A DNA stretch of 64,000 nt from Utricularia gibba (lineage: Eukaryota; Plantae; Magnoliophyta): contig NEEC01000014.1 in the NCBI GenBank assembly GCA_002189035.1, forward strand, positions 1,302,001 to 1,366,000. Reading direction: 5' to 3'. Made by a program: the position numbers and the translations under genes. The notes below the pieces were generated by a model. The model was given only the letters and a program-made list of their open reading frames with translations, searched no databases and had not been told where the DNA came from. Shown here one piece after another: positions 1 through 64,000 of the stretch. How positions within the stretch are numbered: position 1 is the stretch's first letter; every line of letters starts with the position of its first letter.

Positions 1-1693
1 AGCAGGTAACTTTGTTCTTCCTGTGTCGTGATCTGTGTTTTTGTTTTCTTGTGTGTGGAAAACCCTAATCTAAGAAAACCCTAGTGGATGGACTTGAAAG
101 AAAAACCCTAAACGCAGAGGTGTAAGTGTTTGGTAGGGCTTAAGCGCACCGGGAAGAGCTGCAGATTGCGATGGCTGAACTACCTCCGGCCGGATGTTCG
201 CCGGGGAAACATCACGCCGGAGGAGCAGCATTTGATCATGGAGCTCCATGCCAAGTGGGGAAACAGGTAACACTTATTACAGTTTTTTGCTCGAATATGG
301 TTCGAAATGAGACGTACATGCGTAATACCAACCCTTCACAAAAAGGGACAAGCTCCAAGAATAGCAAGATAGCAGTAAAGCAAGAAAAAAACCATCATAT
401 GCACAACACATGAATATTAACATTAGCCTACCTCTTGCTGTCTCCCCCAAAATAACCTGGTTTTCATCTTCCCTGTAAAACAGTAAATTCTCGCTCTGTA
501 ACTCACCCTAAAGCTCTGATCTTTTGGTCTGAGCAAGAAGGGCGGTTTCGGAATACACAAAAAGTCAAGGGTATCACTAGGAAAATGGAGGAGTATCCAA
601 AGAAATGGGGTTGAGGGGATAGAGTTTTTCTATATCGGGAAGAACCCCTTTGCAAAGAGTCACATGCACAACTCTTCTTTAACTCGAAACAGAAGCCTCC
701 AGTTGCCTCTTTGGTATTATGAACAAGACGTCTGCCTTACTACTTGTCTCTTCGTCTTTCGTAATCACCTACTTAACCTTAATTAATCACTAATAGGATC
801 ACAAACATCTTCACCAAAAAGAAAAAAGAGAAACAAGTACCTTTTCCATTTCCCCTCAGATAAAAGAAACCCCAAGTCTGCAGTTTTCTTTCCCCATATA
901 CAGACACCAGTAAGTACCTGGAAACAGAGTGATTTCCATGGGCAGCTTCGAAAACACTGCACTAATAGCCTTTACCATGAGTCTTAGATGGAAAAAGGGG
1001 CAGGATTAACCTGAGTTGGAAACCGTACTAAACCTGCAAAACCAGCAAAGGATGTGGGAAACTCAATTTTTTTTTTCAGAGAAAGTGGGAAACTGAAAAC
1101 TGGGCATCGGAGAATCGAACTTTGTTGCAGAGAAAAGGAGTAGGGGATTAGATTTTGGAGAACCTGAGTTCCGTATGTGTGTGTTATATATGTGTGTGCA
1201 GATGCCATCGCTGTGGATTTCCAGCCACACCACGTGGTGCTTTCATCCACATTGAAAACGTGCTGAAATGACTTCAATGCAAATACTTTTTCATTTATTT
1301 GTTAGATATAGAGCCCCTGCCTATTATAAATTCCCACCCAGTTGCACTGTGAAGCTGTTGTTCTTGAATTTCTTCGCAAGGTGGTCGAAGATCGCGAAGC
1401 ACCTCCCGGGGAGAACCGACAACGAGATAAAGAACTTCTGGAGGACCCGCATCCAGAAGCACATGAAGCAGGCGGAGCTCACCGGTGCCGCTCTGAATAA
1501 CCAGGCCAGCACCAGCACCCTCTCCGGCGGCGCCCCCGCCGAACTCCCCATCCTGGAGACGTACTCCCCGACGTCCTACACCGGGAGCGTCGGGGCGGCG
1601 TTCCCGGAGGGCCAGTTCCCCATCGACTCCTCGGAGGAGCAGCTCTGGAGCATGGACGATTTCTGGTCCATGAACCTCCTCAACGGGGACTGA
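1..1693 (+). CDS. MYB305-like: R2R3-MYB transcription factor, subgroup 19 (MYB21/MYB24/MYB305/EOBII-like); 5' part lies outside the window
   Basis: Exons <1-5, 137-266 (canonical 130-nt exon 2) and 1381-1693, GT-AG introns. Spliced product reads [27 protein letters not shown]...[32 protein letters not shown]-terminus [15 protein letters not shown] matches the subgroup-19 activation motif. Confidence 0.93.
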
Positions 1694-3549
1694 AAGTACG
1701 GAGAAATGGAGCAAAAGTGTGTTGATTTGGGGGTGAGGAATTTGACTGCCTATGTCCAATGTTGTTTACCTTATCTATTATCTCCTACATACATGAATTT
1801 ACATAATATATTGGACAATAATGTGCATATGGAATGATAAAGTGTGTTTGATCATATACTACTTACTAGGTTTTTCCCCTTTTCTAAATGACTCTTTTTT
1901 AATCATCCTAAAAATAATTTTAAATGGTATTCTGAAAAATTTTTAAAATCTATTTTTACTTTTCAAAAGTAAAAATAGTTTTGTTTTAGAATACTTTTAA
2001 TCATAAAAGTAATTCTATTAAAAACATTTTTAAAATTATAATTATAAAGTAAAGTTATTTTTGGAAAATGAATGAGTTGATTACTATTATTTTTTATTTC
2101 TACGATTTTAAAAATTTTTCATAACACTGTTTTAATCATGCAATTTGGATCGAACCCATGATGTTAAAACATTGATTTGATCATGTCTTTTTGTTGTGTG
2201 GTTGGAGTTTTCTAGCGTGATGTTAGAATTAGGATGCGTGGAACCACCACATGGATGGATGCCAAGAATAATCAAGAGGAAGAAGACGGCACGTGGAAGG
2301 GTGTGGCATGCGAGTATTGGCAAATTCCGCCATTCCCTTTCTGGGTAAACTTCTACTTGTGTACATGAGAGATTGGGGGCCGTGCCTAACTCCGAGCCAC
2401 CCCGTGCCTAACTCCGGACCACTTGCCCATTCTCCCATTCCTCCATACGGAGTATAGTCCTCTTCCTTGTAACCCTAGGTCGGGACTCCAAACGCGTATC
2501 CGACTCTATTTGCTTTCATTTTTTTCAAAAACTATTTTTAGAGAAATGATTCTAATAAAACATAATTTATGTTTCCATAGTTTTTTTAAATTTTTTTTTT
2601 ATTTTTTTGTGTTATCAGAGTAGCCTTAAGCAAATAGTATTATATCGAAAAATTAAAATTAAATGATAAAGTATATAATAAATTATAAATTATTGATTAT
2701 TGATTGAACTTAATCTTTTCTAATATGAATTATGTATTTAAACTTCATATGTAATTTATCGATCCATATAATCTGTAATTTTAACGTTATCTTATTAAAC
2801 TATTGGAGTTGAGCAAGGGATGTGTAAGCAACGTTATTGAATGGATAAAAAAATAATGAAAAAGGTTAGAATGGTGGAAGAATGGGGCCCACATGTGTGT
2901 TATAGCGCACATGTTTGTTGTGGGCTAGAAAAGGGCACGTGAAAGTAACCTAAATCACATGGCCAGGTCGGGAACAAGAATCGATTGATTCCATGAATAT
3001 TTTTGCCCATTTCACGGATGCATCCGAGTGGATCCACTATTGAGCCTGTGTTGCTTTTCGCTGTCGGGTTGAGCTGGGGATGGGGAAGATGATCCATCAT
3101 CTCCATTTCACTTTCAGGATCTGACCAACTGCCTCCGTCACTGTTTCAATACAACCATGGAAAAGCTATACGCCTTTTCAGCCTGCTACAAGAAATTCAA
3201 TGGTGCGTTTTAAGCTCATGTCACCCCAATTGGCTGGCCTTCCTGGATGGGTTTGGGCAGACCAGGCCCAATTTTGAGAGCCCAGGAGGATCTGGAACGA
3301 TCTCATCGAAACGACGTCGTATCGTTGACCTACTGCTTCCTCCACGTTGCCCTGCCCTATTCTTCTCTATTGGGTTTGAGCGAGATGTCTGAGCCAAAAG
3401 CAGGAGAAACCAGGCGGGAACCCGAGGATCGCGCATCCGGAGCAGCGGCTTCTACAATTCTGTAGTGCGTTTCAACAGGTTTTTTTTTTTTAATTAGGTG
3501 AGGAGCTCTCTCACGATCCCTTCTCTGTGTACATCCGAAGAACTGTGCA

Positions 3550-5751
3550 TCATTGTTCACTTTGGTTGCACCGTTCGGTTCTGACCATGAGCTGAACGAG
3601 CCTCGAGTTCGATAACCGAAATCGACGCTGTCTGCTAGAAGATGCGGCGGCGCCGGTCACGCGTTCCATGTCCATGCCGGTCTCCTGGGCCAGTCGACGA
3701 ATCCCGTCCTCGCTCTCGACAACCCTGTCGAAGCAAATGTACCTGCCGGATGCAGATTTCTTCATTCCCTCGAACACGGAAACCTGAGCTTTTGCTAAAC
3801 GGTCGATGTCCACTGTGGCGAGTAGTCCGCGCGGTACATCTCCCCGACTCCCTTGAGGTACGCGATGGTGGCCGTGGGATTCTTGAGGCAGAAATCCCTG
3901 CCGGTGATCAGCCCGGGGCATATCGCCGCTAGCTTCAGTCCAGTTCGCTTGGCGATCTCGAATGCGGCTTTCTCGGCTCGTAGCTTCCCCAGAGCATACC
4001 ACAGCTGCTCACGCATTGAGGACTTTCAACAAACATGTCCCAGGCGTCACAAGGGAAGGAAGCATTCGAATCTGCCTACCTTTTTGTCGATGCAGAGAGA
4101 CTCGTCGCTCCAGCACTTGTGATCAATGAGGCCCGGGGCGTCTCCAAGAGGGCTGTCCTCGTCGCCTTGCCAGATGCACGTCACCAGAGAAGACGTGAGG
4201 ACACAATTCCTAACAGAAGATGACATCCCACACGCCTTCATTACGTTTTCACATGCCTTCACTTCAACATCCACCATGCTTTTCTGCACAAAAAAGAAAC
4301 CATCTACTAAGAATGTCGTCTGAAACCAAATAACTCACTTCCATAAGCGGCAATCATCTAACTAACAGGTATTGATGTTCGAATTTCCTAGGAATGTAAG
4401 AAGATCAGATGGGCATAATGACATCTCTGGGGCGATGGGTTACAGGAAAAGCAAGGAAAGTTTTTTTTAGGCCACCACAGAATCCGGGACCAATCCAATT
4501 CTAAGTGAAATTCATCCTTCACATGAAACATCACCCTCGAGTAGCGAGAGCGTGGACGGCTCACCTGAAAAAGACCTAAACCTGCTCTGTGGCCTACAGT
4601 TAATGCAGATTGTGAAATTTTGCCACTAACACACATGCAGCTACTCCAACTACCAGTCAATGACTCAAGACAAAAAAGGCTACCATCATCAGTGATGAAC
4701 CTCATCCACGCCCGGAATTATAATAAAGTAAATCAGCATTTCATGAACTTATTCAAAGGTGCAGTCAGACATGTAATGCCAGCAGCCACTAGATATTTGT
4801 TATTCGCCCTCCAAATTTCTATTCCCTACACGACCTAGCAGTCGTGTTTGCAGAGAAAATTGACCGGAATGCATACAAGTGTTATTTTCATTTGGATTAT
4901 TTTAATCAACAAATTGACCAGACATACTCATTCTTGTACTTTTTTCTATACAAAAATACCCAGTTGCTTTTTAAAAATGATAAAGATATAAAAAGAGAAT
5001 TGTTGGTAAATGAACCTCGGCATCGGATGCAGATCCGTGGTAAAAACGGCGAAGCGATAAAGTTAAAAACTAGGGCGGGGCCAACATCTACTACCCGTGA
5101 ATTGAATGCGGATTTTAAACACTCACCGTGTAACCGGAGAATCCTGCGGGGTCCACAAAGGCGGCGGTGTGAAAAACGCCGCCGCAGCCTTCGAAAGCCT
5201 CGGCGAGGCCGTCGACGTCGCTAAGCTTCGCCATCGCAACTTCGATTGTGTTGTGTCTGAGTGCCGTCATCTCGCTGGAAACCTCCATTTCTCGTAGTAT
5301 TTCGACGTCTTCTGCGATTCGCAAATTCTTTGACATCAGTTTCAAAGATACACCCGTGGAACCGATTTAATCGATCGAAAATTGAAAACAGAAAGCAGGA
5401 AAGAAAAAATCATAAAAAATGCGCTCCAATTTCCCCTGGATTCAGAGATACGGAGTAGAACCATCCGCCAACCACATCTGTATCGCGTACCTTCGTCATC
5501 GACAATAACGCGAACAGAGTAACCACGCGATAGTAGCTGGTTCACGATGGCAATCCCAAGATACGATACGCCGCTCGTGACGCAAACAAGTCTATCGACG
5601 AGACTATCCGAACCGAACCTCGAAACAACCTTCGGCTTCTCAATAGAATCCCCGCCGTCCTTACGGCGTTGGACGGCAGCGCAAGATAGCACCATCTGGC
5701 GAAACTCCTCCATCTCCGCCCCCGAGACTCCTCCGTCACCAAAATCCCCAT
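3550..5751 (-). CDS. SNL6-like: Cinnamoyl-CoA reductase-like SNL6 (NAD(P)-binding Rossmann fold); two -1 frameshifts in this sequence
   Basis: Exons 5751-5491, 5311-5127, 4283-4080, 4004-3550. Motifs VCVTSGVSYLGIAIVNQLLSRGYSVR, FEGCGGVFHTAAFVDPAGFSGYT, WYALGKLRAEKAA, GRYICFD. Frame breaks at 5719-5723 (G5 on minus) and ~3827-3834. Confidence 0.88.
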
Positions 5752-6796
5752 ACCGGCTCCAAATCAGCGATCCACTCAATAAAGGCTACAGGCCCGCACC
5801 AAAGCTCCTGCCACTGCGCAGTATAAATGGAGCAGCACCCCACTGAAAACGACCCGCCACCTGTCAATCGGCCGGAGCTAACCCCAAATGGCTTAGCAAA
5901 GTAGTTGGCTAATTTAGGACTTCCAATGTTTTTTAGAACACATATTTATTATTTAAAAAAGCCAATAATTTCTAATTTTAAATTCATAACTCAAAAATTA
6001 AATGCTCATTTCGGAAATACTAAATATCCATTTTCACATCAATTTATTCTCTCATTTTATATTCATTTTCCCCCATTAATTAAAATTAACTTAATTACAT
6101 ATTCATTTTGACACAGTATTGGTAGCTGGGGGATCGGTAGGTGGAACGCGCGGACCAAAAAACCGGAGGGCGCACCATCGCCGACGGCCCGACGTGCATG
6201 CTTCCTAATCCGCACGTTTCTTCCAATTAACTCTTTTTTTTTAATGTGTCACAGTAAAATAAAAAAAATTAAATTTTGATAGGATTTCTAATATTTCCAT
6301 ATTTCAAAAATGGGGGGAAAAAGGGATTGGACAGATTTCGCTGCCATGGAGGACAAAGTTGACCCGGTCTGCCTAAGAACAGCCGCTGCGTAATAAATTG
6401 TCTAATTCAACGGCTAGGATTAAAACCTAATTAAAATTCCATTTATTAATTCCCTTGACCCTTCCACGCAGGAGAGTCGAGGGGTGATTTAGGAATGCAC
6501 CAATCCTATAATTTTACGATAATATTAAATTATTATAATTTTATATTTTTCATTTTTATGGAAAATATCTCATAAAATATTATCAGAATACTTTTATTTA
6601 AATACTTCTAATATATCACATTCGTAATCAATATAACATATCATTCAGTTCAAATTTTATATCACATACATTTATATAAAAAAATATATTACAAATGACT
6701 ATATTCCTCACACACATGATATTATATAAAAATATTTAAATAAAAATATTATTTTAAAGTACAGAAATTAACAATCAAAGAAGATTATCACGTAAA

Positions 6797-6866
6797 TGGG
6801 CTTGCAGTCGGGCCGAAGTCCTACATGGGCTTATTCATTCGAAGCCCGGATCATGTGAAACCCTAA
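6797..6866 (+). promoter_or_regulatory. Site II (TGGGCT x2) plus telo-box (AAACCCTAA) promoter signature with no recognisable downstream gene
   Basis: TGGGCT at 6797-6802 and 6826-6831, AAACCCTAA at 6858-6866. This pairing is typical of plant housekeeping, ribosomal-protein and snoRNA promoters. Confidence 0.45.
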
Positions 6867-7936
6867 TGTTTTGGATTTGGGAGTATAAGACCTGCTGGTG
6901 TGCTTTCGTCGTTCATAACCTTTCGGTTGCCGGAGGGAAAACCTTCAATTTTTCTGTTTCAGCATCTTCTATGATTTTCTCTGTTTCAGGAGAGCGTATT
7001 CGCAGAGGAAATTTGAATGGATGCTATAGCGAAATATTTCAAAACGGTTCCACTGGACACGCGGCATTGCTATTTCATTGGTGTTTTTGCGTTTTCTCGT
7101 TGGTACTACATGTTTCATGATGGTGTTGAGATTTTTTCGATGATGATGGATTTGCTTTAACCACTCCAAGGAGAGTTTGTTGGGTTTCGTTCCAATTTGG
7201 TTTTGGGTTTGAGGATGTTTTCGCCGTTCTGATGCTGAACTGCTTTGCGGTGGTTGTACGTGTCTTTTCTCTTTTGAGATTAGATGAAGACCTTGTAAAG
7301 CACAAAGAATTGAATGGTTCGCTTCCTCTCGGTCAAAATCACTGAGGGATTACTAATCATCTCTCCAATGTGGAAAACATTGGCCTTTCCACTGAGAACT
7401 ACTGCATTGGTGATTTAATTTTGGTTGCTCCTTCGGTGCATGATGAATTCCTTGATTTTGGTTTCTTGTTAGAATCGAACTATCTGAGTAACACCTGCTG
7501 GAGGAAAACGGGATATAGTTACTCAGCTCCTGATTTCTCTTGCAAACGCACTCTGTCCCTAAACCGATGACAATGTTTTGTGGCAATTTCTTCGTTTGCT
7601 ATATGAACGAATTTGGATCCAGTTACTCGCCTGTTTGATACTTCATTTCGTGATCTTTTCAGGCGCATGACTGGATTATATTCTCACTCTTTTTAGAACT
7701 CCCTCATCATGCTTTGTTGTTTATGACTAAATGGCAGGAATTTGGGTCCCCTTGGAGAAATCGGTAAGCTTTCAAGAAACTCAGACAAGATATGGCGACC
7801 TCTGATGCTGGAAATTGCATGATCAATAATGAATCCTCAATGCTCAACAATTTGATTGTAGCTTTTGAAGCAAGAGAAAAGCTCTGCTCAGTGTTCTCGC
7901 TGTTATTGTCACAATTGAAAGAATACAAGAACTCAC

Positions 7937-9891
7937 TCAAACAGCAATCTTGTAGCTGGGATTTTCCAGATTATCTATTCCGCTTACCACTTGCACTGAC
8001 TCAATGACATCTCCAACCTTAACATCGGCCAACAGATCTTCGTTTTCGGTGACATATCCAAACACAGCGTAGCGGCCGTCTAATATATTAGCGTTGCTTG
8101 GAGTCAACTCACTCTCCTTCAACAGCCAAAACACCTGGCTTGATGCAGAGTTGTTCTCGAACTCCTGCAGGCCAACCAACAAATATATTTCAGATGATTC
8201 TTGCAATTCCTTGTGCTAAGAGATGTGAATCACCATCATCATTACCTCTCGGGCCATCGCCATTGTCCCGAATGCATTGAAGGGGAGTTTGGTTTGCGAT
8301 TTGTAAAGGCCAAGTTCCTATTCCATGTGGATTGGATCAGTGAAAGGAACATGAAGAAGCTTACTAAATGGTGCACTTACTTCAAGGGTTTCCCCATAGA
8401 AGGGCGCCTTTTCTCCATTCACCATGATCTCAAGAGGCACTATTCTGGTTTTTCCAGTGCTGGGATCCACGAAGCCCTCTGCCGGACCCTCAGGATCTCC
8501 AGTTTGAACGACGAAGCCATCAGCTGGATAAGTGAAGAAGAATAAAGATGGCAATTTCATTCATGTGATCAAATAAGCTGTGGAATTAGCAGTAGGGAGG
8601 AAGACTCTTGCCTCTCTGTATCTCCATGCCATCATAGAAGTGCCTTTCGACTAAATCAATGAAATTTCCGGCCGTTACTGGAGCATTGTAGCCATCCAAA
8701 ACAATGCGGAATACACATTCACTAAAATTTGGGTTGTCCAAGACCTTGACCTTCATGTCCACAGTTGCTCTGCCCTTCAACAATGGCATGGTTTTGAATT
8801 CTTCAGGGACATCGTATGGAAAGCCGTCCACCATATCCTCTTCAACACTGCAATCCAATGCCCCACGAAGATCTCAGCTGCAGGGTTGAAATGAGAAGGA
8901 CTTAACTTGTAGAAGCACTAAATTTCTCATAAATATTGGATTTTTCGGCAACCAGAAGAGTGAGTGGAAGATGCAGGATGCCACGCCTTTCAGCCCATCA
9001 ATACCCAGACCTGGACTTACGCAATCAAAGGCATCAGCATCTGATTACTCACCTTCCGACATAATTCAGCAGTTCCTTCTGCTTAGAAGCAACAGCTTCA
9101 CGGTTTCGATCCTCGACTATTGTCTGAAGCTCTCCCAGCCCAGATTCTAACTTGCTCAGGTTCTCAATCCCATCATCCACTTTGGACTTTGCTAGACCCC
9201 CAACAATCAAACTTCTACCTTCCTTTAGAGCCCTTGATGCCTGCCTAACATTCTGTAACTCCAAACAGAATGGAAACATGAGCATACTGATCAACAGGGC
9301 ACAGAAGAATCTAAGGGGCATCACATTCTGCTTACTCTTTCGACGGAATCGAGGGCTTTGACACCAGCAATCTTTAGGCTTTCTGTAATGTCTTCAAGCG
9401 GCTTCTGAACCACCCTTATGGCCTTATTGTCAATCGGTAAAGCATTCCTCAGTAGTGCTCCAGGGTCTTTGATTGGAGGCCCTGAAATCAACACTGAAAC
9501 ATCCGGTAATGATGGAGCCAAGGAAGCAGCATTTGCCTGATCCAGTGCACCAAAGGCTGGAATCCCAGCCACCAATTCAATCACTAGTGCAAGAGATATC
9601 GCATTCTTCTTGATCAACGATACCCAATCTCTCTGCTTCTGAAACAAGGTTCAAGCTATCAATATCTACGAAAATAAGATCCCCAGTAAATGAAAAGAAG
9701 AAACTCACTTCTTGATCCACAGGCTGAAATGCAGGTGGTTTTTTGGAGCACGGAAGCTTCGCTGTCTGGGAAGAAGTCCTCATGAAAGACGAAATCTTTA
9801 CGCACTTCGATTGATGCTTCGTGGAGGGAACAAGATGGGGTGTGGAAAAATTGGGAAAAGCGTAGTGGTGGCAAGAAGTAATGGCCGCCAT
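7937..9891 (-). CDS. CYP38: Thylakoid lumen cyclophilin CYP38/TLP40
   Basis: Exons 9891-9709, 9638-9336, 9252-9053, 8847-8612, 8523-8381, 8317-8246, 8164-7937. Transit peptide, then [81 protein letters not shown]. Intron 4 has a GC donor (8611-8610). Confidence 0.95.
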
Positions 9892-10384
9892 TGATGAAAA
9901 GCTTGCTTCAGTTGACAAGTTTCAGGAAAACAGGCGAGGCGCTCGATCAAAAAAATTCACGTAAGGATAAGAATGGGTTTTAGGGAAGAAGAAATCCGAA
10001 CGCAGGGTCGCCCTTGTTATGCGATCCGTGGAAGCACAGATTGTGAAGAAGAGCTCAAGGGGTCAACCTCACACTCAGGATAAGACGATTATCCGTACGG
10101 ATCCAACAAAATCCTCGGCCCAATGGGCTTTCGCGAAGGGCAGTCCGACAACTTGGCCCGAACCCATTTCTAAAAAACGCGTGCTTTCTAAAAAAAGAAT
10201 ACCACTCAAAAAAGCGTTTTTGGAATTTCTTTTAACATTTATTTTTTCACTTGCATTAATAAAGAAAATAAATATAAAAAACCTACAAAAACGCGTGTAA
10301 TCATTGTTTGAAAATCATATTTAACTAATTTTCGGATCTATTCATGGTTTTGAATTTGTCACCCTCTCACATAAATCTCTAATA

Positions 10385-10970
10385 TTTTTAAAATTGGCAC
10401 GATTAGTTTCCAATATTTGATAAAAGTGATATAAATAATCCTTCAATGATATATTTAATTCCCAATTTTTTAATCTTCATTATTATAAATATCATTTATA
10501 ATTTATTTTCTCAATATTTACAAACCATATATATTTGATCTCCATTATTTAATAATTTGATAAAAATTGATCCTCATTTTTTCGGTCCCACCACTACCAA
10601 CCGGTCGCAAGGGGTGTGGACCGAGGCAGAGACCGACGGTGTACGGGCGGTGGCAGCGAGGAGCGCAGGTAGTGGGTGGCATGGGTGATACCGACGGTTG
10701 GTGGCGGTGGTCGACGGTGGAATCAGAAAATAGTAAAATTAAATTGAGTAAAAAATTAGGGTTTTATATTGGAGATTGATTTTAGGATTAATGTAAATAT
10801 TGGAAACTATCTTACTTTATTTTGAAATAATAATGATAAGTCTTTGATCGAATATAAAATGTTTGAATCAATTATAAATGATTTTAAAATAATGATGATT
10901 AAAATAATATTTCAATAAACCAATTATGACGTTTATGAAAAGAATTTTGACCATTGGTGCAATCTTGAAT
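10385..10970. mobile_element. Degenerate non-autonomous long-TIR (MULE/foldback-like) element with a GC-rich core
   Basis: 10468-10507 (ttttaatcttcattattataaatatcatttataatttatt) is a near-perfect inverted copy of 10866-10904. Further inverted matches pair caatatttaca...atctcca (~10513-10543) with ~10770-10803. A GC-rich island at ~10585-10730 lies between the arms. Ends and TSD are not resolved. Confidence 0.55.
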
Positions 10971-11093
10971 TGACAAATAATGGACATTTAACAAGATGCC
11001 CAACATATGCTATTTCGTCGGTTGTATCTTTTTGTCTATTAAGGGTCACGTCACATGGCTGCGGTTTGCTCCGGCGCCGGCGACCGGAGGAAG

Positions 11094-12521
11094 ATGGGTG
11101 TGCCTCATATGGTTATTTTTCCTTTCATGGCTAAGGGCCACACGATTCCCCTCCTCCACCTCGCCGCCCACCTCCGGCGCCGGGGGGTTCGGGTTACACT
11201 CATCACCACGCCGGGGAACCACTTGTTTGTCTCTCACTGGATTTCCTCCGGCGTCTGCGAGGAGGGCCATCAAAACTTGGTCTCCATAATCGACATCTCC
11301 TTCCCGGAGGACATCCCCGGAATCCCAAAGGGAATCGAAAGCACTGACGAACTCCCCTCGATGTCTTTGTGGGTTCCGTTTCTAATCGCCACGGAGAAAC
11401 TTCAGCCTGCTTTCGAAGAAGCTCTGGGGAAGATCAATTCCGATGTTTGCTGCCTGATCTCGGATTTGTTTCTCCACTGGTCGGCGCGATCGGCGTCAAA
11501 ATTCGGGATACCGACGGTGGGTTTCAGCGGGATGAGCTGCTACGCCACCACCGTGTCTTACGATTCCATCATAGGCGGCGGTCTGTTTTTACACGATTCC
11601 GACGACGAGCCCTTCTCCCTCACGGCGTTCCCGTGGATTCAGTTGACGAGGAACATCTTCGATTCGCCGTTGAATCAACGGAACCCTAGCGGTCCTCACG
11701 CCGAATTCATTGAAAGGTCGACGGTCGCATGGGAGGAGTGCTACGGCCACGTCGTGAATACGTTCTCTGAGCTTGAGCCGCCGTTCATGGAGTACTTCCG
11801 GAATTTCATCAAGGATAAGTTTTGGGCTGTTGGGCCACTCCGGGTTGCACAAAAGGGCCTGGCTCAAAAGCCCAGATGGATTCTCTGGTTGGATGAAATG
11901 CTGACCCCAAACACCCCTGTTTTGTACATCTCCTTCGGCACTCAGGCGGAAGTATCGGAGAACCAGTTGCGGGAAATTGCCGTTGGGCTTGAGGAATCGA
12001 ATCTGAGTTTTTTGTGGGTGGTCAAGAAAAGTGACAGGGGGATTGTTTCTGGGTTTGAGGAGGAAGTGAAAGGGAGAGGGATGATCGTGAGTGAATGGGT
12101 TGATCAGAAAGAGATTCTTGAACACGAAAGCGTGCAGGGGTTTGTGAGTCATTGTGGGTGGAATTCTGTTTTGGAAGGGATCTCCGCCGGAGTTCCGATA
12201 CTCGCTTGGCCGATTGCGGCAGAACAGTTTCTGAATGCAAAAATGGTGGTGGAGGAGATCAAGGTTGGTCTGCGTCTGGGATGTTCGAATGGGCCGACGG
12301 TGAGAGTATTTGTCACGGCCGGGGAGTTGAGGGACGCGTTGATTGAATTAATGAACGGGGGAAAAGGGAAGAAAGTGAGAGAGAGGGCGAAGGAGCTGGC
12401 TGGCTCCGCCGCAAAGGCGGTGGCCGAGGGTGGCTCGTCGTGGACTGCGTTGGAAAATCTGATAGTCGATACCCAGAAGCGAAAAGAAATCAACTTAGCT
12501 AAAGCTGCTGAGACCCAGTGA
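11094..12521 (+). CDS. UGT90A-like: UDP-glycosyltransferase, UGT90A-like, single exon
   Basis: N-terminal HMVIFPFMAKGHTIPLL and PSPG box WVDQKEILEHESVQGFVSHCGWNSVLEGISAGVPILAWPIAAEQ. An in-frame upstream ATG exists at 11055. Confidence 0.93.
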   Translation: MGVPHMVIFPFMAKGHTIPLLHLAAHLRRRGVRVTLITTPGNHLFVSHWISSGVCEEGHQNLVSIIDISFPEDIPGIPKGIESTDELPSMSLWVPFLIATEKLQPAFEEALGKINSDVCCLISDLFLHWSARSASKFGIPTVGFSGMSCYATTVSYDSIIGGGLFLHDSDDEPFSLTAFPWIQLTRNIFDSPLNQRNPSGPHAEFIERSTVAWEECYGHVVNTFSELEPPFMEYFRNFIKDKFWAVGPLRVAQKGLAQKPRWILWLDEMLTPNTPVLYISFGTQAEVSENQLREIAVGLEESNLSFLWVVKKSDRGIVSGFEEEVKGRGMIVSEWVDQKEILEHESVQGFVSHCGWNSVLEGISAGVPILAWPIAAEQFLNAKMVVEEIKVGLRLGCSNGPTVRVFVTAGELRDALIELMNGGKGKKVRERAKELAGSAAKAVAEGGSSWTALENLIVDTQKRKEINLAKAAETQ

Positions 12522-12681
12522 AGCAATTTCCAATTGATAGCGAAGAGGAAGAACAAAAAAAAGCTTCTTTCATGAATTCGTGTATGCATTTATAATGTAC
12601 AAGGAATGAGAACTGAAAATTGTAATACATATTCATCTGGATACTCGTCAAAAAGGCAGTAAAATTCACCTAGTTCTGCAA

Positions 12682-15126
12682 CTAAACTTCTTCACTGAAA
12701 TCAGGTTCATTTGGTTTGAAAATCTTGGGCATTTTCAGACTTGAAGAGGAAGTATCAGTGATTTCAGCCTTCTGATTAGCTCCTTTTCTGGTGTTTGCAG
12801 CAAATTTTGAAGCAAGAAGAGTTGCTCCAAGATGTTGGGCATGGGCATCATATGATGGATCATATGACAATCTCTCTCTTAGAGCCAACTCCTTTGCTAA
12901 CTTCCTCTTTTTGTACCTCCTCCATGCTGCCTGTAAAAAGCAAGCACCCCAAGTTCTCCATTGATGGGAATAGTATCTGAAAGCATGTTGAAGCTTCATG
13001 CTATGGAGGCGTTTGAATTGAATTGCAACGAATCTGAGATCCTCTGCTCGTAGGGTGAAGGCCTCAACTTCTGTGAGAGTTTTAACTGTCCGAGTGGAGG
13101 ATGGAAGATTGAGAGATGAATTGGGGACAAGTGCCCATGTTAGCAATTCCTCTCCACAGAAGTCTCCTGGTTTTAGAGCTATAGAGTTGTAGAACCCTGT
13201 TTGTCCTCCATTTGTTGTGGAGCTCTCCATTTGTCCTCTGATGATGAAGCTCATTTCGTTTACAGGGTCGCCTTCTCGGACAATGTAGCTTCCCTGTGTG
13301 CTTAGGGATGAGGTCAGTCTCTCGCATATGGCATCAAGCAGTTGATCATCCATTTGTGCGAAGAATGGTACCTAAAGGGGCAACGAAGGCGTGAGAATGA
13401 GGGCTTGGAACCCAGTGCAGTTCATGATCAAGAAACGTACTCTGCGAACAAGGTTAAGACAGAGGTGCCTCCTAATTTCTCGGCCAAGGTCACCAGGAAG
13501 AGACTGTAGAATGAGTTCTTCATTGACTCCCCTGGTTGTCAGCCATTTGTATTGCTCGAAACGACGGACTCGTTCTTGGAGATCCGGGGGAAGCTGGCGA
13601 CGCCTCATCCATTCTTCCATGTCTCGCCTCCTCACTCTCCATTCTTCGAGCCTCACAGTCATTGATTGCAAGTATGTCTTCATTCATAGAATGGAAAACC
13701 AGTCATCAGTATTCAATGCTATTTTTTGCTTCTAGCAAAGAATCCAAGACATGGAAAATGATTTTGAAGTGGCCTGTTCTAGTAGTACCTGCATATTTCC
13801 AATAAGCTGCGCAGAGAGGATCAGTCCAAAGATGCACACAATGATACAGAATGTCGTCTCGCCGAGATAGGTACTTGTATCAAGACCTTGTCCATATGAA
13901 CTGCAAATGGTCATGGATTTTCAGGGAGGGGCTGAAAAATTGAAGTTCAGAGTTCATCCAAATTCTCACCTTAGGTTCCTGAGCCCCCACCACAGGCAGT
14001 ACAGGTACTTATCAATGAAACTAGAGGAAGCAACATGAGTTGTGAAGGCATCAGCGAACATGCCAAACTTGAAGTCTAAATCATTGTTCTTGGCATCGCA
14101 GCGAGACAGCACGTTTGTGGTGTTTAGCCACTGCCGTCTCTGTATGTCTCCTGCTTCTGTGATACTACAATCGAAGTAAGTAATTTTACAGGGTGGGTGT
14201 CTGTTTAGCTCGTCCATGCATCGTCGTTCCCAGCAGGAATGCTGCCTGCCTATCGACGCCAGGTACCACGCTGCACCCAGTACCTGCGTTAGATCAGGAA
14301 TGCACAATGTAATCGACGCAAGCGAGAGAAGCAAGCAAGTGGTCGAAATTTGAAACATGATTTACATGACTGGCCAACATGAAAAGAAGCAGGTTGTAGG
14401 CTGCCCCTGCCCAGGCAGTCTTGGCAATAAATCCTGTCGTTTTGATGATCTGCTGGTTCAGGGGAAAAATGACGAACAGTCTAGGGATGTATTGGATGAG
14501 GACAATCAACGCCAGAGTGTTGTTCGAATGTCCGCCTCCCTTGGACTTTGTTGCCGGAATCACGTACCAGATGACAATCTGCAGATCGATTGGCATTATC
14601 CGCCGCAAGCAGATGCATACCCAGACACATTGTTATCCAATCAGATCACCTGAGGCAACGGCAGCGTCGCCGTCAAATCGATGATGAAATCGGACCTAAG
14701 ATACCTTCGCCGGATCTGCCTCGGATCCATGACGAGTTCTCCCCTGCCGAAGACCCGAGAACTGGGGGCAACAAAGGCCATTCTGAACTTCATCAGCATG
14801 TGGAGAAGATAGAAGACATCGGCCAAGGATCGGAAATAAGTGATCAAAAGAGAAATGTGAGTATCCGTGGACATGCAGGCGGCGTCGTCGACAACGTAGG
14901 GGAGGTAGAAATACAGGGGATCGATGAAAAGGGAGATCAAGCACGCGACCAGGAAGACGTGGTTCCATCGGCTGACGATCTCGCTGTTCGGATCGAGAAT
15001 TTGGTAATGCCATAGAATGCTCAGGGAACTGTGTTCCTCCGGTGCGGCGTCGTCACCGTTGTTTTGGGTGATGCTTCGCCGGAAGCGGCGGAGGTGCGAG
15101 GTCGGCCTCGAGAATAACGTATTCAT
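12682..15126 (-). CDS. CNGC18-like: Cyclic nucleotide-gated channel, group III, CNGC18-like
   Basis: Exons 15126-14650, 14578-14366, 14283-13970, 13900-13789, 13677-13441, 13371-12682. Motifs RVFGRGELVMD, TAWAGAAYNLL, WWGLRNLSSYGQ, CNBD GDFCGEELLTWAL and IQ region LQAAWRRYKKRK. Confidence 0.92.
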
Positions 15127-15133
15127 CTTCCAT
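15053..15133 (-). other. Overlapping out-of-frame uORF (26 aa) starting 7 nt upstream of the CNGC ATG
   Basis: Minus strand CGCC ATG GAA GAT GAA TAC...CAA CGG TGA = MEDEYVILEADLAPPPLPAKHHPKQR*. Its ATG is in GCCATGG context. Confidence 0.55.
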
Positions 15134-16819
15134 GGCGGGAGGTGGTGGAATGTTTTGTTTTAGACGTTTGACCTCCTACTCCATTCCCATATATAGGAAG
15201 GTCCTTTTTGTCTTTTCAAACATATAAGCATATTACATTTTAAAATAACATTATTTTCTAGACATTTTAACCCATGATTCTATTTTAATATCAGAATTAA
15301 AAAAAATTATTTTTTTGTAGATTATTTAATGTTGATTTTACAGTGTGTTTTATTTAAATTGTACGTTTTGCTTAATTTAAAACTGTTCTAATATAAATTA
15401 AAATCGTATATACAGATTTTATCGAAAATTGAGAAAATTATATATTTATATTAAACTATATATTTATTCTTAATTCACCCTTATTTCTATTTTATTTCAA
15501 AATAAATATAAAACAAGTCATTTAAAATCATAATCCAAAATTTTTTTATTACAAAATTTAATACATCTACCGAACATATTTTAAATTTAAAACTATAAGA
15601 TATATTTTATCTTCAATTATATAAGGTTAATTTTTTAATTAACAATCCAACGGATCGGGTTTAACCTACATTGCATAGAAAACTAGACATTGAAACATGG
15701 AAGGCCAAAAATCCTTCCACGTAAATTTTTATTTAAAAAAAATTAAAATAATATTATCCGGTTTATTTAAATGGTCATGTGGAGATTCACTAGGCCAACT
15801 GTCCATCACCCTACTTGTACAAAATGGGCTTACAAAATTATGTTACTGACCATAAAATATACAATCATGATGACTATGTTGTATATTCATATGGTCATGT
15901 GGCACGGTCACTAGGCCAACTGCCCAATCCAAACCTGACACGTGTATGACAATTTATATCTTTTTTTAACTATTATTTTTTAAATATTTATATAAAAACC
16001 TCGTTTATGTTTTCAAATCAATCGATTTAATACGAGTTAATTATGTTTTTATTGAGTGGCGTTCGTATGACGTCATCCTGCAGCAGGGGAATAATGATGA
16101 TGGTTCTTCTTCTTTCAACTTTTTCTTTTTCTTTTTAATATATATTTTACTGCTATGCTAATCCTAGTGAAAGAAGTCAATATGGGATCATTGCTAGAGG
16201 TTGAAGAATGAAGATTTGGAATTCATTGTTTTCTGGAGAAAAAAGAATAATAAAAATAAAAGCGGGAGGACCACTCCACGTCTCTGATCTAAAGAAACCC
16301 CACAAATTGAATGAAAGTCGGGCTAAGTTAATAGTACAACAGTTGTTCGCTTGCTGTAACGCACATCCTCAGCGCGGAATCGGATGCGGGGACACCTGGA
16401 TACGCCTGTATTGGGAGCTACGCAGACAGTAGACAAGTATTCGTGTTTGTATTGGTGGGGATTTGTGGTGGGTGGGTTGTGTTGATCTTAAGGTTACTTG
16501 GTGGAGTGTGGTGTTGGCTATGGTGGGTGAGTGTAAAGGTAACTTTTTGCTGTCGGCTGTCGCTGTACACAAAGCCCACTACATAAATTTTTGATGGTCT
16601 ATGATTGGCCAACCGCAGTAGCTTTTGTGGATTGGAAGGAAGTATCTTTCGATCTACCTCCTTCTGGTCATTGGTTTGTGCATCCTCCTGGTGTTTCTTT
16701 ATCTGGGCATCTCGTGCCTTATTATTCCTTCAAAGGAATGTCTTTTTCGTTTCTTGGATTTCTGGGTGCGGCCTGGTTTTTGTGCAGAAAGGTAAAGCAC
16801 TGTGTCAAATGATTTTCAC

Positions 16820-19722
16820 ATGATCCTTGAGCGTGGAGTGATGGAATTGGAAGACCTCAACTATTCAAACTCACGGCATCATATAAAGGTGAAGTTTTCT
16901 TTACTGGTTTGGTTAGAAAACACGAAGGGGGTTGAGTTTTTGCTGATTCGGATCGTGGGTTCTGCTCTGATTTGCAGAAAGAGTCATGGAGGAATGTGCT
17001 GTTGTTGGCTTATCAGAGTTTGGGTGTTGTATACGGGGAATTGAGCACTTCCCCTTTGTATGTGTACAAAAGTACCTTTGCGGATGCGATTCAGCATTCA
17101 GAAACCAACGAAGAAATATATGGAGTTTTGTCCTTCGTTTTCTGGACTCTAACTCTTATCCCTCTTCTCAAATACGTTTTCGTAGTTCTTAGAGCTGATG
17201 ATAACGGGGAAGGTGGAACCTTTGCTCTGTATTCCCTTCTCTGCCGCCATGCCCGGGTGAGCAATTTACCTAACGGTCAGCTTGCTGATGAGGATTTGTA
17301 TAAGTACAAAAGAGATGGAAATAGATCTGCTAACAAGGGTCTTGGATTGAGATTGAGATTAACCATGGAAAAGCACACAGTTCTACAGAAGATTTTGCTG
17401 ATATTGGCTTTGATTGGGACGAGCATGGTCATCGGAGATGGAGTTCTTTCCCCTGCCATTTCCGGTAGTTGCAGCTGTTTTCAGTATCTGCTTCCTATTG
17501 CAACTGTATTATTCATCTGTGCGTGCTCTGTCACTTGCAGTGTTTTCAGCCGTCTCAGGGCTAGAGCTCCTTGTCGAAAAAGAGCACTATCAATGTAAGC
17601 TTCTCTGTATTCCACTCCATGACTTTCAACTTATCTGAATTTGCATCACCCTTCTGCAGATATGAAGGTTCCGGTTGCATGTGCCATTCTGGTTGTCTTG
17701 TTCTGTCTTCAACACTACGGGACACGCCGGATTGGGTCTCTGTTTGCTCCTATTGTGATAGCATGGCTTTTCTGCATCAGTTCAATAGGATTATACAACA
17801 TTTTGCACTGGAATCCCCTGGTCTGCAAGGCGCTTTCCCCTTATTACATGTTCAAGTTTCTGAGGAAAACCAGAAGACAAGGATGGATGTCTTTGGGAGG
17901 GATTCTGCTTTGTATAACAGGTAATGCAGATCATCATCCAAACTGCAATTCGTTTCATAAACCATGAGTCGCTGATCACCATCTCCATCAGGCTCTGAGG
18001 CGATGTATGCTGATCTTGGACATTTTACACAGTTATCCATCAAGGTGAAGCAGCACTGACCTGAATATACACATGCTGACTGATCTACTTCCAGATACCA
18101 ATGTAACAGTATCATTCCTCTGCAGGTTGCATTCACCTTCTTCATCTATCCATCCCTGATCCTGGCTTACATGGGGCAAGCTGCATATCTCTCCCGGCAT
18201 CACTACATTGAGAACAACTATAGCATCGGATTCTACGTATCTGTCCCCGGTACGCCTCGGAACTCTTGAAAATGAGCCTGCCATGAATCAAGTAGAGAGC
18301 CTAAGGCTGCAAATTTTCCCTGCAGCGCAGCTAAGGTGGCCTGTTCTTGCAATTGCCATACTTGCTGCTGTGGTTGGAAGCCAAGCCATCATCACCGGAA
18401 CCTTCTCTGTGATCAAGCAGTGCTGTGCTTTGGGTTGCTTCCCTAAGGTAAAAATCGTTCACACGTCGTCGAAGATGTTCGGCCAGATTTACATTCCGGA
18501 GATCAACTGGACTCTAATGCTGCTCTGCCTGGCTGTTACCATTGGATTCAGAGACACCAAACATATAAGCAATGCAGCAGGTAACCAAGATAAGATATCT
18601 CATCATATGTCTGTCTCCTTTACACCGCACCAGAGTGATCCCAGTTGTTCACCAGGTCTTGCTGTTATAACTGTGATGCTGGTGACAACATGCCTCATGT
18701 CGCTTGTGATCATCCTATGCTGGGACCGGAATGCGCTTCTTGCTGTTGGCTTCATACTCATCTTCGGTTCGATCGAAGCACTGTACTTCTCAGCCTCACT
18801 GATAAGGTTCCTGGAGGGAGCTTGGGTTCCCATTGCTCTGTCCTTCATCTTCCTCAGCATAATGTACATATGGCACTACGGGACACTGAAAAAGTATGAG
18901 TTTGATGTCCAGAACAAGGTCCCCATCAACTGGTTCTTGGGGCTGGGGCCGAATCTCGGAATAGTTCGTGTTCGGGGCATTGGATTGATCCACACAGAGC
19001 TGGTCTCCGGCATCCCCGCCATCTTCTCACACTTTGTGACGCATCTCCCTGCTTTCCATCAGGTTCTGGTTCTGTTCTGCATCAAGTACGTCCCCATGCC
19101 TCATGTCACGCCGGCGGAGAGGTTCCTCGTCGGCAGAATCGGTCCCAGGGAGTACAGAGTGTACAGATGCATAGCAAGGTATGGATACCGGGACACGCTC
19201 GCAGACGACATAGAATTTGAGAAGGACCTCGTGTGCAGCATCGCGGAGTTCATCCGATCCGAGGAGGCGGAAGGGAGAGCCAGCTTGGTGGATGATCATC
19301 ACGAGGATGAAGAAAAGATGGCGGTCATCGGAACCCCGTCGGCAAATCCAACGGGGGTCCGTATCTGGGACGATGAGAATGGAGATTTGAATCCGTCGAC
19401 AAGCAATGCAGCGGAACCCAGGGAGATCATCAGTCCTCCGCCCGGCCCCCGTAAGAGGGTCCGTTTCCTTATGCCGGAGAGTCCGAATATCGACGTGCAG
19501 GCGCAGACGGAGCTGAGGGAGCTGATGGAAGCGAGAGAAGCAGGGTTGGCCTTCATACTAGGCCACTCATATGTGAAGGCCAAGACAGGGTCGAGTTTCA
19601 TCAAGAAGCTTGTGATTAACGTTGGGTACGACTTTCTCCGGCGGAACTCTAGGCCGCCGTCGTACGCCTTGAGTTTTCCGCAGGCGTCGACGTTAGAGGT
19701 CGGAATGGTTTACCATGTATGA
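16820..19722 (+). CDS. KUP8-like: KUP/HAK/KT potassium transporter, KUP6/KUP8 type
   Basis: Exons 16820 (or 16841)-16888, 16978-17464, 17541-17594, 17660-17920, 17992-18044, 18126-18249, 18326-18580, 18656-19722. Motifs [61 protein letters not shown]. Confidence 0.95.
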
Positions 19723-20619
19723 CATGCCCTGTGGCAGACGATAGCTCTCCGTCACCGAGTTAACCACTCGCCACCCTTGCGTTTTTTCAGGGCATTTTCA
19801 GTTGTAAATTTCGATTCTGTTCCGTTTGCCTGCAAAAGTCGACAGGAGCAATTTTCTGACCAAGTTAAGAGATTATCAAGTGGGATTCAATCTCTACGTA
19901 CCCTAACCGACGGGGTAATGGCTGCGACGGTGATAAGTTACGGCGGCGCATTGCCGGAGTCACCTTCCACTAGATAGAGCAGCAACTGGAGGAAGATGAC
20001 GCTTCATTACGAGATTTTTGCTGTACCTTTTTCCCCGATCACCTCGCTCCCGTCGAAATTTCGAGCCTGGGTATGGGATTCGTCTTCGATGTTACCAACA
20101 CCGAATTATCGGAAGCGATTCGGAATTTCATCGACGGAAGCACAATTCACTTTACACGTCGCCTGTCTTGTGCCCTAATCTCTTCCTCTACCTGGTTTCT
20201 CAGCCTTCTCCCTGTTTGTCAAGCAGCCCTAATCGACGCAAGTATCTCCGAAATGAAATCAAACGCCGATGGGAGACTATCACTCGCCTGCTTGAAGAAG
20301 GAAGGCGACCAGAGACATCGAGAGCGAAAGATACTCTGGTGAACTCAACGGCGACTGGGTGCCGGAGAAGATGGTGTGTCGAGGACAATCATGTAAATAA
20401 ACAATTTAAATCAAATTTTCAAATTATTTACATAATTATGACGTATTATTCTACAAAGCAACTTTTCATTTCTAAAACAAAATAAAGAATAATTTGGCGT
20501 GCTCTGTTCTTTGTAGGAAGCTGAAAACGTGTCTTTTTAGGCACGGGGTCAACGGCCCGGGGTTGCGCGCCGGTGAAATCTGTTCTTCGCTTCGCGGTGA
20601 ACAGAAAGTCGATTGAAGG

Positions 20620-23600
20620 ATGGGAGTTCATGGACTGTGGGAGCTTCTGGCTCCCGTGGGCAGACGAGTCTCTGTGGAGACGCTTGCTGGGAAGAAGCTC
20701 GCGATCGGTACCCTAGAACGCGTGCTTCTTCGTCTTTTACCATGGTTCCGCCTTTGGTTTGTTATGGTTCTTTCTGGGTCATGTAGATGCGAGTATATGG
20801 ATGGTTCAGTTTATGAAGGCTATGCGCGACGAGAAGGGAGAGATGGTCCGAAATGCCCATATACTGGGGTTTTTCCGTCGAATATGCAAGCTTTTGTTTC
20901 TACGGACTAAGCCCGTTTTTGTGTTCGATGGTGGAACGCCAGCTCTCAAGCGGAGGACGGTCATTGCCCGTCGCCGTCGACGAGAGAATGCTCAGGCAAA
21001 GATTAGAAAAACTGCTGAAAAATTGCTGCTTAACCATGTATGTAGTTCTGTTAATTTATTGCATTCTTTTATGGGTGTCTTCATTGTGTGTTGAATCTGA
21101 TAAGAGTGCCCGCGTATTGCTGCGTTAGTTTGAGATAGTTTGACATTTTGTCTAATTGTGATAGCTTAAGGCAACAAAGCTGAAGGAATTGGCAGCAGAT
21201 CTGCAGAGGCAACGACAGGAGGATGACATCAAAGGGAAAAGGCCCATCTTGCAGGAACCAGATAATGAACCGGAGGCTTATAAAGGAAATGATGGCTTAC
21301 GCTCTAATTTTGATCAGGAAAAAAATGATGAATTGTACGACAGGCTATTTTTATTTGTCACGATTTTTAGGTTAAGAAATGTTTCTAATTGTAGTCATCT
21401 AGTTGATTAAGGTTGGCTGCTTCTCTTGCGGCGGAAGAGAATGAAGACATAGAAGTTGATGATGGCTATGAAGAAATGATGATGATTGTATGATTTTTCT
21501 TTTCTTTTTGGGGTTCCTTATGAGCACCTCATTGTTATAATTGACTTCATCGGTCTTTTCTCATTCAATGGTTTCTTTCAATTCTCCCACAGCCAGAGAT
21601 GCATGGAAAGGTTGATCCTGCTGTTTTAGCTCTTTTGCCCCCATCAATGCAACTTGACCTGCTTGTCCAGGTGACCTTTGGATTTTTCGAGATCATGAAA
21701 TTGCCGACATTCATGTATAATTCCTTTTAAACTTGGCTACTGCTTTACAGATGAGAGAAAGACTGATGGCTGAGAATAGGCAGAGGTACCAGAAAGTGAA
21801 AAAGGTAGAGACTGCTCTCTCCATGTATGTTCTTTTCACGTCATTGGAATGTTTTGAAAGGTTTCAATATTTTCTTTGTGATCAGGAGAAGATTAATTCA
21901 TGTTTTCAGTAACTTTCGTTGGTGTTTTAGGCACCAGAAAAGTTTTCAGAAATACAAATAGAGGCATATCTTAAAAAGGTGGCTTTCCGTCGTGAGTTAG
22001 AGGTAGTTCAGAAGTCCACCGCAGGCCAGGGAGTAGGTGGTGTGCAGACCTCAAGAATCGCATCAGAAGCGAACAGAGAATTTATTTTTTCCTCATCATT
22101 TACTGGTGACAAACAGTCCGTAGTAAAATTTTATCTCTGTATTTTTCCATATTTTATGCATACAAATTCTTGTACGCCTATGTGCGTCTTCTCATTAGAA
22201 AAATTAATACAATTGAACCTTACAGTGCTACTTTGCTGAAACATGATCGTGTTTTTCAGATCTTTCACATCTGGTGAGGAGAGCATGCTCCTATCTGATC
22301 AAATGCAGCCACACCCAGTTGTGTGCTCCTCGGTTGCAACAGGTGAAGCTTTGCCAACCAATGGAACTGGTGGCATAGCTGCTCCACCTGCTCCAGATAC
22401 TGGAGGATTATTAGATGGCATTGAGACATATTTAGATGAAAAAGGCCGATTGCGCGTTAGTAGAGTGAGAGCTCTGGGAATTCGTATGACTCGGGATTTG
22501 CAGAGGAACTTAGATTTAATGAAGGAGATTAACAATGAGACAGAAGGGATCCTCTCTGGGTTGACTCTGAATCAGGATGCAGCTGAGGGTAGTGATACCA
22601 GGATGGGTGATGAACTCAAGAAAAATAATGGAACTGATGTGTTTTATAGCATTCCCATTGAAATATCTTTTGAACATGCAACAGCTCTGGAAAATATATC
22701 AGATGATGGGGATTTATTTGATCGTTTAGTAGCAGGACAACCTGTTTTGGATTTTACTGTTGATGCACCTGCTTCGCTGAAGGATAGATCGGTTTCATCA
22801 TCAGAATGTGAGTGGGAGGAAGGGGTAGTTGGAGACACAGCTCTGGGAAGTGAGGCAGAAATCCGGTCTGAAGGGGTTGTGAGTGATGAGGGAGAAGTTG
22901 AATGGGAAGAAGGACTCAGTGACACTCAATTCACCTCAACTCACCAAGAAGGAAGCCTTAAAAATGTTTCCAAGGGTGTACAGGAGGAAGAGGACGATCT
23001 TCAAGAGGCAATTAGAAGAAGCCTGGAAGATGCAAGCTGCAGGTCCTTTCAGGAAATCAATGATCATGTGTCTGCATGGGGCGGAGGAATGGCACGTGAA
23101 GCTGCAATGTCATCTGGAAAAAAGGGGCCTGAGGATGCAATGCCTTGTGTCAGCAAGGGATTTGGTGGCTCAACTGATTCTGCGATTGGACTATCTTCTT
23201 CATTTATGGAATCAACCCCTCAACCAAACCTGGAGTATCGGAATAAAGATCCTGATGGAAATTGGAATTTGAGTGGAGACCAGTATCGCACTACAGACAC
23301 TCCTTCTGAAGAAGAGGTGATAGCACAGGGAAAGAAATCCGATGAGATATTGGATGGAGCAGGCGAGAGGGATTCTGAGAACGAGGGTGTAGAACCACAT
23401 CATGTTTCAGTTAAGGGTGATGCTGGTTTTGACTCGTTTATTTCATCTGTTGCTGATTTGCCACATGCCAAACTCCTTGACTCTTCAACTGCCGACACCC
23501 AATATGATGTAAGTCAAACAGCATCAGATGAAAAATATCGCAGTTCCATACAATTTGAAAATGCTACTCATTATGGGTCAACAAGTTATTTACATGGAGA

Positions 23601-26240
23601 AAAACAGGTAGCAGAGGACAAGCTGGAAAGTACTGTGTCGATAGAAATGGAGACATCCATGGGGAATAGTTTTCTGGATGTTAACAATGAGCAGGAAATG
23701 CTCACGGAATATATTGAAGATCAATTATCTTCTCTGAGTAAAGAATCTGAACAGCTTCAGAACAAGCAACAGAACCTAGAAAAAATCACAGAGTCTGTTA
23801 GCAGCGAAATGTTTGCAGAGTGTCAGGTAATTGGAGCCCCCATATCGTAATGGAAATCCTTAATGCTAGAGCATCAGTTTATAAAGTTTTCTTGCATTAA
23901 ATCGTGAATGCATGCATAATTTGAATGGGGACAGTCACTGTAAGTGCTTGAACTGTTTTCAAGAACACGAAGTATAGATGCATATGTTTGTTCTCTGCTA
24001 TTGGTTCCATGATTATTGCTACTTCTCACTCTAGGAGTTGCTTCAAATGTTCGGACTACCATATATTGTTGCACCATTGGAGGCTGAAGCTCAATGTGCA
24101 TACATGGAGTTGTCAAACCTCGTTGATGGAGTGGTCACTGACGACTCTGATGCTCTTCTTTTTGGAGCTCGAAGCATATACAAGAACATCTTTGATGATC
24201 GAAAGTATGTGGAGACTTATTTCATGAAGGTAAGTTATTACTGATCCTGCTCCTACTCCTTGATCAACATGGAAATGACCATTGTCATCATGCTATACTG
24301 TAGGATTATTATCCGTTAATCAACAATCACCTTCTGTGTTTTTCTGGTTCTAATCCTTTGTGAGCCCTCCTTCAGGATATTGAAACCGAGCTGGGGCTGG
24401 ATCGAGAAAAACTGATCAATATGGCCCTGCTTCTTGGGAGTGACTACACAGAAGGCATCAGGTGATCATCAATCTGCATTTTCTCTGGGTTCGTTTTCTT
24501 AGGCATCTTCCCTGTTGAACATGAGAAATATTGGTATTCATCTGAAATTTGGCAGTGGCATCGGAATTGTAAATGCTGTTGAGGTTGTAAATGCGTTTCC
24601 AGACATTGATGGCCTTCGTGAATTTCGGGAGTGGATTGAGTCGCCAGACCCATCTATACTTGGCACAGTGGACACAAAAGCAGTGGGGCATTCTAGAAAG
24701 AAAGCATCCCAAGCAGATGAGAATATTCAGAGGCATTCAGATGATCAAACAGATAGCAAAAAGCGTATCTTCATGGGGAATCATGTAATCCATATCTTCT
24801 ACAGCCATCTCTCCTTCTGAAGTTTCATTACATGATGCAATAGTTAACACATGTTACATCTGAAACAGAGAAATGTTAGCAAAAATTGGCATATCCCGTC
24901 TTCTTTCCCCAGCGAGGCAGTGATTTCTGCATATGTATCTCCCCATGTTGACAAGTCAACAGAGCCATTTTCATGGGGAAGCCAGATCATTCCGCTCTTC
25001 GAAAGTGTGTAGCAACCTCTCTTTGTTTCGTGCTTGCATCGTTTCATGATATTTCTCTCCTATATAACAAGGTTCCTGTGACTTAGACTGTGCATGGAGA
25101 AGTTTGGATGGGGAACTACAAAAGCTGATGAGCTGCTGCTGCCTGTACTGAAGGAGTATGGCAAACACGAGGTTGATCCGTTGAACCAGCTTGTTTTCTC
25201 TGGAATCGGTTTTTCTGATATTCATGCCTGGCTAATGCAGACGCAGCTGAGGTTGGAAGCATTTTATACATTCAACGAAAGATTTGCTAAAATTAGAAGC
25301 AAACGCATAATGAAGGCTGTCAAAGGAATCACCGGCAAGATGTCTTCGGAGTTCATGGATGTTACCGCAGTTCCCCTGCAAACAGGACGAGGAAACAAGC
25401 GAAAGGTATCAGCTGGGGAAGATGAAGATGGATCCGGGGGAACAAGTGAAGAAAAACACCTGGAAGAGTCCCTGGCATCCGAAAGCAGCGCAAGGAGGAA
25501 AGCAACAAGAGGACGAGGACGAGGAGGAAGAAGCAAAAGGCAACCAAGTGAGGCTAGAGCAAGGAAAAGGAACCCTTGCGGTGATGCTAAAGCTGACGAT
25601 GGAGGCGGGGAGGAAAAGCTGGAAGGATCTCTTGAACTCCGTAGGGTAATCACCCAATCCACTTCATTATGTTCTCATTTCTGCTCCATTACAACTCGGG
25701 TTTGAGTAAGCTAACATGTTGTTCCCTTCTTTGAGGGGATTCCAGTCTGCTCGGCCTCGGAAGGCCGTGAGCTACAGATTTTCTGAATTGGACAAAGACG
25801 ATGAGGAGTCCCTCGACAAAGGGTCATCGGTGCATTCATCCGGAGGTCAAGCCAGTAAAAATGAAGATAACCAAAGTGACGATCATCATAGTGAGGACCG
25901 AATTGCCTCATATGAGGAACCCGAAAGAGCATACGCAGCTGATAATGCAACCACTTGCCATGATGATCAGAATGCACTGTTGCTGCCAGCGTCATCATCA
26001 GATGACTATCTTCGATTTGGGGGTGGATTTTGCTCAGTTGACAATGAAGAAGCCGAAGGCGTCGATGGGCGCACACCAGTGACGGACTCCGGCGAACTAG
26101 ACGCCCCGGATTCGTCGGAACCACTGGTTGAAGCTGGGCATGAGGTTCAAAGTGATCAGCATGCAGAGCTGGGTAATCCTAGCAGTTCGAACCCATTTCG
26201 CCCCATGCCAGGTTTGAGAAGGAAGAAGAAGACAACTTGA
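20620..26240 (+). CDS. UVH3: XPG/RAD2 family DNA repair endonuclease UVH3; one -1 frameshift in this sequence
   Basis: 15 exons from 20620-20707 to 25746-26240. XPG-N: [41 protein letters not shown]: [34 protein letters not shown](K)PD reads only if one base is added at 24975-24980. Confidence 0.95.
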
Positions 26241-27455
26241 GCTTCCCTTGTTCCTACTTCCAGCCCAGCATCATTCAAAGCATCCGTCCATCTTTCACCT
26301 CAATTTTTTAACTGGGTCCTGTCCATCCATTGCCCGGTAAAGTCTACTCTGGAAACTAGAGAAACACCTCGAGGAGTTTGGCAGAGGAAGAGCTCCCACA
26401 ACACTGTTCTTCTGTTTCTCACCCCAACTCCAACATTCCATTCTCAGATGACCGATGCACCAAAGAAAGATGGTGTAGAAATAGCAGATGGATACCGTTT
26501 GGATTCATGGATTCCTGATTCCCCCCTGGCTGGCCAAGGAAGTTCCTATAGCTGGCTGAATCTTCTGGTTCTGGAACTGTTGAACCACATGGGGCAAATG
26601 TGCATGACGCGCACGTAATTTGAGTTTGAATGTGAATTTGAATTTGATGAGAGATGTGAGGAGTTGGTAGGGTCCACACATGGCCCCACACCAAGCTTGT
26701 GCTCCCCTTTATTAGGGCACCCCCACATCCAACTCCCATTTTATCTTTATATTAAAACTCACACATGCCAAATATCAAATTCAAAGTACAATCATTTTGT
26801 ATATAAAATAATAGAAAATTTATTTCAATTTTCAATACCACAGATATTCGATATTCCCAATATACCCTTTTCCACAATTTTTTTCTTTTTTTTTTTGTAG
26901 ATAATCCATACCTACCAGATAACCACCTCACCTCGTGCATGGGGCTTACTGGTACGGCTTACAGAAAAACAGTTGCACGTCCTATTCATAAAAAGAAAAA
27001 GATTATATGAGTATAATAATTTTTAATTATAATTTAACATATTTTTAAAATATAAAAATAATTATTTTATCATGTTATTATTAAATTAAATTAAATTAGA
27101 TTTAATTCTAAAGTAAACTCATAATTTAGCAACACTATTGAAATAAGGGACAGGGAGGTATTGAGACTAGGGATGTGTTAACTCACATTGCCACTCGCAT
27201 CAAGTTGTGTGTTTGTGTCTCCCCACATGACGTTTGTCTCATGTGCGGAATTAGATCATTTACAAATTTGATCAAATTTCTTATATCATTTATATATTAA
27301 GATAAAAAAAATAATACTGAACATGATCAATTTTTTTTATACACATATCATACGATAAAGCTATTTGATCCCATCCCGATTAAATAGTTGGGTTTAGGTA
27401 TTTTGATCTCTTTTTATTTTTAACGAATAAAAATGATGTTATTTAAGATAATTCA

Positions 27456-28059
27456 TGATGTGACCCTTTAATCTATAGAGATTAGCAACCTACAAAAAAG
27501 AGGTGATTTTGAAGCTTAGAAGAGAACCCACCCAAGTCTACCCTCAAGAGAATAAATCTCTTGCAACCAGACTTCGAAACAAAGAAAATTAGGAGCCACA
27601 CTTCAAAAAAGAGAGATTGATTGGAAGTGATAATCCTAGAACGCCACAAGCTCAAAGCTTGATAAGTTAAGAGTGTTCAAGCACTCAAAGGAGAGGAGAA
27701 TCCTCACAAGATACATAAAATGACCAAAGATGCTGAATTAGTACATCTCTAGAGTATTTATACTCTAGAATTGGGCTCTAACATTACATAGTCCAAACTA
27801 AATGAAATAGAAAAGTCTAACAAGCCCAATGCTCTAAGTTAAGTCCATCTTCAAGTAGTTGAGCTCTTTTGATGGGATGTCTTCAAGCCCATGTTTGATT
27901 CCAATGGTATTGAGTAGACCCTTAAGTGTATCTTCAACCATCTTTATCTTGCTCCTAGTCATTGGTCCTGGTGGAATCATCTTTCTTTCTAATTTGTTCA
28001 CTTGAACAAACTCCTCATCATTCTTCAAATACACTTCATTATCTTCCTGGGGCTCATCA
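27456..28059 (-). mobile_element. Solo LTR (604 bp), probably Ty3/gypsy chromovirus CRM-like
   Basis: Termini TGATG (27456-27460) and CATCA (28055-28059). Identical 5-bp TSD ATTCA at 27451-27455 and 28060-28064. TATAAATA on minus at 27762-27755. The minus ORF remnant carries GPMTRSKIK, similar to the GP(M/I)TRxRxK motif at the CRM pol/LTR junction. Confidence 0.88.
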
Positions 28060-29950
28060 ATTCATATAGATCTATTCTAACTATCAAATGTCTAAATCAT
28101 GATCCATAACAAGGGTTTAGAGGATTAATATCATAACTAAATTCAGGTATGTGCCAATGGTGGGATAAAATGGCACTCATCGAATATACTGATTATTTAA
28201 GAGTGGTAAAATGCGAGAATATGAGACTAATGACGGTATCCTATATCAGTTAGAAATGTAAGAAGAGGACATGATTATATAGAATAATCTTCTAATCTTA
28301 CATGATACCTTTTTTAATATAGTTAAGTATGATTAGATTGAAGTATTGCGAAAAAATAAGTGAACTTTTAGGATGATATATAAAAAATAAAAAAAAATAA
28401 AATCGTAAAAATTAGATGTTCAAATTAAAAAAATATCGTGACAGATGGGAATGGCAATTACATGAAGTTTGAACGTGTTGGATTATGTTATGGTGGGTGT
28501 ATTATGAGAAAAAGAAATGCACGGTTTATATAATCGAACCCGGTCCAAAGAAAGAGACTGAATATTTGGTAAACCGGAAGCAAACAATACAGTTATTATT
28601 ATTATTTTTTTAATGAAAAGAAGCTGGTTGGTTTCATGTCCCGTGAATCATGGTCTGGGGAGCCGGGATCTGTTACAGTTGGGTGTATTTAATTTTATTG
28701 CCGACATTATAATAATAAAAATAATACAAATATATCATTTTCAAAATTAAAAAAATTTATATTTTGAAATGACAGTGGCAATGAATGGCTTGAATGAGAC
28801 GAAGCATCGGCGGCTTGTCAGATGAAGTGGCGCATGAGGCCAGTGACCATTCTTCCTGTGTCCTAATAATAATAATAATTACTATTATTATCATAATTAA
28901 TTAATTGATTGATTAAATTCCTCATCTCCCTTTTAAAGCCAAGAATGGAACGGAAGAGGGAAGAATTTAAATTTGGGTGGTCGGGGAGTGGGTCCCACGT
29001 TACTTTGGTTTATTATTATTATTATTATTTTATTGGGTTAATGTATGAAATTAAATTTACCTTCGGGTAACAGTGAGTCGGGAGCATTGATGATTCCGAT
29101 TTCTGACCGGAGGAGTTTAGGGGTGCCGATTGAAAAGCGGCGTTAGGGATTTGAGGGGGATCCTTGTCGTGTTATCGCTATGGGGTTTTGGATTTCTGTG
29201 AAACGAGATGGAGTGGGAGATGATGAAGCCCGATCGTGGGAAATTTTAGTTTTAGAGATAGGTAGGTTGCGTCTAGGGAGTAGAGTAATTCGAATGTAGC
29301 GGGTGACTTGGGGTGTGGAGTGACCACTGTCACTACAACCTGGAATCCGAGATTGATACCACGGCAAAAATGTCAGAGGATGAATTTTTTTTTGGGGATT
29401 GGAGATGAGGTACAGGTGAGCAGACAGGACACTAAAAATGGGTGTTGGTGGTGTGGGGCTGGGATTTTGCTGTAATTAGTTGTCTCTTAAAAGAAGTTTT
29501 TATCCCACACCGACACTTCTGCGGTGAATTTTCCGGGGACTTTGCCACCGCCACCTCGCACGCAATCCGCCATTAAAATGTGGTATCAACGTGCTTTCGG
29601 TGTTGCTGGCCCAGCTCTAATTCACGGGTATTTCGTTAATCGTCCTGAATTACTTGTGTGTAAGTGGGGATCATCGGGTTTTCTACAGATCAAGACAATG
29701 GAATGTGCGAATTCGCTGCTTCTCTGTTTCTTCTCTTTTCTCTAAGTTGGGAATTGGAATTGACAACTGGGTTTTCCGGTGTCTGCCCCTTCTTCCCCCC
29801 TTTTTTTTTTGTTAAAAAAATTAGGTTCAAGATCTGGTTTTCGTTTGAGCAGAGTGTGGTCGGCATGGAATGAGAGGTTGAGGATTCTCTGCCGTTTTCA
29901 TCAGAGATTTCGATTTTGGGTTGTGGGCTTTCAAACTTCTCCGGTTACCT

Positions 29951-32186
29951 ATGGCGCCTAACACTGTGGTTATCACTCTAGAAAAGCCGGAGAACTTCTC
30001 CTTGATTGAAATGAGCGAGTCTAGTCCTCTATCCAAGTCCCAGGAGAAAGAAAAATCTACCAGCCCCAAGCGTTTAACTTGGGTTTTTCTCTTGAAAGCC
30101 CACAGAATTCTGACCTTCGTTCCATGGCTGGCGGTTAAGTCCTTCGGCGTTTTTGGGTCTATAAGGAAACGCATTGCTTCATCTGATCTTAACCAAGAGG
30201 ATCCTCGGTACAGAGGGAGATTGTACAATTTGATACAAGTGTTTTTAGCTCTTTCGGTGATTTCCCTTGTGGTTGAGTTTGCAGCTTTTTACAATAACTG
30301 GGATTTGAGTTTGATGAATCCATGGGAAGTTAACAATCTGGTGCAGTGGCTGTATTTGACTTGGATGGATTTTAGAGCAGATTATATTGCCCCAATGGTT
30401 GTCACACTTTCAAGACTCTGCATTTTACTTTTCATGATTCAGTCTTTGGATCGACTCATTCAATGTTTGGGATGGTTTTGGATCAAGTACAAGAAGTTGA
30501 AGCCTGTTATAGAAGAAGTAGACATTGAGGATGGATCAAATTACCCCATGGTGCTTGTTCAAATGCCTATGTGTAATGAAAGAGAGGTAACAGCTGAACT
30601 CCTGTTTTCACTCGCTGCTTCTTTTGAATGTTCTTGATCTGAAATGCTGTTTATCATCGTGAAAATTCAAGGTCTATGAACAGTCAATTGGTGCTGCTTG
30701 CCAGCTTGATTGGCCCAAGGACAGGTTTCTTATTCAAGTTTTGGACGATTCAAATGATGAACTGGTACAGAAATTGATAAGGGAAGAAGTCATGTCATGG
30801 AGAGAAAAAGGGGTGAACATAGTCTACAGGCACCGTTTTATCAGAACAGGTTACAAGGCAGGGAACCTTAAATCAGCCATGGCTTGTGACTACGTAAAGG
30901 ACTATGAATTCGTTGCTATTTTCGATGCTGATTTCCAACCAAACCCAGATTTTCTCAAGCTGACAATCCCTCATTTCAGGGTACCACTTAATTCACAACA
31001 TTTCATCCTCTTATCAAGCTTTCTAAAGTTCTTCCTTTTTCTTTTGTATCAGGGGAAGCCTGATGTGGGCCTTGTTCAGGCACGTTGGTCCTTTGTGAAC
31101 AAGGATGAGAACCTGCTAACAAGGCTACAGAACATCAATCTCTGCTTTCATTTTGAAGTTGAACAGCAAGTAAATGGAATTTTCCTCAACTTCTTTGGGT
31201 TCAATGGAACTGCTGGTGTCTGGAGAATCAAGGCTTTGGAGGATTCTGGGGGCTGGCTCGAACGGACTACGGTGGAGGACATGGATATTGCCGTCCGGGC
31301 TCACTTGAATGGATGGAAATTTGTTTTCCTCAATGATGTTAAGGTTCTTTGTGAGTTGCCCGAATCCTACGAAGCATACAAGAAGCAGCAGCATCGTTGG
31401 CATTCCGGCCCTATGCAGCTCTTTAGATTATGCCTCCCTTCAATCATCACTTCCAAGGTATTAGTTTTGTTATACAGGCAGTAGAATAGCACCCCCAATG
31501 TTACTCATTTGCTTTTCTTCCTACTGTGGCCGGTCTTTGCAGATATCAGTTTGGAAGAAGGCAAATTTGATATTCCTTTTCTTCCTGCTCAGGAAGCTTA
31601 TACTTCCCTTCTATTCTTTCACCCTGTTCTGCATCATTCTCCCCTTGACAATGTTCATCCCTGAAGCTGAGTTGCCTGGCTGGGTGATCTGCTACATCCC
31701 ATTACCATGTCCATCCTCAACATTCTCCCTGCGCCAAAATCTTTCCCATTTCTGATGCCATATCTGCTCTTCGAGAACACAATGTCTGTCACAAAGTTCA
31801 ACGCCATGGTGTCGGGGCTTTTTCAGCTTGGCAGTGCCTACGAGTGGGTTGTAACAAAGAAGACCGGAAGGGCATCAGACTCAGACCTCGTAAGCCTTGC
31901 CGAGAGGGAGTCGAAAACTCTCAACGAAGATAAGATTCAGAGACGGCTTTCAGAATCTGGGCTCGAGACCCTGAGCAAACTAAACGACCAGAAGGAGCAG
32001 AAACCACAAGTGGTGAAGAAGCAAAACAGGATCTACAGGAAAGAACTGGCCCTGGCGTTCCTTCTGCTCACTGCTGCTGCTAGAAGTCTGCTGTCAAAAC
32101 AAGGGATCCATTTCTACTTCTTGCTGTTCCAGGGCTTCTCTTTTCTGATCATGGGCTTGGACTTGATCGGTGAACAGGTGAGCTAA
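29951..32186 (+). CDS. CSLC4: Cellulose synthase-like C4 (xyloglucan backbone glucan synthase); one -1 frameshift in this sequence
   Basis: Exons 29951-30586, 30672-30980, 31053-31457, 31543-32186. Motifs [49 protein letters not shown](I)TMSILNILP needs one extra C at 31698-31700. Confidence 0.94.
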
Positions 32187-32728
32187 TGACAATAAACTCG
32201 GGATCGGAATGTTCTACGCACACACTTGATGGTGTGTTCAGAGCCACAGGCTACAAGACTGGAAAGCCAACAGTCAAGAGTTTCCATTCTTTAATTGTAT
32301 AATGCCATTACCTCGTTCACATCCATTGTTTCCTTATTCTTCAGGTGTATAGATCGCGTTCCTTGAACTCTTCTGTACTGCGGTTCGCCGCCTTCAGGTG
32401 GTCTGTGCCAATATGAATACCATTCCCATGTCTGTTGAACGACCATAGCTATTTTCTTCCTCCCTGATTCTGGATGTTACATCTAATCTGAAAGCTAAGG
32501 AATCCATGAATGAGGTAAAATAGCAAAAGAAGATAGATCTAGATTCAGAGGACAGGAAGAAGAAGACCACGACCCAACTGGCCAGTAGCAGTCACAGAAA
32601 AAGAAACACGACTCTTGATGCAGTAGAGGAAATCGCATTTTGCCGCTACAGTGGGGATTTATCTCATAAACGCCTTGTGAATAGCGGATACCGGATAGAA
32701 TTGCCTTTGGAGCTCACGAGAGACAGCA

Positions 32729-33556
32729 ATGGCGTCCATTTCGGCGATCTCATTTCCCTCAACCATCTCTCGAACTAACCTCCGTGATTTTCCCTCATAT
32801 TCCCCAACTTCTGGGTCGGGATTCCCCTGCGTCAGGTTTCTGCTTGAGTCGAGGAATTCATCATTGAGTTCTTGCACTTCCTCCGTGTTGCAGAAGATGC
32901 GTAAGGAGACCTACTCAAGACCCTTCAGAGTAATGGCGGTTGCGGAGGAGGAAGAAACGTCGCCGCCGCCAGGTTTGGCTGATCAGGCTGTATCTGTAGC
33001 GGTCTCGCCTTCGGATACGCTCATTATGTACCTTCAGGTTTCCTCATTCGTGTCTTGTGGAAGGTGCCCATCAGTTGTTCGATAAATTGCGTCGGTAACC
33101 CACGCTGTTTGAATCCGCAGGCAGAAGGAACAATACCCGACTCTGCTATTCCTGCAGTTACCAAGGCGCTCCAGGTATATGTGTATATATATGTGTTTCA
33201 GCTGTGTTTTCTTTTTCAAGATTTGTGCTTGCGCCAACCGTCGTAAGCCTCTGGTGCAGGAAGTAGAAGGCGTTTCTGATCTCAAAGTGAAACTTCTTGA
33301 GGGCATTGCAAGCGTTGAGGTAATCATCTTAATACATCATTCTGATGAATCATTTATCCTTGATATTTTTCTCATGATTCATGATGGGTATCTTCTTGAT
33401 GCATCGATCATTATGGGTATCTTTTTGTAGTTAACGAAGCAGACGACCGTCCAAGCTACAGGGGTGGCTTCGAACATTGTTGAATTGATACAAGGTTCAG
33501 GATTCAAGTTGCAAACACTCAACTTGAGCTTCGAAGAGGAGGAAGATTTTAGCTAG
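32729..33556 (+). CDS. Plastid-targeted small protein with an HMA-like fold (At5g14910-like), function unknown
   Basis: Exons 32729-33037, 33121-33174, 33260-33319, 33431-33556. Ser-rich transit peptide, then AVSVAVSPSDTLIMYLQAEGTIPDSAIPAVTKALQEVEGVSDLKV...QATGVASNIVELIQGSGFKLQTLNLSFEEEEDFS*. Confidence 0.85.
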
Positions 33557-34119
33557 GAATGACTCTCTCCCTCTCCATTCTCGTTCTTCTTCTCTTTCTA
33601 AACATTGGATACTGAGTTGAATGCTGCAGAATTTGTTTTCAACTTCTAATCCCGTGACTCCATCTAAAATACCATCATTCGACTGTTCGACTGACGCCTA
33701 TTTTGATTCAAATCATGAAGTTCTGCGAAAGAAACGGTTTTTCCCAGAAAAAAAAGTGAAAATTGGAAGGAGAATGAAGAACAACTGTAATGCATTGTGA
33801 TTTTTCAGAATCCCCAGAATTTGAAAATGGATTCTAATTTTAAAACTTTGAATGCAATTAGGGTTAGAAAAAAGTTTTGTTTTTGTGTTCGTAGATTATA
33901 CAATTTTGGGTTTAGTGTTTAGACTGCGTTCTGCAAAAGTAGAGAGTTTGGGTTTAATTCAAAAGTGAAGAAAGGCAATCGATGATTCGTGCGATTTAAA
34001 GGGATGCCACTCTAGGCGTGCACACGGCAACAGAGACGGGGTAGGCTAGCGGTATCTAGATTCATTGAGTTTTTGGGGACGCCGTGGCTTCTTGAACCTC
34101 CGATCTTGGGTAGGAGAAG

Positions 34120-37100
34120 ATGAAGTCAGACGTTGGGGTTCTTGGGGTGGGAAGCAGTATTAGGGTACCAGAATTAAGAGGATTACGAAATCGAGCTCAA
34201 TTTCTGAAGAGGCGAGAAAGATGGTTAGTGATTCTGGGTGTAGTTCTTCATGCAGTTTACATGTTGAGCATATTCGATATCTATTTCAAGACACCAATTG
34301 TCCATGGAATGGACCCTGTTGTACCTCGCTTTTCTCCTCCCGCGAAGCGCCTTGTGCTAGTAGTTGGTAGCTTTCTCCTCCTTTTACAGTATCATTCCAC
34401 ATTGCGAGTATTATGTGGCATTTGATTCAAGAAAAATGTGCTTTTGGTTTGTAGCGGATGGTTTAAGGGCAGACAAGTTCTTCGAGCCTGATATAGATGG
34501 AAACTATCGGGCACCCTTCTTGAGGCGTGTGATGAAAGAGCTTGGGCGTTGGGGAGTTTCTCATGCACGTCCTCCCACAGAGTCTAGGCCTGGTCACGTT
34601 GCTATTATTGCTGGATTTTATGAAGATCCTAGCGCTGTTACCAAAGGTGGGAATATGGAAAGAATTTCCTTCCCTGCTTCATTGACTTTGTTGATAACAT
34701 GTAAATGTCTTTAGATATTCATGTTTACTGAATGTTGCTTGATTCTAGGATGGAAAGCAAACCCGGTTGAATTTGATTCAGTTTTTAATAGGAGCAGGCA
34801 TACATTTGCATTTGGCAGCCCAGATATCGTTCCTATGTTTTGTGGTGCTTTGCGCCATAGCACATGGAACTCATACCAAGTGAATATGAAGATTTTGCAA
34901 CAGGTACCCTGGTTGTTTTTTATTTAATAGAGGTGAATGTCCTAGTGGTAAGGTAGAGTATGACGATGAGAGATTGAAGGCTTGCTTTTATATGAAATTT
35001 GGTTCAGTGCTCTTGCTGAAAAAAAAAAAAATCACCAGCTTTTCTATTGCCTTGATTCTATATGGTGTTTCATTTCTTAGTTTCTTGTTGATGCAGATGC
35101 CTCATTTTTGGATGAATGGTCTCTAGATCAATTTCAGAGCCTCCTGAACCAATCATATGAAGATGCGAAGCTGAAACAGCTTCTTCAGCAAGATAATCTT
35201 GTCATATTTCTGCACCTTCTTGGTTGTGATTCAAATGGTCATGCTCATAGGCCTTACTCACCGACATATCTGAATAATGTTAGGGTTGTTGATCGTATTG
35301 CCTCAAGAGTTTATGATCTTGTCGAGAGTTACTTCAAAGATAATTTGACGGCTTATATTTTTACTGCTGATCATGGGATGAGTGACAAAGGTTGAGCACG
35401 ATATGCAGTAATATTTCGTTTGTGTTCTTTATGTAGTTCTTCTGGGGCATGTATATGTGGCATTAACTTGAAAATGGTGCTCTTTTGTGACAGGGAGCCA
35501 TGGAGATGGGCATCCATCAAATACGGATACTCCACTTGTTGCTTGGGGAGCAGGCATTAAAAAACCTGTAAAAAGGCATGTTAGCCACCATCTGGATCAT
35601 GATGATAATATTCCCTTTGTGGACGAACACTTGCACAATGCTCCTACGCCGTCTGAGTGGGGACTGGATGGTTTAGAGAGGCTTGATGTGAATCAAGCTG
35701 ATATTGCACCTCTGATGGTAGGAACCTTTCTAAAATAGTTCAGTCTTGATGCTAAGCTATGTTCTTTGGAATTCATGCATTTATATTCTGATGTATTGTT
35801 TCTTTGACTTTATCAAGTCGACTCTTCTAGGTTTGCCATGCCCTGTTAACTCAGTTGGAAATCTGCCTCTTGGATTTGTTAATTTTAGTGAGGTTAGTTG
35901 CAGCCAAAGAGCACTGCTATGAATCTTCGTGCAGTTTATGTCTGACAAAGTTGCATGGATAATTAGTTGGATTTCTATAAAGATTTTCGGTCTTTATTGT
36001 CACTTGCATGGATATAGTGAAGATGGTGAAATTATTCCAGGTGCAAGAAATTGAAGCGATGCTGGCTAATACAAAGCAAATTTTGAATCAATTTCTCAGG
36101 AAGGCTCGTATCCTTGAAATTTCAATATTTCTATTTGATACTTTTAGGATTTGAAATACGATCGAGTTCCATAAGAATTCTCAACTGTTTTGGTTTCTTT
36201 CACTACTAATCAGAATTGAAGCAGGCTAGCTCACTAAATTTCAAGACCTTCAAACCTTTAGCTGATTATAACTTAGTTCTGGATCAGATCGAGCACGTAA
36301 TAGCAGTTGGAAATTATGAATCTGCTATGAAGTTCTGTAAAAATCTCCGAAGACTAGCACTGGACGGGATTCAGTACTTTCAAACTTATGATTGGTTTAT
36401 GCTCATGACAGTGATTTCTCTTGGCTACCTTGGCTGGATGATTTATTTATTTATGCATGTTTTGCAACTATATACTCCCCTTCTTGAAAAATTTTATACA
36501 AGGGATCAATCTGGTCATTTGAAACCTAATGCTAACAAGGTAGAAAAACCAACTAGATTCTCCTCATCAAGTTTTCTTCTGCTTTTTTTTATTTATTTCG
36601 TTTTATAATTCTTCAGATTTATCTCTATGGATCTCTTCTGATGGGGCTGGCGTCTGTTGTACTGCTTGTGGAGCATTCTCCTCCTCTTTACCATGCTTAT
36701 TTTGCAATGACTATATTTCTATGGGTCCAAATCGTTCGTGAGTATGAGTTTATTCAAGCTCTATGCCGTTACATTCTTGAGAAAGATGTTAATTATTTGA
36801 AGTTGGTGACTAGTTTTGCAGTATCGGTATTTATTCTCGAAATTCTGGTATGTGCATGTTGCTGTTTTCATATGATTTGAATCCAAATTTTTCTACTGAA
36901 GTGCCACATTTCATTTTTGATGTATCTTATTTTGTGCAGGTGAAAAGCTTTACGGATAGAAAAATCTACACATGGACTTTTTTGCTTGTTGGGGTTATAG
37001 CTTCCATATATCTTTTTTACTCAATATCTTGGAACTCTGGAATACCTGTTTTTGTTTGGCTTGCGTGCTGGTTTTTATCCATCTTCACATTGATGCCAGC

Positions 37101-38911
37101 AGAAATTCCAGATAATACTGAACTCGTGTATGTTTTCATTGCATTCTTTTCTCTGTGATGATGAACTCTACATTTAAGCTATCATGTTCAGTGATTTTTA
37201 GACACACTTTATACACTGGTGCGCTCAAAATTTATCCAATCTTTCTTCCATATGTATTTATTTCTACTTGTATATGCTATTCTTTGATAAAATAGCAGAT
37301 TGGATGTCATAATTCCTTGTTAATGATGCAGAGTGGGTAGTGGATTTATGATTGCAATTGTTGGAGGAGCTGCAAGATATTTAAGTATGAATGCTGGGGA
37401 TGGTAAATACTGGTCTAGCCTTGCGCATAAATTGAAAAGACCTGCGTTTGGTATGCTTTTTCTCTTGCAGGTTAGAACAACTATGTTTCCATCTCAGAAT
37501 GTCTATTGCAGTTAATTGCATATACATTACAGAAATTGATAGTGTCTCCGTTTGTGTTTCATAACAGATCCTACTTGTCATTCTTTCCTCCCTCATGGTG
37601 TCTATGTCCACTTCTCATAGAACAGAGAAACAAGAACTGCTTGCATTACACCAAGTAATCAACTGGACACTTGCTGGTATTTATTTATTTTTTCTTCTCT
37701 CATTCAGTACAATGAATTCACATAATGTCTACACTACACCTTAAATGCTGATCTCTTTAGGTGTATCTATGGTTGTCCCTCTTTTCTCGCCAACTGATCT
37801 GTTGTCCAGGCTTTCTTCCATCTATCTTGGTTTTGCCCCTGCATTCCTTCTCCTTTCCATCGGGTATGCTTACTGATATGTATTTTCATCCTCGAGCCTT
37901 GGATTCTGTAGTACTTACCCACTTCATTCCGTGCAGATATGAGGCTGTGTTTTACAGCTCCCTTGCTCTTTCACTCATGGCTTGGATACTTTTCGAGAAT
38001 ACTCATCTCATGAAAAGCAGGATGAAGAAATCTTGGAGTTCAGCTGAGACCAAACTTGTTTCGGAATCCGACACGATTTGCTTGCAGCTGTCTGATATAC
38101 GAATTCCATTGGCTTTCGTGAGTGATCCCTTCTTTCATCTGCTTCTGTAGCTCTGATTGGTGAAGCCTTCATCTCACATGCATCGTTCTCATAGATGGTC
38201 TTCTTCAACATTGCATTCTTTGGGACTGGCAACTTCGCAAGCATCGCAAGCTTTGAGATCTCTTCTGTCTACAGGTTCATCACGATTTTCAGCGTAAGTA
38301 ACCTTACATCCATCCACACCTCTCATCTAACAGGAGTAGCGGATACCTGATCATCTGGCTCCCTTGCAGCCTTTTCTGATGGCAGCCCTTCTTATATTCA
38401 AGCTACTCATACCATTTATCCTGGTTGTGTGAGTATCCCATCCAGCTTCTGTTTTTCTTCTTCTTTTTCCAAAAGCAAGATCAGAATCAGAAACAATGTG
38501 GAATTGGATGGACTGGACTCCATCCCTTTTCCGTTTGGTGCTGTTGCAGATGCACTTTCACCGCGATCACGAAGCTGCTTCGTCTTCCTCAGTCGGGATG
38601 CTATTTTGTGGTGATCATCTGTTCAGACATCATGACAGTGCATTTTTTCTTCCTGGTACTGCGCTCCTCCCTTTGGACAAAAGAAACAGAGGAATGAAGC
38701 GGATCACGTACCAAAGTCATCCATTTCTGGGTTTCAGGTGAAGAACACGGGCAGCTGGATGGAGATCGGCAACAGCATCAGCCATTTCGGGATCATGAGC
38801 GCACAGGTCGTCTTTGTTCTGCTGCTCTTCGCGGTGACAGGCGTGTACACCAAACCCATCCAGGTTGCATCTTCTTCTTCTAGCCGCCATTCCTTCAGAA
38901 AGCACATGTGA
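34120..38911 (+). CDS. PIGN: GPI ethanolamine phosphate transferase 1 (PIG-N/MCD4); one -1 frameshift in this sequence
   Basis: 18 exons. Motifs [94 protein letters not shown](P)SEYEDFAT needs one extra C at 34876-34877. Confidence 0.95.
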
Positions 38912-39259
38912 TCTTCGTGTTCAGGAAGCTCTGTGTTTCTTCTGTGTCTTGTCGATTAGGTCACTGGTAATGCTTCAGATATTTATCGATGAGTTTTATT
39001 ATTTTATTTATTTACTTGGAATAATGGTAAAGCAACAGAACGCGGGTGCACCGCTTCGCCACGTGGTGCCTGCTGGCCCATAGGGCCCACATCCAGCTAT
39101 TTAAGCTCGTGATTGGCGGGACGGGTGAAAATTACAATGCTCCCATCCACACCGTGTTATATCTCACGCGCGGCTGGAAGGGTTTGAGGCTGGTTCTGTT
39201 CTCTCTCTACTCAGCTTTCGCTGGATCAAGCTCGGAAGTCGGACCGGTTGTCGGAGTGA

Positions 39260-40267
39260 ATGAATGCAGCAGCGATGGCAGGTCTAGTCCTGGTTGTCCT
39301 CACGCTTATCGGCGTTTTTGTCGCAGGACAGGCGGCGGCGGCGGCGCCGCCGCTTCTCACCACAGGTTACTACGCTGAGTCGTGCCCTAGATTTGAGCAG
39401 ATCGTGCAAGAAACCACCACAAACAAGCAGATCGTGTCCCCGACGACAGCGGCAGCGGCGCTCCGTCTTTTCTTCCACGACTGCTTCGTCGGAGGCTGCG
39501 ACGCCTCCGTCCTAGTGTCTTCGACTCCGTTCAACAAAGCTGAGCGCGATGCCGACATCAACCGCTCTCTCCCTGGCGACGGTTTCGACGTTGTCGTCCG
39601 AGCCAAAGCCGCGCTCGAGCTCGCTTGCCCCGGCGTTGTTTCCTGCTCCGACATCCTCGCGGAGGCCACACGCAACCTAGTGGTGATGACCGGAGGCCCA
39701 TTCTACGCCGTGAAGCTCGGAAGGAAAGATTCTCTCACGTCCCGGGCCGCCGACGTCGACGGCCACCTTCCTCTCCCCAATATGCCGATGAATCAAATAA
39801 TCGGAATCTTCCGATCGAAAGGCTTCCTCATCGGCGAAATGGTAGCCCTAGTCGGCGCTCACACAATCGGATTCTCCCATTGCAAGGAATTCAGCTCAAT
39901 TCTCTACAATTTCAGCCGGACCACGGATTCGGATCCCGGTTACTACCCGGAATTCGCCAAATCCCTAAAATCCGCCTGCGCCGATTACCACAAAAACCCT
40001 ACATTATCAGTGTTCAACGACGTGATGACTCCCAACAAATTCGACAACATGTACTACAACAACATCCAGAAAGGTCTCGGGCTCCTGGCTTCGGATCACG
40101 GAATGAGCTCCGATCTAAGAACCCGACCCTTCGTCGACCTCTACTCCAGGGATCAGAACGCTTTCTTCAAGGCTTTCGGTGCCGCCATGGAGAAGATGAG
40201 CACCGTCGGCGTGAAGAGCGGCGCCGCCGGTGAGGTCAGACGACGGTGCGATGCCTTCAATAATTGA
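39260..40267 (+). CDS. PER63-like: Class III secretory peroxidase, PER31/PER63-like, single exon
   Basis: Signal peptide, distal RLFFHDCFVGGCDASVL, proximal LVGAHTIGFSHC, C-terminal RRRCDAFN. The start may instead be ATG 39275. Confidence 0.94.
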   Translation: MNAAAMAGLVLVVLTLIGVFVAGQAAAAAPPLLTTGYYAESCPRFEQIVQETTTNKQIVSPTTAAAALRLFFHDCFVGGCDASVLVSSTPFNKAERDADINRSLPGDGFDVVVRAKAALELACPGVVSCSDILAEATRNLVVMTGGPFYAVKLGRKDSLTSRAADVDGHLPLPNMPMNQIIGIFRSKGFLIGEMVALVGAHTIGFSHCKEFSSILYNFSRTTDSDPGYYPEFAKSLKSACADYHKNPTLSVFNDVMTPNKFDNMYYNNIQKGLGLLASDHGMSSDLRTRPFVDLYSRDQNAFFKAFGAAMEKMSTVGVKSGAAGEVRRRCDAFNN

Positions 40268-40686
40268 GCGAGGCCTAGGGCGCCCATCCAAGCGGATCAT
40301 CACATCGGTATACCTCCTGTCTCCCTCCCCCTCTCTTACGACGTCGTTACCACGCCGATTGCGTCCAAAATCACGGATTATGAAACGCTGCGTTTTATCC
40401 GGAAATATAATTTTTTATTTTTTTTGTTCCCTTGTGTGATTTGGTTGATTGATGATTTGGGCGTAGCAAATGAATTGAGGAATCAGCCCCATGCTTTAAG
40501 TGCGAGGGGACGACCAAAAGTAAATGGCGCGCATCCATCAAAACGCAACTCCGCTTCACATGAATGTGATGCATTTATGTCCACCTTCAGTCCCATTCCG
40601 ACCAATAAATTGTAGGGGAAAATAATAATTTATTATTTTCACAAAAATAAATAAAATAAAATAACACGTCATCGCCATTTATAGGG

Positions 40687-41138
40687 TTTACATCCTGACC
40701 CCGTGAAAAGCTTCGAATATCTCAACAACCCCGGATCTATTCAAAGTTCTCATTTCCCGCCCCACACTTTCCGTAATTTGAATTTCTTCCAATGAACTTG
40801 GCGAATAGATATACTGTTAACCGCGCTGGGGCAACAACAGCTTGCCGTAGTCGACCGAAGGTGTAGTGTTTCGATTGTTCTTTTTCAGGGAATTGGAAGA
40901 TCTGTTCTCGGAGGTTAAACCTTAGCCTTCTCATAGTCGAAGGTACCGCGGATTTTGTCTTCATTTGTTTTTGGTTTTACTACGTGATGCATTTTGATTC
41001 TTCTTTGTTTGGGAAACCTATCGAGGTCAATTTTTTTATGAGATTATGCGGTTGTTTGATCATGTTTTGAGGTGCGATATCGGGAATTTTGAATGAGCTA
41101 GCTAGGTGTATGTGTTTTGTTACCTAGAGTTTGATTAA
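40687..41138 (+). promoter_or_regulatory. Core promoter + non-coding exon 1 + 5' part of the leader intron of BUD13; copy A of a duplicated module
   Basis: Collinear with 48846-49442 (6 mismatches in the first 48 nt). Donor AG|GTACCGCGG at 40942/40943, acceptor TTTCAG ending 41217. Confidence 0.88.
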
Positions 41139-41235
41139 GAACAATGAAAAATTATGTATGCAATGCGATTGGGAAATTAGGGTTTCATAGCAAGATGTTG
41201 GAATGTTTATATTTCAGGACGATTATCAAACTCAA

Positions 41236-43531
41236 ATGGTGGATACGTCTTCAGCTGCAAAGTCACTGAAGGAGTATCTTAAGAAGTACACCAGCAACGA
41301 TGACAGTGAAATTAAAAAGAAGAAGAAAAAGAGAAAGGCCAAACCAGATGTATCAGGAGTTCTTGTGGTGGATCAAGATCCCATTTGGCAAAAGCCAATC
41401 AACCTGGGGGATGAAGATGAAGACTCGCCAGGTAACACGTTTGTTTTGGTTTTGTGTTGTTTCTCTTGCTTCTGTGCCCCAGTAGAGCGCCTTTCTCTGA
41501 ATGTGTTTCACATTGAAATTGGTAACAGAAGAGGACAGGCCACTGGTAGATGAGGATATTGAAGTGAAGCGTATGAAAAGGTTGGAGCTTCTCCGGTCTA
41601 AACGCTCTCAGGGTACCGTTTCTGAAGACGGAAGTGGTTGGGTATCCGTATCTACAGTTTCTAATGTTTCTGGTCGGGAAAGGGGAAGGCGTCGAAATGA
41701 CTCTCCGTCACCCGAGGCGCGACCAAGGTCTGATGGCCTATTAGGTCCTGATTTGTCCCCACCCCGCCATTCGCGGAGGAGGAGTCCCAGTGCAGAATTG
41801 GAAAAATCAGCAGCATCCGGTTCTAAAGGTGACAGGAGGGCCGTTCGCTATGATACACCCTCTCCTAGGGGAAACTCAGGTGGTGATGAACCGAAAGATT
41901 TATCTCCCGTTAGACGGAGGAGGAGAGACAGAAGTACGGCTCATTCTATACATGAAAGGGCACCTTCATCTCCTAAAGCCATAGACTCTGATGTATCTGC
42001 TCCACGACGGGCTCATCATGGCACCAATCCCGCAAATTCAAATTCTGATGATCCCAAAGATTTGTCTCCCGTACGCCGAGGGAGAAGAGATAGAGGTACA
42101 TCTCATTCAGCACATGAAAGGGCGTCTTCATCTCCTGAAGCCATAGATTCTGATATATCTCCTCCACGGCGGACTCGTCCTGGCTCCAATCCTGCATACT
42201 CTACTTCTGACCTGTCTCCTCCAAGGAAGGGGAAAGGTTCAAAACCGCAGGTACCTCCTAGAAGAACCGGACTAGTGTCTGCTGAAGATATTAAAGACGA
42301 AATTAGCAAAATGAAGAAGGAAACTGATGCTAGGTAATATATCTAAACCTAATCAGCACAAAAAAACATGAATACTTCTTCTCAACAAGAATCTCAATTC
42401 TAATGCTTGAGTTCAGGTTTAAGGAGATGGATCCTTCTGCAAGTGGCCAAAATGCTGCACCAGTTTACCGAGACAAAATTACTGGTTTGTTGAAATATGC
42501 ATTTCATGCATGAAATCCGATATTCCGATTACTGAAAAATGGCTTAAATTTTCTTTGTGATCACTTTACAGGAAAACGAATGACAAGGGAAGAGTTTTTG
42601 AATTCACAGAAAAAACAACTCAAGAAGGATGATCCACCTAAGGTACCTTGATGGCAGTTGATACCTTAAACTTCTCACTCCATCTATGCGTCCACCTTGT
42701 CTGAATCAAATGGTGGAAATGCATCCTCGTGCAGGAAATAAAGCTTGAATGGGGAAAAGGTCTGGCTCAAAAGCAGGAAGCTGAAGCTAGGTTAAAGGAA
42801 CTAGAATCAGAGAAGAATAAGCCATTTGCTCGAAGCAGGCAATAATATTAATTTCTCGAGTGTTACTGTCTTCTGCTATTTAGATTTTTGAATTCCCTTA
42901 GCATTGAGTTTTCTAGCTGCCCTGGGGCTGCTATTGATTGATAAACTTTTGTTTATTCATTGATAAACTTTTTTTTTTGGAAACTTCTACAACAGGGATG
43001 ATCCTGACCTGGATTCTATGCTGAAGGAAAGAGTTAGATGGGGCGATCCAATGGCACATTTGGTGAAGGCAAGTTAATGGTTTTTGTCGATCCAGGGGAG
43101 TTAAAAGCAAATGTATCTGACCATCCTTCTCAAATAATTTGCAGAAAAAGTACCCGGAGATGTCCCTCCCTAACCTGGGAGATGATGAAAAGATGAGAGA
43201 ATCAGGCTTCATAATTCCCCAGGAGATCCCAGCTCACAGCTGGATACGCAGAGGTCTTCCTGCTGCCCCAAACAGATACGGCATTAAGCCAGGGAGGCAC
43301 TGGGATGGCGTGGATCGCAGCAACGGTGGGTGTTCTTTCGATCACATTGCCTGTAGTTCTCCTTATTTCACTACTGTAAACTTCAAAGACACATACTGAG
43401 CAGCTATTGTTATTGCCCCCTTAACGCATCCCTTTCTGTGTGTAGGGCATGAGAAGGAGATGTTCATCAGGGTCAATGAAAGAAGAGCTACTGAGCAAGA
43501 AGCTTACCTCTGGTCGGTTGCGGACATGTGA
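41236..43531 (+). CDS. BUD13: BUD13/CWC26 (RES complex) pre-mRNA splicing factor
   Basis: Exons 41236-41431, 41529-42333, 42417-42484, 42572-42642, ~42735-42838, 42996-43068, 43145-43325, 43446-43531. Motifs [15 protein letters not shown] repeats, [44 protein letters not shown]. Confidence 0.93.
41885..42208 (+). repeat. Two-unit 162-nt (54-codon) tandem repeat inside BUD13 exon 2
   Basis: Units 41885-42046 and 42047-42208: [42 protein letters not shown]... versus [42 protein letters not shown]... Confidence 0.9.
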
Positions 43532-43960
43532 GCTCTTCCTGCCGGCGCACAATCTTGTATCCGTACACAAACGTCATAGCCTTCGCGGGAAGATTTGAAG
43601 CACCTTTCACTCAGGCGCATGCGAAAAACAAACCTCCTACACTTGTGAGTCGCTATCCGTATTTTCGAAAGTTTGGGGGTCGTTTTGTAAACCTTTTAAT
43701 TGTTGGGGAAATCTTGTACTCCCTTGTTTCAAGGGCACCAACGTACGTCATCCCTGAACTGGGATGTCTTAATTTCTAAGAAATTAAATATCTAAAATTA
43801 CCTACTCGGTCAACTTCCGCGTGGGAAATAAATCTAAAACTTGGCTTTCGCCTCAAGACAAGGCATCGTTTATATAAGGGAGGTCTCCGGCGATCCCTGC
43901 GACGGGCACCGCCGACTCCCAACCGCGAAGACACCAGGTTCTTTCTACGCATCCGAAAAA

Positions 43961-44598
43961 ATGGCCGGAGGAACAGAAGCTTTCCCTGATTTAGGGAGGC
44001 ACTGCCAGCATCCCGATTGTAATCTGCTCGATTTCCTTCCTTTCATCTGCAACGCCTGTTCCAAGGTTTGGTTCTCTGCCTGAAATTTTCAATTCAATTC
44101 GATACGCTCGGAAGTGTATGATACGTAGGTGCAATTGCTGCAGACCTTCTGTTTGGAACATCGATCTTACAAATCGCACGAGTGCCCGAATTCCGAAGTC
44201 AAGAGCCGTAAGGTTTTGGTTTGCGAGATCTGCTCCACCGCGGTCGAGACCACCGGGCACGACGGAGACGAAGAAAAGAAGATTCTAGAGAAGCACGAGA
44301 AGTCGGGGAATGCGATCCTAGGAAGAAGAAAAAGCCGATTTGCTCCATCAGACGGTGCAAGCAAGTCCTAACGTTCTCCAATACGGCCACGTGCAAGAGT
44401 TGCGGAATTCAGACTTGCCTTAGGCATCGGTTTCCGGCGGATCACGCCTGCTGCCGGCCGCTGGCAACGCCGCATGTCTCCGTGGCTCCCAATATCAAGC
44501 TCCTCAACAGCATTCTGGCGGCGAGGAAGGGGATAGATTGCGGAAGCAACGGCCAGGCCACTGCTTCGCCCTCCGCTCCAAGCGTTAAGGCCCATTGA
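43961..44598 (+). CDS. SAP12-like: AN1-type zinc finger stress-associated protein 12 (PMZ-like); one -1 frameshift in this sequence
   Basis: Exons 43961-44065 and 44144-44598. [43 protein letters not shown], and a second finger [13 protein letters not shown] that is in frame only with one extra G at 44305-44308. Confidence 0.92.
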
Positions 44599-44892
44599 TT
44601 CACTGTTAGAAGTACCATAATTCGATTCAAACTTTTGATGTGAAATTGTTCAATGAAATACACTGTTAGAAGTCACCATACGCATCATGAGCATTAGGAT
44701 TGTAGAACTTACATCACCTTCGGGAAAACGAAGCTCATAATTCCGACAACGATCTGCGAAATTCTAGAAAACATGACAACCTAGTCCCTGCAACGAACCA
44801 GAATTGTCCATTGCTGCTAATGAAGAGGGTTGTTTGGAAGATCAACTGGCACAATCCCAATGATATAATATTATCTGCTCAGCATATCCAAA

Positions 44893-46219
44893 TCAACGCG
44901 ACCAGAACCTAATGGGTATTTTCTTCCTAAGTCCCTGCGAAATGATAACAGATCAAGAGCTAGTAACTGAGGAAAATACAGAGGAGTTCACGAAGATGGA
45001 GTGTGATATGTAATGAGGTTATGTACCCAAGAGGTGCTTTTAGAAGCCAATGAATAACATGGCATAGACTCCTACGGAATGCATAAAACAAATGGTACCT
45101 ACCATTGGTATACCCAGCTCCTTTAGGTGCCTGTCTCGCATTTGCTTCAATGCGGCCATATCTATCTGCAAGAAAGAACAATAGCGAAGGTTCAACACAA
45201 AGGACTCGCAAGCATCAGCAACTTAAGTAGTGTTGATGGGGGCAGGGACTGAGTACCTCTTCAGCTTTAAGTTAATGGAATATCTTTCCAAAGAAAGTGA
45301 ACTCTAGCCTTTGAAGTTCCATGGGAATCCTTGGGCGAGAAGGAATTGGTGCTTTCGACATACACAGTTCAACAGCTTGGGACAGTGTGACATGCCCTGT
45401 TCTTGAAGCATCAACTGGCCTTGCTATTGGAAGTCGAGGCAATTCTTCTGATGTCCCTCTCGGGTTAGACATCCTGATTGATTATTTTGGAGTACTTAAA
45501 GGGTACCTCGTTTATACCCCACTCGAAGATGGCCAAGAGGAATAAGAAGTTGCCATCGAACGCTCAGTTAGAGTTCCAGTAATCCTCATGGAAGAAGCTT
45601 CTCGCCATGAAACTTTCTCACTTTTTCATATTCCTCCAATGCCTAATCAACCACTTCAGCCCTTGAAGCTCTTTTGTGCCTTAGCTTCGAATGGAGATCA
45701 TTTGGACACAATTGAGAATCAGCAGCTACGACATCAAAAAAACACAAGAAAATCAAAAGAGCATATTGAAACATGGACACATAATTCACCGAACAAACAA
45801 GCTGATCCATGGTTACAATTCTCATCCTACACAGTACACACTCCCATCTTCAAAATCATAGAGCTGTGGATCATTGAATAATAGCTCTCAAAAAAGAACA
45901 ACCCGCTGACCTTTTGTTCTCATGCAATCTGCAGCACTCCTACCAAAAGACTCCGATCCTGATCTGTTATTCCCAAATAACCAAGTGCATTTTCGCGACC
46001 GCCGGCGGAATCTCCCCATGACTCCTTCACTACTTTCCGCGCATAAAAAACAAGCAACCAAAATCGACCACCATCTTCAACCTTACATTCCACGTACGCA
46101 TCACATGATTTCAGATCGCAAACTAATTTAAAAACCTTCTTAGTCGATCAACCGAGAAAAAGAAAAACGCTCACCTATCCGCAGCAACCGAGCCGTATTG
46201 CAACATGCGAATTCGGCAT
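44893..46219 (-). pseudogene. Unprocessed pseudogene of a plant SAM (sterile alpha motif) domain protein
   Basis: Exon 45165-45103 = IDMAALKQMRDRHLKELGIPM, next exon from 44934 = GLRKKI, preceding exon ends SLSLERYSIN-KAEE. First exon 46219-46175 = MPNSHVAIRLGCCG*, matching the family start MSRPQVTITLGRSGQ. In-frame stops TAG 46177-46175, TAG 45645-45643, TGA 45588-45586, plus frameshifts. Splice sites are retained. Confidence 0.8.
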
Positions 46220-48389
46220 CTAGCGCCAGAGAGAAACAGAGAGATCGCCAGAAGAAACCGGTTTCTTGGAACCCCAGACACTAATTTCGCGGCTCAGCAA
46301 AAATTGGAAAAATGTACGATCATTTATTCTTTATTTAAAAAAAAATTAAAAAAATAAAAATGATCATTTTTTTCATATATTTATAAATAAATATACTTTA
46401 AAGTTCCAGAATAAGAAACGAAAATAAATTTACAAAACTCAAATTAATAAATATTCAAAATTTTAGTAAGAATATTTAAAATATTAGCATATTATTTACA
46501 AAAAATGTAAAAATTAAAAAGTAAAAATAGTCATTTTTCAAATTTATTTTTACTCAAAAATTGATTTTAATTATATTATATATTTTTATTTTAAGTTGGA
46601 AAATTTGCAAAACAAAAACCTAATATTTCTATCTGTGCTATTTTTTTTCTTTAGGTCGTAATCCGCAGGTCTGAAATGTTGTTGTTGTCGTCCACATAAA
46701 TGCCTTGTGTTGTATGCATCGGGCGCTCTGTATTTACTGCGTTTTCACCTGTTGTCAGCCCTTTCCTTTACCCACAAAATGGAGGGATTCGCAGCAGCAG
46801 CTGGAGCAGCAATCACCCCTCGACCCAGAACACGCAGAACGCTCTACCAATGCTCTTCTCGCGTATTCCTCCTCCAAAACGAACAAGTATTCATCATCCT
46901 ACGGCATACGATCAGAACGACACCAAGCACACTTGAGAGGATTCATGCAGCAGTTCTGCGCACGGATTGGCATTACAGACGACAGTGAACGCTCGTAAAG
47001 ACGAGGTTTCCAGCGTTTCATGTGAAAAGGAATCCATGATGGGTGAGCAAAGTCGAGTACTTTATCGTATTTGTCATGATATTTAACGTTTTCATACTGT
47101 TTTCCCCACACAAGGGGACGAATCTGGAGATTGATACTGCAAGAAAATTTCGTACTTTCTTTTCTTGGTGTAGCTAGTGAATGGCTAGGAGGTTGGTTAT
47201 CTGTCTGAAAAGAGGGAATTGGGAACACTCTCCGATCATCTGGTTAACCAGGTTTTCTATTTATGGGATCGGAGTTACATGCATGGAGACCCTCATCACC
47301 CTTTAGACTGTAAGAATGAACAGCACACAGGGAGTAGTGTGGGGTGGTTTTCGTGTAATTTTCCAATCCTTTGTTTATATAAAAAGCATCGAGAATGACA
47401 ATGTAATGGTGTTTTACAGGCGTGGAAACGAGTTGTAGGAGCCAATCCGGCCACCCCACAAACAAGGGGCGTTCACCAAACCCTAAGTTGGGTAAGAAAG
47501 AAACCCTAATCCCAAAAGGGAAAGAGTTGGGATCAGAGAATCGATCCCCCCAGCCTCAGGAACGTACACTAGATACAGGAGGATGCAAACGGAGACAGAT
47601 CTGCAAAGCAAGCGCGAGCTGTTGGAGAAGAAAGTGAAGAAGTGTGGATTCGGACCATTATGCTTGATTCCCCATCGAACGAACGAAGGCAGCAAAGGAT
47701 CAACGGATCCCTTCTTCCTTCACCACTTCAACGCAAGGAAGACAGTCGTGGAAGAAGCCATGATGAGGGCGACGCTGGATCTCCATGATGATGAGCTGCT
47801 TGCTTATCTTCAGGAAGAAACAAATAGGAGAGAGAAGAGAGCGTCTGAAACAAGAAGATGGAAGAAGAAGAAAAACAAGTGTGTGGTGTGGGATGCGGTG
47901 TGGCTCGTGAGTGATGTGATGATGAGCAGCGGGAGGGGCGCACCGGCATGCGAAGATGCCAGGGGCCAGGTTTTTTGGTTGGGTGTAATAATTGAAAGTC
48001 CAGACAGACTAATCATTATGTTTTTGCCCCTCCCTCCTTTTCCTGCCCTTCATGTTTTCTTTCTTTTGCTTCGCCATTCAGCCACCATTGCAGGCCCAAG
48101 TAACTGCCTAAATTCAACTGTGTAATAATCAAGACCACACAGTTGAATTGGAACACATACGCTGTGTCTGTATTTAGACATGGTGAGATGCTCCATTCTC
48201 ATTCTCAAGGTGGTGATGATCCCTGTCCTTCACCTCTTCCTTGTTGTAGATATTGGGAATACACATATATGCAGATTAGATGGCCTGTTAGCTTGTGAGG
48301 CATTCTGTTTCCATGCAGACCTCTTGCAGCCGGGAGAACGATGGTGAAGGAAGGCCTCATCGAATACATCCTTCTTGGCTGCTGCTCCC

Positions 48390-48790
48390 CAGAAGCTTGC
48401 TTGAGATTGCAGATCACCTCTTCAATGGATATATGCGCCTTTGCTTCTGCCTTTTATGTTCACAATGACAAGAGAATGATCTTTCAAACACACGAAGAAC
48501 TCATTCTTACAGCCACGTCCAAAATTTGAGCCATAGCAGCAAGAAAACTACAGAGTTTGTGGCACTTTTTTGGGAGATCATAAGATAGGAAGCTTTTCCC
48601 AATACTCTACGGATGCAGGATACAGAAAAAGCTTCAGCCTCCCGGACCGCTGCGGCGAGCTCGGCGGCCGACCGGCGTTAATGCTTTTAGGTTGAAAAGG
48701 AGAGTTGGGAGTTGGTAAGAAGCTTCTACAATGCGCTTGAAAGGAAGAATATGAAAATGGCGGTTGATGTTGTAGCTGGGAATCATCATT
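48390..48790 (+). pseudogene. Degraded PLS-class pentatricopeptide repeat fragment
   Basis: Broken frames give SLLEIADHLFNG, LSHSSKKTTEFVALFWEIIR*EAFPN, GELGVGKKL and DVVAGN, which resemble consecutive P-L-S repeat consensus pieces. Several stops and frameshifts. Confidence 0.45.
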
Positions 48791-48845
48791 TTCAGTACCA
48801 TTTGCTACTGCAGAAGGAAGAGACCTTCACGTACCAGTCCACCCA

Positions 48846-49442
48846 TTTACATTCTAACCCCGTAAAAAGCTTTGAATATCTAAACAACCCCCGTACTATA
48901 TAAAACTCTCATTTCTCCCCCTACACTTTCCGTAATTTCAATTCCTTCCCAAAACTCGGCAAATAGATACTCCGGTTGTCTGTTAATTTCGCTGGGCGAC
49001 AACAGCCTTTCATCGTTAGTCGGATCAAGGTGTAGTGTTTCGATTGTTTTCGTCAGAGAATCGGCAGATCTGTTCTCAGAGCTTAAACCTTCGCCTTCTC
49101 GTAGTCCCAGGTACCGCGGATTTTGCCTTCATTTCTTTTTGTTTCATTATGTGATGCTTTTTGATTATTCTCTAACCTATCAAGGTGAAATTTTTTATGA
49201 GATCTAACGGTTGTTTCGTTTTAATTTATGATATTGATGAGATTCTTTTTTTGCAATGAACTATAAGGCGCCATATCTGGGATTTTGTTTCATCATGTTA
49301 TAGTATTGATTAGGATCCGTCGAAGCTGCAATTGTGTAACCCCAGTGTAGATTCACGCCGAATTATAGATTGTGTGTTGAGTAAATGGTTAGTATGCTGT
49401 AGCTAGCTAGGTATCTGAATTTTCTTACCAGAGTTTGATTAG
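48846..49442 (+). promoter_or_regulatory. Core promoter + non-coding exon 1 + leader intron of SEC13; copy B of the duplicated module
   Basis: Collinear with 40687-41138, with ~140 extra nt around 49225-49400. Donor CAG|GTACCGCGG at 49110/49111, acceptor CTAG ending 49569. Confidence 0.88.
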
Positions 49443-49596
49443 GGATGCTGGCTATGTTTATTTGTTATTTTCTTAGCAATTAACACTTGCTCGGATGTGG
49501 GATTTACATCAAATTCTCTGTTGTTGTTATTTCTGAGGTGTGTATGGTGTTTGGATGCCTGGTTTCTAGGTTTTGAACAAGTTTCACCTGAAAAGA

Positions 49597-50505
49597 ATGC
49601 TGCCTGGACGGAAGATAGAAATAAATGAAGGTGATAATGTTCATGATGTATCCATGGATTACTATGGAAAACGTGTGGCAATAGCCCTGTCTGATGCTAC
49701 AATAAAGATAATTGGTGTTGGCAGCGACGCTTCTAAGCACCTAGCCACTTTGAGTGGGCATCGAGGCCCCGTTTGGAAGGTGGCATGGGCGCATCCCAAG
49801 TTTGGTTCAGTGCTTGCCTCTTGTTCTTATGACGGCAAGGTCATCATCTGGAGCGAAGGAAGCAACAATATCTGGTCTCAGTACCATGTTTTCAGCAATC
49901 ACACATCATCTGTGAACTCTATTGCTTGGGCGCCATATGAGGTTGGTTTGTGCTTAGCATGTGGATCTTCGGATGGAAATATTTCCATCTATACATCTCA
50001 ACCAGATGGCAGCTGGGAGACTGCAAATATAGAGCAAGCACATCCTACTGGAGTAACGTCAGTGGCATGGGCTCCGGCAACAGCCCCTGGTGCGCTCATC
50101 GGATCTAGTGCCTCCGGAACTGTCCAGAAACTAGCTTCAGGTGGCTGTGACAACACAGTTAAAGTATGGAAGCTGCACAATGGCATCTGGGAAATGGATT
50201 CTGCACCAGCCCTTCAAAAGCATTCTAATTTGGTCACTGATGTGGCCTGGGCGTCGAGCTTGGGGCTTCCCACGTCAACAATCGCAAGTGCTTCCGAGGA
50301 TGGCACCGTCGTCATATGGACGGCAACCAGGGAAGGAGGTCATTGGGATGGCAAAGTGCTGAACGATTTCAAGGCTCCCGTGTGGAAGGTTTCTTGGTCC
50401 TTGACCGGAGATTTATTGGCTGTTTCATCTGGAGACAACAATGTGACATTGTGGAAGGAAGAAGGTGGAGTTTGGCTAGAGACCACTGCCACCGTGAACC
50501 AGTAG
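49597..50505 (+). CDS. SEC13: SEC13 homolog (WD40; COPII/nuclear pore), divergent, intronless CDS
   Basis: VHDVSMDYYGKR, GHRGPVWKVAWAHPKFGSVLASCSYD, LACGSSDGNIS, KLASGGCDNTVKVW, PVWKVSWSLTG. ATG 49597 follows the leader-intron acceptor at 49569. Confidence 0.93.
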   Translation: MLPGRKIEINEGDNVHDVSMDYYGKRVAIALSDATIKIIGVGSDASKHLATLSGHRGPVWKVAWAHPKFGSVLASCSYDGKVIIWSEGSNNIWSQYHVFSNHTSSVNSIAWAPYEVGLCLACGSSDGNISIYTSQPDGSWETANIEQAHPTGVTSVAWAPATAPGALIGSSASGTVQKLASGGCDNTVKVWKLHNGIWEMDSAPALQKHSNLVTDVAWASSLGLPTSTIASASEDGTVVIWTATREGGHWDGKVLNDFKAPVWKVSWSLTGDLLAVSSGDNNVTLWKEEGGVWLETTATVNQ

Positions 50506-50949
50506 TGATATTCTTTTTCACTTGGTGTGTTGGTATTTGTTTTCTGAGCCTCTTCATTCTCTCATTTCACACCATTTATGTTACGCAGTTGCATATTTTG
50601 TACTTGGAAAACGAATTCGGCATGTATCTTTGACTTAGCTTGTTTTTTATACCAAAGAGAAAGAGTAGCTTCATTGAAAAACATTATGGCTACCATTTAA
50701 GTATAAAGCATCCGTGTTTACAAAAAAGGGAAACATGTGTACCATCCCTGCGCAGCCTACTACTATGTACAGAGTTGCAGCCGCCCTGGTGGACAAGGCA
50801 AGGCACAAGCAAACCGGGGCAAAGCCAGACGCAGATGATGTGATGGAGATTTTGCAACACGGAATCTGAACAAAAACAGATGCGGCTCAGGGAATGATGG
50901 GGAGGGGGAGTAGAATGGATCAAGAAATGAATCTTTACCTAGAGTCATG

Positions 50950-53900
50950 TCACTGTAATTTAGAGGATTCCAAGAGCTGATGAAACCGTTGGGTTGCAGC
51001 CGCCTTGTGAGCTTGTGAATATTCATCTGTTGGTTGATGCCTTCTCCGTCCCAAACGCACAAAATAATCAGCAGTGTCGAGGACATATGAGATCTGAAGC
51101 AGGCATGAAGCACTCACAGATTAAGGTAACCAAAAGAAATTTAGCTAAGAAGCCTGTGTGTGTCCGAGCCAAAAATTGTCAATTTCTGCTTCGGCAGAAT
51201 AAAATGGAACTATACCTTGGATGTGCTGGATGCCATCTTGCACTCCAACCCATTTATGGTCCGGGTGCTTTCAGTTGCCTTAACAAGGGCAGAAATTTCG
51301 TCCAGATTGTGGTATTTCTGCATGTTCCTGGGACCAGCTCATGTAGGTTAGAGACGCAAGTTGATCAGCAATTACATTGGCAGCAGAGCTATCGGAAGTT
51401 GAAAAAACCCAGGTCACATGTGAAGGCATTGATTCAACTTATCATGGTCTCTGCAGTAAATTGATTGATTTACTGCAGAAAACGCCACATACCATTAGAT
51501 GAACTTTCTAGGGAGATATTGAGGATCTGTACCTCTTTAGCATAATAGCCGATGACTCCTTCCTCCCATGATTAACTGAAAGATAGTCATACTGAAGATA
51601 TGTAACAAAATTAGGATCAACTGAGACTGCAACGACTTCAGACTTCTCATTTCTGTCATCCATCAGTTGAATAGATAACCGAGTGGGATTGTATGTCTGC
51701 ATTAAAAAGGGACGGAGCTCAGGATGGACCAAAATCCCCTCAGAATAAAAGAAAAATCAGATGGCTTACACATTCGATCCGGTATACATTCTCGTCATGC
51801 AGAAGCACATGGACATTTTCATAGTGAACTGAATCCACATATTTCTGTGGCTTTCTGGACTTTTCGTAGTCAAACAACTGAAGAAGTTTACAGCACACGT
51901 CATCACTTGATACAATTTGGAGCTGTAAAAGCGCAATCCAAATTCAGAATTCAAGAAAATATATGAGCTAGAGGTGACCTTCCAACATACACGAGGAGTA
52001 AGAAAAACTTACCTGCTTCACCAACTTATATATCAGCTTGTCCAATGTAAAAAGGACATACGATTGGTTTCCAACCAGAGATTGGCAATCATCTTCAAAC
52101 TTTGCATTGTCAGAAGAGCCATCAAGCAAACTAAACAACGCATTCATAAACCTGAGGCGAGAGATAAACATTATCCAGAAAATAATTAAAGTGGGACTTC
52201 AAATATGTTGGAAAACTCAAGTGTCACTCTGTTACCTTGCATTTGGATCAGATGGTGCATCCTTTGTCGTTTTCAATCTTGTATCACTAGATACAGAATG
52301 CATCTTTGCAAACGATATTCTTTCATATAGTGTCTGCAGCAGTAACAGAGCAAATCATGTAGCATCCAAGAGATAATGCGAACTCAGATGATGGGGAGGG
52401 AACAGTTATAAATAAAAATATACCTGATGCAACCGAAAGAGTATGTACAAGGCATCATTTCCATAAAGAACCTGCTGCTCTTTCACCGTATCGTAAACTA
52501 ATGGTGAAGAAACAAGCTTGCAAATAGGCTTACATGTCACCAAATATTGCTCTGAAAGGGGAAGTGATTCACCATCACCAGCATGATAATTTGTGCCACA
52601 TGCAATCTCGGTCTCCCCTTCACTCTCAGCTTTAACATCAATGTCATCGTGGTCCACATCTTGCTCCTCGTGTTCTTCACGTGAGCAATCTTCAGAAGCA
52701 GACCCGGTTCCGGAAACATCTTCTCCATCCACGGAAATGTTTTCGCTGTCCTCATCATCTGCATCTACATCATTCTTATCCCTGGTATCTGCACAAATAT
52801 CCTCATTAATCCCCATTTGAACTCGAATCTTCGCACTAACTCCATTTTCCTCAGGTACAGCTTGCATACTACACTCTTGCGAGGATGCAAAATTGTCTTC
52901 AAAATCACAATTGGGTGACAGCTCACCCTCTTCCTTCTCAACTATGCAAGGATCAACAGAATCCTCCTTAAATATGTTAGTTCTGGACGCCTCCTCATAT
53001 TCAATATGTGCAGATGGATTCAATTTCAACATTTCCTCACCCAGCTGCATAATAATATGATTATATTAATAATTCTAATAATAAAAATAATAGTTCAGAC
53101 CCACAAGATCACATGATTAGAAGCGGAGAAGACCAGATATCGGGAAAGGGAAAACTAGTCAATAGTAAGAGAGGGTAAATCAGACAATTTAGTCACTCAA
53201 AATTCCTATTAAAGTGAAACTTAGAGTTCAATATCAGGAGGACAACCTCTGATGACAGCCTATCGTCTGCATCAAATTTTTCAGTGTCAACCTTCTCAAT
53301 GGGCCCATTCTTCGTAAGTGCAGTGTTTGCAACCAACACTTCAAATAAAATACATACAATTAGTCAGAATCCAATAGTAATCATGAAGAAAGGATAATTC
53401 CCGACTCACACATATGATTAGAATCCGGCATTGAAGAGGCACATATGTTATTTCTTTCAGTAGAGGGCATATCTTGTCCCTCTTTCACCCCTTCAACCAT
53501 GCTCACGGAACGAGCACTAAAATTCATAAGTTGGGATTGCATAGCAGAAGCATTATTGTAGGTCCTGAAGTCCTCGGAGGGTGTTACTGCAGCATCACCA
53601 ACAGGTTGGGCTTCAGCTTCGTCTGAATTCACGGTCTTATGATTTGGGCCACTGTCTCCCGTGGCATCCATTCCATTAGATCGGGTGCATATCCCCAGAA
53701 TGGGTTCAATGAAGTGAGTCCAAACTCTCAACACTTTTTGCATTTGATCTCTTGTTGAGCAAATCTCTTCACATGAGTACTTAATAATTCTGAAAATATC
53801 ATCCTGGACATCAGCATCAGCATACTCAAATTCCATGTGTGGACTGCAAGAATGCCTACTTCCAGCTGCAAGACCAAGAACAGCATCATCCTCCTTCTGC

Positions 53901-56900
53901 ATTTTATCCTTGATTTCTTTAATCTCAGCAACTAAGGCTGCCACAAGAAGATAAAAGAATGAATCAACATAAAGAAGATAAGGTTCAAGAACATTTCAAG
54001 TTCTCTAAGTGCAAAGCATTTAATACTACGCAGAAAGAGAGATGCAATAATGAAACATAAATAGCCTACATTTTGTACTCAAATTCTTTGAATCCTGCTG
54101 CTTAAAATAAAAGCTTCTGTGATCAAGTGTCTTGTAATGATTCTTCTGATATATCTCAGCCCAAACTTTGTTAAAATCTGAACGGCACTTAGTCCACTCC
54201 TCCTGCTTCTGCTTTAGGCGTGTCAGGATGACAGGTAACGCCAGAGAGGGATTTTTCCGCAAAATGTCCATTACATCCAGACCATGGTCACCATAGAGGC
54301 GCTCAATGCATCTTAAGTTGAGAGCTGTTTAAACCAAGAAAGAATTCAACAACTAACGGAAACTACAAATTTCTATATTGAGAGTTGTGAAATTTCAAGT
54401 GACTTGACAAGCCTGTGAAATGATCCTCAAACCGTATGTGGCCCTCTGTTCCAATTGAGTTATCTGTGATACTATTCAAAAGTTCCTCCACACGCTTGGA
54501 CGTAGAACTCACCGACTCCAACAGCATATCTAGTTCAAACCTGAAAAAAATATAATTAGGAATTCTCAGGCACTAGGAATGACATGACAAGATGGATAGA
54601 TGAAATGGAATACAACTTCAAAGTCTAAACCAATCCATAAACCATGTTAGCTTTCTATACCTATCATCTTCACATCTAAAAAGGCTTTCTTCGTACTGGT
54701 TTCTTCGCATGTGTTTAAAAGAATAATCCTCACTTCCAGATGTTACAGACACCCATTTGTCATTTAGAACCTGGTTACCAAGATCTGACCTCTGGCTAAC
54801 GGAGCACATTGGTACTGCATGGTCATAATTAACATAACGTCATTGAATGCAGATTACACTAGATTTACTTTTTTTAAAAAAAATCTGCATAAAGAAATAT
54901 TACATCATCAGGAAGAAGCCGATAACTGGGAGTACAGCATTCAGAATTAGAAAGGTCGAGCTCCTGAATGGACTTCCCAAAGTATTTAGAGTTGGGTCGT
55001 TCTTTCTCTTTACCACCCTCACCTTCACGTCTCTGCTCCTTTTCCTTATCCTCGAGTTTCAAATGTTTCGAGGAGCTTGCTTTGTTCCAGGATGACTCTG
55101 CTTCCAATGAAAAAAAAAATAGTCACGATAATATTTTACCCAGAAACAACAACAATGAAAACAGAAAAGCCATCTCTTTATGAACGAAGAATAATAGAAA
55201 ATGAGTAGATTGCATACTTTTTCCCATAACACCAGGCAGAAATCCATCTGAAGAATAAGAGAATGTATCAGAAACCCAACTAAAAAAGTAGGTTTTAAAC
55301 AGTCAAAACCAATGCATACCCATGCGTTCACACCGTTCCAGAAACTCATGAAAGCGCTCCAAAAGGTCTTGATGTTTTCCAATTATAGCAGCGACCTGTT
55401 CGCACATCAAGTGAGAAGAGATCCTACGCATTTTAGTTTTCCAAAATGTTGAAGGAAAACCATCAAGAGATACAGAAAAAACCAGTTTATCATCCTTCAC
55501 AAAAGAAAGAAACAAATCCACCTTGTTGATGATACTTTCCAAATCTAATTTCATTCACACTCACATAATAAACACATTTTGTAATGGAATAATCAGATAA
55601 ATAGAAAACTCCTCAATTTCCCAACATAAGAATGAAATAATTTGTCACAGGCTAAGCAGTCCTACCAAATCCTGCAATTCATGCCTACTGATGATTTCTT
55701 GGCTGTAAAGGTGAAGGCATTTCAAAAAATCCTGGTAATCATCTGCATTATGCAACCTCTCTTTGACTTTTTCACAGAAGCGAAACTCACGGCTGTATGC
55801 ACCTGCAAGACCAAACATGAAATAATTGTCAAAAGTGCGCATATGAATCGTAAGAATATTAAATGCAAAGATGAAATGTAAACTGCACGGACAATTATCT
55901 TTCTAACAGATTTTAGATGACATATTTCAAGAAAGAGAACAACTCTTTGGCTTTTTGCAACTTTTTGAACTCCGAGTAAGATGACTTTTGGCATGATTAA
56001 AGAGATCCGGGAATGCTTGATGGAACAGACTTTTAGATGATACAAGTGAAATCCGAAAAACAGGAGAGAGAAGTCTCACTTTTCAATGCATCTTTGTTAT
56101 CAAAGGAAGCAAACTTTGCAGTTCCTCCAAAGTCATCAGATTTTTTAGCAGACTTCCTTTTTTCCGAAACCCGATGCACATTAACTTCCAACTTATTCTC
56201 AGTGTCAAAATCCCCGCCATCCATATCACAGTTCCTCCTGTCTCTGTCCCTTTCAGCATGCTTCTTTTGCTCCTTGTGAATTTTTGTGGCTGTTTTATCT
56301 TCTTCGATATCTGGGCGCTCAACACTAAGGTCTCGTTCTATGTTTGGGTCTACAGACCTTTCTTTAAGTTGTCTCTGCTCATGAAATAACATGCCAAATA
56401 AACATCGATACAAGAGCACCAAAAACAAGCAATTGATTGCATTGGAAATAAACTTATAAAAACCTTCTCGATGTATGCGTTCCTCATTGCAGATAAGGAA
56501 GAGTTCCTCTCATCATTCCCGTTAGAGAAATGACGGCCCAAAGAACCATTAGAATATGCAGTAGCAGCTGCTGGCAAAAATTTTGTGAACTCATCTAGGA
56601 GGTCCGTATGGCCACGAAAAAGTGCAGCTACCTTCAGGTGAATATATTCAGATTGGTATGGTTTGACAATGAAAAACCCAACAACAGACACACTTAAGTG
56701 CACAGAAAATAAACTCCAGACATGACCAGCTCAAAGGAAAACACATACCTCTCTATAAACTTGAGTTATACTCTTGTGTTCCTTCCGGTACATGTTCAAG
56801 ATATCAAGAAATGACTTGTAAATGTGCTCATCATTCTGAAATCGTTTCTACAGGCGAATAATATCACTTAATAATGTGCATCATGGGATAAATAAAGACA

Positions 56901-57648
56901 AGAACATCATAAAATTAACAATTTTCACCTTAATTTTGTTCACAAAACAGATAGCTTCTTCAAACTCAACTGTCCGCTTAGGGGGAACTTGTTCATCATC
57001 AGTGAGAGATATTTCATAGCCCTTAGGCAAAAATGTATTAAATCCAAGGATTAGACTAGGATGCCCCTTAAACAATTCTTTCACTCTACGTATGACACCA
57101 GGTGTATCGATTCTGTGGGAAATAAAAGCTTCAGAATGCTTCAAGTGATTTCTAAAATTCAAAAGGTTTTCTTGGTAGAAACAAAGTTTTACCGTTGACC
57201 CTTGAAATCTTTCATAACATCAAGAAAGCAATCATATTTTCCCCTTTGATCTTGGAACGTGTCTTTGACTTGCTTCAAATAGCTTAAGGCATCATTCGTA
57301 GTGAGCTTTTGGGTGCTGCCAGGAGCTTCACCACCTGCCCCACTATTTCCAACATTAACAACACCACTCACACTATTTCCACCAGCCGCAGGAGATTGTG
57401 AAGTTCCGTGCCTATGACAATATTAATATGCGAATATGATTCATTCAAGTGATGAAAATCTGGAATCTTCGAATAAAATGGAATTGTTCATTCAAGCATC
57501 TGAACACAAGTCACCTTACAAAGAATGTCTACATTGATAAAATAATGGAAGAATTTAAAAGCTCTTACGAATCAGCGCGGGGAAACGTAGAACTAAACGG
57601 TCGCTTAAATGGAGGCCTCGAAGAAACCTCCTCACACAATCTCTTCAT
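50950..57648 (-). CDS. SNL1/2-like: Paired amphipathic helix protein SIN3-like (SNL1/2 type); one -1 frameshift in this sequence
   Basis: About 22 exons from MKRLCEEV (57648) to the stop at 50952-50950. PAH1 [38 protein letters not shown] region [53 protein letters not shown](P)MCS needs one extra base at 54811-54812. GC donor at 54412-54411. Confidence 0.94.
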
Positions 57649-58664
57649 CACCCGATCGGTATCCCAACCTAAACCTCACCAAAACAAACCAATAAGCCCA
57701 GAAAATACCGAAACTCACTTCAAAAGCACTACTAAGAGAAAAGACAAACCCCAAAGACCGTTTCTTTCGTGAAATCAATGCCTACACGCCGCGGTTCGGG
57801 AGAGGAACACCAGCCCCCGTCCCCCGAACGGAGCGACGACGTCCTTATATCGATCTCCCAATACAAAACAGTAACCCCGCCCTTCTTCAATCTGCCCCAA
57901 AAAAGGAGCGAAAACAGATCTAACCAACCGGAACACACCCCTGAAAACTGTCAGATACCGATCAAACTAACTCTTCAGATTCCGGCGCTATCAGTTCTTC
58001 GTTGTACTCCAAACTTCTCGTCGTCCGAACGTAAATAGTAGAACCCGGAACTCGGGAGTCCAGACCAACAACAAAGACTTGAAAAATGAAACCTTTCAAA
58101 CAGATTTGCGCAGCGTGTGTGCGTTGCCGGCACATTTATAGTGCCGCCACTGTGCATAACAATTCATTTTTTATTTCAAAAAAAAGCGTAAAACTAATTT
58201 CTTATAATTATTTTTCGAAACAATCAGATATTAAATTTAAATATTTGTAAATCCGACCTAAATATTTCCAAATTTAAGTGATTTTTGATAAATCGTCCGA
58301 CTTTCTTTTGAATTCTCCCGGGAAAGATCAAGGGTTTTCCCTCGGTGCCAACTTTGGATAAATTATTCTAAAATAATTTTTAAAATATTTACATAATTTT
58401 TCTAATTTCATTTATTAAAATTATTAGAATTGTATTAATTAAATGTTTTTATTTATTTTAAATATATTTATAAACACACAATAAATAATTTTGAAGTTAT
58501 GTGTGTAAAAAAACAGTATATTGAAAATGACTTTATCAAATATTTTTCATGTGTATTTATTTAATTGAAAAAAATGAACTCATAATTATCATTTTGGATA
58601 ATAAAAAAAGATTCAAAATCGAAAATAAATAAATAACTATGATATTTAAACTCTATTCTTGTTA

Positions 58665-58881
58665 GAATGTATTTGGTAAGTGGATAAATTATATTAAGTA
58701 TAAGAGTTAATATAGAAAAAATAAGTATATTATATTATAACTTTATACCAACTTCTTTTTTTTATTATTTTATCTCATATTCATAATATAAATTATTCTA
58801 AGTATAATTTATCCTACCTACCAAATATCATATTTTTTTCCATTTAATTATACATTTTTATCTTTTATACCAAATACATTC
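58665..58881. mobile_element. Tourist/PIF-Harbinger-type MITE, 217 bp
   Basis: Perfect 14-bp TIR GAATGTATTTGGTA (58665-58678) / TACCAAATACATTC (58868-58881), TTA TSD at 58662-58664 and 58882-58884, AT-rich interior. Confidence 0.85.
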
Positions 58882-59291
58882 TTAGTGTATTGGGATTTAA
58901 GGAATATTCATAAAACATATGATATTTTTGTATATCATTCGCTTTTGATGTGATATCTTTTAAATCGTAATAATTAATACTGTTTAAAGTATATCATTTT
59001 AAATTTTGATTTTTTTCCAAATTAAATAATTTCTATTGTGTAGGCATAGAGCAAAAATTGGAGTTTTCTTCTGTTTTATTTTTATATTATTATCTTCTGT
59101 TCTTTATCCGCAAACAAAATCAAACGACGTCTTTGTGATGGAGAACTTTTTTGTTGTAGCCGGCGTTTGCCACTTGGCATCGCGCAGAAGATAACAGCAG
59201 CTGCCAATTGCATGGCTCATTTCCGCTCACCGCCGCTCACTCCATCGCTCTCTCTCTGCCACTTCATATTGCTGCAGTTTTTGTACCAGCA

Positions 59292-61763
59292 ATGGCGACG
59301 ATGCCTGTTTGTTTTCTCAACCCCTATACGGTTCAAGGTGGGGTTCCTACCGCTCGTTGTCCGCAGATTTCAAACGAAATGTTTCCACCCAGAAATCGAT
59401 CTTCGGTCTCAATACAGTCTCACAAGATGACACCCAGTTGCTCAAACTCATCAGGTGACCAGTAAATGTATTTTTTCAAAGGCTCCTCTTTTTTGTGGTT
59501 GCAAATGGGGTTATCTGGAACTGTTTGCGCTTACGATCTGAGGAAAGGGAATCATGTGAACTCTGGAGATTAAGCTAGAGAGCTCTGTTTTGAATTCGTT
59601 ACCAAGTTTGCATCTTTTATGATTGATGATGATGATGCCCTGTTGTGCAAATACATTAGTTGTTCAGAGATTCTTTTATTTGCGTGCCTTATTCATCAAT
59701 CATTTGGATGCTGTGGATATCCTTTCTCTGCCCTTAGGTTCTCTGATTTCCAAGTGTGGTGAAAAAATGCTAGTGGGTTGCTAGGTGAAGTACATGGAGT
59801 GGAGATGAGAACTGATACAAGTTTTGGTTGCACGTATTCTTTTATTTTCTTCCAACCACAAGACGCAGAGTTGCTCATTCACAGTTAAGTGAATTGGTGT
59901 TGTTGGCATAGGAGTTGGAAGCTCATGGATGAAAATCAAGGAGAAAATTGATGAACCAAGAAGGGAAGGTCGACTGAAGTCTGTCTTTCCAAAGATTCCG
60001 GCTGAAGTTTCTTCTGTAGAGGACCTTTTCGAATTTATATGCTCAGGTCCTCTTGTGGAAAAAATCGGCCTTACCTCTGAGAAGGTGGCTGAGTCCATTG
60101 ACAAGTGGATTGTATATGGATCACAGCTTTGCCGGCTGTTTAAAATAAATGAACTCTTTCTCTCAGAAGCTCAGAAGGTTCGAATCTTCCATTACTATAT
60201 ACCAGTTTTAATGTGGTGTGAGCAGGAAATCTCCAATCATCGTTCCATGTTCAAAGAAGGAGATGATATCCCCCTTTAGTGGTAAACAAGCACCTTGATT
60301 CAATGCTGTTTTAGTGTATCATGGTAAGCCATTTGCTGTTCCACTTGGTTTAGGAAATGTTGTGTTTGCAGATTGGTTTCAGTGCACCCCAAGGTTGTGG
60401 TAAGACCACACTCGTCTTGGCACTGAGATTCCTTCTCAATCTTGCAGGGAGGTGAATCCAACATACTGTTCAAGTTTCATGTTATTTTACATGTTTGGAA
60501 AGACCACTAAACACTCATTCTTTCAGAAACACAGAGGTTATCTCCATTGACGATTTTTATCTTACAGCAGAAGATCAGGTACAAGTAAAATCACTCCTTT
60601 TGGTGTATTTCCTTTTCATGAATCTACAGTGTCGAATTTAGGCAAAACTCAGAGAAGCTAACCCTGGGAATGCACTTCTAGAGGTATGAAACTTACCTGT
60701 TGTACTGGACATGTCATTGTGTTTTATCTGAAATCCATCTCTTATCATATTGAAACAGTTCCGTGGGAATGCTGGCAGCCATGATCTTTCCTTATCTCTG
60801 GAAACACTAACGTCCTTAAAGAAACTGACTGCACGAGGTATGACTGTACTGCCAGTTGAGTGTACATTTGAACTGCAGCTAACTGTGATATGCACTACCA
60901 AAATTTAGGCCAGAGAATGAAGATCCCTCGCTATGACAAGGTAATCAAACTCTTGCCCAGCAATGTCAAGTTTGAAACTCAAACCTGTGTTGTCATTTGC
61001 TCAGTCCGCATATAGAGGTAGAGGTGACAGAGAAGATCCTTCAAAATGGCCAGAAGTGGAAGGCCCTCTAACGGTAACTTGATGGTGTTCATATTCTGAA
61101 CACCCCCACATCACAACGTTTACATTTCGCTGCTAATGAAGTTATGATCAGTAGGCTGTTCTGTTTGAGGGCTGGATGCTGGGTTTTAGGCCTCTTCCTG
61201 TTGAAGTTGTCAAGTCAGTAGATCCACAGGTCTGTAGAGCACATGAAAATCTTATAAACTTGTTATCATCTTCCTCAAACGCAACTAGGTGTTGATATAT
61301 TGCAGTTGGTGGTCATCAATAAAAATTTAGAAGCATATAATGAAGCATGGGATCAGTTCATCAATTCCTGGATTGTAATCAAAATACAGGACCCAAGCTA
61401 CGTCTATCAGTGGCGTTTACAGGTACTCAGGAATGACACTAGATGAGTCTGTCTTGTTTTGTAAAAGTACCACACGAACCACCATTTCATTTCAGGCAGA
61501 GATTGGTATGAGAGAAGCAGGAAAAACCAGCATGACTGATGATGAGGTATATGTTTCTCCCCATTGTTTTCTCAAGGAAGCAAAATGTTTCCTGCATTTA
61601 GCACCTCTTGTGTACACAGGTGAGGGACTTTGTCTCCAGATATATGCCTGCATACAAAGCATATCTTCCCACACTATATGCTGAAGGGCCAAATGGGTCC
61701 GATCCGTCTCATACTTTGGTCGTCGACATTGATGAAGGCCGGAACCCCATCCTAGCCAATTAG
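59292..61763 (+). CDS. GLYK: D-glycerate 3-kinase, chloroplastic; one -1 frameshift in this sequence
   Basis: 11 exons: 59292-59454, 59912-60281, 60372-60451, 60527-60578, 60642-60683, 60759-60837, 60909-60940, 61005-61073, 61155-61230, 61306-61422, then 61496-61546 and 61620-61763 (12 counting both). P-loop IGFSAPQGCGKTT, ISIDDFYL, FRGNAGSHDL, LFEGWMLGF. DIP(P)LV needs one extra C at 60270-60274. Confidence 0.94.
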
Positions 61764-62777
61764 TTAACTCACACTCTGTGTTGAGCTTTTTACTGCTAAA
61801 AAGGGTATCAGTCGTGTCTGTGTATTAACTGAAAGGTAGAATACAAATACCATACAGATATATTTTATTCATCATCCGTGTTTCAATGCTGCAGTTGTAA
61901 TTTTCTTGATGTAATGATATGACTTTAACAGCACGATATGAGATCAAAGCAGCAATCACAAGCCTCATCACAGTACCAGCAGCAGCATAAAGTGAACAAA
62001 CTGTAAAGCACAGAGGGACATAACTTAATATGCTTACCAACAAAAGCCATTTAGCCACGACTAACTGGGATGAGTAAGTAAATGTACAAATGAAGATACT
62101 TGATGGTAGATAAAAGCAAAAGAGGATACCAGGCGTAGAGGCATGGCTTCTTTCCACGCCTTTTCAGGATAATTTCATGGTAGGAGATCGCCTGATTCTG
62201 CGGAGCATCCATTTCTGGAAAGCTGAAGGCTGAGGGAAACTTTGTGGCATGTCTCATGCATTTAATGAAACTGGAAACCTTTTTCCAAGTAGCTTCATCA
62301 ACATCTGTTGAAATCTTGAGTTATCTATCCCTAGCACCTACCTCAAGCCACTTTAGTTGAAAGTAACATATGATTGCCTTAACAGATCTTCAGTGGACAC
62401 TCTCACAGAACATTAAACTCAGTAGCAAATTAATCTACTAGATATGAACTGGGGTTCCCAACAGAAGTTCCATTCTTTGTTTAATGATTACTAAGGAAAC
62501 AGATGCTTTATGATTGCAAAAGGGTTTAATCAAACACCAACGCTATGGTGCTAAGCAAAGTGAAACAGAGGCATGATAGGCATACAATGAAACATCAAGG
62601 TTACATTTCCATGGCAACGGGAAAGGGAGGCTTACAGGCCTAGTCACAATGAAGGCCAATAAAAGGAATTCAACTCAATCACAAGGCAAGCAATGAGAAA
62701 ATCAAGGGAAATATTTCACTAGCACAACGAAATCACACTGAAACAGGTTAATATTACTATATGGGGGTGATCCGAAA

Positions 62778-63527
62778 TCATTCAGCCTTCTTCAAAGCAA
62801 ACTTGGTGTACTCCTCGGCCTCATTCACCCAAAGATCACCGAAGTCAACATCCTTCCACTGCTCGAACCACGGTCCTCCTAGAGTGTAATGTATTGCCTT
62901 GGGATACGTGGTATCATCTCCCTCAACAACCTTGTTATGCCCAACAAGGAAGTTCCACACAAATGGAATGGATCCAATCTCATCATCATTCAACCACTGG
63001 AACCTATGCAGAAATGCTCCTGTCTCAGTATTCACCACTTGAGGGGTAAGAATCTTGTTTTTTGGGTGCCCACAATTGTACAAAACCATTGAAGACCAGT
63101 TCTTTCTAGGATACACTGTCTGCACTGCACCATCCATTTTAGTGGTCTCCTTGGGTGCGTACTCATGGTGCACGCACATAGCAGCATACTTATCATCAAT
63201 CAGATCAACTAGTTTCTTGATATCGTCGACATACAAGAAATCGCAATCCACAAACATAGCCCATCCCTCGTAACCCGCAAGATGTGGAGTCAAAAATCTA
63301 GTGAAGGAGAACTCAGTGCTCTCCGTTTTCCCTCTCTCGCGCCAATACAGGCCCCTTTCCCGCAACTCAGATTGCACAATTGGGTAAATCTCAAGTGGGA
63401 TTGAAGATCTCTTAAGCATAGAATACCGACAAACCTCAAAAGCAGTATCTTCCCGCGGATCATACCCTATGAAAACCTTGAACGGCTTCACATGTCCATT
63501 CCCGTTCTCTATTCCTCCGACCGACAT
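62778..63527 (-). CDS. CDI: Protein CDI (nucleotide-diphospho-sugar transferase), single-exon CDS
   Basis: FIGYDPRED, STEFSFTRFLTPHL, DXD motif FVDCDFLY, YPRKNWSSMVLYNCGHP, IHYTLGGPWF. Confidence 0.93.
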   Translation of the reverse strand: MSVGGIENGNGHVKPFKVFIGYDPREDTAFEVCRYSMLKRSSIPLEIYPIVQSELRERGLYWRERGKTESTEFSFTRFLTPHLAGYEGWAMFVDCDFLYVDDIKKLVDLIDDKYAAMCVHHEYAPKETTKMDGAVQTVYPRKNWSSMVLYNCGHPKNKILTPQVVNTETGAFLHRFQWLNDDEIGSIPFVWNFLVGHNKVVEGDDTTYPKAIHYTLGGPWFEQWKDVDFGDLWVNEAEEYTKFALKKAE

Positions 63528-64000
63528 TATGGGCAGACAATGTGACGCCGGCTACAAAATGTAAACAACCCAGAGATTAAAAATCAGTTGGGTATGAAAG
63601 AAAACGACTGCGCACCCCTCGTAAATGCGACGCTTGTAAAGGTGGCCATGGATGTAACTGCATTGCACTGTGCACCTCAACTTCAGATCTGAGATCTGGG
63701 ATCCAACCCCACGGCACCGACACTATCAGACTGTGTGGCACCCATTTACTGCAACCACCTTTCTTCCATAGCAAGTTATCCATCATTCACTTCATTATAA
63801 TGATGATTGTTTGAATGGAAAGATTATTATTAACATCAGTTGTATGATAAATTCTGGACAGAACGGGCGTAGGGTCGACCGCCGGAGCATCACATGAAGG
63901 GGAAAAACGAACGTAGAGCACAGCTGGAGTGAGAATCAATGTGAATGATCCATAAGAAGCACACCAATGTGAGTCATTCAATGGGAACTCCGGTACAGCA

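What the first reader, a model, noticed from the sequence alone, without database searches (positions are those of the whole stretch)
40687..49569. Two unrelated genes (BUD13 and SEC13) share a duplicated promoter / non-coding exon / intron-donor module 8.2 kb apart
Seen: 40687-41138 and 48846-49442 are collinear. The first 48 nt differ at 6 positions, shared blocks continue (ctttccgtaattt, gtgtagtgtttcgattgtt, agatctgttctc, ttaaacctt, ggtaccgcggattttg, agctagctagg, agagtttgatta), and both copies have a GT donor at the equivalent position. Each intron then ends in a different, non-homologous acceptor joined to an unrelated CDS. Inference: a local duplication copied one gene's promoter and leader and spliced it onto another gene, i.e. 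promoter capture through a 5' UTR intron. From memory, SEC13 lies next to SNL1 in Arabidopsis, so SEC13 may be the resident and BUD13 the borrower, but the direction is not proven. The divergence suggests an old, retained event.
Basis: partly seen in the sequence, partly recalled or inferred. Interest (0 to 1): 0.75.

Follow-up and report, generated by a model that had tools for sequence, protein, structure and literature searches.

The report
Duplicated promoter-leader cassette before BUD13 and SEC13
In this compact plant genome (bladderwort family by best protein match), about 470 bases holding a core promoter, a non-coding first exon and the start of a leader intron occur twice, 8.2 kb apart, in front of two unrelated housekeeping genes; this is a real but fairly ordinary case of a gene front end copied by local duplication, and its use by both genes is still unproven.

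Summary
Window 40666-41137 and 48829-49441 are collinear homologues. The core match is blastn E 6e-84, with about 83% identity at aligned bases (Jukes-Cantor distance 0.19) and many small indels. This is the only dispersed repeat in the 64 kb.

Copy A lies upstream of a BUD13 gene. Its start codon at 41236 is confirmed against other plant BUD13 proteins. Copy B lies upstream of a single-exon SEC13 coding sequence (49597-50505). Both copies keep the same AG|GTACCGCGGA donor, and each is followed by a different acceptor just before its start codon.

No coding frame, known RNA family, terminal inverted repeat or relic of either coding sequence goes with the module. It is therefore a small local DNA duplication, not a transposon, an assembly artefact or the edge of a larger duplicated block.

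Internal hints suggest SEC13 is the source and BUD13 the recipient. Only copy B has an intact TATA box and a leader free of upstream ATGs. The private intron tail of B is T-rich like the shared intron, whereas the private 80 nt of A is A-rich and carries a telo-box.

Earlier notes list at least eight similar cases in this genome, so the single case is ordinary and the recurrence is the more interesting part.

The parts
40666..41137 (+). Module copy A: proximal/core promoter, predicted non-coding exon 1 and the 5' part of the leader intron, upstream of BUD13
   Evidence: Collinear with 48829-49441. It begins just after the AT-rich 3' region of the peroxidase gene.
40738..40746 (+). Degraded TATA position in copy A (tattcaaag)
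   Evidence: Aligned with the intact TATA box of copy B.
40767..40942 (+). Predicted non-coding exon 1 of BUD13 (start approximate); contains a 24-codon upstream ORF starting at ATG 40792
   Evidence: 84% identical to B exon 1 at aligned bases. Indels of 1, 2 and 8 nt exclude a conserved reading frame. The upstream ORF is shown. The transcription start is inferred from the TATA box and pyrimidine patch of copy B.
40943..41217 (+). Predicted BUD13 leader intron (275 nt), from donor AAG|GTACCG to acceptor TATTTCAG|G
   Evidence: Read directly from the sequence. Splicing was not verified by RNA.
41138..41217 (+). Segment private to copy A (no counterpart in B): A-rich, with a telo-box at 41178-41185 on the minus strand. 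Possibly BUD13's original proximal promoter or leader.
   Evidence: No similarity to B (z -0.4). Composition A 36% / T 33%, against T 45% in the shared intron. Telo-box match.
41218..41431 (+). BUD13 exon 2: 18 nt of leader, then the start codon at 41236 and the first 65 codons
   Evidence: The N-terminus aligns with Salvia, Ipomoea, Vitis and Fragaria BUD13 from the first Met.
41236..43399 (+). BUD13 coding region (several exons; the 3' end was not mapped precisely)
   Evidence: Pfam Bud13 PF09736, E 1.4e-11, at 43139-43399. 106 BUD13/CWC26 homologues found with exon 3.
48829..49441 (+). Module copy B: proximal/core promoter, predicted non-coding exon 1 and the 5' three-quarters of the leader intron, upstream of SEC13
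   Evidence: Collinear with copy A.
48897..48905 (+). Canonical TATA box (tatataaaa) of copy B, followed by a pyrimidine patch
   Evidence: Read directly from the sequence.
48926..49110 (+). Predicted non-coding exon 1 of SEC13 (start approximate); no ATG
49111..49569 (+). Predicted SEC13 leader intron (459 nt), from donor CAG|GTACCG to acceptor TTTCTAG|G. An alternative acceptor at 49476|49477 would leave three upstream ATGs in the leader.
   Evidence: The private 3' part (49442-49569) is T 45% / A 17%, like the shared intron.
49597..50505 (+). SEC13 coding sequence, a single exon of 302 codons plus the stop
   Evidence: ORF. Best hits are plant SEC13, led by Genlisea aurea at 75%. WD40 repeats.
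39260..40267 (+). Class III peroxidase gene; its 3' end abuts copy A
   Evidence: Pfam peroxidase, E 1.5e-71.
43961..44598 (+). Gene with two AN1 zinc fingers, lying between the two module copies
   Evidence: Pfam zf-AN1.
44700..48534 (-). Unidentified gene or genes, probably on the minus strand; a candidate start ATG at 48534 would lie head-to-head with SEC13
   Evidence: No Pfam hit. Positive AT skew, as over the minus-strand SIN3-like gene. Codon-usage-positive minus-strand ORFs. The ATGGCT start followed by a GTAAG donor was read. The strand assignment is an inference.
52406..57422 (-). SIN3-like (SNL) gene, tail-to-tail with SEC13
   Evidence: PAH repeats at 56884-57219 (E 5e-12) and 55306-55554.

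Best explanation
A small local DNA duplication put a second copy of one gene's 5' cassette in front of an unrelated gene 8.2 kb away on the same strand. The copied piece is about 470 bases in the shorter copy. It holds roughly 100 nt of proximal/core promoter, a non-coding first exon of about 180 nt, its splice donor and the first part of the leader intron. The most likely source is SEC13, whose copy is the more intact; the recipient is BUD13. Whatever start site BUD13 uses, half of the 969 nt between the upstream gene's stop codon and the BUD13 start codon is now module sequence. The likeliest reading is that BUD13 is transcribed from the copied core promoter (now without a TATA box, relying on its pyrimidine patch). 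The copied exon would then be spliced from the inherited donor at 40943 to an acceptor at 41217, 19 nt before the start codon, so the protein is unchanged. Shown here: the homology, its limits, its non-coding nature, the conserved donor, the gene identities, and the absence of transposon features and of coding relics. Inferred: the transcription starts, the splicing, the direction of copying and the mechanism. Two mechanisms fit. One is a templated 'filler' insertion during double-strand-break repair. The other is a tandem duplication whose junction fused the SEC13 intron to the BUD13 leader, followed by deletion of the redundant upstream gene copies.
For: The homology is far beyond chance and collinear over five blocks, and it is the only dispersed repeat in 64 kb. 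Divergence is even across the promoter part (79%), exon 1 (84%) and the intron start (86%), and the indels break any frame, so the module is non-coding. Rfam finds no known RNA family between 38 and 52 kb. Both copies share an identical AG|GTACCGCGGATTTTG donor block, and each has a plausible pyrimidine-rich acceptor just upstream of its ATG. The BUD13 start codon at 41236 is the conserved one. SEC13 is a single coding exon behind a leader intron. tblastn finds no relic of either coding sequence elsewhere in the window; the BUD13 exon-2 query in that run was cut one base out of frame, so for BUD13 this rests on exon 3 and the C-terminal exon. Neither the upstream nor the downstream flanks are similar. 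No terminal inverted repeats are shared by the two copies. Polarity hints: only B has an intact TATA box. The B leader has no upstream ATG, while A has a 24-codon upstream ORF. B's private intron tail has the same T-rich composition as the shared intron, while A's private 80 nt is A-rich and carries a telo-box, a motif enriched in this window (10 found against 2.2 expected). Shuffling of regulatory elements by duplication junctions is a documented route (PMC5460883). Earlier notes of this scan report similar front-end copies in the same genome, some said to be RNA-confirmed; these are leads only.
Against: No transcript evidence was obtainable, so use of module A by BUD13 is only a prediction. 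Copy A lacks a TATA box and has acquired an upstream ORF, as expected if it were decaying. The donor GTACCG is only moderately close to the plant consensus. A telo-box 51-58 nt upstream of the BUD13 ATG could mark an independent proximal promoter inside the supposed intron. The runs of perfect conservation are no longer than neutral divergence at about 17% would leave by chance, so there is no statistical sign of constraint on copy A. Genome-wide copy number is unknown. The polarity argument rests on 80-130 nt of base composition and on single motifs.
Confidence: 0.6

Rival explanations
1. Copy A is an inert relic. The duplication is real, but BUD13 is still transcribed from its own proximal promoter within about 100 nt of its ATG (41138-41235). 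Module A would then be decaying intergenic DNA, acting at most as upstream regulatory sequence and not as exon 1 plus intron.
For: The TATA box is lost in A and an upstream ORF has appeared. The private A segment differs in composition from an intron and carries a telo-box 51-58 nt before the ATG. There is no statistical excess of conservation at functional sites.
Against: The donor block and the pyrimidine patch / initiator region are intact in A. A good acceptor sits 19 nt before the ATG. A 99-nt private segment leaves very little room for an independent promoter. Several earlier notes in the same genome were judged to show copied cassettes in actual use (unchecked here).
Confidence: 0.3
2. 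The polarity is reversed. The cassette is native to BUD13, and SEC13 is the borrower. For example, an 8.16-kb block starting at the module was duplicated in tandem, and the redundant second BUD13-to-neighbour copies were then deleted from within the second intron down to just before SEC13.
For: The module spacing (8159-8305 nt) equals one block from module A to the end of the intervening genes, as a tandem duplication would give. This lineage is described as deletion-prone (PMC11530473). The SEC13 copy here is unusually fast-evolving, so it might tolerate a change of promoter.
Against: B has the more intact promoter and a clean leader. B's private intron tail is intron-like, while A's private tail is promoter-like. 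No relic of BUD13 coding sequence lies after module B.
Confidence: 0.25
3. The module is a member of a dispersed repeat or transposon family (MITE, Helitron fragment or Pack-MULE-type capture) that happened to insert upstream of both genes.
For: It is a short, mobile-sized unit found in front of unrelated genes. Genome-wide copy number could not be checked here.
Against: There are only two copies in 64 kb. No terminal inverted repeats or target-site duplications occur at the shared boundaries. The two copies have the same orientation and are collinear with promoter, exon and donor features. A 22-mer shared by both copies has no exact match in the metagenome collection (weak evidence).
Confidence: 0.07
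4. Assembly artefact, or motif-level convergence of two housekeeping promoters.
For: None found.
Against: The 17% divergence with many indels and entirely different flanks is incompatible with a collapsed or duplicated assembly segment. An E-value of 6e-84 over about 380 collinear bases is incompatible with convergence.
Confidence: 0.01

Closest known systems
Chimeric and regulatory-shuffling structures created by tandem or partial duplications (e.g. Drosophila yakuba, Rogers et al. 2017, PMC5460883)
   Same: A duplication junction places the promoter and 5' sequences of one gene in front of the body of another, changing regulation without changing the recipient's protein.
   Different: Here only non-coding sequence is shared. 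The copies are diverged (about 17%) and fixed in an assembly rather than segregating. The redundant duplicate genes that a tandem model predicts are absent. No expression effect was measured.
Plant leader (5' UTR) introns with intron-mediated enhancement (e.g. PMC4225707, PMC3808313)
   Same: A non-coding first exon is followed by an intron ending just before the start codon, and the whole SEC13 coding sequence lies in the next exon. Such introns often carry expression-boosting sequence near their 5' end, which is the part that was copied.
   Different: No enhancement was tested. The point here is the duplication of the cassette, not the intron's activity.
Partial gene duplication giving a new gene front end in Arabidopsis (EXOV/EXOVL, PMC8824575)
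   Same: A lineage-specific partial duplicate acquires a different 5' region.
   Different: In that case a coding part was duplicated to form a new gene. Here an old, essential single-function gene (BUD13) receives a foreign non-coding front end.
Gene-fragment capture by Pack-MULEs or Helitrons
   Same: Short pieces of gene 5' ends are moved to new positions.
   Different: No terminal inverted repeats, no target-site duplication, no Helitron ends and no extra copies in the window.
Other front-end copies noted in this same genome by this scan (SWO1>DRB4, UBP>EFL1, RPS20>pICln, ICR/TMN12/bS6, PPR>mS38)
   Same: The same architecture: a decayed copy of a nearby gene's promoter, first exon and intron start heads an unrelated gene.
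   Different: Here the two genes are not adjacent, since at least three genes lie between them.

Membership tests
Local segmental (partial-gene) duplication | Collinear similarity well beyond chance between two nearby loci | tested here: met
   blastn E 6e-84; five collinear blocks; shuffling controls
Local segmental (partial-gene) duplication | Low copy number and unique flanks | tested here: inconclusive
   Two copies in 64 kb and no flank similarity. The whole genome could not be searched.
Functional promoter/leader capture | Core promoter elements present in both copies | tested here: inconclusive
   B has a TATA box plus a pyrimidine patch. A keeps the pyrimidine patch and initiator region, but its TATA box is degraded.
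Functional promoter/leader capture | Shared splice donor retained, with an acceptor upstream of each start codon | tested here: met
   Identical AG|GTACCGCGGA donor. Acceptors at 41217 and 49569 (or 49476). This is sequence-level evidence only.
Functional promoter/leader capture | Transcripts of both genes start in the module and splice from the shared donor | not testable with these tools
Neither protein of this species is in the protein collection.
Functional promoter/leader capture | Recipient coding sequence unchanged (purely non-coding graft) | tested here: met
   BUD13 starts at its conserved Met in exon 2. Exon 1 has frame-breaking indels and no conserved ORF.
Transposable element (MITE / Pack-MULE / Helitron) | Terminal inverted repeats or Helitron termini at the shared boundaries | tested here: not met
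   No inverted pair sits at both ends in both copies. Boundaries were read.
Transposable element (MITE / Pack-MULE / Helitron) | Target-site duplication flanking each copy | tested here: not met
   The flanks were inspected, and no short direct repeat brackets the homology.
Transposable element (MITE / Pack-MULE / Helitron) | Many copies genome-wide | not testable with these tools
   Only the window is available: two copies.
Known structured RNA gene (snoRNA, miRNA etc.) inside the module | Match to an Rfam family | tested here: not met
   No match with E up to 1 in 38-52 kb.

The most novel reading that the evidence does not exclude
This pair may be one instance of a recurrent, lineage-specific process in a strongly compacted bladderwort-family genome. 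Earlier notes of this scan list at least eight cases of a gene's promoter, first exon and intron start reappearing in front of a nearby unrelated gene. If such grafts are truly enriched here compared with other plant genomes, then frequent small duplications plus deletion-driven loss of redundant DNA would be systematically recycling a few working 5' cassettes. That would replace lost native promoters and tie the regulation of unrelated housekeeping genes together, giving a concrete mechanism for how gene regulation survives extreme shrinkage of intergenic DNA.
Probability: 0.25. Interest if true: 0.65.

Novelty: new member of a known kind. Interest (0 to 1): 0.35.

Why it matters
On its own this is a clean natural example of a non-coding promoter / leader-exon / intron-donor cassette shared by two unrelated essential genes: a splicing factor of the RES complex and a COPII / nuclear-pore component. 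It can be used to ask how much of a plant promoter's activity travels with about 100 nt of upstream sequence plus a leader intron. Its wider value is as one data point in what looks like a repeated pattern in this very compact genome. That pattern would be worth a systematic, genome-wide count with transcript support.

Tried and rejected
- **Contig look-up.** No RNA or outgroup DNA evidence was therefore obtained.
- **Metagenome scan.** A 22-mer shared by both copies had 0 exact matches.
- **Scan-notes look-ups.** Searches by sequence and by relatives returned nothing.
- **Rfam.** Nothing was found over 38-52 kb.
- **PDB search.** The BUD13 exon-2 peptide gave only a chance hit. The start codon was confirmed instead by alignment with plant BUD13 proteins.
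- **The 44.7-48.8 kb interval.** Pfam on 20 ORFs gave no significant family. The ESM Atlas gave no usable hit for the 180-codon ORF at 47583-48122. The gene or genes abutting module B stay unidentified, and their minus-strand orientation is inferred only from AT skew, codon usage and a candidate ATG-plus-donor.
- **Extension of homology to the acceptors.** A collinear 18-nt match (41194-41210 ~ 49444-49461) is not significant and was not counted.
- **Searches deliberately not run.** The third word-based protein search and the large representative search would only have named a bystander gene. A joined (spliced) BUD13 protein model was not built or searched, following the operators' rule; the exons were searched separately by reference.
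- **Flawed query.** In one search the BUD13 exon-2 tblastn query was cut one base out of frame. That sub-result is disregarded.


Full report
**What is there**

The window is plant nuclear DNA with tightly packed genes. Around the finding the order is as follows.

| Position | Strand | Feature | Evidence |
|---|---|---|---|
| ORF at 36216-36608 | + | PIG-N gene, last exons | Pfam PigN, |
| 39260-40267 | + | class III peroxidase | Pfam, E 1.5e-71, |
| 40666-41137 | + | module copy A | |
| 41236 to about 43400 | + | BUD13 | |
| about 43961-44598 | + | gene with two AN1 zinc fingers | |
| 44.7-48.6 kb | probably - | unidentified interval | |
| 48829-49441 | + | module copy B | |
| 49597-50505 | + | SEC13, single coding exon | |
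| about 52.4-57.4 kb | - | SIN3-like gene | PAH repeats, |

The best SEC13 match is Genlisea aurea at 75% identity, followed by other Lamiales. Together with the gene density, this points to a bladderwort-family plant with a small genome. Neither protein of this species is present in the protein collection.

**Checking the observation**

The repeat is real.
- blastn aligns 40687-41057 with 48846-49216 at E 6e-84. The repeat finder gives five collinear families with spacings of 8159 to 8305 nt.
- Local alignment with shuffling controls adds 41070-41091 ~ 49266-49287 (z 4.5, 0 of 300 shuffles). It shows no similarity upstream of the module or downstream of 41137 / 49441.
- A gapped global alignment moves the left edge out to a shared CACGT at 40666 / 48829. 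It gives identities at aligned bases of 79% for the promoter part, 84% for exon 1 and 86% for the intron start. Overall p is 0.168 and the Jukes-Cantor distance is 0.19.
- Copy B has about 150 extra intron bases in two blocks.
- A self-comparison of all 64 kb finds this pair as the only dispersed repeat. The only other hit is a 162-nt tandem duplication inside BUD13 exon 3.

**What the module contains**

- Copy B has a canonical TATA box at 48897-48905, followed by a pyrimidine-rich patch and a CA initiator-like site near 48925. This predicts a non-coding exon 1 of about 185 nt ending at CAG|GTACCG (49110|49111).
- Copy A keeps the pyrimidine patch, the initiator region and the identical donor block (AAG|GTACCG, 40942|40943), but its TATA position reads tattcaaag.
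- Exon 1 cannot be coding. The two copies differ by indels of 1, 2 and 8 nt. Only A has an ATG (40792, a 24-codon upstream ORF), and B has none.
- Rfam finds no known RNA family between 38 and 52 kb.
- The BUD13 reading frame starts at 41236, 19 nt after a good acceptor (TATTTCAG|G, 41217|41218). This Met is the conserved BUD13 start, because the first 65 residues align from residue 1 with Salvia, Ipomoea, Vitis and Fragaria BUD13.
- In B, the acceptor at 49569|49570 gives a 212-nt leader free of ATGs. An alternative acceptor at 49476 would leave three upstream ATGs.
- The module is therefore a promoter / leader-exon / intron-start cassette, and the two proteins share nothing.

**What it is not**

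- There are no terminal inverted repeats or target-site duplications at the shared boundaries.
- There is no third copy in the window.
- tblastn finds no relic of the SEC13 or BUD13 coding sequence next to the 'wrong' copy (apart from a mis-framed exon-2 query that I disregard).
- The flanks are not similar.
- The 17% divergence and the many indels exclude an assembly duplicate.
- A transposon family cannot be fully excluded without the rest of the genome, but nothing in the sequence suggests one.

**Which copy is the source?**

Only internal hints are available, and they all point the same way.
- The TATA box is intact only in B, and only B has a leader without an upstream ORF.
- The part of intron B that has no counterpart in A (49442-49569) is T 45% / A 17%. 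This is the same composition as the shared intron and as an internal BUD13 intron.
- The 80 nt private to A (41138-41217) are A 36% / T 33% and contain a telo-box at 41178-41185. That motif is enriched in this window (10 matches against 2.2 expected) and elsewhere in it sits just upstream of an ORF start (47478 and 47501).
- The simplest reading is that B's intron is native along its whole length. Copy A would then be a truncated copy joined to what used to be BUD13's own proximal promoter or leader.
- From memory, not tested here: Arabidopsis SEC13A (At3g01340) lies two genes from SNL1 (At3g01320). If so, the SEC13-SIN3-like neighbourhood here is old, which fits SEC13 being at home.
- I put SEC13-to-BUD13 polarity at about 0.6.

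**Mechanism**

Two routes fit the data, and they cannot be separated here.
- **Templated insertion.** About 470 nt from 8 kb away is inserted during double-strand-break repair.
- **Tandem duplication plus deletion.** The block from the BUD13 leader to the SEC13 intron is duplicated in tandem. Its junction directly fuses the SEC13 intron to the BUD13 leader, and the redundant upstream copies are later deleted.

Junction-made regulatory chimeras are well documented in Drosophila (PMC5460883). Strong deletion pressure on intergenic DNA and duplicates is the accepted picture for the small Utricularia genome (PMC11530473). A mirror-image tandem model would make SEC13 the borrower; it is kept as a rival.

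**Is copy A used?**

This is the main open point.
- **For use:** the donor block, the pyrimidine patch and a good acceptor are intact. Only 99 nt of private sequence is left for any independent promoter. Earlier notes of this scan also judge most similar cassettes in this genome to be used; these are leads, not evidence.
- **Against use:** the TATA box is lost, an upstream ORF has appeared, a telo-box lies 51-58 nt before the ATG, and there is no statistical excess of conservation at functional sites.

Either way, 472 of the 969 nt between the peroxidase stop codon and the BUD13 start codon are module sequence. BUD13's upstream regulatory space has therefore been largely replaced.

**Comparison with what is known, and novelty**

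This is a new member of a known kind: acquisition of a promoter and leader through partial or local duplication. It differs from classical chimeric genes in being purely non-coding, and from transposon-mediated capture in lacking any element features. The same scan has noted at least eight comparable cases in this genome. The single case is therefore ordinary, and the possible genome-wide recurrence is the more interesting hypothesis. It needs a controlled census.

**Limits**

- The interval from 44.7 to 48.6 kb remains unannotated.
- One word-based protein search and the large representative search were left unused, because they would not bear on the claim.

Noticed in passing
window 41872-42195 (+): BUD13 exon 3 contains an in-frame tandem duplication of 162 nt (54 codons), with the two units about 80% identical. 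That divergence is similar to the divergence between the two module copies.
   Followed up: partly
window 49597-50505 (+): This SEC13 is intact but unusually divergent. Its terminal branch is 0.41 against a median of 0.06 in a 23-sequence tree. It differs at 12 of 128 positions that are invariant in 22 other plant SEC13 proteins, against 3-6 for other species. No identical or near-identical protein is in the collection. It may be a fast-evolving paralogue, or it may reflect a lineage-wide high substitution rate.
   Followed up: partly
window 44700-48600: A stretch of about 4 kb in a very gene-dense region has no Pfam-recognisable ORF. A 180-codon plus-strand ORF (47583-48122), preceded by two telo-boxes (47478, 47501), has no usable look-alike in the ESM Atlas. 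AT skew and codon usage instead favour minus-strand exons, with a candidate start ATG at 48534 head-to-head with SEC13.
   Followed up: partly
window 60-110, 6858, 10757, 40682, 41178, 47478, 47501: The telo-box AAACCCTA is enriched (10 matches against 2.2 expected) and occurs in clusters. One copy (40682-40689) lies in a 7-9 nt insertion at the left edge of module A that copy B lacks.
   Followed up: partly
window 49249-49318 and 49398-49443: Two stretches of the SEC13 leader intron both resemble the single block 41096-41137 of copy A. This suggests a secondary internal partial duplication within intron B.
   Followed up: partly
window 36200-57400: Intergenic spacers are only about 300-1000 nt throughout (PIG-N, peroxidase, BUD13, AN1, SEC13, SIN3-like). 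The SEC13 / SIN3-like neighbourhood may be conserved with Arabidopsis; that gene order is recalled from memory and was not tested.
   Followed up: no
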